DNA from: SAR202 cluster bacterium
GTDB lineage: Bacteria > Chloroflexota > Dehalococcoidia > Lucifugimonadales > VXLM01
Length of the DNA: 64,000 nt
Assembly: GCA_022448725.1 (NCBI GenBank)
Contig: JAKUTR010000002.1
Coordinates: 60,535-124,534, forward strand
Direction: 5' to 3'
Position numbers and translations under genes: made by a program. Below the pieces are notes generated by a model, which was given only the letters and a program-made list of their open reading frames with translations, was not told the origin of the DNA and did not search any database. Shown here piece after piece: positions 1-64,000 of this stretch (positions within the stretch are counted from its first letter, which is position 1; every line of letters begins with the position of its first letter).

Positions 1-1153
1 TGTTTGCCCAAGTCATTTGACTGGCTTGCTGGGTTGCGGCCTCAGCCATACGTGCATGAAGTGACGGGTTGGCTAGCACCATATCCAATCGTTGAGCAAA
101 CGGTTCAGGACAGTGCCAATCGATTAGATAACCAGTTTCTCCTGCCTTTACAAACTCCCTTGGCCCACCAACTCGCGTTGCTATAACTGGCAGACCACAG
201 GCCATTGCTTCTAATGCGACAAGCCCAAAGCTTTCAAAGTACGAGGGCATAACGAATATGTCGGCAGCATTGTAGTACAGGGGTAGCTCCACCTGGGGAA
301 CTGCACCTACAAACGCTACTATGTCAGCAAGACCTAACTCTTGAGCGGTCGCTTGTAGCTGCTTCAGAGCTGGGTCGTGCTGAAGATCACCACCAACAAC
401 AACAAGACGAGTATCTCTAATACGGTCAAGTAAAGCCATGGCACCAAGGATGATGTCTATGCCCTTCAGAGGCTCTATCCTCCCAACGGAAAGAATGATA
501 TTTTCTTCCCCAAAACCTAGAGCCTTGCGAGCTTTGGATCGGTCTGCAGGTCGAAACAGCCCGACATCGACACCGGGTGTGATCACTTGCACTTTACTCT
601 GAGATATCCCGTACAGGTGAGACACTTCACGCCGCTCATGGGCAGTAGCTACAACGATTGCATCTACAGCCTCCATAATATCCCCTTCTACAATCCCTCT
701 ATGTTCAGGTTCTCGCTCACCTATACGAGCTGACATTTTCATACGTGCGGTTGTGTGAAACATCGTAATGTGGGGTACATCCCAGTCTTCGGCGAGGCCG
801 ATCCCAGAGATCCCTGATAACCAATAGTGAGAGTAAATGAGATCATATTCAGTCTTGGTGGTATTTTGAAATCTTTTCACTCCTTCAGTGAACTGGTCCA
901 CATAGTCGTACAGCTCGGATTTAGGAGCGTCGTGCAAACCACTGTCAATGTGTATAACCCTGGAGCATGGTCCAATTTCTTCAATCTTCGGAACATCAGA
1001 GGAATGTGATCTCGTGAAAACATCCACACTATGACCATTAGATCCAAGCTCACGAGCAACCTGATTAATGTAAACATTCATACCACCAGCAGTTTCCCTA
1101 CCAAGCTCTGCTGCCGGGCACGTGTGATAACTAAGGAACGCAAAGTTGCTCAT
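1..1153 (-). CDS. Glycosyltransferase family 4 (MshA / sucrose-phosphate-synthase-like), C-terminus cut by window edge
   Basis: Missing from the ORF track because it runs off the window. My translation from the ATG (revcomp of 1151..1153) reads MSNFAFLSYHTCPAAELGRETAGGMNVYINQVARELGSNGHSVDVFTR... The N-terminal GGMNVY motif and FESFGLVALEAMACGLPVIA (EX7E) are GT4 hallmarks. Confidence 0.8.
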   Translation of the reverse strand, partial: MSNFAFLSYHTCPAAELGRETAGGMNVYINQVARELGSNGHSVDVFTRSHSSDVPKIEEIGPCSRVIHIDSGLHDAPKSELYDYVDQFTEGVKRFQNTTKTEYDLIYSHYWLSGISGIGLAEDWDVPHITMFHTTARMKMSARIGEREPEHRGIVEGDIMEAVDAIVVATAHERREVSHLYGISQSKVQVITPGVDVGLFRPADRSKARKALGFGEENIILSVGRIEPLKGIDIILGAMALLDRIRDTRLVVVGGDLQHDPALKQLQATAQELGLADIVAFVGAVPQVELPLYYNAADIFVMPSYFESFGLVALEAMACGLPVIATRVGGPREFVKAGETGYLIDWHCPEPFAQRLDMVLANPSLHARMAEAATQQASQMTWAN

Positions 1154-1165
1154 ACAGTTACAATT

Positions 1166-2173
1166 CTATCGGGCAATGATTAGTTCATACACTGATCTAT
1201 CTTCAGCACCTAGGTCATACTTGTAGCGTTCACTACCCCTAAGGAAATTGAAGGCGACCCGCCCAGCGTTGATTGCTTCCCTAATACTGCTCGCTTTATT
1301 CACCAATCCTACACTCAGCTTAGAAAGTTCAGGGTCATAACCAGAGTTATACAGGAAATATGAACCCGCGTAATCAATATTGATACAAGAAGCGACTCGC
1401 TTGCCTTCAAACTCAAGCATTGACAGCTTGAGCTCTCCCCGGACGCTGAGAACACGAGCAATATCTCTAAAAAAGTGTTCGCGCACTGGCGTCATGAATT
1501 GGTCTTTCTCAGGTGCGCTGGCTCGCATCAAGCGAAAGAAGTCATCCATATCAGCTTCCAAGGTTTGGGGAGTACAATCATATTGCTTAACTTCGCCCGA
1601 CTCATTGAGCTTACGTATCTTGCGTCTAAGTTCATGCCTGTTTTTTTTGGCCAACCCTCTGACATAATCATCCCACGTCAACGGGAGCCTCCGAACGGGC
1701 GTTGCCCCTTCCCATCCAACGCGAACCGAAAATCCGTCACTGCGCGCTAGTCGTGCTAACGCTCCAAGCGTCGGCGAACCCTCTGGTATCGACTGATATT
1801 CCATCCGATCCCACTTCAATGACTGGAAATAGTGCCATAAGATCGGATAAAAACGCTGTTCGCAGCCGTAGGGAACAAGAAAGTCACTATAGTCAGATAA
1901 ATCAGGCCCGCCAAGAAACTTAATGATGCCGTCTTTGATTATCAGCGGGGCGACCCCCAGCGTGACGGGACCATCACGGACCCAAATGATTTGGACAGAC
2001 TTATCGTCTCCGAAATGCTGTATCCATGTCCCTTGCCACCATGGAGTTACGAACGGGTTGTTAGTCCAACAAGCGGGCAGGATACGCTGCCATTCACCGT
2101 CAATTTCTGGCAAGGTGACAACTTGAACGGTAGGAGTGGACATACCTATATGATAGTGGCCAACACCTGCCAC
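1166..2173 (-). CDS. GNAT-fold acetyltransferase, CelD/BcsL / FemAB-like type
   Basis: 335-aa ORF, co-directional with the GT4 gene and 12 nt upstream of it. The C-terminal half (KLSMLEFEGKRVASCINIDYAGSYFLYNSGYDPELSKLSVGLV) resembles the Acetyltransf_6-type family. An alternative start at 2143 is possible. Confidence 0.55.
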   Translation of the reverse strand: MAGVGHYHIGMSTPTVQVVTLPEIDGEWQRILPACWTNNPFVTPWWQGTWIQHFGDDKSVQIIWVRDGPVTLGVAPLIIKDGIIKFLGGPDLSDYSDFLVPYGCEQRFYPILWHYFQSLKWDRMEYQSIPEGSPTLGALARLARSDGFSVRVGWEGATPVRRLPLTWDDYVRGLAKKNRHELRRKIRKLNESGEVKQYDCTPQTLEADMDDFFRLMRASAPEKDQFMTPVREHFFRDIARVLSVRGELKLSMLEFEGKRVASCINIDYAGSYFLYNSGYDPELSKLSVGLVNKASSIREAINAGRVAFNFLRGSERYKYDLGAEDRSVYELIIAR

Positions 2174-2270
2174 GTAAAACTTATTACCACTCCAGTCTTA
2201 CGCTGTAGTTTGGCATTGACCGCTTGGCATAGGCGTAGATAGACTATTAATATCTCCCTGGAGGGTTCTC

Positions 2271-3800
2271 ATGTCTCGGAATTCGGCTCTTGCAAATTTC
2301 TTACCTGGACTATCTTCCACGAGAGATGACCTACCGATAGCCTTCATAGCCTACCTTGCGGCTCTTGATCAGGTCGCATCCGTCTCCCCGGAAGTAGCAA
2401 AGGCAATAGTCAAAGAACTAACCGATCAGTCGAATAGTCTCAAAATGATCGCCTCCGAAAACTATTCTTCAATTGCCGTCCAACTAGCGATGGGCAATCT
2501 CTTCACAGACAAATATGCTGAGGGTCATCCCTACCACCGTTTCTACGCTGGATGTGACAACGTTGATACAGTTGAAGGTAGAGCAGTTGATCTAGCAAAG
2601 GAGTTATTTGAGGCTGATCACGCCTATGTTCAGCCTCACTCAGGTGCGGACGCCAACATGGTCGCGTATTGGGCAATTTTAAACTCCCGTGTACAAACGC
2701 CGTTTATGGAACGTCTCCAGCAGACCGACCCCTCCAAACTTTCCAATACTGACTGGACTGAGTTACGCAATTCTCTAGGTAACCAGAGACTGTTGGGAAT
2801 GAATTATTACTCTGGGGGTCACCTTACACATGGATATCGACTAAACATGTCCTCAAGAATGTTTGTCGCTGAGTCTTACGATGTCAACCGGGATAGTCAT
2901 CTCATAGATTACGAAGCTATCCGTGACCACGCCAAACGGTTTAAACCCTTAATACTGCTGGCGGGCTACAGCGCCTATCCTCGCAAAATCGATTTCCGGG
3001 CGTTCCGAGACATCGCAGATGAAATCGGCGCGGTGCTGATGGTGGACATGGCCCATTTCGCTGGATTAGTGGCAGGAAAGGTCAATGGGTTCACAGGTGA
3101 AAACGATCCGGTAGCCCATGCCCATGTAGTCACTTCTACAACTCACAAAACTCTCCGAGGTCCTCGCGGAGGTATGGTACTTTCAACCAACGAATTCAGG
3201 GACGATGTAGACAAGGGGTGCCCACTGGTACTTGGTGGTCCAATGCCGCACGTGATAGCGGCGAAGGCTGTTGCATTCGAGGAAGCCAACACAGTTGAAT
3301 TTGCTGAATATTCAAACCGGATCGTTGAGAACGCGAAAGCCCTGTCCAGTGCCTGTATGGCCGAAGGTATGTCTATATTAACCGGGGGCACAGACAACCA
3401 CCTGATGCTGGCAGATATAAGCACCTATGGTCTGACAGGTCGACAAGCCGAGTCTAGCATGCGCGACGCAAACATCACACTGAACCGGAACTCCATCCCG
3501 TTCGACCCCAACGGGGCGTGGTACACGTCGGGACTTCGGTATGGAACACCTGCGCTAACCTCAAGGGGTATGGGAACTAGAGAGATGTCCGAGATAGCTT
3601 CTATCATCGCTTCGGTCCTATCCGCGACAAAACCCGTAGAGATTACGAAAGGAAAACAGAGAGGCCAGCTTAGCAAAGCTCGCTACGCCAATAACACCAG
3701 TACTATTGAACTCGCCCAAAATCGGGTCAAGGAGTTATTGTCAAACTATCCACTGTACCCAGAACTTGACCTGCCGTACCTTCAGAGGTGGTTCGGGTAA
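2271..3800 (+). CDS. glyA: Serine hydroxymethyltransferase, unusually long form (509 aa)
   Basis: Carries MIASENYSS, DKYAEGHPYHRFYAGC and the PLP-lysine motif VVTSTTHKTLRGPRGG. It has extra N- and C-terminal segments and an internal insert compared with ~415-aa bacterial GlyA. Confidence 0.95.
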   Translation: MSRNSALANFLPGLSSTRDDLPIAFIAYLAALDQVASVSPEVAKAIVKELTDQSNSLKMIASENYSSIAVQLAMGNLFTDKYAEGHPYHRFYAGCDNVDTVEGRAVDLAKELFEADHAYVQPHSGADANMVAYWAILNSRVQTPFMERLQQTDPSKLSNTDWTELRNSLGNQRLLGMNYYSGGHLTHGYRLNMSSRMFVAESYDVNRDSHLIDYEAIRDHAKRFKPLILLAGYSAYPRKIDFRAFRDIADEIGAVLMVDMAHFAGLVAGKVNGFTGENDPVAHAHVVTSTTHKTLRGPRGGMVLSTNEFRDDVDKGCPLVLGGPMPHVIAAKAVAFEEANTVEFAEYSNRIVENAKALSSACMAEGMSILTGGTDNHLMLADISTYGLTGRQAESSMRDANITLNRNSIPFDPNGAWYTSGLRYGTPALTSRGMGTREMSEIASIIASVLSATKPVEITKGKQRGQLSKARYANNTSTIELAQNRVKELLSNYPLYPELDLPYLQRWFG

Positions 3801-3818
3801 CAGGTCTAACAGTCTGGA

Positions 3819-4085
3819 GGTCGCGCACCCCCTTTCGAACGTAACCCAGGGCGTGAAACCAGGTGGTAGCTCAAACCAGGCTATCCCACGGCACCCGGAA
3901 CATCACTGCATACCGCTGCTTCCTTCCGGACCTGACGGGGTTCACAGGCATCCGCCGCGTGGGACCCAGTTATCGACACCAACACCTGGAACATAGGCCA
4001 CGAGCCTTGCCCTCCAGGGGGACTTCAGCCTCGCTATGGCGGACTGCGAGTTCAGGGCTCCGCCAAATCCCCACCTAGCGCGACC
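3819..4085 (-). ncRNA. ffs: Signal recognition particle RNA, long (Bacillus-type, Alu-domain-containing) form
   Basis: The minus strand contains GTCAGGTCCGGAAGGAAGCAGC, the universal helix-8 motif with its GGAA tetraloop. The 5' GGTCGCGC (4085..4078) is the exact complement of the 3' GCGCGACC (3826..3819), closing a ~267-nt molecule. The 5' GCTAGGTGGGGA resembles the start of B. subtilis scRNA (from memory). End coordinates are +/- a few nt. Confidence 0.85.
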
Positions 4086-4177
4086 AACTCCCCTATTATC
4101 GCAGGTGCTGACATTTCATACTACTGGAGTATGTAGCGGGACGTGAGATGTCCGGATAAGTCCTATAGACTTGGAGG

Positions 4178-4516
4178 ATGAACAAGGTCCTAAATGAACG
4201 CGGGGTCGCTCTGTTAGAAGTAGTTGTTTCTATCGCGATTATCGGCACCGCGGTGATCGGACTAGTAGGGGCTCTGGGAGTTGGGCTACGCGCTAGTACC
4301 AATGTTGAACGCCAGCAAACGGCCCTTACACTTGTGTCTTCTCAGATCGAATACTCCCTTGCTGATAGCAACCTCTCATCAGCCGATTGTCCAACAGTCA
4401 AGATGCCAGATGGATATTCACTGACTTGCCAAGTAAGCAACTCCGAAATTGAAGTAACCGTCATGTCCGAAGACAAAGAGTTATTAACAGGTACTTTGCT
4501 CAGAGGAACCCCATGA
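4178..4516 (+). CDS. Prepilin-type N-terminal cleavage/methylation domain protein (pseudopilin-like)
   Basis: The N-terminus MNKVLNERG|VALLEVVVSIAIIG has Gly at -1 and Glu at +5, followed by a hydrophobic helix. This is a class III signal peptide. GGAGG sits just upstream of the ATG. Confidence 0.6.
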   Translation: MNKVLNERGVALLEVVVSIAIIGTAVIGLVGALGVGLRASTNVERQQTALTLVSSQIEYSLADSNLSSADCPTVKMPDGYSLTCQVSNSEIEVTVMSEDKELLTGTLLRGTP

Positions 4517-5031
4517 CACACCGTATCCGACCACAGGATGGTGCCTCATTAATTGAAACTTCGATCACCTTACTTATCATCGCGATAATAACCGTCCCAC
4601 TGGTTGGAATAGCTTTTCAGTTAATAATGCTTCCAATAGACTGGCAGGCAAACATAACCGCCATACATGAAACGCGCCACGCAATCCGCACAGTCTCAGA
4701 AGACGCAATGCGCTCCCACGGTTTTTATACAAGTGAAACACCAAATTATGGGACCTTCTCGTGGACTGACTACACGCTGCCAGTACCACGAGACCATACC
4801 GTGCAATACTTCTATGATGAGGAGACTCAAGCCCTTAAACGCCTAGAGAGCACCCAAGGTGAAGACACCCTGATATCCGTGTTCACCAACCTTGAATCCT
4901 ACGCTGATTTCACTATCGATAACTCACTTAACGCAATTACCGTATCAGTGACTTCTACTGCAGACTCGCTGAGAGACGTTTATACATACAGTCAGACTAT
5001 GCGGGTTGCCAAACGAGTGTCCACACCCTAA
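4513..5031 (+). CDS. Prepilin-type N-terminal domain protein (pseudopilin-like)
   Basis: MTHRIRPQDG|ASLIETSITLLIIAII has Gly at -1 and Glu at +5. Its start overlaps the stop of the upstream pilin-like gene (ATGA). Confidence 0.55.
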   Translation: MTHRIRPQDGASLIETSITLLIIAIITVPLVGIAFQLIMLPIDWQANITAIHETRHAIRTVSEDAMRSHGFYTSETPNYGTFSWTDYTLPVPRDHTVQYFYDEETQALKRLESTQGEDTLISVFTNLESYADFTIDNSLNAITVSVTSTADSLRDVYTYSQTMRVAKRVSTP

Positions 5032-5156
5032 ATCAAGTGTCTATCAGCATCCCTACAGGTTCTTATACTAGTGAAATTAGAACTCCATATATACTCGAAC
5101 ACCCGATTGCGACAACGGGTGGCAACCTCTAACATGCGATCTACTGAGGTGAACTC

Positions 5157-5927
5157 GTGATAATCGACACTCACTGCCACGCTGGTGAAAATTGGTTTGA
5201 ACCCGTTGAGTTGCTACTGCACCAAATGGAATTGAATGGCGTGTCTAAGGCCGTACTCGTCCAGCATGGTGGGTTTTACGACAATAACTACCTACTCGAT
5301 GCCGCTGCAAAACACCCCGGACGGTTCTCGATCGTTGCTCTAGTAGAAGAAGGCTCACCCAACGCCAGTGACGATCTACAAATGTGGTTTGAGCGAGGAG
5401 CAGGAGGTGTCCGACTTCGGCCAAACTCCCCCCTTAAAATTTGGCGTAAGGCAGCTGAGCTTGACATGGTTGTGAGCTGTCGTGCGGAGACCCTCGATCC
5501 TGAAAAACTTTCCGAAGTGATCTCTGATCTTCCGTCCACAATACCAGTGGTGTTGGAACATTTCATGGGCGCTCGCCCTGAGGATGTTGATACGAAAGAC
5601 GGGTACAAACGAATCCGCAGTTTGCTGAAGATTGCTGAACTACCTAACGTCTACGCGAAGCTTGGAGGGCTGGGAGAAATCAGCCACCGCCCCGAGGTCC
5701 TTGATACAACATTCCAGTTTGAATTCACTCCCCCAATTGTGGAGATGATATTAGAAGCATTCGGCACATCGCGTACTATGTGGGGCAGTGACTATCCGCC
5801 TGTCAGTAATCGGGAAGGCTATCGGAATGCGCTACACGGAATCATGGATCACCCAAGCATCGTTGATCCACAACAGCGTAACCAAGTTATGGGCATTACA
5901 GCTGCCTCGGTTTTTAGGTTTCTTTAA
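5157..5927 (+). CDS. Amidohydrolase-2 family metal-dependent hydrolase (TIM barrel)
   Basis: Has the N-terminal IIDTHCH metal-binding motif and C-terminal WGSDYPP. GTG start. Confidence 0.7.
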   Translation: MIIDTHCHAGENWFEPVELLLHQMELNGVSKAVLVQHGGFYDNNYLLDAAAKHPGRFSIVALVEEGSPNASDDLQMWFERGAGGVRLRPNSPLKIWRKAAELDMVVSCRAETLDPEKLSEVISDLPSTIPVVLEHFMGARPEDVDTKDGYKRIRSLLKIAELPNVYAKLGGLGEISHRPEVLDTTFQFEFTPPIVEMILEAFGTSRTMWGSDYPPVSNREGYRNALHGIMDHPSIVDPQQRNQVMGITAASVFRFL

Positions 5928-5929
5928 CT

Positions 5930-7126
5930 ATGGATTTCACAAATATTGAAGACACTGTTAACGCCTTCGTAAATTTAGACTGCCGTCTTGCGGGGATCCC
6001 CGATGGACCCTTGGCTGGCTTAACGTTCGCAGCCAAGGATATCTTCGATGTGGCTGGCTTCGTAACTGGAGCAGGAAACCCTGACTGGGCCCAGACACAC
6101 AGCCCAGCTACGAAAAATTCATGGGCAATAGAGACCTTAACGAATGCCGGCGCAACCCTGAATGGTAAAACCATCACTGATGAACTTACCCGTGGCATTC
6201 TTGGCAATAGCCCACATTTCGGGACACCAACGAACTCAGCCGCTACTGATAGAGTACCGGGAGGTTCGTCAAGTGGCTCTGCAGCTGCCGTAGCGGCTAG
6301 TCTGGTTGATTTCTCTCTCGGATCCGATACAGGAGGGTCTGTCCGTGTCCCTGCAAGTTTCTGCGGGCTTTATGGAATTCGACCTACACATGGATCCCTA
6401 CCCCTAGCAGGGGTTTTCCCCCAAGCCGATAGCTTCGACACGATGGGATGGTTTGCCCGTGATGCAGATACCTTCGCACGGGTTGGCAGGGTGCTTTTCA
6501 ACAGCGATGTCACAACTTCTTCTCCTTCAAAGATGGTAATCGCACAGGACGCTTTCGATCTGGCCAGTGACGGGGTCGTAGGTGCGCTACAACCTGCCTT
6601 GGATACTTTGGGATCTCTTTTGAATTCTGTTACCACGGAGCGCCTTTCTCTTACCAGCTTAGAACACTGGCGAGAAAATCAAGTCACTCTGCAAGGCTAT
6701 GAGGCTTGGAACACAATGGGGGAGTGGATCAGTGCGACAAACCCGAGAGTTGGTTTTGAGGTCGCAATCCGTTTTTTGCAGGGTATGTCGGTAACTAGGG
6801 ATGAAGTTACTAACGCTGAAAATGTGCGACAGAGCGCTACCGACAGGGTCAACAGCCTATTGGCAAATAATGCAGTCATATGCCTGCCTACGAGCCCGGT
6901 TCCAGCACCATTACGAAATAGATCAGTTATCGAAGCTCAGGACGTGAGAACTACTATCGTCCGTCTGACATGTGTTGCGGGCTTGACTGGTTGTCCACAA
7001 ATCAGTTTGCCTCTGGGCGAATGTGACGGAGCTCCAGTGGGTCTTTCCCTGATTGGTTCACGTGGTAGTGACATGATGCTCATAGATTTTGCGCAACAAA
7101 TTGCAAGTTTGATGGGGAAAAATTAG
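5930..7126 (+). CDS. Amidase (amidase-signature family)
   Basis: Has the GGSSSGSAAAVAA amidase-signature Ser-rich motif and an upstream KD (AAKDIFDV). It begins 2 nt after the previous gene. Confidence 0.85.
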   Translation: MDFTNIEDTVNAFVNLDCRLAGIPDGPLAGLTFAAKDIFDVAGFVTGAGNPDWAQTHSPATKNSWAIETLTNAGATLNGKTITDELTRGILGNSPHFGTPTNSAATDRVPGGSSSGSAAAVAASLVDFSLGSDTGGSVRVPASFCGLYGIRPTHGSLPLAGVFPQADSFDTMGWFARDADTFARVGRVLFNSDVTTSSPSKMVIAQDAFDLASDGVVGALQPALDTLGSLLNSVTTERLSLTSLEHWRENQVTLQGYEAWNTMGEWISATNPRVGFEVAIRFLQGMSVTRDEVTNAENVRQSATDRVNSLLANNAVICLPTSPVPAPLRNRSVIEAQDVRTTIVRLTCVAGLTGCPQISLPLGECDGAPVGLSLIGSRGSDMMLIDFAQQIASLMGKN

Positions 7127-7135
7127 CTGGGGTTC

Positions 7136-8053
7136 GTGTTGCGAAAGACTAAGTACCAACTAGCCGGGGTCGTGCCCATCATCAACACGCCTTGGACTGA
7201 CAAGGGCACAGTCGATTACCCATCAATCGGACGCCTGGTTCAAGGAGGTATATCGGACGGTATTTCAGGATGCATCGTCCCAGCAGTGGCTAGTGAGGTC
7301 TCAAAGTTAAGCAACGATGAGCGAATAAGACTTCTTGAAGAAGTTATCGAGGTCGCTGATGGGCAAATACCTGTCATTGCAGGTGTTAGTGATCCCGACG
7401 TAAAACGTGCCCAAAAATTAGCCGACCATGCTATACGCGCAGGTGCTGATGGCGTGCTGTGCGCAGTCCCAACGGGGATAATTCACGAAAAAACACTCAT
7501 CAAGACTTTTTTTACACAACTTACGCAAGTCGAACTACCCATGCTTATGATCCAAGATCTTTCGTGGGGGGACTATGGAACACCATTGGATGCGATCACC
7601 GAGATGTTCCAAGAAATTGACTCGTTTCGGTGTCTAAAGCTTGAGACCGTTCCGGCGGGATACAAATTATCACAGCTAATAAAAGCAACCGATCAGCTTA
7701 TGCCTGTAGGCGTCGGCTGGTCACTTCCTCAACTAATTGAGGCTTTGGATCGTGATGCGAATTTCATCACCACAACCGCAGTCAATAAACCTTTTGTACA
7801 TATCCTCCGCCACTACTACCAAGGAGAGCGGGATACTTCGATTGAGATATTTAACCGCACCTTGCCGTACCTCGCTTGGGCACACCAACATATTGATATA
7901 TCAATCCATTTCTACAAACTCTACTGCCATAGGAAAGGTTGGTTCACAAATACCCATAGTCGAGAGCCCATATCTCCCTTCGATACTCACCATCTAAGGA
8001 TCGCTAACGAGATTATCGATCACTTATTTGCCCTAGAGGAAGAGTTAGGATGA
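7136..8053 (+). CDS. Dihydrodipicolinate synthase / N-acetylneuraminate lyase family (class I aldolase)
   Basis: The stretch VVPIINTPWTDKGTVDYPSIGRLV...DGISGCIVPAVASEVSKLSNDERIRLLE...IPVIAGVS matches the DapA-family N-terminal pattern. GTG start. Confidence 0.7.
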   Translation: MLRKTKYQLAGVVPIINTPWTDKGTVDYPSIGRLVQGGISDGISGCIVPAVASEVSKLSNDERIRLLEEVIEVADGQIPVIAGVSDPDVKRAQKLADHAIRAGADGVLCAVPTGIIHEKTLIKTFFTQLTQVELPMLMIQDLSWGDYGTPLDAITEMFQEIDSFRCLKLETVPAGYKLSQLIKATDQLMPVGVGWSLPQLIEALDRDANFITTTAVNKPFVHILRHYYQGERDTSIEIFNRTLPYLAWAHQHIDISIHFYKLYCHRKGWFTNTHSREPISPFDTHHLRIANEIIDHLFALEEELG

Positions 8054-8126
8054 CTCCATAGTCAGTCACAAAGACCCGACCCTGATACGGTAAAGTTACA
8101 AGCCGTGCAATGTATACTTCGCAAGT

Positions 8127-8993
8127 ATGCTGACTCTCGAGGCACACGGAAAAATTAATTTGACCTTGGAAATCCTTCGTAAACGTAATGATGGTTTCCA
8201 CGAGATTGCTTCGGTTCTTCAAACGATCAGCCTGCATGACACCCTAACCTTCGAAGTTGCAGACAACATCAATCTCCTGTGTCAAGACCCCGAGCTCGCG
8301 GGCGATAAAAACCTAGCTGCCAAGGCAGCACATTTGTTGGCGGAGCGCACCGACTCTAAGGTGGGAGCAACGATCAAACTTACCAAACGTATTCCGGTGG
8401 CCGCGGGACTGGGGGGAGGCAGCAGCGACGCAGCTGCAACGTTACTAGGCTTGAACAAGCTATGGAAGCTTAATCAATCTAGGGAGGATCTCAGGACAAT
8501 CGCGGAGTCTATAGGGTCAGATGTACCTTTCTTCTTGGATGGTGGAGTAGCGATCGTTTCTGGACGAGGTGAGCAAGTTAGACAACTGCCACCTACTGGT
8601 GTGGATTGGGCTGTCATCCTGACTCCTCCAACACAACTCTATAACAAAACGGCGGCAGTTTACGGCGCCGTAACTCCCTCAAACTACTCGGCGGGTGCAC
8701 TCACTCGCAAGCTTGGAGCGAGGATCCACAGCAAGGGTGACATACCTCCTCAATTTCTTTTCAACGCGTTCGATCTTGTAGCCCAAGGAGTTTTTCCGAA
8801 TCTGGACCGCTATTGGCGTATATTCGAAGGTGTTGGGGCTCGAGAAATACATGTCTGTGGAGCAGGGCCGTCCTTGTTTGCTCCGGTATCTAACCAACAG
8901 TATGGGACTGCGATAGAGCTAATGCTTCGTCACCAACATGGTCTCGTAGCACACCTCGTTTCGTTCTGGAGCCCTCAGCAAGGCATCATTTAG
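8127..8993 (+). CDS. ispE: 4-diphosphocytidyl-2-C-methyl-D-erythritol kinase
   Basis: Has KINLTLEIL..RNDGFHEI and the GHMP-kinase motif PVAAGLGGGSSDAAATLLGLN. Confidence 0.9.
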   Translation: MLTLEAHGKINLTLEILRKRNDGFHEIASVLQTISLHDTLTFEVADNINLLCQDPELAGDKNLAAKAAHLLAERTDSKVGATIKLTKRIPVAAGLGGGSSDAAATLLGLNKLWKLNQSREDLRTIAESIGSDVPFFLDGGVAIVSGRGEQVRQLPPTGVDWAVILTPPTQLYNKTAAVYGAVTPSNYSAGALTRKLGARIHSKGDIPPQFLFNAFDLVAQGVFPNLDRYWRIFEGVGAREIHVCGAGPSLFAPVSNQQYGTAIELMLRHQHGLVAHLVSFWSPQQGII

Positions 8994-9400
8994 TGACATC
9001 AGTCCTCATTGGGGCCATCAGTGGCTTCGTTATGCTACTAATCTTCCTGATGGTTACTCCATTAATTATCTTTTCTCTTGTGAGAGACCAGTCCCATTGG
9101 TCCAACAAAGTCATCCGACGAGCGAAACCAATAACTTTAATGTTGTTGCTAGTCTTACTCGCGTATCCGATTTGTGGAGGTGTTGGAATTGTACTTAGTT
9201 TTATGTATGACTCAGCCAACAGTGACAACAACTACAGGAATCTGATACCCACGATCCTCTTGATAATTGCACTGCTATCCAGCATAACTTTTGCCATACT
9301 TTTCCGTCGGGTAGCTATCGGATTTGCTTTTATTTTGATCGCTTTCGTTGTCATATATGGATGGCTTTTGCCGTTGCTTCTTGATTTATCACGACGTTAG
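8993..9400 (+). CDS. Hypothetical integral membrane protein (about 4 TM helices)
   Basis: Strongly hydrophobic 135-aa ORF. Its start overlaps the ispE stop by 1 nt. I recognised no family. Confidence 0.45.
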   Translation: MTSVLIGAISGFVMLLIFLMVTPLIIFSLVRDQSHWSNKVIRRAKPITLMLLLVLLAYPICGGVGIVLSFMYDSANSDNNYRNLIPTILLIIALLSSITFAILFRRVAIGFAFILIAFVVIYGWLLPLLLDLSRR

Positions 9401-9470
9401 TTGTCCCTCAAAACAGTTCAGAACCAGTGTTATATACTACGCGGGCTTTTCACCCTTATTTTCACTATGA

Positions 9471-10343
9471 ATGGAGTCGCGCATGGATATGAGTAGCCTC
9501 CTTGAATCTCCCAGTATTACGACAGTCGCAACCGGCTTCAAGTTCACCGAGGGGCCTGTTTGGCATCCTGACGGCTATTTACTGTTTACTGAAATCGGTG
9601 ACCCATGGCAAATATGGCGGGTCATACCTGGTCAACCCAAGGAACTTTATCGCGATAACACCAACCGTGCGACTGGCCTGACTCTCGATCTGAATGGAGA
9701 CCTCATTGCGTGTGAGCAAATGTCACGATCGGTAACCAAGATGGACCCATCCGGCACAATCTCATCTATCGCAACGCACTACGAGGGTCAACGGTTGAAC
9801 CGGCCTAACGACGTCGTCGGACGTAGCGATGGAAACTTGTACTTCAGCAATCGAGGTGCTGGAAGCTGGGAGGACGAGACTGATATCGAAGAGAACGGGG
9901 TCTACCGTATATCCCCAGGGGGCGAGGTTCACCAAGAAATTTACCCTTTCGAGGATCCGAACGGACTGGCAATCTCACCCGACGAGAAGATTTATTATCA
10001 AATTAACACCCGCCCCTCGGCACATATTGACGCATTCGACATTGCAGACGATGGGTCACTCTCAAACATGCGTCGTCTTTTCACTTTCCCAAAATCCGAT
10101 AAGCCCGGTTTCCCCGATGGTATGAAAATCGATATTGAAGGCCGTATATATGTTTCTGGACCAGGTGGACTCTGGGTACTAACCGCAAATGGAGATAAGT
10201 TAGGGGTTATAGAGTTCCCTGAGCAAGTGATCAACATGGGGTGGGGCGAAACAGATAATCAAACACTCTTTGTAGCAGCTATGACCTCAATTTATTCGAT
10301 CCGTCTTAGAACACCGGGTACATCAATACCACTTAGCCTATAA
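9471..10343 (+). CDS. SMP-30 / gluconolactonase / LRE family protein
   Basis: Has GFKFTEGPVWHPDGYLLFTEI, RPNDVV and PDGMKID beta-propeller lactonase motifs. Confidence 0.8.
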   Translation: MESRMDMSSLLESPSITTVATGFKFTEGPVWHPDGYLLFTEIGDPWQIWRVIPGQPKELYRDNTNRATGLTLDLNGDLIACEQMSRSVTKMDPSGTISSIATHYEGQRLNRPNDVVGRSDGNLYFSNRGAGSWEDETDIEENGVYRISPGGEVHQEIYPFEDPNGLAISPDEKIYYQINTRPSAHIDAFDIADDGSLSNMRRLFTFPKSDKPGFPDGMKIDIEGRIYVSGPGGLWVLTANGDKLGVIEFPEQVINMGWGETDNQTLFVAAMTSIYSIRLRTPGTSIPLSL

Positions 10344-10364
10344 TCCCCCCATCGGAGAAAATTA

Positions 10365-11438
10365 GTGCAGCAACCTCCCCAAGGCGCTTGGAGCGGCCAT
10401 GACCAGATGAAGCCAGCTGCGGAGTACGACATCCGCTACGGCCACAACTTGGTGACAGACACTAGTTCGAATTGGCGGGACTACATTGCTGTTACCTCAC
10501 CAACAGCGTTTAGCAAGGTTAAACCCATACTAGCTCAGCTACCGAAAGCCACCAGCTTCCCAGAAGCGATGGACTTCGAATACTTAGAAGGACTCACTCA
10601 GGACTTGCCTAATGCAAGCATGGTTGTAGGTATAGGTGGTGGGCTCGCTCTTGACGCAGCAAAGTACGTCGCTCTCAGGAAACAACTCCCACTGGTTCTT
10701 GTCCCCACGATTGTGTCCACGGGCGCGATTATCCACAGCGTCTTTGCGAAATGGGAGGGCCGGAATCTCGGAGATGCCGCTGAATGGCCTTGGATCGACC
10801 CTGAATACGTGTTGGTCGACTACGACGTCGTTCTATCTGCTCCATCCAATTTAAATATCGCTGGCATTGGTGACGTTCTGTGTACTTACTCCACAGTCTG
10901 TGAATGGAAACGCCATACAAGACTGGGTAATGGAGAGCCTTATGACCCGAAACAAGCCGTCAGCATGTTTGACCATCATAAGGAGATAATAGAAAAGTTT
11001 CCGAAAACCTTGGATCAAAAGGGACAACTCACCGTAGAGAGTGTCGATGTAATAATGAAAGCGGTTCAAGACCGAGACGAACGCAATTTGCGGCATCCGA
11101 ATGCTCCAGCTGGTGACCATTCCTTCATAGTTGCAGTGGAGTTGGCGAACGACCGAAGCTGGGTGCACGGAGAATTAGCTGCTCTTGGAGCGGTCATAAT
11201 TGCGTGGCAGACCGGTGAAAAAACCAGCGAATTCATCGCTGATCTAGATAGGTGTAAAGTTCGCTGGAGGCCCCTCGCTATGGGTATGAAAGCCGATGAA
11301 TTACATAGGGGCCTGCGTGAGTGCATTAGTTACATGGGGGACACTTCTCGTGGACGCGACATGCACTCAGTTCTCAGGGAAGAGCCCGTCGTGGACGAAC
11401 GTTTTGAAGATCTTTGGGCATGGCGAGAAACCTTATAG
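10365..11438 (+). CDS. Iron-containing alcohol dehydrogenase / glycerol-phosphate dehydrogenase-like protein
   Basis: Has the VVGIGGGLALDAAKYVA nucleotide-binding motif of the Fe-ADH/DHQS-like superfamily. GTG start. Confidence 0.6.
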   Translation: MQQPPQGAWSGHDQMKPAAEYDIRYGHNLVTDTSSNWRDYIAVTSPTAFSKVKPILAQLPKATSFPEAMDFEYLEGLTQDLPNASMVVGIGGGLALDAAKYVALRKQLPLVLVPTIVSTGAIIHSVFAKWEGRNLGDAAEWPWIDPEYVLVDYDVVLSAPSNLNIAGIGDVLCTYSTVCEWKRHTRLGNGEPYDPKQAVSMFDHHKEIIEKFPKTLDQKGQLTVESVDVIMKAVQDRDERNLRHPNAPAGDHSFIVAVELANDRSWVHGELAALGAVIIAWQTGEKTSEFIADLDRCKVRWRPLAMGMKADELHRGLRECISYMGDTSRGRDMHSVLREEPVVDERFEDLWAWRETL

Positions 11439-11518
11439 TTAATAGCTAACGAATAACCCGGTATCACAGCCTACATTATGTCGATCCCAATGTCTGATCG
11501 ATCATCCTAAAAGCCGAG

Positions 11519-12670
11519 GTGAATATGAAAATAACGGACTTGAAATCATTCATCTACTGGGGCCCTTTACGAAATATTTTCATGGTGAAGGTTGAGACCG
11601 ACAACGGGTTGTACGGATGGGGCGAGGCCGGTGTTGCAAGTCGTGAACTAGCGCTCAAAGGAGCCGTAGACCATTTTCGAGAGTTTCTCATTGGAAAGGA
11701 TCCCAGACGCATCGGAGCCCTTTGGCAAGAAATGTATCGCGGACAATATTTTGAAAACGGCCGCATCCTTACGGGTGCTATCTCTGCGATTGACATCGCG
11801 CTGTATGACATTAAAGGTAAGTCCCTCGGAGTTCCTGTTTACGAGTTACTCGGAGGTACACATCGAGATTATATTCCCTGCTTTGCCACCTCGACGGTTG
11901 ACCTGGGTCCAGGGGTTGTAGAGGACGCTAAAAACCTGTTCGAACGTGGCTGGAACGTGATTCGCCTTCGCCCTGCCATGATAAAAGACGGTGTAGATAC
12001 CTTAACATTCGAACCCCGAGAATCTATTGCCGCAAGTGCTGAATGGCTGATCAATGTTCGGGAAGAACTGGGCCGCGAGGTGGTGTTGGGTATCGACTAC
12101 CATCATCGACTTAGCGTGGCAGAGGCAGCATCCTTCGGGCAGATGATGCCTAAACACACCTTGGATTTCTTGGAGGAACCTATCCGTGCCGAAACTCCTT
12201 CAGCATACAGAGAACTCCGTAGAATGATCGATATCCCCTTTGCCATCGGAGAGGAATTTTCAAGTAAATGGACGTTCGTACCTTACATAGAGGAAGGGAT
12301 CAGTAACTACTGCCGCCTCGACATCTGTAACGTAGGGGGCTTCACAGAAGCAATGAAGGTCGCTGGGTGGGCTGAAACGCACTACATTGACCTCATGCCA
12401 CACAACCCACTCGGACCAATTTCAACTATGGCGAACCTACATCTGGCTGCTGCCTCACCAAACTACGCCTGGCTTGAGGACATGAGTGAAGAAACCGTCT
12501 TTGATCCCTCCGCATTTCCAGGCAAGCCAGTGCTTGACGGTAATAAATATCTTCTACCAACTGAACCCGGGATGGGTATTGAGTTTAATGAAGATTTGGC
12601 AAGCGATGAATTCCATTTCTGGGAAGCTCCACACTGGAGAAAACGCGACGGTTCATATACGAATTGGTAA
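11519..12670 (+). CDS. Enolase-superfamily dehydratase (mandelate racemase/muconate lactonizing family, galactonate-dehydratase-like)
   Basis: The N-terminus MKITDLKSFIYW...VKVETDNGLYGWGEA is like DgoD-type dehydratases. The acidic metal-ligand regions GIDYHHR, LEEP and GEEF are present. Confidence 0.8.
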   Translation: MNMKITDLKSFIYWGPLRNIFMVKVETDNGLYGWGEAGVASRELALKGAVDHFREFLIGKDPRRIGALWQEMYRGQYFENGRILTGAISAIDIALYDIKGKSLGVPVYELLGGTHRDYIPCFATSTVDLGPGVVEDAKNLFERGWNVIRLRPAMIKDGVDTLTFEPRESIAASAEWLINVREELGREVVLGIDYHHRLSVAEAASFGQMMPKHTLDFLEEPIRAETPSAYRELRRMIDIPFAIGEEFSSKWTFVPYIEEGISNYCRLDICNVGGFTEAMKVAGWAETHYIDLMPHNPLGPISTMANLHLAAASPNYAWLEDMSEETVFDPSAFPGKPVLDGNKYLLPTEPGMGIEFNEDLASDEFHFWEAPHWRKRDGSYTNW

Positions 12671-12706
12671 GGTTAGACCGTAAGGTCCCCCAGAGATACT
12701 CCAACA

Positions 12707-15598
12707 TTGTCACCTACAAAAATCGTATCCGCTGATAGTGCATCCCCTCTGGAAGAGGTTTGGGTTGCAATCGATGTTGAAACAACCGGACTAGACCCAG
12801 GTCAAGACAAGATTATTGAGGTGGCAGCTGTCAAATTTCAGGGCAACGACACCATAGATACATTCCAATCATTCGTTAATCCCAATACCACCCTGAGCCC
12901 GTTCATACGTCGATTTACAGGCATCTCCCAAGCAGAGGTTGACCACGCTCCTGAATTCCAAGTCGTCGGATCCGATCTGGTGCTGTTCATTGGTCCGGCT
13001 CCCCTTGTAGGTCACAATATCCGTTTCGATTTGAACTTTCTTGAGAGTCATGGGCTGGCCTTCAAAAACGCTCGCGCTGATACCTTGGAACTTGCGCACA
13101 TCCTTATGCCTGAGATTAAGGAGTATGGCCTCAAAAAGCTGGCCGAAGCTTTAAAGGTCAGTCAACCAAGGCCTCACAGGGCTCTAGACGACGCCGGGGC
13201 AACGAAGGACATATTTTTACAGCTGCTCGAGCGGGCGATGGACATGGATGAGTCAACCCTAAAAGAATTAAATCGGTTGGCATCATTCTCCTCACAATGG
13301 CCAGCCAGTTATGTCCTGCGCAAACTTGTACAAACGAAAGTAGGATCCCGTGCAAAGCCATCGTTAGACGCGCCCACGGTAGACCTGCAAGAACTGGCTA
13401 CGATTCGACGCCAGGAAACCCAAGATTCCCCGCAAGCATCCACTCAAAACTATGACCTGAGTCTGTTGCGTAACAGACTAAAAACTGAGAGGCCGTTACG
13501 AGCTAACCAAAAGAGAAAAAATATCGATTCTCGACTGGTCGAAGATCTACTTCAAAAGAATGGCCCTCTGTCGGACCAAATGGAGGGATTTGAGCAACGT
13601 AACGAACAAGTCGAGATGGCTTTAGCTGTCACCAAGACACTCAATGAGAATGGCCGACTCATCGTGGAGGCAGGAACAGGAGTAGGTAAATCCTTGGCGT
13701 ACTTACTGCCAGCCGCTCTCTACGCAGCCAAGAACAACAAAAGGGTTGTCGTTTCTACTAACACTATCAATCTCCAAGAGCAGTTGATGTCGAAGGACAT
13801 CCCTACAGTTGTAGACGCACTAGGGGACACCGAAGGTTTCCGAAAGGAGGAGTTTAAATATACGCTACTCAAGGGCCGCTCGAATTACCTGTGTCTCAAG
13901 AGGTGGTCTCTTATGCAATCTGCAAGTGATCTCAGTGAAGAAGAGGTCAAACTTGTAGCCAAAATATTTGTCTGGTTATCCAAAACATGCAACGGTGATC
14001 GGAGCGAAATTACCTTAGGCAGGAGAGGGCCGGAAGCTGTATGGGGTCGTTTATCTGCTCAGGGAGCCTCAGATTGCACAGGCCTCAATAGCGCCTGCTT
14101 CCTTCGCACAGCTCGAGGCAGGGCTCTCGAGGCACACCTAGTCGTCGTGAATCACGCACTCCTAATGACGGACTTGGTCGCTGGCGGCACCCTTATCCCT
14201 GAGCATGACGTCTTAATTATTGATGAAGCCCACCACTTAGAAGAGGAAGCTACCAAACAACTGGGCTTTCAGGTCAGCCAGACATCCGTTAACGAAGACC
14301 TTCAAACGCTCGGAAATCTAGTGAATACGATAGCATCCGTGGTGGGGAGGTCATTAGCGGTCGAAACCAGGAAACAGACCGTGCAAGAAACAGGAGACAA
14401 AATAGTAACCCTCCTGCCATCGGTCCGAGAAAGGTTGGGCGGCTTTTTCGGTACCGTCAGCACATTCTTGTATGAGAGAGAAGAAGTAGATCGCACAGTG
14501 CGAGTGAGCGCAGCAGTTCGGGAATCCGCGCGCTGGCCTGACTTCGCACTGCACACCGAAAACCTCACCTCTATTTTAGCCGATTTACTCAACACAATTT
14601 CGGATCTAAACATAGCGTTGCAGGACCTCGAACACGCTGAGATTCACAACTACGAGGGACTGCTAATGGAACTTAACAGTTCTGTGAAAACTATCAACAC
14701 AACCAAAGAGCATGTTCTGGAGTTTGGTAATAATCCCAAAGAGGACGGCATATATTGGCTGGATCGCAACCAACGCAGTGCAGACATTTCACTACATTCC
14801 GCACCCCTTCACGTTGGTTCGCACCTGATGACACACCTCTACGAGCGCAAGGAGTGTACGATCTTGACAAGCGCGACAGTCAGCGCAAACAGCACGTTCA
14901 ACCACATTCGTGAACGGGTTGGTTTAGATGATGCAGATGAGCTTCTTTTAGGGTCACCATTTGACTACCCTACGTCGGCGTTACTTTGCGTTCCCACAGA
15001 TATACCAGAGCCAACGGTATGGGAGTACCGTCATGAGACGCAGAAGGCAATAATCGACGCTGCTGTAGCTGCCAGTGGCCGTACTATGGTCCTGTTTACC
15101 TCCTACACATCATTGAACGAAACCGCGCGCGCAATACGAGGCTCGTTACAATCTCATGATCTCGACCTCCTTGCTCAGGGCACCGACGGCACCCCCCACC
15201 AGATACTAGGCCGCTTCCTGGAAAACCCCAGATCCGTCATTCTGGGAACATCTAGTTTCTGGGAAGGTGTGGACATAGCAGGGGACTCACTTCTGGTCCT
15301 TGTAGTCATGCGTCTCCCATTCTCAGTACCATCGGACCCCATTTTCGAAGCACGTTCGGAGCTTTACGAAAATCCTTTCACTGAATATGCTGTCCCCCAG
15401 GCTGTCCTCCGCCTACGCCAGGGTTTCGGTCGTCTAATCCGTACGAAACTAGACCGTGGTGTTGTAGTAATCTTGGATAAGAGAATTGTTGCGCGTAGGT
15501 ACGGACGGAGGTTCATCGACTCGTTGCCACCAGCAAGTCGTAAAAAAGTCCTAACCAACGATATCGGGGCCACAATCGGCGACTGGCTCAACAAATAG
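12707..15598 (+). CDS. dinG: Bifunctional DEDD 3'-5' exonuclease / DinG-family ATP-dependent helicase
   Basis: Exonuclease motifs are AIDVETTGL, GHNIRFDLNFL and HRALDDA. Helicase motifs are GTGVGKS (Walker A) and IIDEAHHL (DEAH box). A cluster of 4 Cys lies in the insert. TTG start. Confidence 0.85.
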   Translation: MSPTKIVSADSASPLEEVWVAIDVETTGLDPGQDKIIEVAAVKFQGNDTIDTFQSFVNPNTTLSPFIRRFTGISQAEVDHAPEFQVVGSDLVLFIGPAPLVGHNIRFDLNFLESHGLAFKNARADTLELAHILMPEIKEYGLKKLAEALKVSQPRPHRALDDAGATKDIFLQLLERAMDMDESTLKELNRLASFSSQWPASYVLRKLVQTKVGSRAKPSLDAPTVDLQELATIRRQETQDSPQASTQNYDLSLLRNRLKTERPLRANQKRKNIDSRLVEDLLQKNGPLSDQMEGFEQRNEQVEMALAVTKTLNENGRLIVEAGTGVGKSLAYLLPAALYAAKNNKRVVVSTNTINLQEQLMSKDIPTVVDALGDTEGFRKEEFKYTLLKGRSNYLCLKRWSLMQSASDLSEEEVKLVAKIFVWLSKTCNGDRSEITLGRRGPEAVWGRLSAQGASDCTGLNSACFLRTARGRALEAHLVVVNHALLMTDLVAGGTLIPEHDVLIIDEAHHLEEEATKQLGFQVSQTSVNEDLQTLGNLVNTIASVVGRSLAVETRKQTVQETGDKIVTLLPSVRERLGGFFGTVSTFLYEREEVDRTVRVSAAVRESARWPDFALHTENLTSILADLLNTISDLNIALQDLEHAEIHNYEGLLMELNSSVKTINTTKEHVLEFGNNPKEDGIYWLDRNQRSADISLHSAPLHVGSHLMTHLYERKECTILTSATVSANSTFNHIRERVGLDDADELLLGSPFDYPTSALLCVPTDIPEPTVWEYRHETQKAIIDAAVAASGRTMVLFTSYTSLNETARAIRGSLQSHDLDLLAQGTDGTPHQILGRFLENPRSVILGTSSFWEGVDIAGDSLLVLVVMRLPFSVPSDPIFEARSELYENPFTEYAVPQAVLRLRQGFGRLIRTKLDRGVVVILDKRIVARRYGRRFIDSLPPASRKKVLTNDIGATIGDWLNK

Positions 15599-15621
15599 AA
15601 CCCCGCGATTACCCCACAAGT

Positions 15622-16161
15622 TCAGTCAAGTTCCATCTTATAGGCCATAACCACAAAGTCGGCACGTGGTTCAAAATCGTACTTGGGTATACGTTGGAAC
15701 CCAAGAGCCTCATACATCTGCTGCGCCCTAGTCATGAGAGGAGTGGTATGCAAAGCAATTGCCATAGCATCTTGTTTCTTCGAACGATCTATACATTCTT
15801 CAATCAACGCCTTACCAATGCCACGCGTTCTTTTGTCCGGCCTAACGGCGACTAGTCGGACCCCTGTCCATTCCTGGGGCCATCGCGATTCCACTCGCTT
15901 CATGTAAGTAGGATAGAAAGTCGCAGATCCTACAATTACATTACCTTCAACGGCTACGATCAATTCGGACTCAACTGTACGGCTACGGACATCCTGCATA
16001 CTAGTGGAGTACTTTGTCCAATCGTCACAGGGCATTTGATGTTGGTACTCTCGGTACGCCGTTAGAATCAACCCCGAGACGTTGTCGTATTCCAAAGGAT
16101 CGGCGTCACGGATAGTAAGTTTGGAACCCATATTTGAGTATTGGGACATTGATGGTAGCAT
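15622..16161 (-). CDS. GNAT family N-acetyltransferase
   Basis: Has RLVAVRPDKRTRGIGKALIEE, the acetyl-CoA binding motif Q/RxxGxG/A. Confidence 0.8.
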   Translation of the reverse strand: MLPSMSQYSNMGSKLTIRDADPLEYDNVSGLILTAYREYQHQMPCDDWTKYSTSMQDVRSRTVESELIVAVEGNVIVGSATFYPTYMKRVESRWPQEWTGVRLVAVRPDKRTRGIGKALIEECIDRSKKQDAMAIALHTTPLMTRAQQMYEALGFQRIPKYDFEPRADFVVMAYKMELD

Positions 16162-16207
16162 GGGTATCTAAGTACTCTTAAGACACACATGAAAAAGGAG
16201 TCCGGGC

Positions 16208-16981
16208 TTGAATATTCTGAGATATGAACTTAGTAACAAAATCGCCTACGGTGTATTGGAGAATGACAACTCCATTAGGTCTATATCTGGATCACCTTTC
16301 AGTGATTTTTCGATTGGGGATCAAGTTGCCGAGTTAGGTGATGTTCGAGTGCTCCCTCCAGTAAAGCCACAAAAGATCATCGGCGTAGGCCTGAACTATG
16401 TCAAACACATTGAAGAAGTTGGACTGACTAGGCCTGCCTTCCCAATGCTGTTCATGAAGCCTCACACTGGCATCATAGGACAAGGTGACAACATAGTTCT
16501 CCCAAAGGAAACGAAACAGACTGAATACGAAGTCGAAATGACCATCGTTATTGGCAAGCCCGCACGGCGCGTTTCAATGGATGACGCCCTAGACTATGTA
16601 TTAGGTTACACCTGCGGTAACGATGTCAGCGAGCGCAGCATCCAGATGCCGGAAATGAAAATGGGCGCTATGTTGATCGGTAAAGGGTTTGACACTTTCT
16701 GCCCTATTGGCCCGACAATCGCAACAGATCTCGACCCTGACAACCTACATGTGGAAACTCGTTTGAACGGCGAAGTACGACAGAACGATAACACCTCCGA
16801 CATGCTCTTCGGCAGCTCCCATCTGGTTTCGTACATTTCGCAAGCCATGACCCTAATGCCAGGAGATATCATACTTACTGGCACTCCATCAGGCGTAGCG
16901 CCCATGAACCCAGGGGATACAGTAGAGGTAGAGGTGGAAGGTGTAGGGACACTGCGAAACCCATTGGTTGCGGAAAAGTAA
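16208..16981 (+). CDS. Fumarylacetoacetate hydrolase (FAH) family protein
   Basis: Shows the FAH-fold pattern: GVGLNYVKH, EVEMTIVIGK, GYTCGNDVSER, GKGFDTFCPIGP and PGDIILTGTPSGV. Confidence 0.85.
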   Translation: MNILRYELSNKIAYGVLENDNSIRSISGSPFSDFSIGDQVAELGDVRVLPPVKPQKIIGVGLNYVKHIEEVGLTRPAFPMLFMKPHTGIIGQGDNIVLPKETKQTEYEVEMTIVIGKPARRVSMDDALDYVLGYTCGNDVSERSIQMPEMKMGAMLIGKGFDTFCPIGPTIATDLDPDNLHVETRLNGEVRQNDNTSDMLFGSSHLVSYISQAMTLMPGDIILTGTPSGVAPMNPGDTVEVEVEGVGTLRNPLVAEK

Positions 16982-17191
16982 CCCCACTGCAAATCGACAC
17001 CCCTACTCGAATGTAAGTATGTAACTAAGATATAGAGGCTGTACTGGTTAAGGCTTGCTCAAAACAAGTGGTGTGCTCAATTAATGTAGTTGAAGGCTAA
17101 TGAAACATATTCGTGATTTTTTGTACAAATACGGTATAATGACCGGTGGCTTTGCGATGAAATTCGCGGCTAGCTTTAGTGAGGTCAATGG

Positions 17192-17662
17192 ATGAAAGTA
17201 CGTGAAACAAACCTTGCGACAGTAACGTTTGAACTGGATGTCTACGCCGAGACTGAACCTGATTTTGTCGACATAACTGACCGTGTCGTTGATGCAGTTA
17301 ACCAGTCCGGTATAAATAATGGCTTCGTGATAGTTTTTTCCAAACACACGACAGCAGCCATAATTATCCAAGAGCACGAACCGTTACTGTTAGAAGACTT
17401 GGGAAACACCCTGGAACGGATCGCACCGAAGAACGTTGACTACAGGCACAACGATTTCAACGTTCGTACCGTTCACATGCATGAGGATGAGTGCCCTAAT
17501 GGCCACTCCCACTGTCGACACATGATGCTTGGAACGAGTGAGAATATACCAATTATTGACGGTGCCCTTCCTTTTGGGAAGTGGCAACGTATATTCATGG
17601 TTGAGCTTGATCAAGAAGCTGAACAGCCTCGCAAAATCCTTGTCCAAGTTGTGGGTGCTTGA
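17192..17662 (+). CDS. YjbQ / UPF0047 family protein (secondary thiamine-phosphate synthase)
   Basis: Matches the YjbQ family through FVDITDRV...GFVIVFSKHTTAAIIIQEHEP...NGHSHCRHMMLGTSENIPI...GKWQRIFMVELD. Confidence 0.8.
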   Translation: MKVRETNLATVTFELDVYAETEPDFVDITDRVVDAVNQSGINNGFVIVFSKHTTAAIIIQEHEPLLLEDLGNTLERIAPKNVDYRHNDFNVRTVHMHEDECPNGHSHCRHMMLGTSENIPIIDGALPFGKWQRIFMVELDQEAEQPRKILVQVVGA

Positions 17663-17736
17663 CAAAGAAGGTCCGTGGACCTTAGCAGCGGAAATCAGTC
17701 TTACCTAACCACTCCCTGGATTATTGAAGGGGATTC

Positions 17737-18618
17737 ATGGCGACCTCAAAGGAGTTAGCCGAGGCATACCAGCACTGCGGCCGAATAACAAAAGCGGCGG
17801 CAACTAGCTTCTACTACGCATTCAAAACGTTGCCTTCCGTCAAACGCAACGCGATATATGCTACCTACGCTTTCTGCCGAATTAGTGATGACATTGCTGA
17901 TGAAGAGATGCCTCTAATTGAAAAAAAGCGCTTACTTCATGAATTGCGGGCTAGTCTCTTCTCCGAACCAAAAGAACCAATTAACGTTGCTGTTACCGAC
18001 ACGATCACCCAGTATGACATCCCCGCTGATCTGTTCGAACAAGTTGTTGACGGCGTCGAGATGGACTTGAATATCCACGAATACGAGACCTACGATGATC
18101 TACGCAAGTACTGTTACCTCGTAGCATCCGTGCCTGGTTTGATCTGCCTTGAGATATTTGGTTACAACGATCACCCGAAAGCTCACAAGTACGCTGTTGA
18201 CCTCGGTTACGCTATGCAGCTCACTAATATCCTCCGGGACGTCAAGGAAGACGTGGACCTAGGTAGGATTTACATCCCTCAATCAGAAATGCAACGGTTT
18301 GGTTACAGAAAAGAGGACTTGATATCTGGCATCGTCAATCAAGCGTTCCGGGACCTTATGAATTTCCAGATAGAGCGTGCTCGATATTATTTTGCTAGCG
18401 GGGTCAACCTGCTACCACTGCTTGATCAGGATTCTCGGACTTGTCCAGCAGTACTGATTGAAGTGTACAGTGGCATCCTAGACCGTATCGAAAAGTATGA
18501 CTATGACATCTTTTCACGCAGAATATCGCTAACTACATGGGAGAAACTGATCATAGTGCTCAAACTGTGGATCCCCAACATTGGTCCCCAACTGCTTGGA
18601 TGGCTCCGACTCTCCTAA
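17737..18618 (+). CDS. Phytoene / squalene synthase family protein
   Basis: Has SFYYAFKTLP, YAFCRISDDIADE (first Asp-rich motif), and ILRDVKEDVDLGRIYIP (second Asp-rich region). Confidence 0.85.
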   Translation: MATSKELAEAYQHCGRITKAAATSFYYAFKTLPSVKRNAIYATYAFCRISDDIADEEMPLIEKKRLLHELRASLFSEPKEPINVAVTDTITQYDIPADLFEQVVDGVEMDLNIHEYETYDDLRKYCYLVASVPGLICLEIFGYNDHPKAHKYAVDLGYAMQLTNILRDVKEDVDLGRIYIPQSEMQRFGYRKEDLISGIVNQAFRDLMNFQIERARYYFASGVNLLPLLDQDSRTCPAVLIEVYSGILDRIEKYDYDIFSRRISLTTWEKLIIVLKLWIPNIGPQLLGWLRLS

Positions 18619-18885
18619 CTATGAAGAAGTTCATTGTTTCACTGAGGATGGCGTCTCGTTAACAACAACTCCCCATCTCTCTGATCAGGATTGGGGAAGA
18701 ATCTAAAATCCTAGTCACTGATGAAGAGCTCTGTCCTATCACTATATCGGTGAGGTGCTTAATATCGGACTTGCCCATTACGGGTAATACTTGGTAACGT
18801 CCGGGGAAGTTTAACTATTAGATAACCAAATTACCTCAATGTTGGGTCCCAATCTGTAACGCTTCATGGTACTTGGAGTAGAAGG

Positions 18886-19512
18886 ATGTCGGAATTCACC
18901 ATATGGATAATAATTGGATTCATTAGCGGATCTGTACCATGGGCGCTAATCGTTGGCAGACTACTTGGACGGAATGATATCCGCGGTGTTGGTGATGGGA
19001 ATCCAGGCGCTACGAACGCTTGGAAATCAGGCGGATGGGTACCTGGCATACTTTCAATGGCTCTGGAAGTGGGTAAGGGGCTGATACCTGTCTACATAGC
19101 CATTCGTTACCTAGATCTCACTTCAGACACCACAGTACAACTGGGCCTAGCGCTAATAGCAATTGCACCGGTAATTGGTCATGCGTGGTCACCTTTCCTA
19201 AGATTTAAGGGAGGGAAAGCATTAGCAGCGTCTTGGGGATCTTGGATAGGTATAACCGATGGAGATGCCTTGCTAGTAGGATGTATTTTGTTGGCAATAA
19301 TGCATGCACTGCAGAAAAATCACGCCGTAACTGTCACTGCCTGCCTAGTGGGGTTTTTCCTCGTCTTTCTTCCCACGCACCAACTAGGGATGTGCATAGC
19401 ATCACTCTGGTTGATGAACATTATGATCGTCATCTACAAGCATCGACATGAGTATTCCAAAGGAATCATTACTCGTAATTGGATCATAAATATCGTCGGT
19501 AAATCTATATGA
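18886..19512 (+). CDS. plsY: Glycerol-3-phosphate acyltransferase PlsY
   Basis: Has GSVPWALIVGRLLGRNDIRGVGDGNPGATNAWKSGG and PFLRFKGGKA, which are PlsY signature motifs. Confidence 0.9.
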   Translation: MSEFTIWIIIGFISGSVPWALIVGRLLGRNDIRGVGDGNPGATNAWKSGGWVPGILSMALEVGKGLIPVYIAIRYLDLTSDTTVQLGLALIAIAPVIGHAWSPFLRFKGGKALAASWGSWIGITDGDALLVGCILLAIMHALQKNHAVTVTACLVGFFLVFLPTHQLGMCIASLWLMNIMIVIYKHRHEYSKGIITRNWIINIVGKSI

Positions 19513-20678
19513 TATCTGCCTCAGAAATTCCTCATTATATCGTTATAATATCGGCAGTATATTTTTTAATTATAACTGTGGTCAACATTCGTTTTATTGA
19601 GTACTTAATAGACCCGAATAAGAAATGGATCAATGAACCTTCTAAGGATTTAGTTTCTGTTCTCGTCCCAGCTCGTAATGAAGAAGACGGAATTAGTGAT
19701 TGTCTCCACGCTCTTAGTATTCAAACATACGATCCGTTAGAGATTCTCATTCTGGATGATCGCTCAACTGATCAAACTGCCGAGATCATAAAATCTTTCG
19801 CCGACTCCGATCCACGTATAAAGATGATTAGGGGTTCCGAACCCCCAGAGGGATGGCTTGGGAAACACTGGGCTTGCGATCAGTTGTACCAACAAGCAAA
19901 CGGAGATTTACTACTATTCATGGATGCTGACACCATCTTGTCTGATGGAACAGTAACAGCCTCTGTACATGAATCTAACATAAGGCAAGCTGACCTTTTG
20001 ACTGTTATGCCTCAGCGGATTGCTACCTGTATAACAGAGCGCCTTATGTTCCCCTTCTTGGACTGGATCCTTTTCTCTGGGATGCCTATGGCCTACGCGC
20101 ACCGCAGTAGCAATCAATATCTATCCGCCGCCTTTGGTCAATTTATGCTTTTTAGACGTGATGCCTATACACGTACTGGCGGTCATGCTGAAATTCGAAG
20201 CAACCCCTTAGATGACTTTACACTTGGCCGGATAATCAAGAGGCTTGGATTAACGTGGGTTCTGTATCAGGGCACCGAGTCGGTGCAAACCCTAGGATAC
20301 AAGGGAGATATAGAGGCATTCAGAGGAATCTCACGCAGCGTTTTTCCTGCTATAAACTATAGAGTCAGTGTGTTTATTTTGTTCTCTGTAATCCTTACTT
20401 CACTTAGTTTTCTACCACTTGCAACCCTTGTGGCCAGTGTACTGTTAAATCAACAGGCCACAGAACTCTTGGTATTGTCCACAATGTCATTAGGCATGAT
20501 CATAATCTCTTGGGGCATCGTGTGCCGGAAATTCAAACACAGTATCCTAACAGTCCTCTTCTATCCTCTATCAGTGGCGGTTATTATTGTTCTAGCTTGG
20601 CACTCTTTTTTCACATATACCTTTGGGGTAGCAGACTGGAAGAGTCGTAGAATACTTGGCAAGAAAACACGGTTATAG
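19509..20678 (+). CDS. Membrane-bound glycosyltransferase family 2
   Basis: Has VSVLVPARNEE, ILILDDRSTD and LLFMDADT (DxD), flanked by an N-terminal TM helix and several C-terminal ones. Its start overlaps the plsY stop. Confidence 0.75.
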   Translation: MISASEIPHYIVIISAVYFLIITVVNIRFIEYLIDPNKKWINEPSKDLVSVLVPARNEEDGISDCLHALSIQTYDPLEILILDDRSTDQTAEIIKSFADSDPRIKMIRGSEPPEGWLGKHWACDQLYQQANGDLLLFMDADTILSDGTVTASVHESNIRQADLLTVMPQRIATCITERLMFPFLDWILFSGMPMAYAHRSSNQYLSAAFGQFMLFRRDAYTRTGGHAEIRSNPLDDFTLGRIIKRLGLTWVLYQGTESVQTLGYKGDIEAFRGISRSVFPAINYRVSVFILFSVILTSLSFLPLATLVASVLLNQQATELLVLSTMSLGMIIISWGIVCRKFKHSILTVLFYPLSVAVIIVLAWHSFFTYTFGVADWKSRRILGKKTRL

Positions 20679-20726
20679 CACTTATTTAGGGAATCGGGGT
20701 CGTAGGGACACAAACCTACCAATCTC

Positions 20727-21842
20727 TTAATCGACGTCCGTGGCACGGACACTCGAACCATCCACGGCATCCGATACCGCGTACCCCATGTCCTGAAGCT
20801 GGTCGCGCAGAAGATCCGCTGTATCCCAGTCCTTCCTCTGTCGTGCTACCTGGCGTTCTGCAATTAATTCAGCAACGTTCTGGGGTAGTGGCGTGTCTAC
20901 CGGTATCTCGCTAGCAGCCACCACAGAATTCCATATGTTAGATAGAATCCCTTCCTCTTGCATAGGAAGGTTAAGAGAGCCAAGTTCTCCTAGTGGAATT
21001 TCAGAGTTCTGTTCAAAAACTCTTTCATCTCCATCATTTATTATAGTGACCGTTCCCTTCCCGATAACCCGACATATCAGTTTCGAGAAATCAAAGGTGA
21101 GGCTAGTATGTTCATCTATCCCCACAAGTGCGGTTCCACTAGGCAGTGTAGCTAATAGAGCTTCCAGCCTGGGTTTACCAATGTAGCAACGGCTCGTATC
21201 TAGCTTAGTTCCGCCTTCTGTGTTATTCCAATGCGTCACAAATGCAGCGCTGATACCTAGTTCCCCGAGTAGATCAAGACCCTGAATCCAATGCGGATCC
21301 TCACCAACTTTGTAGATTTCGTATACCGGTAGAACTTTGAGCCCAATCGCAATTGCTGCGCTACTAGAAAAGGCAAGGCAAGCGCCTAGCCGATGACGGG
21401 CTCGTATAATTTCCCACGCCAAGCTCCCAGTCAGATGACGAACAGTGTAACTAGGACTACCTGGCCCCATAAAGATATAATTCGCATTGAGCAATGGTCG
21501 TAAAATATCGAAGTTGTTGGTCCCAAACTCTGTGTCATTTCGCCGCGCAGGAACGACTGTAACGTTTGGTTTATAGTTCTGAAGTCGGTGCTCAATGAAG
21601 CCTGCTACTCTACCCGCAACGTCTGATGAGTTGAGTTCGAAACCTGCGGGGGTCTCCATTATGGCAACGTTAACTGGCGGAGGGAGAGTCTGAAAGGAGC
21701 TTTCATAAAAGACGCGCCCTCCCGGAGCAGTCTCACCCGACCCCATCAAGGTTATAAGTCCAGGAATATACACAGCGATTTCTCGATTAACAGAATCATA
21801 CCATTGGTTTCCAGCAGTGGCTTTGTTTGACGTAGAGCGCAC
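20727..21842 (-). CDS. Peptidase-S51/cyanophycinase-like domain fused to a CysRS C-terminal-tail-like domain
   Basis: The N-terminal ~300 aa carry LMGSGE, FMGPGSPSY, FSSSAAIAIG and GIDEHTSL, a pattern resembling the S51 / class-I glutamine-amidotransferase-like fold. The last ~50 aa read VAELIAERQVARQRKDWDTADLLRDQLQDMGYAVSDAVDGSSVR. This closely parallels the E. coli CysS tail [45 protein letters not shown] (from memory). Confidence 0.5.
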   Translation of the reverse strand: MRSTSNKATAGNQWYDSVNREIAVYIPGLITLMGSGETAPGGRVFYESSFQTLPPPVNVAIMETPAGFELNSSDVAGRVAGFIEHRLQNYKPNVTVVPARRNDTEFGTNNFDILRPLLNANYIFMGPGSPSYTVRHLTGSLAWEIIRARHRLGACLAFSSSAAIAIGLKVLPVYEIYKVGEDPHWIQGLDLLGELGISAAFVTHWNNTEGGTKLDTSRCYIGKPRLEALLATLPSGTALVGIDEHTSLTFDFSKLICRVIGKGTVTIINDGDERVFEQNSEIPLGELGSLNLPMQEEGILSNIWNSVVAASEIPVDTPLPQNVAELIAERQVARQRKDWDTADLLRDQLQDMGYAVSDAVDGSSVRATDVD

Positions 21843-21884
21843 GAGATATTACGTTTTCCAAGAACAAATAAAGGAGTACAGACC

Positions 21885-22604
21885 GTGCTAAGAAAAGAAG
21901 GTCGCCTGGACAGTGAACTACGCCCCACCGTGATCACCAAAAACGTGCAGGAATTCGCTGAAGGATCTGTCATGATCTCTACCGGGAAGACCCAGGTCTT
22001 GTGCGCAGTCAGTGTAGTAGAGGGAGTCCCTCGATTCCTAGAAGGTGCCGGACGTGGGTGGGTAACGGCTGAATACGCTATGCTCCCTCGTGCAACAACC
22101 TCCCGCAACAAACGTGAAGGGAGAGACGGTGCTCTCAAGGGGAGGACCCAAGAGATTCAGCGACTCATTGGTCGATCTCTGAGAGCAGCAGTGGATACAG
22201 TAGGCCTCGGAGAGCGGACACTGACGGTGGACTGCGATGTCATAGTAGCAGACGGAGGAACGCGGACAGCCTCGATAACAGGCGCATATGTGGCCGTAAA
22301 CCTCGCACTGCGTAACCTTGTGAACCAAGGGATATTGAAAGAACTACCGATCACGGTAGCCGTGGCATCAACGAGTGTCGGAATTCTAGATGGCATGCCG
22401 TTGCTTGATTTGGATTACGATGAGGACTCCGCCGCCGATGTGGATTTCAACGTTGTCATGACAAATAGCGGAGACCTGATAGAGGTACAGGGAACCGCCG
22501 AAGGCCGCGCCTTTTCTCGTGAGGCGCTAGATCAAGTACTTGATCTAGCAGAGATGGGAATTACTGACCTCTTTCAGATTCAGCAGGAAGCCTTATCCAG
22601 TTGA
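21885..22604 (+). CDS. rph: Ribonuclease PH
   Basis: Has GRLDSELRP...EGSVMISTGKTQVLCAVS, LKGRTQEIQRLIGRSLR and DCDVIVADGGTRTASITGAYVA. GTG start. Confidence 0.9.
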   Translation: MLRKEGRLDSELRPTVITKNVQEFAEGSVMISTGKTQVLCAVSVVEGVPRFLEGAGRGWVTAEYAMLPRATTSRNKREGRDGALKGRTQEIQRLIGRSLRAAVDTVGLGERTLTVDCDVIVADGGTRTASITGAYVAVNLALRNLVNQGILKELPITVAVASTSVGILDGMPLLDLDYDEDSAADVDFNVVMTNSGDLIEVQGTAEGRAFSREALDQVLDLAEMGITDLFQIQQEALSS

Positions 22605-22630
22605 AACCCAGCATCTCTACTCTCTACACA

Positions 22631-22651
22631 TAGCCGAGGTTACCTCGGCTA
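22631..22651 (+). terminator. Possible rph terminator hairpin
   Basis: TAGCCGAGG-TTA-CCTCGGCTA forms a 9-bp stem 27 nt after the rph stop, followed by TTAAATTT. The T-tract is weak. Confidence 0.35.
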
Positions 22652-22780
22652 TTAAATTTGCCTTGGCAACATGTTTGAAAAAGTAACCGCGCAGATGGTT
22701 GCGATCCCCTAATGACCACTAACCCCCGGGAATGTGACCGTCCGTAAACGAAATATCCCATCTTCCACCTTGAGGTGTGG

Positions 22781-22870
22781 TGGCGGAGAGTGTGGGATTC
22801 GAACCCACGGTCCCCTTGCGAGGACACACGATTTCCAGTCGTGCCCAATCGGCCGCTCTGGCAACTCTCC
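22781..22870 (-). tRNA. tRNA-Ser (anticodon GGA), CCA encoded
   Basis: The minus strand reads GGAGAGTTGCCAGAGCGGCCGATTGGGCACGACTGGAAATCGTG...GGGTTCGAATCCCACACTCTCCGCCA. It has a 7-bp acceptor stem, G73 discriminator, anticodon loop CTGGAAA, long variable arm and GTTCGAATC T-loop. Confidence 0.9.
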
Positions 22871-22878
22871 GCTATTCG

Positions 22879-22906
22879 GAAGAATCGCATCGCGATGCGA
22901 TTCTTC
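22879..22906. repeat. 28-bp perfect palindrome in the spacer between the two tRNA-Ser genes
   Basis: GAAGAATCGCATCGCGATGCGATTCTTC is its own reverse complement. Confidence 0.9.
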
Positions 22907-22911
22907 GTCTA

Positions 22912-23001
22912 TGGCGGAGAGAGTGGGATTCGAACCCACGATGAGGTTGCCCCCATACCGGTTTTCGAGACCGGCGCCTTAAACCGCTCGGCCATCTCTC
23001 C
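22912..23001 (-). tRNA. tRNA-Ser (anticodon CGA), CCA encoded
   Basis: The minus strand reads GGAGAGATGGCCGAGCGGTTTAAGGCGCCGGTCTCGAAAACCGG...GGGTTCGAATCCCACTCTCTCCGCCA. It has anticodon loop CTCGAAA, a long variable arm and G73. Confidence 0.9.
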
Positions 23002-23017
23002 GCATTTTCGGTCCCGA

Positions 23018-23026
23018 ATTATACCA
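23018..23026 (-). promoter_or_regulatory. Candidate extended -10 promoter element for the tRNA-Ser pair
   Basis: The minus strand reads TGGTATAAT (TGn + TATAAT) 16 nt upstream of the tRNA-Ser(CGA) 5' end. There is no good -35. Confidence 0.35.
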
Positions 23027-23223
23027 TGCAAGTGGTCTTCAACCGCCATTGACCAGTCTACCACGCGGCCCCTATACTGCCCCATTCAGGGAACGATCAA
23101 AAAAGAGGCGATGAATATCACCATAGTGCTCTGACTTACCAAGCTCGTGCTTGTGGGAGGGGGTAAATCAAAGTGTTTGTCCCACCGGGCTAAACAGAGC
23201 CAACCATCTTCCTGGAGACTGAA

Positions 23224-24693
23224 ATGGAACGACCCCAGCGTACAATTTATTTTAATGATGCCAGGCATTTTTTCCTGTTCGTATTCGAGCCACCAATGAC
23301 CATAGAAGACGCATGGCGACCTGTCGACGAGGTTGCAGGAACCGGAGTCAATACGCTTGTTTATGGCATTGCAAGGGCAGACGGGCTGTTCTTTCCGACG
23401 AAGACCGGTAAATTATTTTGCAGCCATCTCGACGATATAGAAAACTCAATCTACTGGAAGGTTCGGGAAAACATTCTTTCTTTACAGGAACGTGGTCTTG
23501 ATTTACTCCAGGTCCTCGCAGACCGTGCACATGAGAAACGTATGGAGTTCTTTACAAGTTTCCGCATGGGCACATATGAGGGAGTTGGCAGTCCTTCATC
23601 TGACCCGAACGTAGGAGGCAGAGGCCTCGCCGATCCAGATGCACGTGAGAAACAATACCGGGTGTTCGAAGAAATCGCGACCTACAACATCGAGGGCATT
23701 GAACTCGACTTTGGTGGTAGCCCTGGGGGTATGCCACCTGTGCTCGTGGAGGATGACATATCCACACATAGTTCAGTGTTGACCGATCACGTCCGCCGCA
23801 TTTCTGAAATGGTTCGTCTGCAAGGTAAGCAAGTTGGGCTACGAATCCCTTGCGTAGAGAAAGTATGTGATTCCCAAGGATTTGAGATTCGAACTTGGTT
23901 ACAAGAAGGGCTAATCGATTACGTTGTGCCTATGATGTATGCGAATCTCCGGATTGATACTCAGATGCCGATTGGGTGGATTGTGGAAGCATCCAACGAT
24001 GCTGATGTACCCGTCTACGGTATGCTTCAGCCCTTTTTCGAAGACGGTTATCCCAACCACGGTTATTACGAACACTTCACTCCTGAATTAATGCGAGCCG
24101 CGGCGTCCAATTTCCTGACAAAAGGAGTAGACGGTCTTTATACATGGTTCCTCGACTGGCCACTAGGCTCTGCGGAGCGCGCTATGCTCACGGAGATCGC
24201 TGATCCTAGCTTGATGATCGAAGCCGATAAACAATATCGCTTGCCGCGTCGCGAACAGCGGTCCGCTGAGTTCGGTTACGGCGCGACGCTCCCAATCGAT
24301 ATCCCCAAGGCAGATACAAAGGATCGGCGGAAAATCCCAATTCAAATCTCAGATGACCCTGTTGGTAATTCGAATCGAATCCAGAAAATAACTCTTCGAA
24401 TACGTATTCGCAATACTGTAAGCGCTGACAGGTACTCCATTCTACTTAATGGTCAGTCGCTGAGCGAAGAACCAACACGTAGGACCTCAGGTGCTTTCGT
24501 CCGGATCCCTGTCTCTCCACATCGGATCGAACACTACAGCTCACAATGGCTAGAAATCGATCTGAACTCCGTACGGCCTACACAAGGATCTAATGTAATC
24601 GAGATATCGCTGGATAACAGGCCTCCGAAACTAAGCGGTGGTGTCACCATAGACGACCTAGAAATCAATATCGAGTACGACCAGTTTGGGTAA
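23224..24693 (+). CDS. Uncharacterised protein, paralog 1 of a 3-member family (TIM-barrel glycosidase-like N-domain + C-terminal beta-sandwich-like domain)
   Basis: 489 aa. It shares blocks with the ORFs at 41893..43434 and 53753..55333: FNDARHF, PVDEVAGTGVNTLVYG, LQERGLDLL..RAHEKRMEFFTSFRM, IEGIELDF, IRTWLQEGLIDYVVP and GVDGLYTWFLDWPLG. I recognised no named family. Confidence 0.6.
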   Translation: MERPQRTIYFNDARHFFLFVFEPPMTIEDAWRPVDEVAGTGVNTLVYGIARADGLFFPTKTGKLFCSHLDDIENSIYWKVRENILSLQERGLDLLQVLADRAHEKRMEFFTSFRMGTYEGVGSPSSDPNVGGRGLADPDAREKQYRVFEEIATYNIEGIELDFGGSPGGMPPVLVEDDISTHSSVLTDHVRRISEMVRLQGKQVGLRIPCVEKVCDSQGFEIRTWLQEGLIDYVVPMMYANLRIDTQMPIGWIVEASNDADVPVYGMLQPFFEDGYPNHGYYEHFTPELMRAAASNFLTKGVDGLYTWFLDWPLGSAERAMLTEIADPSLMIEADKQYRLPRREQRSAEFGYGATLPIDIPKADTKDRRKIPIQISDDPVGNSNRIQKITLRIRIRNTVSADRYSILLNGQSLSEEPTRRTSGAFVRIPVSPHRIEHYSSQWLEIDLNSVRPTQGSNVIEISLDNRPPKLSGGVTIDDLEINIEYDQFG

Positions 24694-24759
24694 TACCTGT
24701 GGAAAATAGACTGCTAGTGGGTGTACTACTTTGAATTCGCGAATACGTGATCGATAGAC

Positions 24760-25971
24760 CTATACCGAAGGAGCTAAAACCGCCAAGGTTTCGACATGGT
24801 GGGTCTGCGGAAACATGTCAATAGGCGAGACAGTTTGAACCTGTAATCCCCCACGTACGAGGATATCTAGGTCACGACCTAAAGCAGTAGGATCGCAGGA
24901 AACGTATACAGTGCGGTCTGGTAACCAGTGAAGGACCTCATCAATCGTAGCAGGATGACACCCGGAGCGTGGTGGGTCCAAGACAACTGCGTCAGGACGT
25001 GTGTTGAGCGTACGTAGTACTTCCTCCGTTTTGCCCAACTGGAACTCTATATTATGAATCCCTTCCGCGTTTATTTTTGCATCCTTAACTGCACTGTCTG
25101 ATTCCTCAATAGCAATGACTCGAGACGCGGAATCCGCGAGTAAGATCGCGAAGGTTCCGACACCCGCATAGGCATCAACTATAGTCTCATCCCCTCTCAG
25201 ATCGAGCGATTCCCGCACCAGCGAACCTAACACTTCAGCTTGACTTGTATTTACTTGGAAGAACGACGGTGATCCTATTTTGAACATGTGGTTCGAGAGA
25301 AGTTCACTGTAGTGCGTTTGGCCCGAATCAAACGAGATCTCTGTATTATCAAGTTTGGGTTGTACAAGCCATTGATCAGTGTTGACACCATAGCGAATTG
25401 ATAGCTGGCTGGTCTCCTGGGCTCGGCCAGCGAGTTTACTTAACAGCCTGTTTATCCCTGCAGTCATTAGCAAACATCTGTCAATCTCGACAAACTGGCG
25501 CGTGATTCGATTGACAAATCCGGGTGTACCACTCTTCCGCACAGTGAAACGCGCGTGGTTGCGATAACCATACAGATCAGAAGTGCCAATCGTCTCGTCA
25601 ACATTGACCTCTCTTAGGGAAGGGTACATCCCTAATTCGCGGACGACGTACTCTCTTTTCAGTACCAACTGATAATCATAGCCAATATGCTCCCACTGAC
25701 AGCCGGTGCATTTCCCAAAATAGGCACACGGAGGTTTTACTCGATGCTGGGAAGGTTTAATTACTTCTGACACTATCCCAGAAATCATCTGCTTACGGCG
25801 GCGTCGATATCTGACGATCCTTACCTGGACTTCTTCACCAGGAATGCCTCCAAAAACGTTGATGCTTTGGTCTTCAAAATTGGCAGTGCAATCGCCCATA
25901 GGACCAATCTGCTCATTAAGAGTAACGAGCGCATACTCTTCAGAATCCTGGCGGTGCATCTGGTTCAACAT
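24760..25971 (-). CDS. RumA/RlmD-type 23S rRNA (uracil-5-)-methyltransferase
   Basis: Has an N-terminal TRAM-like region, the Cys cluster CAYFGKCTGCQWEH, the SAM motif VDAYAGVGTF and C-terminal DPPRSG...YVSCDP. Confidence 0.85.
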   Translation of the reverse strand: MLNQMHRQDSEEYALVTLNEQIGPMGDCTANFEDQSINVFGGIPGEEVQVRIVRYRRRRKQMISGIVSEVIKPSQHRVKPPCAYFGKCTGCQWEHIGYDYQLVLKREYVVRELGMYPSLREVNVDETIGTSDLYGYRNHARFTVRKSGTPGFVNRITRQFVEIDRCLLMTAGINRLLSKLAGRAQETSQLSIRYGVNTDQWLVQPKLDNTEISFDSGQTHYSELLSNHMFKIGSPSFFQVNTSQAEVLGSLVRESLDLRGDETIVDAYAGVGTFAILLADSASRVIAIEESDSAVKDAKINAEGIHNIEFQLGKTEEVLRTLNTRPDAVVLDPPRSGCHPATIDEVLHWLPDRTVYVSCDPTALGRDLDILVRGGLQVQTVSPIDMFPQTHHVETLAVLAPSV

Positions 25972-26014
25972 ACGAAGACATTCACTTAAAAAGTAACTTG
26001 GATGAAGCTGGCTT

Positions 26015-27184
26015 TTAGAGCTTTACAAGGTCATCTTTTACTCGTTTTGCCATCTGGTCCATGTAGGCATCACGTCCCATTTGGGGTTTTTTGTACTCCA
26101 TACGTCCCTGATGCGGGATCATCCGAAGACCGCGATCTTCAAGCGGGAACTGGACTGCCGTATGACCTCTACGATGCGACTCACGGATGCCAATTGCCAT
26201 CTCCAATACTTTACGTCCATTGTCTCCACTTCCGGGTGGGTCAAGTCCTTGCTCCAAGTAGTCGACAAAAACTTTAACGGAGGCTACCTGCCTGTCACCT
26301 GGCCACTGCCAACCATCAGATTCATAAATTATGTCCCTTTTGCCTGGGGTTGTACCTTCTCGACCTCTAATTGAACTTTCAGGGAATACGCCCGTAACCT
26401 CTTGCAGCGTCTCCCATGATGAAACCCCAGTTGCGGGAGATTTGTACATACGAATGACATCGTTACTGTTCCGGAGCACCCCGTGTGTTCCGTTTACCAC
26501 AAATCCGCGCCCTCTCGCATCGTCATCACGGCTCATAAACGCTTCGATCCCGTTAACGAACCGAAAATAACCAGCGCCACCCTGGTCATGGTCTTTCCAT
26601 GCATCATCTGTGGTCCAACCGATGCACCATGCGATCTCCGCCCAATTAGCGAACATGCGAATGATGCTGAACCGCTGGATAAACCCACCCGATAGTTCGG
26701 TCCCACTACCATCATTGTATTGGATACTTAGTACGTCCCCTATCTCGCCAGCGTCAACCATCTCTTTCGCTTTCTGGTAGGCAGGCAGATTCAAATCAAG
26801 GTCACCCGCGCCAACCTTGACTCCATTTGCTTTACAGACGTTCACTGCACGGTCAGCCTCTTCGAGGGTTGCAGCAAACGGCTTCTCACAAAGAATACCT
26901 TTAACTCCAGATTCGGCACAGCCAATCACAACGCCTGGATTCGGTCGAACCGGCAGAATTGGCGCAGCGATATCAATGTCTTCCTTTGCGAGCATCTCCT
27001 TGTAATCAGTGTACCCCCGAACACCGAAGCGTTTACAGAAGATTTCAAGATTCTCCTCATCTGTATCAGCAGCAGCAACAATATGGGTTCGAGGATCAAG
27101 GCGATAGGCGCCGGCATGCTGCGCCCCTTTTCGCCCTATTCCTATCATCCCAACCTTGTATTTCGCTTCTTTACCGTCGGTCAT
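26015..27184 (-). CDS. Gfo/Idh/MocA family oxidoreductase
   Basis: Has an N-terminal Rossmann motif YKVGMIGIGRKGAQHAGAY, and EKP in ILCEKPFA. Confidence 0.8.
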   Translation of the reverse strand: MTDGKEAKYKVGMIGIGRKGAQHAGAYRLDPRTHIVAAADTDEENLEIFCKRFGVRGYTDYKEMLAKEDIDIAAPILPVRPNPGVVIGCAESGVKGILCEKPFAATLEEADRAVNVCKANGVKVGAGDLDLNLPAYQKAKEMVDAGEIGDVLSIQYNDGSGTELSGGFIQRFSIIRMFANWAEIAWCIGWTTDDAWKDHDQGGAGYFRFVNGIEAFMSRDDDARGRGFVVNGTHGVLRNSNDVIRMYKSPATGVSSWETLQEVTGVFPESSIRGREGTTPGKRDIIYESDGWQWPGDRQVASVKVFVDYLEQGLDPPGSGDNGRKVLEMAIGIRESHRRGHTAVQFPLEDRGLRMIPHQGRMEYKKPQMGRDAYMDQMAKRVKDDLVKL

Positions 27185-27382
27185 AGTTACCTCCGTACAA
27201 TGCTTACTCTACAATCAACCGTAGTTGTGACGCTAAAGCATTAAACTCAGTCCGGTTCAGTGATTATAGCTCTCACCTCGCTTAAGAGAGATAGAGATCC
27301 TTGATAGAACAGCCAATAATCTCGGATATAGATGGCTCATGTCCAGAACACAGGCTATTGGAAACAACTCATGGTCGGCAAT

Positions 27383-27964
27383 TTATGCAACCAACATCAG
27401 TCTCATCCATCGGAGACTAAGCAACAGAACCGGGCGCATTACCCCGACTACGACGGCCGCAATAGGAACGGCGACTAATCCAAAAACTGCTCCCCCTAGC
27501 ACGTCAAGTGGATAGTGAACGCCAACGTACACACGTGAAAAGGCGTATAACGCTGCGAGACTAACTATTACTATCGCAAGACGGCGGTGGAAGAGTCCAA
27601 CACTACCTGTTATGGCAAATGCGGCAGCAGCGGAATTAGACGGAAAAGAAGAATCCGTTGGCCGATAGAAAAGAAGTTCTACCTCATGATTCAGAAACGG
27701 CCGGTCCCGAAAATAGAAGTTGTTGAGCACCTCTATGGAAGAGTTAGCAAGTGCAACAGCAAACACAGCGACTAATATGCCAATTTGGTATCGCTCCCTA
27801 GTCTCCAAATCAGTTCCAGCGAACCATAGTGCAAAGAGAATCAATGCCAGTGTGACCGGCACAAGATAGTCACTAGCAATTAGTCGCATAACCTCATCCA
27901 ATGCAGTAAACTTTCCCGCCCAACCGTTGACCCACAGGAATATTACTTCGTCGAGCTCTCTCAC
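27383..27964 (-). CDS. PAP2-family phosphatase (BcrC/undecaprenyl-diphosphatase-like)
   Basis: PAP2 motifs are present in a 6-TM protein: FRDRPF, SFPSNSAA and SRVYVGVHYPLDV. Confidence 0.8.
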   Translation of the reverse strand: MRELDEVIFLWVNGWAGKFTALDEVMRLIASDYLVPVTLALILFALWFAGTDLETRERYQIGILVAVFAVALANSSIEVLNNFYFRDRPFLNHEVELLFYRPTDSSFPSNSAAAAFAITGSVGLFHRRLAIVIVSLAALYAFSRVYVGVHYPLDVLGGAVFGLVAVPIAAVVVGVMRPVLLLSLRWMRLMLVA

Positions 27965-28383
27965 TAGGATCTGATACTCCTAAGCCTAACCAATACTGCC
28001 TTGAGATAAGTTGTCCGTCTCAGCGCTTCAAGACCATCAGTAGTATCATCCAGTTCATACATCCTGCGGTTTAAAACCGAGGAAACGACGAACGTAACTA
28101 GCGCTGCTGTAATTGCCCCTATTAGGAAAAGGACAAACTGGACATTCCCATCAAGACCACCGAGAGTGTCATTAACGTTGCGTTCTGCGGTGGCGAAGAA
28201 GATTAGATATCCAAACAGGACGAGGCTTATCCCGAAGCTATACCCAACGATGGTGTTGCTGAATAGCAGAAGACCTCTAATATCCCCCACCACAGCCGCG
28301 ATTTGAAGGGTGCCTGCAGCAGCAATGACAACCATAAGGTAATAATCAAAAGCGAAACTTACCAACGGCGTCGAAGTCCCCAA
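27964..28383 (-). CDS. Hypothetical membrane protein (4 TM)
   Basis: Hydrophobic 139-aa ORF. Its stop overlaps the start of the PAP2 gene. No family recognised. Confidence 0.45.
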   Translation of the reverse strand: MGTSTPLVSFAFDYYLMVVIAAAGTLQIAAVVGDIRGLLLFSNTIVGYSFGISLVLFGYLIFFATAERNVNDTLGGLDGNVQFVLFLIGAITAALVTFVVSSVLNRRMYELDDTTDGLEALRRTTYLKAVLVRLRSIRS

Positions 28384-28413
28384 CCTTTATTAAGAGACAA
28401 AACCGCCTGGTAA

Positions 28414-28929
28414 TTACTTGATCGTGACGGTGGCTGAGCCGGCATTATTAGTTGTGTTAATCTCATCTTTAGTAACGTCCCTGGTTGTTTTAACCAACGC
28501 GTTAGCTGTTGCCGTGAGCACCGTGCCAGACGGCAAAGCACCTGTAGCTACCGTGAATGTGATATCTCTTTTTAGGCCTGGCTGAATCGTGGCCACGTTA
28601 CAGGAGTGAGTCCCACCTTGTGGGTCGCGTGCTGTGGGCACACGACATACTGTCGGGAAGATTTCAACCACCTCTGCTCCTTCAGGCATTGTCACCACTA
28701 TCGTAACTGATCCCGCTGGAGATTCCCCGAGATTGGCATAGATGATCTTGAAGTTTGCATTCCCTCCAACTGGTACAGTGGCCGGGTCTGCAGACATCGT
28801 GACTTCCATGTCGGGGGCACCCGCCAAATCTATCGCGCCTTGCTCACGTGCAATGTATACTCCACCAACGATGATCAGGACGAGCATCAACCCGACGACA
28901 CCCAATATCATCCACATAGAGCTGCCCAT
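28414..28929 (-). CDS. Membrane-anchored DUF11/CARDB-like beta-sandwich protein
   Basis: Has an N-terminal TM anchor, then VPVGGNANFKIIYANLGESPAGSVTIVVTMPEGAEVV, typical of the 'conserved repeat domain' fold. Confidence 0.5.
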   Translation of the reverse strand: MGSSMWMILGVVGLMLVLIIVGGVYIAREQGAIDLAGAPDMEVTMSADPATVPVGGNANFKIIYANLGESPAGSVTIVVTMPEGAEVVEIFPTVCRVPTARDPQGGTHSCNVATIQPGLKRDITFTVATGALPSGTVLTATANALVKTTRDVTKDEINTTNNAGSATVTIK

Positions 28930-29126
28930 AGCTTAATCCCCCCTACTAACTGGAAGTACCGACAATGATCTCGAAACGCGCAATACGCCCCAGAGAAGCA
29001 GGTCGAGTATAGGGATTACATACCTCAGCGTCAAACCCCAATCTACACAGTCTGCCACTCATAATTAACGAAAAAGACTGCACCGCTTCTACCTATGCGT
29101 GACACTCCTTTTCATCCTATTCAAGA

Positions 29127-30569
29127 TTATGCGTCAAAGTAGAGCGAAAACTCTAGTGGATGGGGTGCCAGCTTGATTTGGTCCAACTCACGGCTTCGCT
29201 TGTAATCAAGCCACTCCTCTATCAGATCGATTGTGAACACACCCCCCACCTGGAGAAAATCGTTGTCTGACTCAAGTGCGTCCAAGGCCTCATCCAACGA
29301 TGCTGGAACGTGTTTGATCTTGGCCAGTTCTTCCTCCGGCAAGTGATATATATCAGCCTCAAGCGGGTCACCAGGATCAATCTTATTTTGGATACCGTCA
29401 AGTCCTGCCATCAACATTGCCGAGAATGCAAGGTAGGGGTTAGCGGATGGATCGGGGCAGCGATACTCAACCCGCTTGGCCGCTGGATTCGCGAAATACA
29501 TAGGGATACGACAGGCGGCGCTGCGATTCCTGGCAGAGTAAACAAGGTTTACTGGTGCTTCAAAACCCGGAACAAGCCTGCGATATGAATTAGTCGTAGG
29601 TGCTGCAAAGGCGAGGAGCGTCGGGGAGTGTTTTAGTAATCCCCCAATGTAGTATTTGAGGGTCTGGCTTATTCCTGCATACCCATCACCTGCAAAGAGG
29701 GGCTCACCGTCCTTCCAAATACTCTGGTGAGTATGCATACCGGTTCCATTATCTCCATAGATTGGCTTCGGCATGAAAGTGGCAATCTTTCCATACTCTC
29801 GAGCGACATTCTTGACCACATATTTGTAGTTCATGACATTGTCAGCAGTGGTCGTAAGGGAGTCAAAAATGAAGTCAATCTCAGCCTGTCCTGCAGTCGC
29901 GACTTCATGGTGATGCTTCTCCACATCGATCCCATAGTTGGCCATTTTTAAGACCATTTCTGAACGCATATCTGTCATGGTGTCAACAGGAGACGCCGGG
30001 AAGTACCCTTCCTTGTGACGCGGGCGGTGTGCATTATTCAGCGTGATTCCGTCCAGCATCGTCTCGTCTCCTGTATTCCAGATGCCTTCGTCAGAATCAA
30101 CATGGTAGTAGCCACTATTGGCTGTCTGGTTGAAACGCGCAGTATCAAAGACGAAAAATTCGAGTTCTGGACCCCAATTGCTGACGTCACCGATACCCGT
30201 TGACTTGAGGTGTTCTTCAGCCTTCTGGGCAACATACCGTGGGTCTCTAGGGTAGTTACCACCGCTAATCGGGTCGCGGACGTTGCAGATAAGACTTAGG
30301 GTCGGAATTTCTAGAATCGGGTCAAGAGCAGCAGTATTAGGATCAGGAACAAGGAGCATATCGCTCTCATCGATGGTCTGAAAACCTCGAATACTTGATC
30401 CATCAAACCCAGTGCCTTCAGCAAATAGTTTCTCGTCCATCTCCGCAACCGGTAGGGTTACATGCTGAGTCGTACCTGGAACGTCAGTCAGCATAAGGTC
30501 AACCATCTGAATATCATTCTCTTTAGCAAACTCGATAACTTCCGCCGGTGTCCGTTCAATCCGAGTCAT
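29127..30569 (-). CDS. glnA: Glutamine synthetase type I
   Basis: 480 aa. Has FDGSSIRGF, GPELEFFVFD, KPIYGDNGTGMHTHQS and NSYRRLVPGFEAP. Confidence 0.95.
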   Translation of the reverse strand: MTRIERTPAEVIEFAKENDIQMVDLMLTDVPGTTQHVTLPVAEMDEKLFAEGTGFDGSSIRGFQTIDESDMLLVPDPNTAALDPILEIPTLSLICNVRDPISGGNYPRDPRYVAQKAEEHLKSTGIGDVSNWGPELEFFVFDTARFNQTANSGYYHVDSDEGIWNTGDETMLDGITLNNAHRPRHKEGYFPASPVDTMTDMRSEMVLKMANYGIDVEKHHHEVATAGQAEIDFIFDSLTTTADNVMNYKYVVKNVAREYGKIATFMPKPIYGDNGTGMHTHQSIWKDGEPLFAGDGYAGISQTLKYYIGGLLKHSPTLLAFAAPTTNSYRRLVPGFEAPVNLVYSARNRSAACRIPMYFANPAAKRVEYRCPDPSANPYLAFSAMLMAGLDGIQNKIDPGDPLEADIYHLPEEELAKIKHVPASLDEALDALESDNDFLQVGGVFTIDLIEEWLDYKRSRELDQIKLAPHPLEFSLYFDA

Positions 30570-30748
30570 ATCGCGATACCCCCTCTGAAAATAATTATGC
30601 CTACGTAACCAGATTCACCAAGGAACTAAAACATTAGTCAGGAAATCAGGTCAGCTTAACCCAAATTTCCGATCTATTTCTCCAAATTAAACCACTTATT
30701 GCCTCTTATCAAAACTAATCCCTAGTTTAGCAATCTAGGCCCCCCAGA

Positions 30749-30780
30749 TGTTAGTCGGATGTTACATCTTTGTTACACAC
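30749..30780. promoter_or_regulatory. Three direct TGTTA(C) repeats at 11-bp period upstream of glnA (putative nitrogen-regulator operator)
   Basis: aTGTTAgtcgg aTGTTAcatct tTGTTAcacac. On the gene-sense strand this reads GTAAC-n6-GTAAC-n6-CTAAC, 180-206 bp upstream of the glnA ATG. A 21-nt core is 18/20 identical to the site at 33775..33796. Confidence 0.5.
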
Positions 30781-30836
30781 GTGAACCACCGAGCGTTCTC
30801 AGTAGAAAGGAGCGTCAGAAACTCCTGATCCTACCG

Positions 30837-32069
30837 TCAGTGACGCTTTATACCCATCTCGTGGTGTGTACGAGGCTCAGAGAGGTAAGCCCCAGTATCA
30901 ATCTTGGAAAATCTCTCTGGCCGGAACGATTCGACATCAATCGATGTCTCGCCCACCACAGCATATTCAGACAAAAGCATGCCGGCCACCGGGTTATAAC
31001 CGAAACCACCAGAGTGAAAATTCACACCAACATAGAAATTGCCAATCCCAGGTATCGGTCCCAAAACCGGGTTGGCATCCATCGCGAAGCTAATCAGGCC
31101 CACTTTGTGGTAATCCCATTCAGCCTCGCTGAGAAGTGGAAGTCGGTCAACAAAAGTATCTTTGAGGAAGGGGAGTGCAGTGGGATCCGGTTCCAGTTCG
31201 TCAAACGTGAAATCAGGACCGGATATTGAGAATTCATTAGGGTTGTGCGCCGCAGTTCCAAGTAGTAGACGGTTATCGTCAGTGGGCCGAAAGTAACCAT
31301 CTTTAACGTTATCGTTTACAGCGGGGAGTTGAGGAGCTGTAGGAAACGGCTTGGTCACAAAACGCTCATGGATAAAGTTTTTCATGGGTATCTGATATCC
31401 AGCAAGTGACAGTACCTTGTTAGCCCAAGCATTGACAGTACATATCACCGCATCAGCTTTTATAGTCATATCCTGACTAGGCGTGGAGCTGCTCGCCATA
31501 TCCTTAACAACTACCCCGGTAACAGAGCTTCCATTCATATCAAATCCTACAAGGGCTTGGTTTTCACGAATCTCAACTCCAAGCTCTTTAACTTTCGTTG
31601 TCAGAGCCGGGATATAGCGGTGAGGCTCACTGTAGCCTCCACGCAGGTCAAGAACGCCATAATCATCTTCTGATGTGCACATGTCCGGGAAGCGATCCTG
31701 GAGTTCGCTGCCACGTAACAATAAAAACTCGGCACCAAGGCTAGATTGAAGCTCCCTTAATGGTGCACTCTCGATAAATGCATGCTCGCGAAATAAGTTT
31801 AAACAGCCAACTTGATGAAAGGTGTACCCATCAAGGATTTGCGAAAATCGTTCGAAAATATCGAGGCTCCGTGAGCGAGCGCGGATGGAAGCTTCGTCCT
31901 GCTGGAGCATCGTGACGATACCACCAGCTTTCGAGCTAGAACCGTCACCGACTTTGCCCTTATCAAGGACAATAATCTTTTCTACACCCTTCTCCGCCAG
32001 ATGGAACGCCGTACTCAGTCCAGCAATCCCGGCACCAACAATAACGACTGTCCTAGGCGGAAAAGTCAT
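30837..32069 (-). CDS. FAD-dependent oxidoreductase (DAO / sarcosine-oxidase-beta-like family)
   Basis: Has the N-terminal dinucleotide-binding motif VVIVGAGIAGLSTAFHLAEKG. At 410 aa it sits between glnK and glnA. Confidence 0.8.
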   Translation of the reverse strand: MTFPPRTVVIVGAGIAGLSTAFHLAEKGVEKIIVLDKGKVGDGSSSKAGGIVTMLQQDEASIRARSRSLDIFERFSQILDGYTFHQVGCLNLFREHAFIESAPLRELQSSLGAEFLLLRGSELQDRFPDMCTSEDDYGVLDLRGGYSEPHRYIPALTTKVKELGVEIRENQALVGFDMNGSSVTGVVVKDMASSSTPSQDMTIKADAVICTVNAWANKVLSLAGYQIPMKNFIHERFVTKPFPTAPQLPAVNDNVKDGYFRPTDDNRLLLGTAAHNPNEFSISGPDFTFDELEPDPTALPFLKDTFVDRLPLLSEAEWDYHKVGLISFAMDANPVLGPIPGIGNFYVGVNFHSGGFGYNPVAGMLLSEYAVVGETSIDVESFRPERFSKIDTGAYLSEPRTHHEMGIKRH

Positions 32070-32097
32070 GAGTATCTAGTCGGCCAAAATTGGTGGC

Positions 32098-32448
32098 TCA
32101 AATAGCCGCGTCTCCATCTTCACCAGTTCTGATCCGAATAGCGTTGCTAACGGGCGATACAAAGATCTTACCGTCGCCAATCTGTCCTCCATCAGGCCCC
32201 TTAGCAGATTCAACGATCGCCTCAATAACAGAATCTCTCATCCCATCTGGGATAACAGTTACTAACAAAGTCTTAGGCCCCGCCGCTTTAGCCATGTTTC
32301 CGCCTCTTCCAGTAAAGACTTCTACCCCACCTTGCCGACCTTGACCGGTAATGTTCTGGTAATGAAAACCTCCGCAGCCAGCTTCCTCCAAAGCCTGAGT
32401 CACTGAATTAATTCGTTCGGGACGGACGATTGCCTCTATTTTAATCAT
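32098..32448 (-). CDS. glnK: P-II nitrogen regulatory protein
   Basis: Reads MIKIEAIVRPERINSVTQALEEAG...TGQGRQGG...IGDGKIFV. It lies directly downstream of amt. Confidence 0.9.
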   Translation of the reverse strand: MIKIEAIVRPERINSVTQALEEAGCGGFHYQNITGQGRQGGVEVFTGRGGNMAKAAGPKTLLVTVIPDGMRDSVIEAIVESAKGPDGGQIGDGKIFVSPVSNAIRIRTGEDGDAAI

Positions 32449-32500
32449 CTTTTGCCACCTCGGAATTCAAACTTCTAGTCTTTCGATCCCAGTATCTATT

Positions 32501-33721
32501 TTAGTCTGCCCCATCCCTCACAAATGCTCTTTCACCATGTGCGGACAGATCCAAACCTTGATCTTCCTCATCACCAGATACCCTGAGCCCAAGACCAGGT
32601 ATTAGGTCAAGTACCTTCAAGATCACCAACGTGGCCACGAATGAGTAAGCCATGGTAGCTAAAACAGCTACAACCTGGGTTACCACCTGTCCGGAGTTAC
32701 CTTCTATAGCACCAGCCGTTCCGCCTATGGCCGCAACAGCAAAAATACCAGTGGCGATCGCACCCCAAATTCCACCAACCCCATGGACGGCGAAAACTTC
32801 CAGTGCATCATCGAGCTGTGTTTTAGCTCGGATATATACCGCAACGTAGCAAAGGGCGCCAGCACCGATACCAATAGCGAGGGCGCCAAGAACCCCTACG
32901 AAACCTGATGCAGGGGTTATTGCCACTAACCCTGCGACTGCCCCAGATGCCACCCCCACAGCACTCATCCGACCGGTCTGGAACTGAGAAATTAAGCCCC
33001 AAGTCAGCGCTGCTGCTGCTGCTGCTGTATTAGTTACTAGGAATGCATTCACAGCCTGCCCGTCGGCATTGAGCCCAGAGCCCGCATTGAAGCCGAACCA
33101 CCCGAACCAGAGCAATGCAGCCCCAAGAACGACATAGGGAACGTTGTGTGGTTCTAGACCGGGATCTTTTCGTTTTCCAACAAGTACTGCAGCAGCTACT
33201 GCAGCTACACCTGCGTTGATATGTACAACGGTACCGCCGGCAAAATCCAAAGCACCATCACCAAAGCTACCAAGCCAACCTCCACCCCAAACCCAATGGG
33301 CGACTGGAGCATAGACTAGAGTCACCCAGATAACCAAGAAGACAAGATACGTAGTGAACTTGAAACGCTCCACAAACGCACCTGTAATTAGGGCTGGCGT
33401 AATAATCGCAAACATCATTTGGAAAATAATGAACAGTAGGGTTGGAATCGTGTAGCCATCATAGACCTCTTTGGTATCGATTCCTGACAATCCAAACAAA
33501 CTAAGGTCACCTATGAATGCACTCCCCGGACCGAAGGCCAAACTATAGCCCCAAAGTACCCAAACGATGCTGACCACAGCCATCGCTATGAAACTGTACA
33601 TAATGGTGCTAATTACGTTTTTTGCGCGGACGAGCCCTCCATAGAAAAAAGCGAGCCCGGGCGTCATCAGTAATACTAAAGCTGAGGCTGTTAGCATCCA
33701 AGCAGTGTTACCAGAGTCCAT
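32501..33721 (-). CDS. amt: Ammonium transporter (Amt family)
   Basis: Has PGLAFFYGGLVR, DFAGGTVVHINAG and FGWFGFNAGS. 11-TM profile. Confidence 0.95.
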   Translation of the reverse strand: MDSGNTAWMLTASALVLLMTPGLAFFYGGLVRAKNVISTIMYSFIAMAVVSIVWVLWGYSLAFGPGSAFIGDLSLFGLSGIDTKEVYDGYTIPTLLFIIFQMMFAIITPALITGAFVERFKFTTYLVFLVIWVTLVYAPVAHWVWGGGWLGSFGDGALDFAGGTVVHINAGVAAVAAAVLVGKRKDPGLEPHNVPYVVLGAALLWFGWFGFNAGSGLNADGQAVNAFLVTNTAAAAAALTWGLISQFQTGRMSAVGVASGAVAGLVAITPASGFVGVLGALAIGIGAGALCYVAVYIRAKTQLDDALEVFAVHGVGGIWGAIATGIFAVAAIGGTAGAIEGNSGQVVTQVVAVLATMAYSFVATLVILKVLDLIPGLGLRVSGDEEDQGLDLSAHGERAFVRDGAD

Positions 33722-33774
33722 ATTTCTCCCCTACCTCCAACTTATACAAACTTAGCCTTACAATAACGACACGG

Positions 33775-33796
33775 TGTTACATCCGTGTTACACAAA
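33775..33796. promoter_or_regulatory. Two direct TGTTAC repeats at 11-bp period upstream of amt (same motif as upstream of glnA)
   Basis: gTGTTACatcc gTGTTACacaa. On the gene-sense strand this reads GTAAC-n6-GTAAC, 54-75 bp upstream of the amt ATG and 15 bp upstream of the divergent rnc ATG. Confidence 0.5.
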
Positions 33797-33810
33797 AATT
33801 TGGACTGACT

Positions 33811-34530
33811 ATGAATTTAGAAGTGCTCCAAAATAAACTTGGCCTCAAGTTCCAAGACATCGAATTATTAGAACTTGCACTTACCCATAGTTCATATTTC
33901 AACGAGAACCCTCTCACAGCGAATGGTTCTAACGAACGGCTTGAATTTTTGGGTGATGCAGTTATTGGACAGATAGTCGCTGAAGAGTTACACAATAGCC
34001 ACCCAGGGTGGGATGAAGGAAAGCTAACCGAGGCTCGATCAATAATTGTTCGAGAGAGTGCCCTGGCAGATGTGGCGCAGCAAATCTGTCTTGGCCAGCA
34101 TCTTCTGATGGGCCACGGTGAAGACTCTGCTAAAGGCCGAACACGCCCGTCAAATCTCTCAGCTGCTTTAGAAGCACTTACCGGCGCCCTATTTATCGAA
34201 TTCGGATACGAGACAGCACGTCAAGTGGTGCTGGAACTACTCGTTGACCACATATTAGGTGTTGGAGAATCGGTCCTAATTTCAAACCCGAAGTCACTAC
34301 TTCAGGAAACGGCTCACTCGCTCGGACTCCCCTCACCAACTTACGAGATCATTGAAGAGGAAGGGAAGGACCACGACCGCTCCTTTACCGCTCAGGTTTC
34401 AGTTCAAGAGGAAGTTATAGGCACGGGTACTGGGAAGCGTAAGACTCTGGCAGAACGGGAAGCTGCGGCAAATGCTCTAGAAAAGATTGGCACTGTAGAA
34501 CCTGACACCCAGGCCCGAAAAGACCATTAA
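33811..34530 (+). CDS. rnc: Ribonuclease III
   Basis: Reads MNLEVLQNKLGLKFQDIELLELALTHSSY..NERLEFLGDAV, the RNase III signature, with a C-terminal dsRBD. I moved the start from the track's 33622 to the ATG at 33811, because the upstream part overlaps amt on the opposite strand. Confidence 0.9.
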   Translation: MNLEVLQNKLGLKFQDIELLELALTHSSYFNENPLTANGSNERLEFLGDAVIGQIVAEELHNSHPGWDEGKLTEARSIIVRESALADVAQQICLGQHLLMGHGEDSAKGRTRPSNLSAALEALTGALFIEFGYETARQVVLELLVDHILGVGESVLISNPKSLLQETAHSLGLPSPTYEIIEEEGKDHDRSFTAQVSVQEEVIGTGTGKRKTLAEREAAANALEKIGTVEPDTQARKDH

Positions 34531-34532
34531 GC

Positions 34533-35267
34533 TCAGACCCCTGAGAGTTGAGAGGGGAGTGCTGCTGAAGAAATGATCCCAGCACGTTGCAGGTCGATAA
34601 GTACATCCAAACCTGCTCCCTTTAGAATTTTGACGACATCAGTTGTATCACACGCAGCGCCACTACCAAGGTTGGGGTGCAGAGCTGGGGAATTCTCCGC
34701 TGTGTCCATCCAAAGTCGATAACTGGACTGTTCTTCGGGTACCTCTCCAGGTGAGCTACCCATCCCATACTGAATAACGATAGCGTCATCATCCTCGTCG
34801 GCATACTCCATGCGTTCAACCTTGTAATATTCTTTTGATTGAGATGCCTCCCGCAAAGTCTTGTCGGGGACAGGTAGCTGCAAGACGGTGACTTGGTCTA
34901 GCGGTTCATCATCAGTCGCCTCGATACCAGATGAGTCGTCCAACAGGCCTCCCTCAACAACTCGGACATTTATGAGATCGGTAATCTGCTGTATCACTAC
35001 AGGAACCGTTTCAATACCTAGTTCCTTCGCACACACAAAGCGCCGTGAACCGGCGATCACCTGATAATTGCCGCTACCAATGGGGCGTACAACAAGTGGC
35101 TGCTTGATTCCATTTTGCCGAATCGAATCAAGCAGTTCAGCCATATCACCAAAGTCCTTGTGGGCCATGTCAGCGGAAGGAACTAAGTTATTAGTCGCGA
35201 TTTCTCGTCTTTTGAAACCAGATGCCATACAACACCTAACAGATAATGATCTGAGTACACTTATCAC
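34533..35267 (-). CDS. ParB N-terminal-domain (ParB/Srx fold) protein with uncharacterised acidic C-terminal half
   Basis: LLDSIRQNGIKQPLVVRPIGSGNYQVIAGSRRFVCAKELGIETVPVVI matches the ParB N-domain (GxRR box). I could not recognise an HTH. An alternative start is at 35228. Confidence 0.6.
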   Translation of the reverse strand: MISVLRSLSVRCCMASGFKRREIATNNLVPSADMAHKDFGDMAELLDSIRQNGIKQPLVVRPIGSGNYQVIAGSRRFVCAKELGIETVPVVIQQITDLINVRVVEGGLLDDSSGIEATDDEPLDQVTVLQLPVPDKTLREASQSKEYYKVERMEYADEDDDAIVIQYGMGSSPGEVPEEQSSYRLWMDTAENSPALHPNLGSGAACDTTDVVKILKGAGLDVLIDLQRAGIISSAALPSQLSGV

Positions 35268-35456
35268 AGTGAACTACCACGAGATCATACACGGTTAGGT
35301 AATTTTTGTCTCTAACTAAACCACCAAATATTGTGTCCGATGTGGCCGCGCGTACAACATGATGTGTATAATACTTTTCTAAGATACATATTGTAACACC
35401 ACCAGTTTTCTGGTTATCAGTGGACTTACAGGGCTTTCGACCTTCGACGGATACGT

Positions 35457-36494
35457 TTAGAAAAGGCTCGGTTGTGACTGTATGTCTTTGGGATAGTCAA
35501 TCCCAAGATGTTCGTACGCGCGCTGAGTGGCTACACGACCCCTAGTTGTTCTATCAAGGAACCCCAACTGCAGGAGATATGGCTCGTAGACCTCCTCGAT
35601 CGTTTCGCTCTCTTCATTTATCGAGGCAGCTAGTGTGTTTAGGCCAACCGGCCCTCCGTCAAATTTTTCTATGATTGATGTCAAAACACGGTGGTCAAGT
35701 TTATCCAGTCCGATCGCATCCACTTCTAGCTTCGAAAGCGACTCTTGAGCAATCTCAGCAGTAACAATATTATCTGCCATGACTTGAGCGAAGTCGCGGA
35801 CTTGGCGGAGAAGACGATTTGCAATCCGAGGAGTACCGCGCGATCGCTTAGCGATTTCTATTAGCCCTTCTGGTTCAGCTTCGATTTTGAGTATATGCGC
35901 AGAGCGATTCACTATTGTCTCCATCGCCTGTTCATCATAAAACTCAAGACGGTGTACAGAGCCAAATCGATCACGCATCGGAGGGCTCACCATACCAAAT
36001 CGGGTGGTCGCGCCTATTAGGGTGAAAGGCTTGATGCTCAGGTTCATACTGCGCGCTTTCAACCCTTTATCAACAACCCATGACACGAAGAAATCCTCCA
36101 TTGCGGGGTAAAGAACCTCTTCGACAATGCGACCCAGACGATGAATCTCATCTACGAAGAGAACATCATGCTCACGCAACTGCGTTAGGGTGGCCACCAT
36201 GTCACCTGGACGTTCAATAGCGGGCCCCGATGTAGTTTTGATACGCACACCCATCTCTGTTGCAATTATGTTCGCAAGAGTTGTCTTACCAAGGCCTGGT
36301 GGTCCGTACAACAGTACATGGTCTAGAGCATCTCCCCGTTGCCTAGAAGCCGTAATCGCTATACGTAAATTATCTTTCACAGCCTCCTGACCTACATAGT
36401 CGTCAAGGCTTCGGGGGCGTAGGCTAGTGTCCAAATCATCCGACTGTTTTTTGGGAGAGACGACACGCTTTTCAGTCATAATTATCCTAAACAC
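35457..36494 (-). CDS. ruvB: Holliday junction branch migration helicase RuvB
   Basis: Has [13 protein letters not shown], Walker [10 protein letters not shown], Walker [11 protein letters not shown] and [11 protein letters not shown]. Confidence 0.95.
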
Positions 36495-36803
36495 GATAGC
36501 AACTGTCTCGATTAATTTGCAGAATACACGTTGACAGTTGACACCAACTGGTCTCGTTCAAAGCAGATCAGCCAGCTACTGGCCAATTAAGAGAACACCA
36601 TCCGCAAGTGGGAATACCAAGTTGTGGCGGAGTTTCTTTACATGAAGTCCATGCACGTTGCCACCACTACCCGACTCCCAAACTATCTGCGTAGTAGACC
36701 TCCATACATCGCCAAGTTAGAACTAGTGTTCATTCTATGGTTGACCTCTGAAGCCGTCAAGAAAGCCTTGTGTGACTTCCCCACTAAGATAAAATGCAAA
36801 ACA

Positions 36804-37664
36804 ATGACGGTCATCGACACGCACATCCACATTCATGAACCAGACGTGCCCAATCATCGACTAGTACGTCGCTTAATGCCTGACGTAATAAAAGAGATTA
36901 TTAGGCCAGAAGGCGTCGACGGTGTCATCGTTGTCGAAGCAAGACAGGATATCTCAGAAAACGACTGGGTCCTCGAGCTCTCTGAAACCGAGCCCCTAAT
37001 TGCCGGGTACGTCGGCACGCTGGATGTATACTCGGAGAACTTCTCTCTAGATTTAGCTCACTACGCCACGAACCCTGTGTTTTCAGGCATTCGTATACAC
37101 ACGCTGTCACATAGTGGCCACGCTCGTGAAAACATTTTCCTCGGCAATATGGGGCATCTCCAAACTGCTCAACGTTCCTTGGATCTACATCTCGATTACT
37201 GGACCCTTCCTCTCGTCGATCACATCGTCCACGTGGCACCCGAACTCCCTCTTGTTGCTAACCACATGGGACAAGTACCGCTTGCGACGAGGTCAATCAA
37301 TTCTGAATGGATCAATAACATACAGCGGTTCGCTCAACACCCACGTGCCTTCATGAAAGTATCAGCACTACTTCAGATGGTGTACAGGCAACCTTCACCA
37401 TGGTCAAGATCGTTTACAGAAAAGCGAGCTATTCTCCCTCCACATGATCCTGAATACTATCGAGCAGCAATCGATGTGGTTTGGAATGCCTTCGGAGAGG
37501 ACCGTCTACTATACGCTAGCAATTGGCCCCAGATTGAACACGTAGGAGACTACTCGGACGAAATTGCAATCACGAAAACCTACTTTGAGCGTATGGGCAG
37601 CGACATTGCAGATAAGTTCTATTTTAGCAACGCGAAGTCCGTATATCACATGGCAACGCGTTAG
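36804..37664 (+). CDS. Amidohydrolase-2 family metal-dependent hydrolase
   Basis: MTVIDTHIHIHEP marks the N-terminal metal site. I chose the start at the internal ATG 36804, because the family begins at the (I/V)D.H.H motif. The track ORF begins at 36624. Confidence 0.7.
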   Translation: MTVIDTHIHIHEPDVPNHRLVRRLMPDVIKEIIRPEGVDGVIVVEARQDISENDWVLELSETEPLIAGYVGTLDVYSENFSLDLAHYATNPVFSGIRIHTLSHSGHARENIFLGNMGHLQTAQRSLDLHLDYWTLPLVDHIVHVAPELPLVANHMGQVPLATRSINSEWINNIQRFAQHPRAFMKVSALLQMVYRQPSPWSRSFTEKRAILPPHDPEYYRAAIDVVWNAFGEDRLLYASNWPQIEHVGDYSDEIAITKTYFERMGSDIADKFYFSNAKSVYHMATR

Positions 37665-38455
37665 ACGCTTTGCACCTCAAATCCCCAGTCAACCATCGGC
37701 TGTTGTAGGCGCCGCAAAACTTGGTCGTCACTTTCTAAGTTCTGCTTTACGGGGCGAAACGAGTACTTACTTTTTTCATACATTTGCCTAACATGCGCAT
37801 GCTGTTCATCTGTCTTTGGAAGTTGCACGTAGTTGATGGCATGTTGGTGACGGCCAGGGTGACCTCCCCAAGCTCCATGATACGTATCCTCCTTGAACAC
37901 AAGGACATCACCGGGAGTCGATTCAATAGCATACGACGGCACATCTCGAGGATAAACACCCCATACCTTGGCGTCTGGATCCTCAGCTCTATCGCTAATG
38001 CGACTAAGACGTTCGGAGAAATCTCCTTTATGAGAACCGGGGATCACACATAGTGCTCCTGTCTCACGTACCAATGGTTCGAGATAGAAACTAACCTTGA
38101 TATGTGAAAGGATCTCGGCACTTCCAAAACCACCATGCCACGCTGTATCGCCAACGTGAAGGTTGCCCTCGGTTAACTCCATAAAGTAGTTGTCTTTGCC
38201 TAATAGCCCATCTGCTATCGCAAGCATACGACTATCAGTGATAAGGCTGTGAAGATAGGGCCGACGCTCAAAGAAAGGCTGAACCGCCTGTCTTATTGGA
38301 GGGCCAACCTCGTTGCCATCTCGGTCAGCACTCATTATCTCGTTTGATTCCCGTAGCATCGTTCCCATTTCATTCGGACTGAATAATCCTCGAAACGTTA
38401 GGAACCCGAATGTCTCAAAAAAGTCCGTCTGATCGTTCGTTAATTCCATTCTCAC
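37661..38455 (-). CDS. Phytanoyl-CoA dioxygenase (PhyH) family Fe(II)/2-oxoglutarate enzyme with a non-canonical HxG first motif
   Basis: Family blocks are FFETFGFLTFRGLFS, GALCVIPGSHK and GDVLVFKEDTYHGAWG. The usual WHxD reads TAWHGGFG (His107 at 38135..38137, Gly109 at 38129..38131). I verified this by retranslating the DNA. Confidence 0.75.
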   Translation of the reverse strand: MRMELTNDQTDFFETFGFLTFRGLFSPNEMGTMLRESNEIMSADRDGNEVGPPIRQAVQPFFERRPYLHSLITDSRMLAIADGLLGKDNYFMELTEGNLHVGDTAWHGGFGSAEILSHIKVSFYLEPLVRETGALCVIPGSHKGDFSERLSRISDRAEDPDAKVWGVYPRDVPSYAIESTPGDVLVFKEDTYHGAWGGHPGRHQHAINYVQLPKTDEQHAHVRQMYEKSKYSFRPVKQNLESDDQVLRRLQQPMVDWGFEVQSV

Positions 38456-38458
38456 ATC

Positions 38459-39880
38459 CTAGCTCAATTGAGGTCGGTGCTGAATCCAGGGACGAGCCTG
38501 CTCGAAGGCTGCGGAGGCTGCCAAAACGGTAGATTCATCACCCCACCTGCCAATAATATGAAGACCCATCGGCAACCCGTCCGAGGAGAATCCACATGGC
38601 ACACTCGCAGCCGTGCTACCTATCATGTTGATAGGCATCGTAAAGGGAGTGTATCCCCAGAACCAATGAGTATCTTTCTCGCCAATTTTCAGTGGGGGTT
38701 TTCCAACAGGGAAAGCAGGGACTGCTAAGGTCGGTGTGAGAATAAGATCATATCGATCAAATACGTCAGAGAACTGACTTTTCATAACGTCCAGTCGGCT
38801 TAGAGATTTTACGAAGTCGATCCCACTGAGTTGGTTACCAAAATCGAGTGCTTCTTGGGTGTAATACGCTAGCTTGTCGTACTGTTCCTTCGGCAATCCA
38901 GCGTTTCGCATAGCTATGATGGTTGTAAATATGGGCCAAAAATCATTGAAAGGTTCCTCTAGAGTGAGGTCAAGCTCTTCAACCGTGGCTCCGATATCCT
39001 CAAACACCTTTGCGGCAGCCTCAGTTACTTGTACGACTTCAGAGTCCACTTCCGCATACCCAAAATCAGGAGTCCATCCAATCTTGAGGTTCTCTACACC
39101 TAGTTTCGTTGCAGCAATGTAGTCGTCCGGCTGCTCACGTAGAGCAGCACGGTCACGTGAGTCAGGGCCCGCCAGTACTTGTAAAAGCATCGCCGTATCA
39201 GCAACGGTTCGAGTCATTGGCCCCGACTGACTGAACAAGTTCATCACATGGTCGGAACCCGGCCCTAAATAGTAGGGGATCCTACCTTGAGAAGGTTTTA
39301 TCCCATATATTCCGCAAAATCCACAAGGGATTCTTATAGATCCCCCTCCATCACTGCCTGTAGAAAGAGATGCCATGCCTGCTGCAATAGAAGCTGCGGC
39401 ACCTCCACTTGAACCTCCGGTTGTCCGCTCGACATTCCAGGGGTTTCTGCAATGATCCCCAAGTCGATTCTCAGTGTGCCCGAGTAAACCGAACTCCGGC
39501 GTGTTTGTTTTTCCCAAAATGATAGCGCCTGCCCTCTTCACTCGCTCTACTACGATGGTGTCAAAGGAGCCGATCCGATCCTGATACATAAGTGATCCAC
39601 CAGTGAACCGGATGCCTTCAGTACTTTCGAGATCTTTGATAGAGGTCGGGATCCCGTGTAAGGGTCCAAGCCTGTCGCCTTTCATTACAGCGGCTTCCGC
39701 TGATCGAGCCTGTTCCATTGCAAGTTCGTCAGTAACGGTCAAGTAGGCATTTAACTTGCCATCAAATTTTTCAATCCGATCAAGGTAAAGTCTCGTTACT
39801 TCAACAGGTGAGACCTCCTTACTAACAATCTTTTTTCGAAGTTCGGTTGCTGGTAGAAAGGCAAGGTCAGTGTCGCTCAT
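38459..39880 (-). CDS. Amidase (amidase-signature family)
   Basis: Has GGSSGGAAASIAAGMA and IKDLES (catalytic Lys region). 473 aa. It ends 3 nt before the PhyH-like gene starts. Confidence 0.85.
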   Translation of the reverse strand: MSDTDLAFLPATELRKKIVSKEVSPVEVTRLYLDRIEKFDGKLNAYLTVTDELAMEQARSAEAAVMKGDRLGPLHGIPTSIKDLESTEGIRFTGGSLMYQDRIGSFDTIVVERVKRAGAIILGKTNTPEFGLLGHTENRLGDHCRNPWNVERTTGGSSGGAAASIAAGMASLSTGSDGGGSIRIPCGFCGIYGIKPSQGRIPYYLGPGSDHVMNLFSQSGPMTRTVADTAMLLQVLAGPDSRDRAALREQPDDYIAATKLGVENLKIGWTPDFGYAEVDSEVVQVTEAAAKVFEDIGATVEELDLTLEEPFNDFWPIFTTIIAMRNAGLPKEQYDKLAYYTQEALDFGNQLSGIDFVKSLSRLDVMKSQFSDVFDRYDLILTPTLAVPAFPVGKPPLKIGEKDTHWFWGYTPFTMPINMIGSTAASVPCGFSSDGLPMGLHIIGRWGDESTVLAASAAFEQARPWIQHRPQLS

Positions 39881-39987
39881 TATCGATCCTCAGGGTTGGG
39901 TGGGATGGGTGGGCGAGTGTAGCACCAGCCCTAAACCCGGTCAACGTCGGTGGGATACATAATCACCCTGCTATAGTTACGTGAACT

Positions 39988-41859
39988 ATGCCCCTTGTAA
40001 ACGCATCCGAAATCGGAATTAGTTTTGGTGAACTCGAGGTTCTATCCAACATATCACTTGAGATTGTTGATCGGGCACGAGTAGGGGTTGTTGGCCCAAA
40101 CGGCCAAGGAAAAACCTCCCTTTTGAAAATGCTCACAGGTGAGTACCTCGCCACCCAAGGGAACATCTATACACAGACTGGTATAAGTATTGGGTATGTA
40201 CCACAAACAACTGACGATATGAACTCCCCTACACTCAAAGATGAGGTTATAAAAGCATTCGCGGATGTTCTGCAGATTGAACATGATATCGCCACTTCAG
40301 CAACCGCAATAGAAGCTTCCTCTGGATCCCAGCGGCGCCAAGCTGAGTTGACCTACTCTCGCCTGCTTGAAGAGTATGAAGCAGCAGGAGGGTATGAATA
40401 CCAGAACCGCTTAGAGCGAGTCGTTGAAGGAGTCGGTTTATCACTCCAGGTACTTGAAACTCCTCCCGATGTGGCAAGTGGGGGCCAGCGCACTCGTGCA
40501 GCACTTGCAAAAGCTTTACTGATTGAACCTGACTTATTAATCCTCGACGAGCCGACGAACTACCTGGACTTCCAAGGTCTAAGTTGGCTGGAGAATTTTC
40601 TAGACAGAACAACCCGAGCATTCGTTGTTGTCTCACACGATCGTTATTTCCTTGACAGAGTTACGACGGAAATTTGGGAGATTAATGAAGGCCAGCTTAC
40701 TCCCTATAAAGGTAACTACAGTGCCTATCGGCACCTCAAGGATGAACAAGACCGCCGGCACCTCAATGAGTACACTCAGCAACAGGCATTCATTGCTAAA
40801 GAAAGGGAATTTATAGAACGCTATCGAGCCGGGCAGCGGTCTCAAGAAGCAAAAGGACGTGAAAAGCGTCTAAGCCGTATCGAGAAAATAGAATACATCG
40901 GAGTTGATAAATCCATCAATCTTCAAACTTCTAAAGTGGTTCGGAGTGGGAGAAATGTTCTTTCTACTCAAAATTTGGAGATAGGGTACGTTACGGACGA
41001 AACGCAAGTGAAACTTCTAACTTCCGAGGACATCGTCCTAGAACGAGGTTCGCGAACTGGGATTATCGGCGAGAATGGCAAAGGAAAAACAACCTTTCTC
41101 AACACTATCCTTGGCATAACACCTCCTATTACAGGATCGTCTAGCTTAGGGCACAACGTAAGAGTGGGTTTCCAACGCCAAGGCAGCTACGATTTACCCG
41201 AAGACCGCTCTGTCATAGACGCCGTGCTTGATATCGAAAACCTGCCGCCTCTTGAAGCCAGAAAATACCTCGCACGGTTTCTGTTCCAAGGTGAAGATGT
41301 ATTTAAGCCAGTCCCGGTACTAAGTGGCGGGGAAAGAACCAGGTTAGCACTAGCAAGACTTCTACTGGAAAACCCGAATTTCTTGATTCTTGACGAACCG
41401 ACATCCCATCTAGATATCGGCAGCCGAGAAGCACTAGAAGAGGTGTTACAACAGTTTGATGGAACCCTATTATTTGTTTCACATGACCGAGCCCTAATTT
41501 CGCTTCTCGCCAACCAACTACTGATTTTCGAAGATGGCAGCGTTACTCTCGTTAAAAATAATTTCGCAGAGTGGGCAGAAAAAAGAGACGAGGCCGCATT
41601 AGACACCATCGGTCGGTGCAAGCCTGCGGTCAAAACAAAAAGACGCAAGCAACAAACAAAACAGAGTCACGTCTCCGACAACCAACCCATAGATTACGCA
41701 GGTAAGATTACATCTTTGGAATCACGACTAGTACGGATCGAGCAGGCATTACTAAGAGCTTCTCAAGAAAACGATATAGATAAGACAAAGAAACTCGGAT
41801 TGCTTCACGCCGAGACCAGTTTAGAGATTGAAGCGACATGGCAAGCTTGGGGGAACTAG
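39988..41859 (+). CDS. ABC-F family ATPase (two fused ABC domains, no TM domain)
   Basis: Walker A motifs are GPNGQGKTS and GENGKGKTT. Signature motifs are SGGQRTR and SGGERTR. It has an inter-domain linker and a basic C-terminal tail. Confidence 0.9.
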   Translation: MPLVNASEIGISFGELEVLSNISLEIVDRARVGVVGPNGQGKTSLLKMLTGEYLATQGNIYTQTGISIGYVPQTTDDMNSPTLKDEVIKAFADVLQIEHDIATSATAIEASSGSQRRQAELTYSRLLEEYEAAGGYEYQNRLERVVEGVGLSLQVLETPPDVASGGQRTRAALAKALLIEPDLLILDEPTNYLDFQGLSWLENFLDRTTRAFVVVSHDRYFLDRVTTEIWEINEGQLTPYKGNYSAYRHLKDEQDRRHLNEYTQQQAFIAKEREFIERYRAGQRSQEAKGREKRLSRIEKIEYIGVDKSINLQTSKVVRSGRNVLSTQNLEIGYVTDETQVKLLTSEDIVLERGSRTGIIGENGKGKTTFLNTILGITPPITGSSSLGHNVRVGFQRQGSYDLPEDRSVIDAVLDIENLPPLEARKYLARFLFQGEDVFKPVPVLSGGERTRLALARLLLENPNFLILDEPTSHLDIGSREALEEVLQQFDGTLLFVSHDRALISLLANQLLIFEDGSVTLVKNNFAEWAEKRDEAALDTIGRCKPAVKTKRRKQQTKQSHVSDNQPIDYAGKITSLESRLVRIEQALLRASQENDIDKTKKLGLLHAETSLEIEATWQAWGN

Positions 41860-41892
41860 TCTACACTCCAAGTCCGCTTTAAGGAGGTCTAA

Positions 41893-43434
41893 TTGGTAGA
41901 ACCTAGAGTCCATCCCCGTTTGATCTACTATAGTGACGCACATCATTTCCATGCCAAGCGACTGGACCCACCTGTTAGTCAACATCGGCTCCAGTGGCCA
42001 ATACACGAATTACTTGGAACAGGTGTTGAACTCCTAGTATTCGGCCTAGGTTTTGGTGACGTCTATTTCCATCAAACCAAGTATGGACGAGTCGTCGGTG
42101 ACGAGCAGGAAGTATGGCCTGAGTTCATCAACTGGCGGATCATGCGGATGGTTAAGGATGCTGCGGAAATGGGTACAGACCAAGTGCGGGAAGTGATCAC
42201 CCGGGGCCGTGAGACAGGTCTCCCCGTCTTCCCTAGTTTAAAGCTACAGGATCCAGCTGAGCCTGGTGACCAACGCTGCGGATGGCTTAAGTGGCACCGA
42301 GGGCAAGAAGTGGCTCACAAGGTTTCTAACTCTCGTTTCCCTTCGCACAAAACTGAGTGGTGCCTAGACTACACTAACGAGTTGGTACGGGAAGAAAAAC
42401 TTGCCCTGATCCGAGAGCTTCTCGAAGACTACAGCACTGACGGCATAGAACTTGATTTCATGTTTTTTCCCCTCTACTTCCGCGAGTCCGAAACAGAAGC
42501 AAATATCGACACGATGAGCAGATTTGTTGCAGACGTTAAGTCCCTTGCTAATGAAATTGGCCATACCCAAGATCGACCAATCCAGGTGGTTGCTCGAGTA
42601 GCACACCGGCGCGAGGAGAATCTTCGTATGGGGCTCGACGTTGAATCCTGGATCGCTAACGGTAGCGTCGATATGATCATCGGCCAAATACCAAATATGC
42701 TACTTGATACTGGCGTAACGGACGGGAAATGGATGGCCGATTCGGCAAATCAAGTAGGTATAGCTTCCTATCTGAGGCCAAATCGGCGGCTTGATGACCC
42801 TCGGGCAAGTATCGCCACAGCGGAAATGTTTAGAGCGTTCGGGCAGACACTCCATTGGCAAGGTTTCACAGGTATGTACCTCGGTTACCTACCATGGCCC
42901 TTCGCTCACGAGGAGTATCAACTGCTCCGGGAGATGGCTTATCCGGAGTCATTTCAAAGACGTAACAAACGTTACATACTCCCACCAACAGAAGCTCTGC
43001 AGCCGTATCAGATGCCTGATAATCACATGATCCCATTAACCCTTAAAGAAGGTGAACGTGAATCTCTACCCATCATCGTAGCTGATCAATTTTCCTCTGC
43101 TCGGGCAGATGGGGAACTGCGTAGTCCGGTACTAACCTTGAGGTTCCAGTCGTTCTGTGTTGAAGACGATGTTCAACTAGATTTCAACGGCACTAACCTC
43201 CCGGTCGACCGGGAAAATATTTACGAGCCTCAGCGTGGCACCTACTGGCTTAGGTATATCCTCGATCCCAACGTTATTGTTCAGGGTGAAAATATTTTGA
43301 ACATCGAGGTCGCCCGTATGGAACCAACCGCCGGGTTTGCTCGTTTGTTAACCGGAGTTGAGATCAATATCCGGTACACAGAATTCGAACGCCCAGAGAG
43401 TCTAAATCCGGCAACCATTCCTCCACCATCCTAG
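41893..43434 (+). CDS. Uncharacterised protein, paralog 2 of the 3-member family
   Basis: 513 aa. TTG start 6 nt after AAGGAGG. It shares YYSDAHHF, GTGVELLVFG, DGIELDFMFFPLYF, GLDVESWI and GMYLGYLPWPF with the ORFs at 23224 and 53753. Confidence 0.6.
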   Translation: MVEPRVHPRLIYYSDAHHFHAKRLDPPVSQHRLQWPIHELLGTGVELLVFGLGFGDVYFHQTKYGRVVGDEQEVWPEFINWRIMRMVKDAAEMGTDQVREVITRGRETGLPVFPSLKLQDPAEPGDQRCGWLKWHRGQEVAHKVSNSRFPSHKTEWCLDYTNELVREEKLALIRELLEDYSTDGIELDFMFFPLYFRESETEANIDTMSRFVADVKSLANEIGHTQDRPIQVVARVAHRREENLRMGLDVESWIANGSVDMIIGQIPNMLLDTGVTDGKWMADSANQVGIASYLRPNRRLDDPRASIATAEMFRAFGQTLHWQGFTGMYLGYLPWPFAHEEYQLLREMAYPESFQRRNKRYILPPTEALQPYQMPDNHMIPLTLKEGERESLPIIVADQFSSARADGELRSPVLTLRFQSFCVEDDVQLDFNGTNLPVDRENIYEPQRGTYWLRYILDPNVIVQGENILNIEVARMEPTAGFARLLTGVEINIRYTEFERPESLNPATIPPPS

Positions 43435-43575
43435 GAAGCAAGGTTCCACGAAAAGGTTAGGTCCCGACCTCAGGCTTGGACAAAGGATTTCGCAGAGTCA
43501 GGCATCAACAGCCTTAGAGACTAACTTGACCATCAGCTCTAGGTGGCAGGCCTGCAAGATTTGGGACAAACGTAG

Positions 43576-43887
43576 CTACGAGCTCTTACACAATTTGCGG
43601 AGCATGTCGAAGGGGTAAATGCCCGTGAAATGACCATCACTCCATAGGAACTGGACCGCATACTTACCAACCATTAAAAAATCCTCAGGACGGATATCAG
43701 AAGGGACAGTCGCCGGGTTGAGCAGTGGGCGCTGGGTCCACTCCTCAACACACTCGGCGCAAGCACAGTTTACGCGAAGGTGCTTCCCTCTATAGTTGCA
43801 TATGTCGCCATCGGTCCATTCGATAACCACATCGCCTTCTTCCGTTATCTGTAAGTCGACAATACCAACTTTAGTTTCCATTTTCAC
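43576..43887 (-). CDS. DUF971 (gamma-butyrobetaine-hydroxylase N-terminal-like) zinc-ribbon protein
   Basis: Reads LRVNCACAECVEEWT....LWSDGHFTGIYPFDMLRKLC, typical of DUF971. Confidence 0.7.
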   Translation of the reverse strand: MKMETKVGIVDLQITEEGDVVIEWTDGDICNYRGKHLRVNCACAECVEEWTQRPLLNPATVPSDIRPEDFLMVGKYAVQFLWSDGHFTGIYPFDMLRKLCKSS

Positions 43888-43909
43888 AGTTTACACCTAG
43901 TTGGGTGCA

Positions 43910-46900
43910 TCAACTGTCTTGGGATTTAGACACACGGAAAATTCTGACATCTTTATTTTCATAAATTTGCTGGAGAGTATCGCGCATGCCATCTTTGAAT
44001 TTCGCCATTCCAGACTGGTCGTAGTACAAGCGCTCTAACTGTCCAACGTAAATATATTCCACATCGTGCTCTTGGAGAATTGCTAGTGCCTCCTCAATAC
44101 TGGTCGTCTCGTAGATTCGCTTGACAGCTTCAATTCTTTTATTTACTTGTTGACGGTAATTCCAACGCTGCTGCTCTTGATGCCAACCCCACCCAACGAT
44201 ATTCGGCAACCCAGTGTAAATCGAAACTCGTCCTCCCCAACGGTAATTTGGCGTGTTAGCTTCCAGCATCACAGGAGAGCCCTCAATATTGTTCTGAATC
44301 CAACGGATCGCCTCATAATCACTAGTTAGGTCAATATCCCCATTGGCATCTGTATGTGAAGTGATATTATTCATGTACGCCATACCATCTAGGGTGAGTG
44401 GTATATCGGTATCGAACCGAACTCGAAGACGAGCCTGAGTTCCAAGTATCGGGTATATGGACGCCCCGATGATCAGTAAGGCAGTGCTCACCAACCACAA
44501 CTGCTTCCATCGGGGCAGCTTGAGGATCGGCTCACTTCGACTATGTACGAGCCTCCAGAGGAAATAGGCTGAAGCTAGGGCCAGTGTCACCCAAATCTGG
44601 AGATAGATTTTGAAGACACTATTCATTCGGTCAATGTCTCCCTCGAGTCGGTAGAGGTCCAAACCAATCGCCAACAAAAACGCTATCAAAACCAAGGCAA
44701 TGGCAAAAGCTACATGTGGGGAATCTGGTTTCGATGAAAAGATTCTTTTGTAAGATACGACCACACCAACCACCACAAACACAATTAGAACCGGGATCGT
44801 ACTCCCTAATTTGTCGACTACTGCAAGCGCTATCAAAAAACCAACTGTGATAACGCCTATACAAGCCAAGCCTAGTCGTATGATAAGAATCTGACGCCTC
44901 TCGCTATAGTCGACCCCAGTTGCACCAGCAAATCGGAAATTCCATCGAACTAGCCTACGACCTACCGATAACCAAATAGACTTGCCCCACTCCCTGCATT
45001 CGTTAAGGAAAAAGGACCCAACGACAAACATGAAAAGTCCGTTGATAGTCAAGAACTGCAGTAACACTGTCTGATTTGTGGTGGGTTCAAGGCTAGAAAA
45101 GAAAGTTTCATAGTTAGCGTTGTAGGGCAAAAATACCATGAGACCTACCAAAAGCACGATCGCGGACTTTACGCCAGCCTCAACTATTACTAATAGGTTT
45201 AGGCCGCCGTTCCGAAGCAGGCTGCCCAGCAAAATAGCAACTCCAGCAACAATCAAATATGTCGGGTAGTCCCACGCGTTGATCATACGCATTGCTCCGA
45301 CCACTACTCCAAGTGTGACAACACGGCTGACATCTCCGACACTCCACCCCTGCGTGAGCTGCTTCGATCCAAGCACTATCCCGAGGCCAAGTCCAATCGC
45401 TATTAGTGTGAACGGAATCACCATCAGATGTGCATGTAAATCCGCAAACAGAAAAGTAAAGAATGGGAACTCAGTAATCTCATTACCAGGTGGGTCTGGG
45501 GGCATCATTCGGCTGCTACGCCAAAAATCAAACGTCCCAAATGGTAGGTTTCGGAATAGTACATCTGTGGCATTCTCAACCAGTTGGACAGCACCGTGCA
45601 GGTTCCCTATCACAGCGACAAACAGTGCTCCTGTTAGGCCGGCTAAGACGGGTGACCACGCAAAGTTGGACGCAATACCTTGCGCCACCATAGACAGTCG
45701 TTGTCGGCTGCTCTCGGCGAGGTTGTAAACGATGCTAAAGGAACCGCTAATCGTTAGGGCGAAGAACATCGGAATCGCGAGATTGAATGCAACAGTACTC
45801 TCAATCCCTGTTAGCCGAATGAAACTCGAAACGATAAATTGGCCCCCATAGTAGTAGTTTATAGACCCAGCAGCGAACCATGGATCATATGGAGGCATAT
45901 AAGTGGACTTAAGGACGGCGTTAAGGTAAGCCAGATCCATCGGCTTTTCTCCACCTTGCCATGGATGCCAGAGGTCTGGGTTAGCCATGCGGATAAGCAC
46001 AAATCCAAGGAACGCTGCGACAAAGACTGCCTCAGAAACAGCAATGATCCGCCACTGCTTTTTGATACAGGTAGTAATCAGTTCCCATTTCGTAAGTAGC
46101 GTGAGAATGGACACCGAACCGACCACGAGGATACCTATAACCACCGCACCAAAAGAAAATGGTACCCATTTCACACTCGCCAGTAGCCAAGTGACCACGC
46201 ACACTAGAAGAATGCCCAAGCCCTTTGAGAAAAGATAACCTCGATCAGGTAAGGGCTGGAACAGTAGTGTAGCCAGTGGTAACACCGCTAACTGCATTAC
46301 AATCATGGCTAATAACCAAGCAACGACGGGAAACCTACTCGCAAGCCCATCTGGATTTATGATCTCTGACCAGGTGCCTCCAGCACGCTGTGCACGCAAC
46401 ATTTCACTGCTCAACATCAGGGAGTTGGAAGAGTCAACACTGCTCTTGGATTCAATTGCAACAGCAGAGTCGACGTCGCCAGCCAAGGCTAAGATATTGA
46501 CCTTAATCTGATCTGGAGTTAGCTTCCCTACGTTCTTGAAAATTAGTCCCTTCGGGTGATCGTAAACTGAGAAACTCTCATCAGCAAAGCCTAAATCGAA
46601 TGTGATCCTGTCGCCCGCAAGGTGATTAAATCCAGTTGGTGTTGGTAACCCTGGTCGACGGTAGGTGTTGTCTGTCAGACTGATTCCAAAGAGAGTCGGA
46701 TAAGCAGTCTCCACATTCTCCAACTGGTACCCTATATCCCCAGAAAACAGACTCCGGTAGTAGGCGGATGTAATCGGATACCGTTCCGGCAGTCTCGTGA
46801 TGGTGCCATAAAGACGATTACTGAAAAAAACCGCGAAGTCAGCCTCAGCTAAGTTTGTCGCCATATCATTGAGCTTAAGGGCCCCGTCCGGATTGTAAGA

Positions 46901-48460
46901 TTCCAGCGTCCTAATCTGATATTTACCGAGGTTGGGGATACCCTCCTCCCAGTGCTCAGTCAATAGAACAGACCCTGAGTCGACGTTATCGTTAATCCAC
47001 TCAGACATACGTACTGCTGTATGGGGCTCCTGATAGATAGACGTATAAGAGATGCCGTACACAATTGTCGCGAGAACCACGACCGCAATAATTACATTCG
47101 GAAGGTGCGCCAAGTATGCCTTCTTCATTAAAAAACGATGTCTAAGATCTATCAGCATTCTTATGCCGAAGATAATCAGAATGGGAGTTACGGGCATGAG
47201 GTATCTCATAAACTTCACATCGAAAGCTCCCGTTATGAGTAAATAAGGGACCACCCAAGACAATAGAAGAAGGTCGCATCTGGAATCACGCGACCGTACA
47301 AGTAACGTTGCTGACAATGCTACTAGGGCGATGATCGAGGCAATCCCGATCGCGAGAAAACTACTCGAATACAATAGGATCGCTAGTGGAATGAACCAGC
47401 CACATACGAGGTAAACCACGCCCAAGCGTAGAGACATTCCTCGCAGGGACGAATAAACAAGTCCCGCCCAAGCCACAACGCCTAGTGGCCATCCTAGACC
47501 AAATGTAGCCAACTGGCGGATTTGGTATAGATACGGAACAGTGTCAATGTACTGACGTGTGTAGGGGTAATCACGTATCCGCCTGACCATCTCAGATTGC
47601 TCAATTACATCCCCCCAAAAAGTATAGAAGTCCAAGAATGCGTACGGTTGCACTAAAATCAGTACCGCAATGGAGGCCCCAGTAGCGACAAGGAGTCCAC
47701 CTATTGCAGTCACTACTCTGTTTCGCAAACCCCGGATACCTCTTGCAGTGTCCAGTACCGGTAATACGTACAAGAAATGGGCCATTACTAATGCAAAGCA
47801 GATTGGTAACTGACTTACCTTGGTCGCTAGACCTAAGCCAACAAGACTTCCAGCGATCAGAGAATTTGCCAGTCCTCCACGGCTTGCCACACGCCACATG
47901 AAAAACAATGCAGCGATCGTCGTAAAGGCAAGAATCGTGTCAGTAGCGAAAAAATGACTCAACTGAATGTGTATAACCGCGAACGCCACTAGGACAGCGG
48001 CTAATACACCTTCCCGCCACCCATACATCCGGCTGGCTAGAAGATAAACGAATACCACTGTCCCTACATCGAATAGTGCAGAAACAGCGCGACCCAGTAT
48101 GCGTAGGTCATGGTCACCCGGCACCACCGTTTGAACTAGCTTCAGTAGGTACAGCGGGAAGCTACCATAGGGGAACCAACCAGGGTTCCAGGGACTCGCA
48201 TCTCGATCAAGGAGGACTCCAAGTTCACCAGCATCGGGAAAGGCAAGTTGGTTCACGTGATCCAGAATCGCTCGTTCATCTGGATGAGGTGTGTACCCGT
48301 AGCCTGCATCCCAATTAATACCGTTAATGCGTAACACGAGTGCCACAATGATTATCGCAGCTAGGGTGATCCATAAACCGGCGTTAGCAGAAGAGTATCT
48401 GCTCTGCGGGGTTGCGATCCCAGTGTTCTGGGACAGTGAGTGCGGTTGTTCCTTCTCCAT
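43910..48460 (-). CDS. Giant polytopic membrane protein: ArnT/PMT-like GT-C N-terminal region fused to a DUF2298 / 'Chlor_Arch_YYY' domain
   Basis: 1516 aa with dozens of TM helices. The YYYxG motif is present (SINYYYGGQF). The N-terminal ~450 aa resemble GT39/ArnT-type glycosyltransferases (periplasmic DERA-type loop HPDERAILD). Confidence 0.75.
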   Translation of the reverse strand: MEKEQPHSLSQNTGIATPQSRYSSANAGLWITLAAIIIVALVLRINGINWDAGYGYTPHPDERAILDHVNQLAFPDAGELGVLLDRDASPWNPGWFPYGSFPLYLLKLVQTVVPGDHDLRILGRAVSALFDVGTVVFVYLLASRMYGWREGVLAAVLVAFAVIHIQLSHFFATDTILAFTTIAALFFMWRVASRGGLANSLIAGSLVGLGLATKVSQLPICFALVMAHFLYVLPVLDTARGIRGLRNRVVTAIGGLLVATGASIAVLILVQPYAFLDFYTFWGDVIEQSEMVRRIRDYPYTRQYIDTVPYLYQIRQLATFGLGWPLGVVAWAGLVYSSLRGMSLRLGVVYLVCGWFIPLAILLYSSSFLAIGIASIIALVALSATLLVRSRDSRCDLLLLSWVVPYLLITGAFDVKFMRYLMPVTPILIIFGIRMLIDLRHRFLMKKAYLAHLPNVIIAVVVLATIVYGISYTSIYQEPHTAVRMSEWINDNVDSGSVLLTEHWEEGIPNLGKYQIRTLESYNPDGALKLNDMATNLAEADFAVFFSNRLYGTITRLPERYPITSAYYRSLFSGDIGYQLENVETAYPTLFGISLTDNTYRRPGLPTPTGFNHLAGDRITFDLGFADESFSVYDHPKGLIFKNVGKLTPDQIKVNILALAGDVDSAVAIESKSSVDSSNSLMLSSEMLRAQRAGGTWSEIINPDGLASRFPVVAWLLAMIVMQLAVLPLATLLFQPLPDRGYLFSKGLGILLVCVVTWLLASVKWVPFSFGAVVIGILVVGSVSILTLLTKWELITTCIKKQWRIIAVSEAVFVAAFLGFVLIRMANPDLWHPWQGGEKPMDLAYLNAVLKSTYMPPYDPWFAAGSINYYYGGQFIVSSFIRLTGIESTVAFNLAIPMFFALTISGSFSIVYNLAESSRQRLSMVAQGIASNFAWSPVLAGLTGALFVAVIGNLHGAVQLVENATDVLFRNLPFGTFDFWRSSRMMPPDPPGNEITEFPFFTFLFADLHAHLMVIPFTLIAIGLGLGIVLGSKQLTQGWSVGDVSRVVTLGVVVGAMRMINAWDYPTYLIVAGVAILLGSLLRNGGLNLLVIVEAGVKSAIVLLVGLMVFLPYNANYETFFSSLEPTTNQTVLLQFLTINGLFMFVVGSFFLNECREWGKSIWLSVGRRLVRWNFRFAGATGVDYSERRQILIIRLGLACIGVITVGFLIALAVVDKLGSTIPVLIVFVVVGVVVSYKRIFSSKPDSPHVAFAIALVLIAFLLAIGLDLYRLEGDIDRMNSVFKIYLQIWVTLALASAYFLWRLVHSRSEPILKLPRWKQLWLVSTALLIIGASIYPILGTQARLRVRFDTDIPLTLDGMAYMNNITSHTDANGDIDLTSDYEAIRWIQNNIEGSPVMLEANTPNYRWGGRVSIYTGLPNIVGWGWHQEQQRWNYRQQVNKRIEAVKRIYETTSIEEALAILQEHDVEYIYVGQLERLYYDQSGMAKFKDGMRDTLQQIYENKDVRIFRVSKSQDS

Positions 48461-48506
48461 TTAGAGCAATTGTACGGGCGCCACCAGAAAGCCAGCAAAC
48501 TTGGGG

Positions 48507-50012
48507 CTAAACTACAACGGTACAAAACTGCTCATAGGCTTCACTCCACGCTGATGTATGCTGAGGTTCAAACTCAACTCGGTCAAATGAAGAGTAGCTA
48601 AGCTCTCGTGCTTCCTGAAGGGACGATACCTCGCCATGCGCAATAAGTTGAACTAGGATGTTACCTATTGCAGTCGCCTCGAATGGTCCTGCCACAACTG
48701 GTCGGTTGGTGGCATTAGCCGTAAACTGATTAAGTAACTCGTTCTTTGCTCCTCCACCGACTATATGAATCTTCTTACATTCACGTCCCACCGCATAATC
48801 AATGTCATCAAGCACAGTACGGTACCGCAACGCTAAACCTTCGAGGATGGTCCTTACGACTTGTCCTTCGGAGCTTGGTTGATTTTGGTTAGTCCTGTAA
48901 CAGTATTCCCGAATACGGGAAGGTACATCCCCTGGCTTTAGGAAAACCGTATCGTCAGGGTTGATCAGAGAAGAGAACGGTTCTGCCCTAATTGCCAGTT
49001 CGTTTAGGTTCTCATAGTCAAAACGCATCCCTCTTTCCGACCAGATGCGCTTCGCTTCCTGAAGCAACCATAAGCCGGACACGTTTTTAAGTGGCCGCAC
49101 AGTACCATACACACCCGTTTCGTTACCTAACCTCATCCTGAGTGCTTCTAAATTGATGATCGGCTCGGAGGTCTCAACACCAAGTACAGACCAAGTCCCC
49201 GAACTCAAAAATCCCCAGTCAGCAGTGTTAGCTGGTACAGCAGCTACCGCTGAAGCCGTGTCGTGAGTTCCGGTCAAGACGACACGTATATTTGAAGTGT
49301 CGTGGTCTTTAATTATTGATGACCTGAGGGCGCCAATTTGGTAGCCAGGCTCGTACAGATCCTGTAGCAGTTCCCCTGAAAGATCAAGCTTTTCCAAGAG
49401 AGCATAGGCCCAGGTGTGAAGACGAGTGTCATAAATCTGGCTGGTACTAGCAAGAGTCTTGTCTGTCAGCTTGCTACCTGTCAGCCAGAAGTTTATTAGA
49501 TCAGGTATGAACAATAAGCTATTGGCCTTACGGTAAATCTGGGGGGTTTGTTCTTTAGCGGCAATGAGTTGGAACAGTGTGTTCATCTCCATAAACTGCA
49601 CGCTAGCTTGGTTGTATAAGTATTCTGCTCCCAGTGAGTCCACAACGCGATCCATAATTCCCGTGGTGCGCATATCCCGGTAGTGATAGGGATGCTCAAT
49701 GAGTTCGTCATCTCCGTCCAATAGCGCGTAGTCGATCCCCCACGTATCGACACCTATGGAGACCAGTTGGTTTCCATACAACTGTAGTGCCTTGCCAATA
49801 CCTGTTTGTATTTCCCTAAATAGCCTGCGAATTGGCCATCTCAGGCTTCCCGCTTCTGAAACTGCTCCGTTTGGAAATCGGTGCACCTCTTGTACAGATA
49901 TTCGGTGGCCATCATAAGTTCCAACAATAACCTTCCCACTAGAAGCGCCAAGGTCAATTGCCAAATAAGCTTTGGTGCTAACCAAGGCGACACTCCTTGA
50001 AGACCAGACCAT
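48507..50012 (-). CDS. rhaB: Rhamnulokinase (FGGY carbohydrate kinase family)
   Basis: Collinear with E. coli RhaB blocks (from memory): AIDLGASSGKV, HRFPNG, GVDTWGIDYALLD, GTHDTASAVAAVP, FLSSGTWSVLG, LKNVSGLWLLQE and HIVGGGAKNELLNQ. Confidence 0.8.
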   Translation of the reverse strand: MVWSSRSVALVSTKAYLAIDLGASSGKVIVGTYDGHRISVQEVHRFPNGAVSEAGSLRWPIRRLFREIQTGIGKALQLYGNQLVSIGVDTWGIDYALLDGDDELIEHPYHYRDMRTTGIMDRVVDSLGAEYLYNQASVQFMEMNTLFQLIAAKEQTPQIYRKANSLLFIPDLINFWLTGSKLTDKTLASTSQIYDTRLHTWAYALLEKLDLSGELLQDLYEPGYQIGALRSSIIKDHDTSNIRVVLTGTHDTASAVAAVPANTADWGFLSSGTWSVLGVETSEPIINLEALRMRLGNETGVYGTVRPLKNVSGLWLLQEAKRIWSERGMRFDYENLNELAIRAEPFSSLINPDDTVFLKPGDVPSRIREYCYRTNQNQPSSEGQVVRTILEGLALRYRTVLDDIDYAVGRECKKIHIVGGGAKNELLNQFTANATNRPVVAGPFEATAIGNILVQLIAHGEVSSLQEARELSYSSFDRVEFEPQHTSAWSEAYEQFCTVVV

Positions 50013-50051
50013 TGGTACTTATCATCAATATAGCTCTTACTGGAGATCGAT

Positions 50052-50738
50052 ATGAACGAACGTAATAACAATACTGAAGCAGTCAAGTTTAGCTCAACTC
50101 AACTCTCAACCGAATCTCCCAGCCCGGAAGCCGTCGAACAACTTTGTTTGATCTGCAATGAACTCGACTCTATTGGCCTATTGGCTCCCTACGAGGCTCC
50201 GGCCCCCATCGGAAGTAACGGCAACCTAAGCTACCGAAAAGGTGACACCAGCAGGTTTATAGTCACAGCAACGCGGCTGGATACTAAGCGGGATCTGCAA
50301 CCAGATGCTTTTGTCGATGTTGATCGATACGAACTGTATGGTACTGAAGAAATGGATAGCACTGCGTATTTTCACGGCCAGCAGCGTCCATCGTCAGAAA
50401 GCATCTTACATTGGTACTTCTACCAACTTTACGCTGAGATAAATGCCATCATTCACGTCCATGAGAATACCGAGTTACTGTACTCAAAAGAGTCTCGGTC
50501 TGTATGGGAAGAATTAGGTATTATCGAAACCAATCGATACGGAGACGCGGGCACTGTAGATCTACCTCGCACCGTCGACGAGGTACTTACGAACCTCAAC
50601 GAATATGTAGTGCTTAAGGACCATTACCCAGAGTGGGACACTAAGCATACTGGAACGGTCGTGTTCGCTGAGAACCTTGATCGTGCGAGAGATCGGATCA
50701 TTCAAGTACATGAGGGGTTGTCCGAAGCGAACAGGTGA
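50052..50738 (+). CDS. Class II aldolase / adducin N-terminal domain family protein
   Basis: Has GSNGNLSYRKG..FIVTATRLD (compare the GNxSxR...ITxSG pattern) and the IIHVHE metal-binding His pair. It is divergent from rhaB across 39 bp. Confidence 0.6.
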   Translation: MNERNNNTEAVKFSSTQLSTESPSPEAVEQLCLICNELDSIGLLAPYEAPAPIGSNGNLSYRKGDTSRFIVTATRLDTKRDLQPDAFVDVDRYELYGTEEMDSTAYFHGQQRPSSESILHWYFYQLYAEINAIIHVHENTELLYSKESRSVWEELGIIETNRYGDAGTVDLPRTVDEVLTNLNEYVVLKDHYPEWDTKHTGTVVFAENLDRARDRIIQVHEGLSEANR

Positions 50739-50811
50739 GGGAAGAGCCTACTCGCTAACTATTTGTGTACTCGACACACAGCTAGTTTCTCAACCGAAGA
50801 AGGCCTAAAGC

Positions 50812-51516
50812 TTATCCTCCAAGCATATTGGCCAACTCAACAAAATCGCCCACTTCAAAGTCGGGCTGGTAAGGTGATTCCTCTGTAGGTAGCCCGTATC
50901 GGTTCACATACACCCCGCGGTAGCCACAGGCGCGGGCTCCAACAATATCAAATGAGTGAGCTGCAACCATCATCACCTGACCCGGCTCCTTACTAAGAAG
51001 CTGCAGCGAGGTTCGATAGACCGACGGATGAGGTTTAAAAAAACCAGCTTCCTCAACCGATATAATCGCGTCAAAGTCGACTTTAATGTTGTTGGCTACC
51101 AGGTGTTCAAGGTAGGACTTCTCACCGTTGGAAAGCGCCACTAAATCAAACTTCTCCCGAAGCCGTACTAGGCCTTCGATTGCGTCTTTGTAAGGCCGAA
51201 GGTCCTTGTAGACATTCATAAAGTTGGCCACCTCGAGGTCCTCGAAGTCCACTTTGTTCGCCTTAAGGGTGTAAACCAAAGCCCGACGACACGTTTCAAG
51301 ATAGCCACTATGCCCTAGTAATAAGAGATTATCCTGATATTGTTCAATACGCTGCCTGGCACGCCATTGGGACCACAGTTCCTTACTAGAGACTGCCGCA
51401 GGATGAGAAGTGAGAAACTCATCAATCGGTGGAATAAGACTACCGGACAGATCGAGAACCGTTCCAAATATGTCAAACGCCAGTGTATCGACATATCTGA
51501 GCGGGTCACTAGCCAT
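50812..51516 (-). CDS. Haloacid dehalogenase type II-like HAD hydrolase
   Basis: Has LAFDIFGTVLDL (nucleophile Asp motif), LVALSNGE and HSFDIVGARACGYRGVYVNR. Confidence 0.75.
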   Translation of the reverse strand: MASDPLRYVDTLAFDIFGTVLDLSGSLIPPIDEFLTSHPAAVSSKELWSQWRARQRIEQYQDNLLLLGHSGYLETCRRALVYTLKANKVDFEDLEVANFMNVYKDLRPYKDAIEGLVRLREKFDLVALSNGEKSYLEHLVANNIKVDFDAIISVEEAGFFKPHPSVYRTSLQLLSKEPGQVMMVAAHSFDIVGARACGYRGVYVNRYGLPTEESPYQPDFEVGDFVELANMLGG

Positions 51517-51519
51517 CTA

Positions 51520-52659
51520 CTACACAGACCCAAGCAACTCCTCGCGAAGACGACTGATCACAATCGGCACTTCTTCGTCGAGAAGGTTGATCGGCTCAAC
51601 GCCAAGTTCGTCTAGGTCCCCCAACTGGTATAGATGTATCGCTGGATTCCCGTTGGCCATCCTATCCAAGATTACGTCCCTGCTAGGACCTTTCCAATCA
51701 CGCGTGAAGTAGATGCGTGCGGTAGGCACCAAATAGTTCCACTCATCGTGTTGGACAGAAATTTCCAGTCCCGGTATCTCGATCAGTGCATCAACAACTT
51801 GTTGTGACATCTCCTTGAATCGCTTATTCTCAACTTCCTCGTCCTCACTATCAAAGATTTGTAGAGCCTTAACCAACCCCATGATCTCCTCTTTTGCAAC
51901 CTTCATGCTACGACCAAGGAATTGGTTTGGCGCAGCGTTGGCTGCTGCAGCCTCAATGAGGTCAGCTCTCCCGATCAAAATCCCGGTTCCCTGAGGCCCT
52001 CTAATACCTTTACCTCCACTCAGAATTACTAGGTCCGCACCTTCCCGGATATATCTTTTCAGGTTGTCACGAGGCGGGAGTGTGGAGGCGGCATCGACAA
52101 TTACTGGAACCCCTCGAGCATGTGAAATCTCGCAAACCTCTGGTAAGGGTATCGCTCGACGTGAAACGAAGGCTGCGAAAAGGTAAGCGACAGCAGCAGT
52201 CTTTTCTGTAAATGCAGCTTCAAGCTGCCAGGGATAGCACCTTCTTCCATCACCAATCTCTACAAACTTTGCACCCGCAGCGCGATATAACTGGTCGTAA
52301 GCAAAGCGGTGACTTTTCTGAATAATCACTTCATTCTTCATACCAGTTGTATCCGGTAGGCTGACCATCTTTGCCGGGTCGTTACCGGCGATAACGGCGG
52401 CGGCTTGCATCACTAAGCCTCCACCAGAACCGCTTGTGACCAGCGCTGCTTCGGCACCACAAATCTCGGCAATTATCTCTCCAGCTTTCTTGTTTAAATC
52501 ATTGATATCAACCATCACAGTCGAGGTCTTGCGCATCACCTCCGCTGCTTCTGGTCTAAGTCTAGATCCACCCCACATCGTCGTGGTTCCGGAAGCGTTG
52601 ATGATCCGGTTAACTCCGATGGAACGGTAGAGTTCTTCTCCAGTCATTGACAAGTTCAT
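51520..52659 (-). CDS. SelA-like / DgaE-like PLP-dependent enzyme
   Basis: Reads INASGTTTMWGGSRL...ALVTSGSGGGLVMQAAA...LVILSGGKGIRGPQGTGIL (PLP-Lys region). This resembles the seryl-tRNA(Sec) selenium transferase-related family. Confidence 0.65.
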   Translation of the reverse strand: MNLSMTGEELYRSIGVNRIINASGTTTMWGGSRLRPEAAEVMRKTSTVMVDINDLNKKAGEIIAEICGAEAALVTSGSGGGLVMQAAAVIAGNDPAKMVSLPDTTGMKNEVIIQKSHRFAYDQLYRAAGAKFVEIGDGRRCYPWQLEAAFTEKTAAVAYLFAAFVSRRAIPLPEVCEISHARGVPVIVDAASTLPPRDNLKRYIREGADLVILSGGKGIRGPQGTGILIGRADLIEAAAANAAPNQFLGRSMKVAKEEIMGLVKALQIFDSEDEEVENKRFKEMSQQVVDALIEIPGLEISVQHDEWNYLVPTARIYFTRDWKGPSRDVILDRMANGNPAIHLYQLGDLDELGVEPINLLDEEVPIVISRLREELLGSV

Positions 52660-52806
52660 ACGTGATCCTCATGGGCAAATTGGCCAGCGGCATTATAGCA
52701 TCGGCATAGTGAAAACCCGGACCTACGCATAAAATTACCTGCTAATCGTGCGTAAAGCGCATCAAGGTTGCCGCAACGCATTGTGACCCTCTCCACCAAG
52801 CATCCA

Positions 52807-53715
52807 TCAACTGGTTGCATATCCAATTAGTTTGTACACGAGCTTTGCGGCTGTGAAGGAGCAGGCCTCGGGACCTTCATGAGGACTCAGTTCTACCACG
52901 TCAAACCCAACAATATTCTTGTTAAGGGAAACTTGTTTAAGTAAATTCGTGACTTCGTCCCAAAGCATCCCCCCAGGCTCAGGTGTCCCAACGGCGGCCA
53001 TAATCGATGGATCTAGAACATCCAGATCGATAGATATGTATACATCGTGTGATAACTTTCCAACTACTTCAGAGACGACAGATGGCAAATCCGTATTGGG
53101 CCAGTACGCGACAGGCAATTGTTGGGCGTCAACATAGTGTTTTTCACTTTCGCTGATACTCCGGACCCCAACCTCCACCAAGCTAGCCTGTTCACTAAGT
53201 CTTCTTGCAACGCACGCATGGCTCCATCTGGAACCCATATATTCATTACGCATATCCGCATGCGCATCAAGGTAAAGTATGGATAACTCAGGGTAACGAG
53301 AGATCTGAGCGTTTACAGCCCCAATAGTTATGGAGTGCTCTCCTCCCAGCAGACCTACTAATTTATCTTGACTAGCGAAATGTTCAACCACTTTCTGAAC
53401 TCGTGAGAACATCTGGACGGGACTATCAACATCCGGCTCAATAGCAGTCGTCGTAGCGATACCCACTCTGGAAATATCTCGTTCCAGCTCAAGGTCATAA
53501 TCTTCCAAGTGCTTCGATGCGTTTATCAGTGCACGGGGACCATCGCGAGCTCCCGGCTTAAAGGATGTAGTGCTATCGTATGGTACTGGGACCAAGACCA
53601 CGGCTGGATCAACCGAAGCGCCCCCCAAGGTTGGCGTATCAAGGAAAGTTTCCCAAACCCGGGGCACGGCGTCAGGCCAGTTTGATCCAGACTGTACTTC
53701 ATCAATATGTCTCAT
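52807..53715 (-). CDS. Ureohydrolase (agmatinase / guanidino-acid hydrolase family)
   Basis: Mn-binding motifs are LGGEHSITIG, LDAHADMR and SIDLDVLDPS. The substrate cannot be assigned from the sequence. Confidence 0.85.
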   Translation of the reverse strand: MRHIDEVQSGSNWPDAVPRVWETFLDTPTLGGASVDPAVVLVPVPYDSTTSFKPGARDGPRALINASKHLEDYDLELERDISRVGIATTTAIEPDVDSPVQMFSRVQKVVEHFASQDKLVGLLGGEHSITIGAVNAQISRYPELSILYLDAHADMRNEYMGSRWSHACVARRLSEQASLVEVGVRSISESEKHYVDAQQLPVAYWPNTDLPSVVSEVVGKLSHDVYISIDLDVLDPSIMAAVGTPEPGGMLWDEVTNLLKQVSLNKNIVGFDVVELSPHEGPEACSFTAAKLVYKLIGYATS

Positions 53716-53752
53716 GTGATCTTGGGATTATGGGACAGAGTAAGCAATCATA

Positions 53753-55333
53753 TTAACGAAAACCTCCAACTCTTTCGCCCCGTGATATTCGGTCGAATGT
53801 AGTTGCCGCTGTAGGTCGTGCATAGTCGACAAACATCTCCACACTGTCGACCGCAACTTGTGCTGCCAGATTTGCTGGCCGTGATTCTATTGAGATACCG
53901 ATCTCGTTGGCGCCAACCTTCAGTATTGAACTGGGAATAGGTAACTCCATCAATGCATAGATGTTACCGCCACCGCCGTGCCGAGAAAACCGCTGCTTGT
54001 CAGGATCCAGAGTAACTCCATTGGCTATCACGGCCACCACGTCAGCATCTATGGAACCACGCAACTGAACTTTAAGAGTTACTCGTGCAAGCTTAAACAC
54101 TTCGGCCATATGGATCGATATGAAGCTAGGCCCATTCCCCGTTTCTAGGGTGACTGGCAATTGGGATTCGTATTCCTCATAGTCCGCATCTATGTCCTTA
54201 ACACCTAACCAGTAATGCTTAGGCTGTTCACGGAGAAGGTCGGGGTCGTGAATCTCGGAAAGAATCTGTCTCTCTTGAGCTCCAAACGGCCAGTTGAACC
54301 ATGGGATATATAAACCGTCAGCCCCCCTAGACCAGTATGATGCGGCTCCTGCTCTGAACCGCTCTGGGGTTCCAGGGTATTCATATATCTCACGTCGCTC
54401 CTGATCAATACCTCCCGTACCCACACTGTAGTATCTATCCTGAAGCGCAGGGTAAACCTCGCAATCAGTACCTGCAGCTTCCTCTACCAGCCATTCAAAC
54501 GGCATATTTATATCCATCTGCCGCGGCCCGTAAACAGCTGGAACCACAAAGTCCAGAAGCTCTTCCCTTAGCCACGTACGCACGTCGAGCCCTGCACGTG
54601 TGTTGGACTCCACAGTTGGCATAATCCGTGCACCGAATGGGATATGGCGGCCTTTCTCATTACCTACGCGAGTAACTAAGGTCTGCACATCGCGGATGAA
54701 ATCGGTCACGATGTGCGCCTTACCCCATTCCTCGTCCTGTTCAAAGTAGTAAGGAGAAAAGACAAAGTCGATCTCAAAACCGTCAACTTCGTAGTCGGTC
54801 ACAGCTTCTTCAATCAGTGCGTATCGCTCCGCTCGCACCTCAGGATAGGTCCAATCAAACGGGTAACCGGGGCGGGTCTTAAGACACAATTCGGGGTGAT
54901 CAATCTTAAAAGTAGAATTGTCGGCCGTTTGCACAAATGCAGGATCCTGCCCATGGTTCATGCGAAGACTTCCAAAAAACTCAATCCCCTTACTATGAGC
55001 ACGCTCAATTAATAGGGTCATGATGTCTAGACCACGCTCACGAAGGCTTCTCAGATTTTCGTAAGCCCTCCAAAATGGGAACGTATTCCAAATCTCAGGT
55101 TCGCGAAACGTCGTGACGCCAGCTTTGATAAGGTGCTCTGCCCATGTCTCCCCTACCTTCGTGTTGTGGTACATCGTCGGACCTGCACCAAACCCGTACA
55201 CCAGAGTGTCCACACCTGTCCCAACAATTTCGTCCACGGGAGCAACGGCATCTTCAACACGTATCGGAGGGTCATAGCAATAGATATGGAAGTGCCTGGC
55301 GTCATTATGAAAAAGCAATCGTCGCTTACGCAT
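53753..55333 (-). CDS. Uncharacterised protein, paralog 3 of the 3-member family, embedded in the Na+-decarboxylase operon
   Basis: I chose the start at ATG 55333 (MRKRRLLFHNDARHF), 8 nt after the biotin-carrier stop. The track ORF extends to 55396 and would overlap that gene. It shares the DARHF, PVDEIVGTGVDTLVYG, RERGLDIM..RAHSKGIEFFGSLRM, DGFEIDFVFSPYYF, VRTWLREELLDFVVP and GADGLYIPWFNWPFG blocks. Confidence 0.6.
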   Translation of the reverse strand: MRKRRLLFHNDARHFHIYCYDPPIRVEDAVAPVDEIVGTGVDTLVYGFGAGPTMYHNTKVGETWAEHLIKAGVTTFREPEIWNTFPFWRAYENLRSLRERGLDIMTLLIERAHSKGIEFFGSLRMNHGQDPAFVQTADNSTFKIDHPELCLKTRPGYPFDWTYPEVRAERYALIEEAVTDYEVDGFEIDFVFSPYYFEQDEEWGKAHIVTDFIRDVQTLVTRVGNEKGRHIPFGARIMPTVESNTRAGLDVRTWLREELLDFVVPAVYGPRQMDINMPFEWLVEEAAGTDCEVYPALQDRYYSVGTGGIDQERREIYEYPGTPERFRAGAASYWSRGADGLYIPWFNWPFGAQERQILSEIHDPDLLREQPKHYWLGVKDIDADYEEYESQLPVTLETGNGPSFISIHMAEVFKLARVTLKVQLRGSIDADVVAVIANGVTLDPDKQRFSRHGGGGNIYALMELPIPSSILKVGANEIGISIESRPANLAAQVAVDSVEMFVDYARPTAATTFDRISRGERVGGFR

Positions 55334-55340
55334 GTGTACT

Positions 55341-55802
55341 TCACTCAAGAGAGGCGATAACCTCACCATCGACCACCTGGTCACCAGCGGAAACATTTAC
55401 TGAAGCGACAATACCAGACCAATCCGCTCGAAGCACCTGCTGCATCTTCATCGCCTCCAGAACGCATATATCATCACCAGTGACCACTTGGTCACCAACT
55501 GACACAGCAACCGAAATTATTACTCCTGGCATGGGGGACTTAAACGAGCGCGATGACTCGTCGGATATTTGAACATTATTACCTGAAGTTGATGTAGAAG
55601 GTGAGCGTGGCCTAGAGTCACTAATCTTAAGATCATCTTCAGCCTTGGCATGTACCGAAGAGCCACCGTCCTCGATACTGACCTCCACAGGTTCACCATC
55701 AACAAGAACCTGGATTGGGAAGTCAGTAATATCACTAACTTCGACTGTATACCAATTATCTCCAATCTGCACACGCAGTGTTGTAGGTTCTACTGGATCC
55801 AT
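55341..55802 (-). CDS. Free-standing biotin carboxyl carrier protein (biotinyl domain, GcdC/MmdC/1.3S-like)
   Basis: The C-terminal PMPGVIISVAVSVGDQVVTGDDICVLEAMKMQQVL carries the EAMKM biotinylation motif. A Ser/Pro-rich linker follows. The N-terminal TLRVQIGDNWYTVEV resembles the xVxVNGxxYxVxV segment of transcarboxylase 1.3S and OadA association regions. Confidence 0.85.
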   Translation of the reverse strand: MDPVEPTTLRVQIGDNWYTVEVSDITDFPIQVLVDGEPVEVSIEDGGSSVHAKAEDDLKISDSRPRSPSTSTSGNNVQISDESSRSFKSPMPGVIISVAVSVGDQVVTGDDICVLEAMKMQQVLRADWSGIVASVNVSAGDQVVDGEVIASLE

Positions 55803-55804
55803 CT

Positions 55805-56953
55805 CTATCCCTGAATCAGCGCCAGGAAAACGCCAGCGACAGCTGCGGATCCAATGACTCCCGCAGCGTTAGGGCCCATTGCATGGTATAGAAGAAAGTT
55901 CTTGGGATTTGCTTGCTGACCCAGATGATGAGAGGTGCGCGCAGCCATTGGTACAGCCGATACACCTGCAGATCCGATTAGTGGGTTAATTTTATCCTTG
56001 AAGAAAAGATTCATGAACTTAGCGAACAACACGCCCCCGGCCGTTCCAGCCGAGAAGGCAGCAAGTCCGAGGCCAAGGATAACGATCGTTTGAAATTCAA
56101 ACACTCGTTCAGCTACGAGCTGCCCGCCGATCGTCAACATCAAAAATATCGTGGCCACGTAGAGAATCACGTCCGATGCTGCCTGTGTAAGCCGAGGAAC
56201 CACGCCACTTTCCTTCAACAGATTACCGATCATAAACATAGAGATTAGAGGTGCCGAACGAGGAACAAGTAGGATGACTACTACTAAAATAACTGTTGGA
56301 ATGATCAACTTCTCTCGCCTGGAGACTTCCCGTAGTGGTTTCATTTCAATCATGCGTTCATTTTCAGTAGTGAGTAACTTCATGATAGGCGGCTGAACGA
56401 AGGCTACCGTCGCAACATACGAATAGGCTATCACCGCAGTAATGCCAAGGATTTCAGGTGCTAATTTTGCGGTGATGAATATAGTTGTTGGTCCATCTGC
56501 ACCACCAATAATACCGATCGCGGCGGCTTCGCGAATATCGAAAATCCCAGTAGCAAGAGCGCCCCAGAAGGCAGCAAAAATACCTATCTGAGCTGCGGCT
56601 CCTAAAAGCAAGGTCCGTGGATTAGCTATGAGTGGTCCAAAGTCCGTCCCTGCTCCCAGTCCCAAGAACATTAGAGGCGGAAGTATGTTCCAGAATGCAA
56701 GCCCGTAATGGAAAACGATACCGAAAAGCCCGGCTCCTTGAACTCCCTGTGCCTCTGTAGGCAAGACGGTCATACCAGTAAGTGGCAAGTTCACCACTAT
56801 GATGCCCAGCCCGATCGGCAACAATTCGTAAGGCTCCATGTTGCGTGCAACTGCCAAGAACATAAAGGCGAATCCGACTAGGACCATTACAGCTTGTTGC
56901 CAGCTGATGGAGGCAAGTCCAGTGGAATTATAGAATTCGAGAAATTCGTTCAC
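55805..56953 (-). CDS. Na+-translocating decarboxylase beta subunit (OadB/GcdB/MmdB family)
   Basis: 382-aa polytopic protein. The N-terminus ...ISWQQAVMVLVGFAFMFLAVARNMEPYELLPIGLGIIVVNLP, and GAADGPT-like IIGGADGPTTIF, are typical of the family. Confidence 0.9.
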   Translation of the reverse strand: MNEFLEFYNSTGLASISWQQAVMVLVGFAFMFLAVARNMEPYELLPIGLGIIVVNLPLTGMTVLPTEAQGVQGAGLFGIVFHYGLAFWNILPPLMFLGLGAGTDFGPLIANPRTLLLGAAAQIGIFAAFWGALATGIFDIREAAAIGIIGGADGPTTIFITAKLAPEILGITAVIAYSYVATVAFVQPPIMKLLTTENERMIEMKPLREVSRREKLIIPTVILVVVILLVPRSAPLISMFMIGNLLKESGVVPRLTQAASDVILYVATIFLMLTIGGQLVAERVFEFQTIVILGLGLAAFSAGTAGGVLFAKFMNLFFKDKINPLIGSAGVSAVPMAARTSHHLGQQANPKNFLLYHAMGPNAAGVIGSAAVAGVFLALIQG

Positions 56954-56966
56954 AGCAGCGAGTCCA

Positions 56967-57224
56967 CTAACGAGGTACTGGGGTAGGGAGGATTGCGGAA
57001 TTTTCGTGGATTTCGACCAGCGTCGCTACAGCTATTGAGGCTGCAAGTGCCTTGTTACGTTCTTCCTGAGAGACTTCACCCTCTGGCACCTGATCACTCT
57101 TATCAGCAAAGAGCTTGCCGACTATCCATATACTTATCGACAGGAAAAAAAGTAGGCTGAAGGCGGTACTTAATCCAATTATGGTAAGCGTGAGTGCTTC
57201 CTCAATTAAAGCTTGGTCAAACAT
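56967..57224 (-). CDS. OadG-like gamma/delta subunit (single-TM anchor) of Na+-translocating decarboxylase
   Basis: 85 aa from the internal ATG 57224. It has one N-terminal TM helix (LTLTIIGLSTAFSLLFFLSISIWIVG) and an Ala-rich C-terminal helix (ALAASIAVATLVE), as in OadG. The track ORF starts at 57287. Confidence 0.6.
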   Translation of the reverse strand: MFDQALIEEALTLTIIGLSTAFSLLFFLSISIWIVGKLFADKSDQVPEGEVSQEERNKALAASIAVATLVEIHENSAILPTPVPR

Positions 57225-57253
57225 CTTTGCCTCAATCCTAACGTGGCCTGAAA

Positions 57254-57282
57254 TTGTACAATACCAAAGGACGTCTTTATAG
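57254..57282 (+). promoter_or_regulatory. Candidate sigma70-type promoter for the pxpA operon
   Basis: TTGTAC, a 17-nt spacer, then TTATAG, about 40 nt upstream of the pxpA ATG. It is only intergenic if oadG starts at 57224. Confidence 0.3.
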
Positions 57283-57320
57283 GACACATCGTAGAGGTTA
57301 GATTAGCAGGGAGTACTAAC

Positions 57321-58085
57321 ATGGGCTACCAAATAGACCTAAACTGCGATATGGGCGAGAGCTTTGGGATGTACAAGATGGGCTTCGACGAAGAAGTCAT
57401 CAAGTACATCAGTTCAGCAAACATTGCATGTGGTTTCCACGCTGGCGACCCATTATGGATGCAAAAGACCGTCCAGTTAGCAGAAGAGAATAACGTTGCT
57501 ATCGGAGCTCATACAAGCTTTCCAGACTTAGTGGGGTTCGGACGTAGACCGATGATTGTATCCAGTGATGAGGCCAAAACCGACATCATCTACCAGGTGG
57601 GAGCACTCCAAGCATTCACTAACAATAAGAACCTTCAGCATATAAAACCACATGGTGCCATGTACAATCAGGCAGTTAACGACAAGGATTTAGCCCGATC
57701 AATATGTGAGGCAGTTCTCGAAATCAATGACCAATTTATCCTTCTGGCCCTCTCGGGCTCTCTATGGGTCGATATCGCAAAGGATATGGGGCTCAGGGTT
57801 GCTCAAGAGATTTTCGCAGACCGTGCCATCAATCCAGATGGCACACTCGTTTCGCGCTCAAACCCTGGATCAGTTTTTCACGACATTGATGAGGTAGCAG
57901 AACGGAGCCTGCGTATGGTCACTGAGGGTAAGGCAACTGCTATAAACGGAGATATAATCGATATCGAAGCCGAGAGCCTATGCATCCATGGCGACACGCC
58001 AGGCGCGGTCGAGATGGCCCGCGTAGTGAAACAAGAACTTGAGAACGAGGGAGTCGAGATTATCGCTGCGGGTCAATTAGTCTAG
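57321..58085 (+). CDS. pxpA: LamB/YcsF family lactamase, 5-oxoprolinase subunit A-like
   Basis: Reads DLNCDMGESFG...ANIACGFHAGDPLWM...IGAHTSFPDLVGFGRR...IKPHGAMYN. Confidence 0.9.
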   Translation: MGYQIDLNCDMGESFGMYKMGFDEEVIKYISSANIACGFHAGDPLWMQKTVQLAEENNVAIGAHTSFPDLVGFGRRPMIVSSDEAKTDIIYQVGALQAFTNNKNLQHIKPHGAMYNQAVNDKDLARSICEAVLEINDQFILLALSGSLWVDIAKDMGLRVAQEIFADRAINPDGTLVSRSNPGSVFHDIDEVAERSLRMVTEGKATAINGDIIDIEAESLCIHGDTPGAVEMARVVKQELENEGVEIIAAGQLV

Positions 58086-58107
58086 TTTTTGACATAACCG
58101 AAAACCA

Positions 58108-58836
58108 ATGTACGACATACCAAAAATTATGCCCATGGGGGACCAAGCACTAGTGATCGAGTTTGGAAACCAAATAGAACCTGAATGCAACGCGCGAGTG
58201 CATTCGCTTACTCGTGCTCTCGACTTGAGTACCCCGACAGGAGTAGTTGCGGTCATTCCCACTTACAGATCTCTAACGATTCAATACGACGCTAACCTGA
58301 TCGGGTATAAAGATCTAACAAACCAGCTTCGGGACATCGACGTTAATTCCAACGCCCACGAGATATTGACCAACCGCATTGTTCACCTCCCAACAATCTA
58401 CGGACTAGAGTTCGGTCCGGATCTAGAGTTTGTGGCTCGACATTCAGAACTCTCGGCTGAAGAAGTCATCAGAGTTCACTCTGCTACCGATTACCTCGTA
58501 TATATGATGGGCTTTACTCCAGGCTTTCCATATCTTGGGGGGATGTCGGAGGAGATTGCCACACCACGCTTGGAAACTCCTCGTAACTCCATACCGGCTG
58601 GCTCAGTCGGAATCGCCGAGAGCCAAACGGGGGTATATCCTATAGATACCCCCGGCGGCTGGAGAATACTCGGGCGCACACCACTAAAACTGTTCGATAC
58701 CTCAAGAGAAAGACCTTCTCTTATAGCTGCAGGCGATTATGTACGTTTTGTTCCACTGTCAAACAAAGATGAGTACCAGATGATTGAGGAACAGATCATG
58801 AAGGGTGAATACAAACCGACGGTGACTACGGAATGA
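58108..58836 (+). CDS. pxpB: PxpB / KipI / allophanate hydrolase subunit 1-like (carboxyltransferase subdomains C-D type)
   Basis: Reads MGDQALVIEFGN...VIPTYRSLTIQYD...GFTPGFPYLGGM...IPAGSVGIAESQTGVYP..TPGGWRILGRTP. Confidence 0.85.
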   Translation: MYDIPKIMPMGDQALVIEFGNQIEPECNARVHSLTRALDLSTPTGVVAVIPTYRSLTIQYDANLIGYKDLTNQLRDIDVNSNAHEILTNRIVHLPTIYGLEFGPDLEFVARHSELSAEEVIRVHSATDYLVYMMGFTPGFPYLGGMSEEIATPRLETPRNSIPAGSVGIAESQTGVYPIDTPGGWRILGRTPLKLFDTSRERPSLIAAGDYVRFVPLSNKDEYQMIEEQIMKGEYKPTVTTE

Positions 58837-59960
58837 GTGATCCCGCCTTCCAAATAATTGATCCTGGGCTATTTACTACAGTGCAGGACCTGGGTCGTCA
58901 CACATACCAACGCTACGGCGTGCCGGTATCAGGAGCGATGGATGCATTCGCGCTTCAGGCAGCGAATTTGCTTGTCGGGAACGAGTCCGCAGAGGCATGC
59001 CTCGAGATTACTGTTCAAGGACCAACAATCCACTTCCTTACAGATATGGTGATTGCAATAACTGGCTCGGACATGTCTCCACAGCTTGATGGCGAAGACA
59101 TCCCTCGTTGGGAACCTCTTGATGTGAAACAAGGAACCTTACTAACGTTTGGTCAATTAAAAGATGGGATGAGAGCATATGTCGCTTTCAAAGGAGGCAT
59201 TGACGTACCCACTGTTCTAGACAGTCGCTCTACCTACACACATGGTGGCTTTGGTGGGTACAGGGGGAGAACCCTTAAATCTGATGATGTCCTCCCCGTC
59301 TCCTCGGATAGCGCCAGTGTGTCTCGACGGAAACTACCTAGTGGATACACATTGCCGGTTTACGGTAACCATCATGAGATTCGTGTGGTCCTTGGGCCAC
59401 AGGACGACTTATTCACGGAAGACACTGTCGCTACTTTCCTAACCGCACGGTTTAAGATTTCAACAGAGTCGGACCGAATGGGCTACAAACTAGTCGGCCC
59501 AACTATTGAATCCTCCAACAGCGCAAATATCATCTCGGATGGAAACGCGCTGGGTGTTATTCAGATACCGGGAGACGGCAGCCCTCGCATCTTGCTATCA
59601 GATCGAGGTACTACAGGAGGATACCCGAAGATAGCGACTGTAATTACCGCTGATATTGGCAAGTTGGCACAGGCACTACCTGACCATACATTACGGTTCA
59701 ATCGGGTCAGTATCGAGGAAGCTCATGACGCTCTAGAACATCAGAATTCCGTACTGAGTGCGCTATCTCGTCAGGGGAAACCCCTTAGTATGACAGTGTC
59801 TATCGGTGATACAGCGTATCAGGTCGAGACCCCTGACGGTTTGCCGGTTACCAAAACCAGCCTTCATTCTGCTTCTATTTCTGAGACAACACGCAGATTA
59901 AGCGCTGTAATTGATGGCAAAACGTTTGATTTTAAGGTCGATGTAACGCAGGAAGCGTGA
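58833..59960 (+). CDS. pxpC: PxpC / KipA / allophanate hydrolase subunit 2-like (carboxyltransferase subdomains A-B type) with a ~60-aa C-terminal extension
   Basis: Reads FQIIDPGLFTTVQDLGR..YQRYGVPVSGAMD...SDRMGYKL...GVIQIPGDGSPRILLSDRGTTGGYPKIATV. Residues ~313-375 lie beyond the usual end of the family. Confidence 0.85.
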   Translation: MSDPAFQIIDPGLFTTVQDLGRHTYQRYGVPVSGAMDAFALQAANLLVGNESAEACLEITVQGPTIHFLTDMVIAITGSDMSPQLDGEDIPRWEPLDVKQGTLLTFGQLKDGMRAYVAFKGGIDVPTVLDSRSTYTHGGFGGYRGRTLKSDDVLPVSSDSASVSRRKLPSGYTLPVYGNHHEIRVVLGPQDDLFTEDTVATFLTARFKISTESDRMGYKLVGPTIESSNSANIISDGNALGVIQIPGDGSPRILLSDRGTTGGYPKIATVITADIGKLAQALPDHTLRFNRVSIEEAHDALEHQNSVLSALSRQGKPLSMTVSIGDTAYQVETPDGLPVTKTSLHSASISETTRRLSAVIDGKTFDFKVDVTQEA

Positions 59961-60595
59961 GCTACATTATTCACGAGCTATCCGATTGGGTTCTTAGTTT
60001 CGCCGAGAGTCAGTGGGCAGTTGCGTTGCTCGGACTCAGTTCGTTTATGGAAGCGATCATTTTCCCAATACCACCCGACCCGTTACTGATTGCAATCGGA
60101 CTTGTACAACAAGAGAGCGCTATCTTCCTAGGCTTATGGGTAGCAATAACATCCGTAGCTGGGGCGATTGTTGGTCATTGGATCGGCAAACGACTGGGAA
60201 GGCCCATAATCGAATGGGCGGGGAATTACCCTATACTGGACCGATTCTTCTCCCACAACAAGGTTGATAAAGTTGAACGATTGTTTAAGCGATACGGTAT
60301 ATGGACAATCCTTATTGCCGCTTTTACACCCTTACCGTACAAGGTGTTCGCAATTACCGCTGGCATACTACAGATGGACCGGCGGAGCTTTATTATCGCT
60401 TCTATTATTGGCCGTAGTGCCCGTTTCCTAACAATCGGGGTACTAATCGCCCTTTTTGGTCAGGAGATCGAGTCCATAATGTCAAATAATTTTGAACTCA
60501 TAACTGTCAGTATCGCCGCCATCACAATAATAGGGGTTATGGGCTGGATCTGGTTCAAACGAACCCATCGTCGAACATCTTCTACTCTGCGATGA
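59957..60595 (+). CDS. DedA / VTT-domain (SNARE-associated) membrane protein
   Basis: Reads FPIPPDPLLIA...RLFKRYGIWTILIAAFTPLPYKVFAITAGIL. GTG start overlaps the pxpC stop. Confidence 0.7.
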   Translation: MSYIIHELSDWVLSFAESQWAVALLGLSSFMEAIIFPIPPDPLLIAIGLVQQESAIFLGLWVAITSVAGAIVGHWIGKRLGRPIIEWAGNYPILDRFFSHNKVDKVERLFKRYGIWTILIAAFTPLPYKVFAITAGILQMDRRSFIIASIIGRSARFLTIGVLIALFGQEIESIMSNNFELITVSIAAITIIGVMGWIWFKRTHRRTSSTLR

Positions 60596-61794
60596 TCCTC
60601 CGTTTCTGGCAAAAATCTCAGCCGGCGCGCCGCACTTTGATATTTGCGTCCTCAACCCACGTCTGGAGCGATTTGTTTTTTGCGTTATACGCTCCACTAC
60701 TCCCACTCATTAAGGAAGACCTCGACCTTACATTTACAGAGGTCGCGTTACTGAAGTCTGTGTATGCAGGAGCATCCGCAGTCCTACAGGTACCTGTTGG
60801 ATTCATTGCGGAAAGGGTAGGAGAATTCTGGCTTCTAATCGGCGGTAACATATGGGTGGCGGTAGGTCTGATTTGTATGGCTCTCGCTCCTGGATTCGCC
60901 TTACTGCTCGGATTCACTTTTGTTGGAGGCCTAGGCGGAGGTACTCAACACCCATTGGCTTCCTCAATTGTTTCCCGAGCTTACGAAGATAAGGGACGCG
61001 CGACAGCGGTGGGAACAGTGAACTTCGCAGGGGATCTAGGCAAACTACTATCCCCGGTACTAGCTCTTGTCATTGCCGTAAATTATGGGTGGCGCTTAAC
61101 GATGCTGGTGATCGGCGTTGCCGCCATCGTGTATATGATAATGACAGTGCTAATCCGTCGTAGTATTGATATAGATCGTCCCGACTCGCCAGACAGCAGA
61201 GGTTCGCAAGACTCAACCGGAACGATAAGCGCCGGTTATATAACCCTCAGCGTCGTCGGATTTCTAGACTCTGCAACTCGTGCTGCTGCCCTAACATTCA
61301 TACCCTTTATTTTGGAGGATAAGGGATTTTCAATATCTGAGATCTTCAGCATGCTAATTCTTTTATTGATAGGTGGAGCAGCTGGAAAATATCTCTGCGG
61401 AAGACTTAGTGAACGATATGGAACCATCGAGCTTATTTGGATAACTAAGGGAATAGCTGCAGGGCTCCTCACGCTCACCATCTATACACCGCTCACCCTT
61501 ATCGGGCCGCTAATGATCGTTCTAGGTATCACGTTAAATGGCACATCGTCTGTGCTGTACTCCAGCGTTGCAGAGATGGTGCCGAACGCACGCCGCTCCA
61601 GAATGTACGGGTTCTTCTACACTACCAACGAATCAGGGAGCTTCGCAGCACCACTTTTCTATGGACTAATAGCGGATATCTTCAGTGTACGTGTGAGTAT
61701 GGTAATTATGGGCATCCTAACAGCAGTCATACTGCCAGTTTCGCTACCATTGAAAATATACCTCGGCAGGAACAAGGCCTGGGAATCCTCCTAG
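60592..61794 (+). CDS. MFS transporter
   Basis: 400 aa with a 12-TM profile and a central cytoplasmic loop. Its start overlaps the DedA stop (ATGA). Confidence 0.8.
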   Translation: MILRFWQKSQPARRTLIFASSTHVWSDLFFALYAPLLPLIKEDLDLTFTEVALLKSVYAGASAVLQVPVGFIAERVGEFWLLIGGNIWVAVGLICMALAPGFALLLGFTFVGGLGGGTQHPLASSIVSRAYEDKGRATAVGTVNFAGDLGKLLSPVLALVIAVNYGWRLTMLVIGVAAIVYMIMTVLIRRSIDIDRPDSPDSRGSQDSTGTISAGYITLSVVGFLDSATRAAALTFIPFILEDKGFSISEIFSMLILLLIGGAAGKYLCGRLSERYGTIELIWITKGIAAGLLTLTIYTPLTLIGPLMIVLGITLNGTSSVLYSSVAEMVPNARRSRMYGFFYTTNESGSFAAPLFYGLIADIFSVRVSMVIMGILTAVILPVSLPLKIYLGRNKAWESS

Positions 61795-62918
61795 TAGCTT
61801 TGGAACAGTCTCCCCCAACCTGTTTTCATAGCCTCACGGACCCGTTTTTGGCCTATGAAACGCATCCAGTAACTATTGTGGTATATGTTTGATGCGGTAA
61901 ATGACCACGGTGCTATGCGCGACCGTAGGAGGAAATTTTCAAGAGGCTTGAGCGGCCCCCAATAGATTAGTTTCTGTCCCCGGCTTGCAAAGGTATTCTC
62001 AGTACCAGCCATCTTCCAGTCAATACCAGATATGTCTTCACCGACAATCTCTATTTGCCCTACGTCACCGCACCCAAGGCCAGCTTCATGAGCTAGTCTG
62101 ATAAATTTTATCGACATCGGATCGAATCCCATCATCTTCGCGGAGACAGCATCTACAGCAACCTGGTCAGCACTGGCAAGGATTACATCTTTCTTATGCC
62201 ACCTCATTGCCCGGGGTCCCGGGCCATCCCCAACGAAGGTACCATCCGTCAAAGCGAAAATGCCTGGGTGAATTTCTTTCTGGATACGCAGCAAGTCTAC
62301 AAGGGTTTCGTGTATAACCGAATGAGTCCAGTGCCGTTTGCGATTCAACAACCCCCCGAAAGCATTTTTCATCGCGCCGGTGATGGTTGTGAATACATGT
62401 GTTTTCATAGTTGGGAGATGTAGGACATTCTTGCCAAAAAACATTTCTGGGATTTGGAACCCTTCAGGGTATATGTCGCCAAGGACAAGCATGTCGGATT
62501 TAGGTTTGTAGTCCACCCACCTAACTGGCGGGTAATCAAGAAAAACACTTTCCAATCCATGCTGCTTTTCAACCGCTTGGTGCTTGTTATTTACTGCACC
62601 CTCAATTGGATCAACCACGACTGTCCCATTATGAGTCGGAATCAGATCTTTGTAACCGTCCTTTTTTAGCGCGGTGATAACGCCATCAAGTTGCCATGGC
62701 GTCGTTGAGCAGGCCGGGTAATAGTACTGCCAAGAGATATTAACCTTCAGTAGAGTAGCCAGCTCTTTTGAGAGGAATTTCTCATAATCAGCCAGACGCA
62801 TAGCCTGACCAATATCTTCACTTACCGTCTCGGGGCGAGTGTAGACAACTGCTACTTTGGAGCGCTGTGCCTGGGGGTGTTCTGTGTTCCCCTTGAGCTT
62901 AGTTACCGTCTGCATCAC
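61791..62918 (-). CDS. DUF362 domain-containing protein
   Basis: The pattern KVAVVYTRPE...LLKVNISWQYYYPACSTTPWQLDGVITALKKDGY is typical of DUF362 (xxKPN..., T.P). Confidence 0.65.
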   Translation of the reverse strand: MMQTVTKLKGNTEHPQAQRSKVAVVYTRPETVSEDIGQAMRLADYEKFLSKELATLLKVNISWQYYYPACSTTPWQLDGVITALKKDGYKDLIPTHNGTVVVDPIEGAVNNKHQAVEKQHGLESVFLDYPPVRWVDYKPKSDMLVLGDIYPEGFQIPEMFFGKNVLHLPTMKTHVFTTITGAMKNAFGGLLNRKRHWTHSVIHETLVDLLRIQKEIHPGIFALTDGTFVGDGPGPRAMRWHKKDVILASADQVAVDAVSAKMMGFDPMSIKFIRLAHEAGLGCGDVGQIEIVGEDISGIDWKMAGTENTFASRGQKLIYWGPLKPLENFLLRSRIAPWSFTASNIYHNSYWMRFIGQKRVREAMKTGWGRLFQSY

Positions 62919-62942
62919 AAGAATTCTAGCACGTAGTTAAGT

Positions 62943-63845
62943 TCAGAACAGGGAGAGCACGGCCAGAGAGACAGCAAGCCAAAGCACTATTGAGATAAGC
63001 AGCGGTGCATCACTCAGTAGTACGTCCTCTGGATTTTCTCCTCGTTCTTGAACCTGCACAAGGTAGATGTAACGAAACATTCCAAAAACGACAAACGGGA
63101 TAGTTAGCATCATCGCGTGATTATCTGGTAGGTTGGGTGCCGTGACACTATACACAACGTAAGCAACCAGAGTTGACATTGCAGCGACCGAGATATACTG
63201 ATCAAGCACACGCACCGAGTAAGCCGCTAGTATCTTTCGTTGGTTCTGGGCATTCCCGCCAGCTAATGAAAGCTCAGTCCTTCGTTTTGACAGAGCGATT
63301 AGCAGTGCCCCCAAACCCGTACAGGCATAGAGCCAGGGGGATATTGGCACATCAATTACTATGGCACCCGCCACAGCCCGAATTATAAAACCTCCGCTTA
63401 TAGAGAAGACGTCGAGTATAACCAGGTGCTTGAGTAGTACTGTGTACATAATCATTAGAACCACGTAAGTTACTGACACAAAACCAAACAAAGGCTCAAG
63501 TAGAAAACTTAGTCCTAATCCCAGGGTTAGGAGCCCAACAGCTGTAGTCCAAGCTACCCTGACAGAAACGAGGCCTAAAGGGATTGGGCGGTTACGCTTT
63601 TCGGGGTGATTCCTGTCTTCAGTAATATCCCTTGAGTCATTGATCAGGTAGATGCCTCCTCCAAGTACACAGAAGATGAAGAAAGCTATCGTCGATCTTC
63701 CTAAGAGGGGGAGCAATCCATTTATCAATTCCAGAGACCAAGCGTCTCCAACAGTAAAAAAGAGCGCAAAATAGATGATGAGGTTTTTGGTCCATTGTTT
63801 GGGACGCATGGACAGTATCAGGCCGTAGACGATTCTCATTATCAT
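62943..63845 (-). CDS. UbiA-family prenyltransferase (decaprenyl-phosphate phosphoribosyltransferase-like)
   Basis: Has RPKQWTKNLIIY at the N-terminus and the Asp-rich motif NDSRDITEDRNHPEKRNRP. 8-9 TM helices. Confidence 0.8.
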   Translation of the reverse strand: MIMRIVYGLILSMRPKQWTKNLIIYFALFFTVGDAWSLELINGLLPLLGRSTIAFFIFCVLGGGIYLINDSRDITEDRNHPEKRNRPIPLGLVSVRVAWTTAVGLLTLGLGLSFLLEPLFGFVSVTYVVLMIMYTVLLKHLVILDVFSISGGFIIRAVAGAIVIDVPISPWLYACTGLGALLIALSKRRTELSLAGGNAQNQRKILAAYSVRVLDQYISVAAMSTLVAYVVYSVTAPNLPDNHAMMLTIPFVVFGMFRYIYLVQVQERGENPEDVLLSDAPLLISIVLWLAVSLAVLSLF

Positions 63846-64000
63846 TTTCTTGGAAACTGTTCCATGTGAAAGAGCCTACAAACAGCATCGAATAAAGTGC
63901 ATAAAAACACCATAAATCACATGTGCCTTAAAATGAACGAGCCCGCAAGCATGCGAGCCCGTGTCTATCAAATCAATGAGGTGGGAGTAGGTTATTCGAG

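Follow-up and report, generated by a model that had tools for sequence, protein, structure and literature searches.

Three distant GH156 homologues, lacking most sialidase-defining residues, in a SAR202 cluster bacterium

The window (the whole stretch of 64,000 nucleotides of SAR202 cluster bacterium DNA that was analysed) carries the three open reading frames (ORFs) to which an earlier note had drawn attention. All three are present and are called here W1, W2 and W3:

23224..24693, + strand: W1 (copy 1), 489 aa, GH156-like, 'NDARH' subfamily
41893..43434, + strand: W2 (copy 2), 513 aa, TTG start, GH156-like, 'SDAHHFH' subfamily
53753..55333, - strand: W3 (copy 3), 526 aa from the Met at 55333, GH156-like, sister to the W1-type

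Read mechanically, the W3 ORF extends to 55396. A start at the Met of position 55333 is preferable, because it is aligned with the N-termini of homologues and lies 8 nt from the stop of the upstream gene, versus a 56-nt overlap. When the ORFs of all six frames of the window were searched with a family HMM, W1-W3 alone were recovered at E<=10, with no fourth copy. The GC content varies little (45-52%) along the window, by which a recent horizontal acquisition is ruled out.

In BLASTP with compositional adjustment, W1 and W3 are 30% identical (E 6e-80), W2 and W3 27% (E 5e-54), and W1 and W2 24% (E 2e-32). All three alignments run from end to end, so the similarity is alignable and not compositional. 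The full-length homology described earlier, the strong divergence (24-30% pairwise identity) and the choice of W1 and W3 as the closest pair are all borne out by this all-versus-all comparison. Every motif listed in the earlier note as shared was also found, although the block ERGLD...RAHEK...EFF.S.RM is good in W1 and W3 only.

The AlphaFold (AF2) models of W1 (pLDDT 93.9) and W2 (pLDDT 92.2) each consist of a (beta/alpha)8 barrel followed by a C-terminal beta-sandwich. The corresponding features are:

23224..24258, + strand: W1 (beta/alpha)8 barrel, residues 1 to ~345, eight beta-strands alternating with helices in the model
24286..24690, + strand: W1 C-terminal beta-sandwich, residues ~355-489, model all-beta at 358-485
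23257..23259, + strand: W1 Asp12, equivalent of the GH156 general base Asp14 (in W2, Asp15 at 41935-41937; in W3, Asp11 at 55301-55303)

The founding member of CAZy family GH156 is EnvSia156 (PDB 6RZD/6S00), an inverting exo-alpha-sialidase from a hot-spring metagenome. In hhalign, the W1 barrel aligns with the EnvSia156 barrel, and the W1 sandwich with the GH156 C-terminal domain as far as residue 484; together with the W1 and W2 models, this confirms a C-terminal beta-sandwich that had only been suspected. The best Foldseek match of both models is the GH156 entry 6s00 (W1: E 2.3e-30, TM 0.77, 528 columns; W2: E 2.5e-35, TM 0.78/0.80), with TM values of 0.77-0.80 against 6s00/6rzd across 521-530 columns. 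GH156 is the sole full-length match of these two independent models, the next match being 17-22 orders of magnitude weaker. Profile searches of the PDB returned EnvSia156 at E 4e-27 and 1e-28, and Cwp19 at E 1e-11 and 4e-14. When the family was compared with GH156 orthologues by hhalign, a probability of 99.9% was obtained (E 3.7e-35, 438 columns including the C-terminal domain).

With a narrow GH156 HMM, built from close EnvSia156 orthologues only, the scores were 98.7 bits for W2, 95.2 for W3 and 31.6 for W1, and W3 matched 6rzd in phmmer (E 6e-14). With Pfam GHL10 (PF02638), the scores were 32.0 bits for W3, 20.7 for W1 and 11.5 for W2, the gathering threshold of 27.9 being passed by W3 only; a precomputed PF02638 match exists on most W1-type homologues and on almost no W2-type homologue. 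An NCBIfam scan of the three proteins gave no meaningful match. A profile restricted to the N-terminus (71 positions) produced chance matches in the PDB and did not recover EnvSia156; the N-terminal equivalence was obtained by rebuilding an EnvSia156 fragment from HMMER output, fetching GH156 orthologues with it and aligning these by hhalign. These comparisons show that W1-W3 share their fold and full-length homology with GH156. The earlier statement that no named family could be assigned therefore has to be given up: the proteins fall in the Pfam GHL10 (PF02638) superfamily, with CAZy GH156 as the closest solved relative. They do lack a characterised close relative, EnvSia156 being only 15-19% identical.

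Residue equivalences between W1-W3 and GH156 were taken from profile alignment and not from 3D superposition. The segment IYFN-DARHF of W1 pairs with ISLNEDNSHYF of GH156 (hhalign). At the level of the aligned sequences, the Asp at the end of strand beta1, the general base in GH156, is kept in all three proteins; it never varies in a 67-sequence family alignment, and among the aligned W2-type proteins its conservation is 90% or more. The same alignment shows the buried core of Glu-x-Asp (beta4), Arg (beta5) and Trp to be kept, the conserved D12, H15, R114, E160, D162, R207, W225 and D232 corresponding to GH156 D14, H17, R129, E197, D199, R246, W264 and D271. By the same alignment, the acid His is lost, and so are two of the three residues clamping the sialic-acid carboxylate. 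In W1 the position of the acid, His134, is taken by Glu119, in a variable column; W2 has Ala122 there and W3 has Gln129, and W3-type proteins have a His two residues before it. W1 and W3 retain the equivalent of Arg129, for which W2 has a Lys, the Arg202 position holds Gly in W1 and Phe in both W2 and W3, and Asn346 corresponds to an alignment gap. The base Asp14 is thus found in W1-W3, while the acid His134 and the full carboxylate triad Arg129/Arg202/Asn346 are not, and two of the five sialidase-defining residues survive (the base Asp and Arg129, the latter as Lys in W2). The published working criterion for GH156 sialidases is at least four of five. An extra basic residue stands two positions after the base (Arg14 in W1 and W3, His17 in W2).

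Since most residues that bind and cut sialic acid are missing, W1-W3 probably cut another sugar. A confident match to a characterised family, which the earlier note had said would overturn its reading, was hence found for fold and homology but does not extend to the substrate, because of these same missing residues. It is improbable that W1-W3 are genuine GH156 exo-sialidases, or KDN/Kdo-type nonulosonic or ulosonic acid hydrolases, with a re-wired clamp and acid. GH156 is their nearest relative by every method, the Asp14 and Arg129 equivalents are kept, a new basic residue stands beside the base (Arg14 in W1/W3, His17 in W2), and the His of W3-type proteins lies two residues from the His134 position. 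The count of two defining residues against the published four argues the other way, as do the replacement of Arg202 by Gly, Phe or Ala and the deletion of Asn346. The equivalents of His134 and Arg202 are kept in tandem partner genes of other phyla (clusters 2 and 3), so their loss in the present subfamily is specific and is not an alignment artefact. In addition, no sialic-acid catabolic genes of the NanA/NanK/NanE type were seen in the annotated parts of the window. With Arg129 kept and an Arg or His two residues after the base, the sugar may nevertheless be an acidic one, a ulosonic acid resembling sialic acid among others.

In the 67-sequence alignment, about 24 positions do not vary at all between members of at least six phyla, among them the catalytic Asp and charged residues of the barrel core. 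That the conserved residues paired with GH156 stay invariant between phyla, at 25-50% identity, speaks for a functional active site. With the acid and substrate-binding residues lost and heterogeneous, non-sugar neighbours in the window, W1-W3 might be taken for glycosidase-derived proteins that have lost catalysis and serve in binding or regulation. We regard this as very improbable in view of the invariant positions, the long-distance conservation within each of the three subfamilies, the Tat export of some orthologues, and the operons that others share with polysaccharide lyase-like genes.

The cytoplasmic location proposed earlier is supported: strand beta1 of the barrel begins at residue 7 in W1 and residue 10 in W2, so that a signal peptide could not be accommodated. 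The cytoplasm is the normal place for exo-glycosidases that act on imported oligosaccharides, so this location is not odd, as had been thought for a polysaccharide hydrolase. Tat-type leaders occur instead on orthologues from Acidobacteriota, Planctomycetota and Acidimicrobiia; in diderm phyla, such leaders are compatible with a folded, secreted glycosidase.

The subfamilies are large, with 919 clusters at 50% identity matching at E<=1e-30 and 437 genomic matches in a set of 185,579 species genomes. Judging by isolate names, the MAGs with a match are in many cases apparently sponge-derived. The best genome matches are Dehalococcoidia MAGs at 66-69% identity, in agreement with a Dehalococcoidia/SAR202 lineage. 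W1 orthologues are 66-74% identical in Dehalococcoidia MAGs and 44-52% in other phyla; beyond Dehalococcoidia, the subfamily occurs in Poribacteria, Latescibacterota, Acidobacteriota and Planctomycetota, with many of these members in tandem arrays. W2 belongs to its own subfamily of 285 database clusters, some of whose members are named 'SAR202 cluster bacterium'. Both W1 and W2 have closer relatives within Dehalococcoidia/SAR202; W3 has few close relatives, the nearest in the database being 45-47% identical. The paralogs are not the product of a recent lineage-specific expansion, W1 being 44-52% identical to its orthologues in other phyla versus 24-30% to W2 and W3. As judged from their sequences, W1-W3 are old subfamilies co-residing in one genome.

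Around the three genes, no obvious sugar-utilisation operon is found in the window, which counts against the reading of W1-W3 as glycoside hydrolases feeding a sugar route. W1 stands alone, with tRNA-Ser genes on one side and a convergent RNA methyltransferase on the other. A 119-aa ORF upstream of W1 was ruled out as a partner, being a read-through of two tRNA-Ser genes, and a promoter and terminator scan around W1 gave sites no more numerous than in shuffles. W2 comes after an ABC-F ATPase gene, and W3 is flanked by oxaloacetate-decarboxylase subunits and an agmatinase-family gene. Candidate partners, as suggested by other genomes, are also encoded in the window:

26015..27184, - strand: Gfo/Idh/MocA oxidoreductase (Pfam), a probable recurrent partner of W1-type genes
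36624..38455: Amidohydro_2 (lactonase-like, + strand) and PhyH dioxygenase (- strand) (Pfam), 3.4-5.3 kb upstream of W2
51520..52659, - strand: DgaE/SelA-like PLP ammonia-lyase, two genes downstream of W3, a probable recurrent partner

The Gfo/Idh/MocA protein is 46-49% identical to the product of the gene adjoining the W1 orthologue in seven Dehalococcoidia loci, and has full-length matches of 29-31% to genes adjoining family members in Brocadiaceae, Bryobacterales and Latescibacterota. Asked whether it is a GH109/GH179-type glycosidase, its PDB matches are confined to the Rossmann domain and spread over many specificities. The DgaE/SelA-like lyase matches NCBIfam TIGR01437 with 217 bits, under the cut-off; homologues stand upstream of the W1 orthologue in six Dehalococcoidia loci (with a spacing of 8 nt in L006 and L009), and a SelA-like gene adjoins a W2-type gene in a SAR202 contig. 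The Amidohydro_2 protein has a weak L-fucono-1,5-lactonase match (NCBIfam). Its family and PhyH recur near family members elsewhere, a weak association.

In other genomes, the recurrent neighbours are Gfo/Idh/MocA oxidoreductases, DgaE-like lyases, enolase-type dehydratases, HpcH aldolases and heparinase II/III-like proteins; genes for xylose-isomerase-like TIM, MR_MLE, HpcH, Amidohydro_2, SDR and PhyH proteins also recur, and W2-type and W3-type genes are surrounded by the same partner families. Gfo/Idh/MocA genes occur in 16 of 76 loci, Amidohydro_2 in 12 and PhyH in 11, raw counts that may merely reflect the abundance of these families in the genomes concerned. PhyH lies directly upstream of a tandem pair in L086/L087. 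Of the 10 Latescibacterota/Gemmatimonadota loci with a heparinase II/III-like gene, most have it 0-500 bp upstream, and xylose-isomerase-like TIM genes adjoin family members in the same two phyla.

Some Gfo/Idh/MocA genes are on the same strand at a distance of 25-70 bp, an adjacency seen in four phyla. This spacing, with the adjacent TIM genes of Latescibacterota and Gemmatimonadota, might point to a non-classical enzyme, such as an eliminase, hydratase or transglycosylase, that works with the NAD-dependent Gfo/Idh/MocA protein on, for example, an oxidised (keto) glycoside. The window Gfo protein has weak N-terminal PDB matches to glycoside/glucuronide 3-dehydrogenases (DgpA, 8tdi), the canonical acid is absent from W1-W3, and the GHL10 protein Cwp19 is reported to be a lytic transglycosylase. 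Such a chemistry seems unlikely, given that the general base and the Glu/Asp pair of beta4 show exactly the conservation of a proven hydrolase and that 60 of the 76 loci have no Gfo neighbour. To our knowledge, known oxidative glycoside-cleavage pathways require no such barrel protein. The Gfo/Idh/MocA fold also includes GH179, whose sole characterised member is a sialidase, a point in favour of sialic acid as the substrate.

On balance, it is rather probable that W1-W3 are cytoplasmic, two-domain, distant GH156 homologues acting as hydrolases with the Asp as base, another acid, their own non-sialic substrates and an oxidative route for the sugar. They would still be glycoside hydrolases, probably exo-acting on imported oligosaccharides, in which the conserved Asp would serve as base with a different acid. 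As a guess, this acid could be Asp162 or Asp245 in the W1-type, the histidine of R-x-x-H in the W3-type, and the His-rich beta1 loop in the W2-type. Each of the three subfamilies may have its own substrate, other than sialic acid. The released sugar, possibly a deoxy-hexose, an amino sugar or a uronic/ulosonic acid, would enter an oxidative, non-phosphorylative route whose steps may be catalysed by a dehydrogenase of the Gfo/Idh/MocA type, an amidohydrolase of the lactonase type, either a dehydratase of the enolase superfamily or a DgaE-like ammonia-lyase, and an aldolase of the HpcH type. More tentatively, and with somewhat less than even confidence, the NDARH (W1/W3) and SDAHHFH (W2) clades could be glycosidases of new specificity, having an acid not seen in GH156 and working with a dedicated partner of the Gfo/Idh/MocA type in a pathway of sugar oxidation that would be widespread in SAR202/Dehalococcoidia, Poribacteria, Latescibacterota and Acidobacteriota. 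If so, many 'GH156 sialidase' calls in SAR202 and sponge symbionts would be mis-annotations.

Sialidase is the one characterised activity of GH156, and automated CAZy labelling would probably miscall W1-W3 as sialidases. Recent SAR202 and sponge-microbiome papers include GH156 in their CAZy inventories, the sponge paper in terms of sialidase and the use of sialic acid and host glycans. According to published work that would favour a sialidase activity, GH156 is among the CAZy genes of the CAZy-richest large-genome SAR202 strain, and in a sponge metatranscriptome the highest expression of sialidase-annotated genes (GH33, GH156) belongs to Dehalococcoidia MAGs. If subfamilies such as those of W1-W3 form part of these calls, the ecological inference of sialic-acid use is unsafe. 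The subfamilies would be good targets in a search for glycosidases of new specificity and for a variant of the inverting mechanism, and W1, W2 and W3, co-resident and differently equipped, offer a ready comparison set.

Among known systems, EnvSia156 shares with W1-W3 the (beta/alpha)8 barrel and 8-stranded C-terminal beta-sandwich over the full length, the N(E)D-x-x-H-(Y/F) motif past beta1 that bears the general-base Asp, D-x-x-A-G-T ahead of beta2, S-x-R at beta3 (Arg129), G-x-E-L-D at beta4, the buried Arg246 and Trp264, and the D/E-x-D-M-P loop past beta6. Unlike EnvSia156, from which it differs by its 15-19% identity, the family lacks His134 (acid) as well as Arg202 and Asn346 (carboxylate clamp), has replaced the binders of the glycerol side chain (Asn15, Ser16 and Cys53), and possesses its own invariant Glu36 and Trp312-Pro313; the beta3-alpha3 loop of the W1-type is ~25 residues shorter through a deletion. 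Mann, Shekarriz & Surette (bioRxiv 2022.06.28.497753) set aside 19 of 51 CAZy GH156 entries for missing sialidase residues and suggested that these 'may target neutral sugars'. Those entries, not characterised in that preprint, resemble W1-W3 as GH156-type proteins in which the Asp-His dyad and/or the Arg-Arg-Asn triad is missing. Cwp19 of Clostridioides difficile (PDB 5OQ2; Pfam GHL10) belongs to the same barrel superfamily, with a common beta3-beta4 region and the W-x-x-x-G-L-x-D-Y-V-V-P segment also found in the W1-W3 family. Its match is much weaker than that of GH156 (E 1e-11 to 4e-14 vs 1e-27 to 1e-28; TM 0.49 on the query) and limited to the barrel part of the query, ~390 of 489 residues, and, unlike W1-W3, Cwp19 is a surface enzyme that degrades peptidoglycan.

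The three homologous genes of the window, here W1, W2 and W3, encode GH156-type proteins by fold and homology.

23224..24693, plus strand: W1, ORF of 489 aa
41893..43434, plus strand: W2, ORF of 513 aa, TTG start
53753..55333, minus strand: W3, ORF of 526 aa, Met at 55333

The W3 frame stays open to 55396; the Met at 55333 fits the N-termini of the homologues, with a spacer of 8 nt to the gene upstream. As the earlier note had described, the proteins are homologous over their full length: BLASTP with compositional adjustment aligned them end-to-end at 30% identity for W1 and W3 (E 6e-80), 27% for W2 and W3 (E 5e-54) and 24% for W1 and W2 (E 2e-32), and all of the listed motif blocks were found. 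No fourth copy or fragment was detected by the family HMM in all six frames of the window.

The same note could assign no named family, which is now superseded by PDB profile searches, Foldseek and hhalign, all indicating GH156. An NCBIfam scan of W1-W3 gave no meaningful match, and the Pfam match to GHL10 (PF02638, cut-off 27.9 bits) is weak, with W3 above the cut-off (32 bits) and W1 (20.7) and W2 (11.5) below. Against all PDB sequences, a profile of the three proteins retrieved EnvSia156 (6RZD), the founding GH156 sialidase, at E 4e-27 and Cwp19, a GHL10 protein, at 1e-11; a 67-sequence family profile gave 1e-28 and 4e-14. The AlphaFold2 models of W1 (pLDDT 93.9, pTM 0.92) and W2 (pLDDT 92.2, pTM 0.91) consist of eight beta/alpha units and, after them, a C-terminal domain made entirely of beta structure, in agreement with the beta-sandwich suspected there. 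For both models, EnvSia156 is the sole full-length PDB match in Foldseek (521-530 columns; W1, E 2.3e-30, TM 0.77; W2, E 2.5e-35, TM 0.78/0.80). The next matches, Cwp19, GH66, GH13, GH29 and PgaB, come no better than E about 1e-13 and, by their TM-scores, superpose well on part of the model only. The family profile was also aligned by hhalign to a profile of GH156 orthologues, collected with a part of the EnvSia156 sequence that had been rebuilt from HMMER output (99.9% probability, E 3.7e-35). The 438 aligned columns include the N-terminal motif and pair the C-terminal domain with the GH156 sandwich.

In the GH156 structure paper (PMC6811678), Asp14 is the general base, His134 the acid and Arg129, Arg202 and Asn346 a carboxylate triad.

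Table. EnvSia156 residues and their W1, W2 and W3 equivalents, from sequence/profile alignment.
Asp14, general base: D12; D15; D11
His17, conserved, no stated role: H15; H18; H14
Arg129, carboxylate triad: R114; K117; R124
His134, general acid: E119 (variable column); A122; Q129
Glu197 / Asp199, beta4 pair: E160 / D162; E186 / D188; E187 / D189
Arg202, carboxylate triad: G165; F191; F192
Arg246, buried Arg: R207; R235; R236
Trp264, core: W225; W253; W254
Asn346, carboxylate triad: gap in all three

Two of the five key sialidase residues are left. Mann et al. called a GH156 protein a sialidase only if it had four or more of the five; they noted that 19 of the 51 GH156 entries in CAZy fall short of this kind of test and "may target neutral sugars". 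W1-W3 are therefore GH156-type proteins in fold and homology, but their aligned residues do not fit what functionally defines a sialidase of GH156. Since W2 and W3 still reach about 95-99 bits, with 78% of the model covered, against a GH156 HMM that was kept narrow on purpose, automated CAZy annotation would very probably label W1-W3 as GH156.

Clustering of 124 sequences resulted in four groups: a W1 and W3 "NDARH" clade, a W2 "SDAHHFH / Lys114" clade, additional clades (found in other phyla as tandem partners) that keep the His134 and Arg202 equivalents, and GH156 proper. Orthologues of W1 are 66-74% identical in Dehalococcoidia MAGs and 44-52% in Poribacteria, Latescibacterota, Acidobacteriota (Bryobacterales, Terriglobia, "Versatilivorator"), Gemmatimonadota, Planctomycetota and Acidimicrobiia. 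A separate W2 subfamily comprises 285 clusters (E<=1e-10), almost none with a Pfam match and some named "SAR202 cluster bacterium"; one relative, on a syntenic contig, is 96% identical and others 57-73%. The nearest relatives of W3 reach 45-47% only. W1 is thus closer to proteins of other phyla (44-52%) than to W2 or W3 (24-30%), and instead of a recent expansion there are three old subfamilies. The family profile has 5965 matches at E<=1e-3, 3229 at 1e-10 and 919 at 1e-30 among 1.84 billion representatives clustered at 50% identity; 437 matches were found among 185,579 species genomes. Two to four copies lie within 21 kb, in tandem or nearby, at 24 of 76 loci. W1-type and W2-type genes are 4 kb apart at one Dehalococcoidia locus (L009), and one 3.07-Mb contig carries at least one W1-type and two W2-type genes. 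Arrays of 2-4 genes occur in Terriglobia, "Versatilivorator", Latescibacterota and Gemmatimonadota (L020, L024, L034-L037, L044, L057, L060, L067, L073, L075). They combine the residue-deficient NDARH type with clades keeping the His134 and Arg202 equivalents, often adjoined by heparinase II/III-like and xylose-isomerase-like genes.

W1 is preceded by two tRNA-Ser genes and followed by a convergent RumA-type methyltransferase gene and a Gfo/Idh/MocA gene. A 119-aa ORF (22775..23134, plus strand) was rejected as a translation across the two tRNA genes. W2 follows an ABC-F ATPase gene, with PhyH dioxygenase, amidase and Amidohydro_2 genes upstream.

22781..22870 and 22912..23001, minus strand: tRNA-Ser genes (anticodons GGA and CGA), just upstream of W1
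43576..48460, minus strand: DUF2298/PMT_2 membrane glycosyltransferase-like protein (1516 aa), then a small GBBH-like_N (DUF971) protein, directly downstream of W2
48507..50738, divergent: rhamnulokinase-like FGGY kinase and class II aldolase, 3 kb from W3
50812..57287, minus strand: seven-gene run with short gaps (OadG-like, OadB, biotinyl carrier, W3, agmatinase-family, DgaE-like PLP lyase, HAD type II)
57321..59960, plus strand: LamB/YcsF (PxpA), carboxyltransferases CT_C_D and CT_A_B, the usual 5-oxoprolinase-type trio

The 96%-identical contig (L088) has the same DUF2298/PMT_2 to GBBH-like_N order downstream of its W2-type gene. The W3 run, whose agmatinase-family gene is above the NCBIfam cut-off, is an odd mix for a single operon. 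The kinase and aldolase hint at deoxy-hexose metabolism close by; the kinase scores 464 bits for rhamnulokinase, below the equivalog cut-off of 528.

Taken alone, this context looks uninformative, and all ORFs of 79 genome loci were therefore clustered (raw counts among 76 loci). The neighbour found most widely belongs to the Gfo/Idh/MocA subfamily of the window gene 26015..27184, present at 16 loci in six taxa (46-49% identity in Dehalococcoidia; 29-31%, full-length, in other phyla). In Brocadiaceae, Bryobacterales and Latescibacterota it directly adjoins the family gene on the same strand, the spacing ranging from an overlap of 63 nt to a gap of 70 bp. Non-classical chemistry together with an NAD-dependent partner is a doubtful alternative to hydrolysis. 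At six Dehalococcoidia loci a DgaE-like gene is found upstream of the W1 orthologue (8-nt gap in two), and one adjoins a W2-type gene on a SAR202 contig; heparinase II/III-like genes occur at 10 loci of Latescibacterota and Gemmatimonadota, at most of them immediately upstream. Xylose-isomerase-like TIM, MR_MLE dehydratase, HpcH aldolase, Amidohydro_2, PhyH and SDR genes occur at 9-12 loci each, and the same partners surround W2-type and W3-type loci. These recurrent neighbours would support a role in carbohydrate breakdown, feeding an oxidative sugar or sugar-acid pathway. Two large DUF8034 proteins (644 and 663 aa; L083, 9548..13486, single strand), flanked by a W2-type gene on one side and a second Gfo/Idh/MocA gene on the other, may be further uncharacterised members of this pathway.

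W1, W2 and W3 have no room for a leader peptide, which bears out the cytoplasmic location proposed earlier. It had been called odd; for an exo-glycosidase in a Dehalococcoidia cell it is ordinary. Tat-like leaders (S/T-R-R-x-F-x-Q, then an Ala/Gly-rich stretch) are present in 26 of 29 Acidobacteriota orthologues (four acidobacterial labels pooled), 4/4 Planctomycetota including Fuerstiella (the single Brocadiaceae sequence is without) and 1/1 Acidimicrobiia, and absent from Dehalococcoidia (0/11), Poribacteria (0/14), Latescibacterota (0/11) and Gemmatimonadota (0/7).

W1-W3 have the GH156 fold, the base Asp and the barrel core, and are missing the acid and the carboxylate clamp. With this conserved base and core, a dead enzyme is very improbable. 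An acidic substrate is possible because the Arg129 equivalent is retained and a new Arg/His is found at position 14; a re-wired sialidase or ulosonidase is nevertheless quite unlikely. Rather, the enzymes would hydrolyse a terminal sugar that is not sialic acid, with a catalytic acid relocated differently in each subfamily. The beta3 loop of W1-type proteins contains no His; their candidate acids would be Asp162 or Asp245. W3-type proteins have a conserved R-x-x-H, and W2-type proteins, in the W2-type alignment, a D-A-H-H-F-H loop and His60.

41935..41952, plus strand: W2 His-rich loop D15-A-H17-H18-F-H20, right after strand beta1
42070..42072, plus strand: W2 His60, invariant in its subfamily

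In the W2 subfamily H17, H18 and H60 are invariant and D15 and H20 at least 90% conserved. The loop and His60 could bind a metal or take over as the acid; they are a W2 subfamily feature without counterpart in W1, W3 or GH156.

The fold and the family are already known, and so is the fact that some GH156 sequences lack key residues. These subfamilies, their distribution, the Gfo/Idh/MocA linkage and the substrates have not been characterised before. Papers on SAR202 and sponge Dehalococcoidia list GH156, the sponge paper counting it as sialidase, a reading that is doubtful for proteins like W1-W3.

Follow-up and report, generated by a model that had tools for sequence, protein, structure and literature searches.

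Nitrogen metabolism in actinobacteria is governed by GlnR, a master regulator of the OmpR family (PMC10235972, PMC5826061). GlnR recognizes a and b sites, which have the consensus GTAAC and 6 nt between them, and its protomers are arranged on these sites head to tail (PMC10235972). Four protomers occupy an a1-b1-a2-b2 array that surrounds the -35 element and whose final site falls downstream of it, and base contacts are made by residues R186, V190, R193 and R194 (PMC10235972). The boxes have also been modelled as 11-nt direct repeats (PMC5826061), and in Streptomyces venezuelae GTnAC-n6-GTnAC is the GlnR motif found most often (as cited in PMC5826061).

The 64-kb stretch of DNA analysed here (hereafter the window) comes from a member of the Dehalococcoidia, in the Chloroflexota. 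It has a G+C content of 48.7%, and the population to which it belongs is present in several marine metagenome assemblies. Two tandem arrays of GTAAC-like sites were located in it, one upstream of glnA and the other upstream of amt.

Results

Tandem boxes upstream of glnA and amt

The glnA gene (29127..30569, minus strand) encodes a type I glutamine synthetase of 480 aa with the Pfam domains Gln-synt_N and Gln-synt_C, and is the presumed target of the first array. Its upstream neighbour is a gene for a DAO-family FAD oxidoreductase (30837..32069, minus strand; Pfam DAO), and the two are separated by a 267-bp spacer (30570..30836). Reading the window sequence, we found that TGTTA starts at 30749, 30760 and 30771 on the plus strand, an exact 11-bp period, and that all three boxes fall inside the spacer. 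On the glnA-sense strand the array is GTAAC-n6-GTAAC-n6-CTAAC. The initial annotation had described three boxes with this period, spacer and sense-strand reading, and every element of that description is found in the sequence.

The promoter-distal strong box, TGTAACA (30771..30777, minus strand; GTAAC core at 30776..30772), belongs to the top-scoring two-box site of the window, at 25.0 bits. The middle box, also TGTAACA (30760..30766, minus strand; core at 30765..30761), stands 11 bp from the first. A further 11 bp on is the promoter-proximal box, ACTAACA (30749..30755, minus strand), whose core CTAAC (30754..30750) has one mismatch and which ends 12 nt before a -10-like hexamer. The boxes are 180-208 nt from the start codon of glnA. 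A degenerate fourth site, the most distal, is possible at 30781..30787 (minus strand), either as GTTCAC at a 10-nt offset or as GGTTC at an 11-nt offset; it is weak, at the noise level of 9.4-10.8 bits and without support from the weight matrix.

The second site, GGTGTTACATCCGTGTTACACAA, occupies 33773..33795 and contains two TGTTACA boxes (33775-81 and 33786-92), which lie 54-71 nt upstream of the start of amt (33721, minus strand) and have the same orientation relative to the gene as the glnA array. On the minus strand both boxes read TGTAACA. The distal box (33786..33792; core at 33791..33787) is part of the second-best site in the window, at 21.1 bits, and the proximal box (33775..33781; core at 33780..33776) ends 10 nt before the hexamer TATTGT. 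A copy of the motif upstream of amt had been reported in the initial annotation; the site and its shared orientation held up, while the coordinates given for it, 33775..33796, were off by 1-2 nt.

The ammonium transporter gene amt (32501..33721, minus strand; Pfam Ammonium_transp) is followed on the minus strand by a P-II gene (32098..32448; Pfam P-II), the DAO-family FAD oxidoreductase gene and glnA, in that order. A gene for RNase III, divergent from amt, starts at 33811 on the plus strand. Gaps of 52 and 28 nt separate the amt, P-II and oxidoreductase genes, whereas a long spacer of its own precedes glnA. The first three genes (30837..33721, minus strand) probably constitute one operon under the amt boxes.

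Conservation in related genomes

Related and unrelated loci were scored for a sense-strand GTAAC-n6-GTAAC in the 400 nt that precede glnA, allowing no more than a single mismatch among the ten core positions. By this rule the motif was present at 8 of 8 Dehalococcoidia loci and at none of 72 loci from other taxa, which included Nitrospirota, Planctomycetota, Acidobacteriota, Actinobacteria and other Chloroflexota. The remaining 2.57 Mb of sequence gave a background of 17 matches, or 0.0026 per 400 nt, some of which are themselves real sites. In a one-genome-per-species collection, the closest glnA loci were all labelled Dehalococcoidia, with identities of 81, 75, 74 and 73%. Loci L081-L085 were set aside, as their near-identical contigs represent one population and are too similar for footprinting. 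Among the relatives, the boxes, their period and their orientation were kept and the flanking sequence was not, and position and orientation were conserved in genomes whose GC content ranged between 0.38 and 0.66.

Boxes also precede amt in four further genomes (L001, L173, L174 and L175). The amt gene of L001 has a four-site array, GTAAC-GTAAC-GCAAC-GCAAC, and those of L173, L174 and L175, orthologues with 86-87% identity, have GAAAC-n6-GTAAC upstream. The amt locus L173, with four in-phase sites, and the glnA locus L004 belong to one genome, which thus carries boxes at both genes. Arrays of three or four in-phase sites were found at L001, L014, L087 and L173, and the array of L056 stands in front of a gene for a second glutamine synthetase. 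The in-phase sites of the relatives were GTAAC, GTGAC, GTTAC, GCAAC or GAAAC. All the genes that carry boxes serve nitrogen assimilation, being glnA, the second glutamine synthetase gene or amt-P-II.

As a positive control in actinobacteria, a relaxed GlnR-box pattern was sought upstream of seven Pseudonocardia glnA homologues. Nothing was found there, so that our own data provide no check on the orientation of actinobacterial sites.

The initial annotation had read the glnA array as a GlnR-like nitrogen operator, a reading that would suffer if the motif were not kept upstream of glnA and amt in relatives or were equally frequent elsewhere. The motif is kept at both genes and is rare in the background; together with the regulator found in relatives (see below) and the match to the published motif, this lends support to the original reading. 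The comparison supports the GTAAC boxes at glnA and amt as a conserved, predicted regulator site of the GlnR kind.

Promoter geometry and mode of action

To describe promoter geometry, 19 promoters were anchored on the last box of the array and the start offsets of TAnnnT hexamers were recorded. The offsets peaked at 10 nt (seven promoters), 12 nt (two) and 32 nt (seven), and the step of 22 nt corresponds to two box periods. In the putative glnA promoter of the window the -10-like hexamer is TAGATT (30732..30737, minus strand), 12 nt after the last box. In the putative amt promoter it is TATTGT (33760..33765, minus strand), at the 10-nt offset that is also found at amt of L001, L173, L174 and L175 and at glnA of L169 and L176. 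The four-site arrays of L014 and L087 have CACAAT 11 nt after the last box, as read directly from the sequence. At five promoters (L002-L004, L067 and L086) the sole candidate -10 is at an offset of 32 nt, so the two strong boxes at these promoters would be the distal pair of a four-site frame. The window glnA promoter and that of L056 also have TAnnnT at 32 nt, yet each has a closer candidate. No clear -10 was seen at the expected offsets in the L011 and L042 promoters.

Neither the glnA nor the amt spacer of the window contains a consensus sigma-70 -35/-10 pair. Transcription is predicted to start near 30725 for glnA and near 33753 for amt, both on the minus strand, with leaders of ~155 nt and ~32 nt, respectively. 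The ~155-nt glnA leader had no match in Rfam up to E=5, and its folding was at the level of shuffled sequence (z=0.15). That the position of the glnA boxes demands a leader of ~155 nt without recognizable function was counted against our main reading.

The geometry of the boxes is compatible with a1-b1-a2-b2 binding and also with the layout that is classic for PhoB. In our judgement the arrays are likely to be GlnR-type operators, which a GlnR-like regulator would read and through which it would activate glnA and the amt operon. Protomers of a GlnR-like, orphan and atypical response regulator of the OmpR/PhoB family would bind the arrays head to tail, each tandem array being formed of 5-nt sites (GTAAC, with the variants CTAAC, GCAAC and GAAAC) spaced 11 bp apart on the gene-sense strand. 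One array would control glnA and the other the probable amt-P-II-oxidoreductase operon. The bound regulator would take the place of the -35 contact and recruit RNA polymerase, such that nitrogen scarcity would lead to activation of the nitrogen assimilation genes, in the manner of actinobacterial GlnR and of PhoB at pho boxes. Replacement of the -35 and activation are suggested by the proximal box lying 10-12 nt before a -10-like hexamer, combined with the lack of a usable -35.

The same sites and the same protein family could operate with the opposite sign, the boxes overlapping the core promoter and the bound protein repressing when nitrogen is plentiful. Such a mode of action is improbable, though it deserves some weight: the array covers the -35 region, with the proximal box only 10-12 nt from the -10-like hexamer, and a site that overlaps the -35 to -10 region could repress just as well. 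Regulators of the family, actinobacterial GlnR included, are reported to act both as activators and as repressors (PMC10235972, PMC4140684). Against repression, neither spacer holds a consensus -35/-10 pair that could work unaided. The 10-nt distance to the -10 is moreover that of the classic PhoB-activated layout, and it agrees with the place that the final GlnR site takes in the activation complex (PMC10235972). At the second class of promoter 32 nt separate the two strong boxes from the -10, a distance at which they could not obstruct RNA polymerase. Activation by a GlnR-like protein is retained as the working model.

A GlnR-like regulator in related lineages

At L011, L014, L042, L086/L087, L168-172 and L176-179, the gene that comes immediately before glnA is an atypical OmpR-family gene, and the boxes fall in the spacer between the two. 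This arrangement of regulator, boxes and glnA was found in at least five other Dehalococcoidia lineages, at loci with GC contents from 0.38 to 0.65. Two of the loci, L086 and L087, are metagenomic. In two low-GC marine lineages, L168-172 (GC 0.42) and L176-179 (GC 0.38), the gene order is rpoB-rpoC-Lit-regulator-[GTAAC-n6-GTAAC]-glnA-glnA2-gltB. An abundant family member, P0245, represents another marine regulator-glnA lineage and not the organism of the window.

The regulators of L011, L014 and L042 are 228-240 aa in length and have an OmpR/PhoB winged-helix domain, with Pfam Trans_reg_C scores of 90-103 bits. Pfam GlnR_1st scored 29.1, 30.5 and 34.9 bits in these proteins, small margins over the gathering cut-off of 27. 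The generic Response_reg domain reached 19.5 bits in the L014 protein, against a cut-off of 30.2, and had no listed match in those of L011 and L042. The best solved-structure matches of the regulator were actinobacterial GlnR proteins, namely 8hig (4e-40), 8hih from M. tuberculosis (1e-39) and 8hml. Ranked by score, GlnR gave 141 and 140 bits, followed by RegX3 at 115 (4e-32), MtrA at 102 and PhoP at 95. Alignment to two metagenomic actinobacterial GlnRs gave 122-163 bits and 38-49% identity, and the Dehalococcoidia subfamilies scored 146-259 bits among themselves; against E. coli PhoB the scores were 78-115 bits. By these sequence scores, the regulator of the relatives resembles characterized GlnR more than it does the other OmpR-family proteins compared.

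The L014 regulator has the same recognition helix, RTVDVHVRRLR, and the same wing, TVRNVGY, as the actinobacterial GlnR structure; the residues that contact DNA are in these two elements, and the chain numbering of this alignment agrees with the numbering in PMC10235972. The identity of helix and wing would agree with recognition of GTAAC; since the contact residues are common to other OmpR-family members, the PhoB helix being near-identical, they do not prove GTAAC specificity.

No histidine kinase gene was adjacent to the regulator in the L011, L014, L168 and L176 neighbourhoods. The neighbours were rpoA-truA-rplM in L011, nucleotidyltransferase and transporter genes in L014, and rpoBC-Lit in L168 and L176. 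The phospho-acceptor position holds Asn in L014 and P0041, Ser in P0033 and L086, and Asp in L011, L042, L087 and P0057, and the usual acidic pair near the N-terminus of the regulator is missing, as read from the sequences.

An orphan OmpR-family regulator had been anticipated in the initial annotation. It was found beside glnA in relatives and not in the window, where a tblastn search returned no OmpR-family regulator gene. The 10-kb flanks of glnA and amt in the closest relatives (L001-L004, L067, L081-85, L167 and L173-175) contained none either. In two profile searches, no family member was on a contig of the window's clade among the best 120 of ~8000 matches, a sample that makes this weak negative evidence for absence. 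We infer that the window's own genome encodes a GlnR-like regulator.

These regulators have pseudo-receiver domains, several without an Asp at the phospho-acceptor position, and in many cases their genes come just before glnA. For this reason they might sense nitrogen status by a route that is undescribed for the family; touching glutamine synthetase or P-II directly, or taking up a metabolite as ligand, would be examples. Otherwise, the window's clade might read its GTAAC arrays with a different regulator. We give this pair of possibilities, taken together, a small chance.

The reader could be another regulator of the OmpR/PhoB family, PhoP/PhoB-like or MtrA-like, in place of a GlnR-like protein. 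The pho box, too, consists of direct repeats with an 11-bp period that stand 10 nt before the -10, some family members carry the name PhoP from JGI automatic naming, and the matches listed and the 10-kb flanks yielded no GlnR-like gene of the window's clade. In Streptomyces, PhoP and MtrA are reported to bind at GlnR boxes, or close to them, in the promoters of glnA and amtB (PMC2691820, PMC9151340). The core, however, has the GTAAC of the GlnR consensus in the literature in place of TGTCA; the genes under the boxes are confined to nitrogen assimilation; and it is between a GlnR-like gene and glnA that the boxes lie in at least five lineages. A reader of this other type seems distinctly unlikely, and a GlnR-like protein is kept as the candidate in what follows.

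Specificity and orientation of the paired motif

In the window, TGTTACA-N4-TGTTACA with at most two mismatches was matched six times against 0.46 expected, and a count of six was reached in no shuffle. Exact matches occurred only at the glnA and amt sites. The lone heptamer TGTTACA was not enriched in the window (7 found, 7.2 expected); as it occurs at chance level, the signal resides in the pairing of the boxes. A weight matrix was built from sites of other genomes only, with none from the window, and was scored over 128,000 positions. The glnA site ranked first (25.0 bits) and the amt site second (21.1 bits), and the top score in 50 shuffles was 19.5. The remaining matrix matches in the window were at noise level. 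The initial annotation had noticed the motif nowhere else in the window, and indeed nothing comparable was found in the 64 kb.

Positions 2553-2570 and 8083-8100 were considered as further sites. At 12.7-13.9 bits both scored at the level of the shuffles and were rejected as chance, and 8083-8100 also has the wrong orientation for the neighbouring genes.

TGTTACA is nearly its own reverse complement, pairs of it score on the opposite strand too, and TGTTA-N8-TTACA superficially resembles a TnrA box. These features bring to mind a palindromic site, either of the MerR-type GlnR/TnrA (TGTNA-N7-TNACA) or of the CRP-type NtcA (GTA-N8-TAC). The spacer is 8 nt, however, and not 7, and GTA-N8-TAC is absent from both operators, in keeping with the earlier statement that the glnA site is not an NtcA palindrome. 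The central base is on the same strand in nearly all boxes, the three- and four-site arrays run one way, and the orientation relative to the gene was identical in 19 of the 19 promoters examined. The matrix score of the sense strand exceeded that of the antisense strand by ~7-10 bits, and among the genes of the window annotated through matching contigs or Pfam there was no regulator of whatever type. A palindromic reading is very improbable, and the boxes are best taken as direct repeats. A chance repeat, or a shared sequence relic without regulatory function, might appeal to the unenriched lone heptamer, but is effectively refuted by a paired motif far above expectation, conserved in position and orientation over GC contents of 0.38 to 0.66 despite unconserved flanks, and restricted to nitrogen genes.

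Discussion

In the full-text literature, we found nothing relevant on GlnR in Chloroflexi, Chloroflexota or Dehalococcoides, and GlnR is described as actinobacterial. What is new here, as judged from sequence comparison, is thus the occurrence of a GlnR-type cis element, with a homologous regulator, in a second phylum, the Chloroflexota, and not a new mechanism. This points to a GlnR system that is older than the divergence of the two Terrabacteria phyla or that has moved between them.

The Dehalococcoidia are largely uncultured, and the source of the loci compared here is metagenomes from the sea, from lakes and from other settings. The arrays offer a first testable model of nitrogen control in this class, and a simple rule by which metagenomes may be used to predict its nitrogen regulon, namely a GTAAC-n6-GTAAC whose end is 10 or 32 nt from a following -10. 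The 10/32-nt phasing, with promoter positions that are predicted, would confirm, independently and by comparison, how the promoter is laid out in the activation complex of GlnR.

Comparison with known systems

Of the systems with which the arrays may be compared, cyanobacterial NtcA shares the nitrogen control of glnA and amt and a site that replaces the -35. NtcA is a protein of another family, CRP, and its site is the palindrome GTA-N8-TAC, which is not present here. Bacillus GlnR/TnrA likewise involves a nitrogen regulator encoded directly upstream of glnA, an operator before glnA, and a site with TGTNA...TNACA-like words. The Bacillus proteins, however, belong to the unrelated MerR family and bind as a repressing dimer to a 17-bp inverted repeat with a 7-nt spacer, whereas the boxes described here are 11-bp direct repeats.

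E. coli PhoB is closer, being of the same protein family, with a very similar recognition helix and 11-bp direct repeats. The pho box replaces the -35 and ends ~10 nt upstream of the -10. Both the period and the distance to the -10 are matched by the present arrays; a TGTCA-type core and phosphate-starvation genes were not found with them. The PhoB core is CTGTCAT and that of the present boxes GTAAC, and PhoB serves the phosphate regulon as the classical phosphorylated partner of the kinase PhoR.

The nearest counterpart is actinobacterial GlnR. The differences from it are that the host here belongs to the Chloroflexota (Dehalococcoidia), that the sites are mostly of the a type, GTAAC, with only occasional GAAAC, that several lineages have a regulator-glnA-glnA2-gltB cluster, and that some members have Asn or Ser where the phospho-acceptor Asp would be. 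In common with it are 5-nt sites of GTAAC consensus (with gTnAc and GaAAC variants) separated by 6-nt gaps in two to four or more direct repeats, glnA and amtB-P-II as targets, and a last site between the -35 and the -10, which here is predicted. The regulator of the relatives resembles GlnR in its winged helix, its atypical receiver of the GlnR_1st type and the lack of a partner kinase.

Local context of the glnA and amt boxes

A terminator scan of the window marked the inverted repeat ACACGG...CCGTGT (33769..33788, reverse strand), which encloses the proximal amt box, as terminator-like. The repeat sits upstream of amt, so a terminator role is unlikely. The amt boxes also lie upstream of a divergent gene for RNase III, whose start codon (33811, forward strand) is just 19-36 nt away (33776..33811). 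Given this proximity, a regulator bound at the amt boxes could influence transcription of rnc as well.

The spacer upstream of glnA contains a weak hairpin, AGGAG-n9-CTCCT followed by TTTCT on the glnA-sense strand (30808..30826), 11 nt past the stop codon of the preceding oxidoreductase gene and a short distance before the glnA boxes. This element, which the scan of the window did not call, may be a terminator that insulates the glnA promoter. In one assembly from the window's population (L083), the same spacer is apparently longer because it contains a scaffold gap of consecutive Ns at 9641..9740. Within the long predicted glnA leader of the closest relative, L001, there is a hydrophobic 30-codon open reading frame, MEVVIGAVAFMVLFAVWVILPSRIRKQNKDS (9900..9995), with no counterpart in the window. 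The window's genes for two tRNAs and an SRP RNA of the large bacterial type (3821..4083 and 22784..23001, both reverse strand) are commonplace and have no connection with the finding of the glnA and amt boxes.

Boxes and regulator genes in other genomes

The cluster rpoB-rpoC-Lit-regulator-glnA-second glutamine synthetase-gltB was conserved across L168-172 and L176-179, loci that represent two marine low-GC Dehalococcoidia lineages. At one of these loci, L169, the words GTAAC, ATAAC and GTAAC occur at 9973..9995, shortly before the start codon of the regulator gene itself, downstream of TATAAT-like hexamers and out of 11-nt phase; they could reflect autoregulation, or chance. In a further lineage (L103, 9189..11176), an exact GTAAC-n6-GTAAC was found 23 nt upstream of a gene for a GAF-GAF-ANTAR regulator. 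A P-II-like gene comes after this regulator gene, and a related response regulator gene is 2.6 kb distant. This arrangement may constitute an additional tier of nitrogen control.

Genes adjoining amt

In the window, amt is followed on the reverse strand by the adjoining P-II gene (32098..32448) and a gene for a DAO-family FAD oxidoreductase (30837..32069), at intergenic distances of 52 and 28 nt. The oxidoreductase gene is probably co-transcribed with amt and P-II under the amt boxes, and its product might act on an amine or amino acid to set ammonium free. The T-loop of the window P-II, GQGRQGGVEVFTGRGGNMAKAAGPK, is unusual, and is unlike the canonical loop with its modifiable Tyr51.
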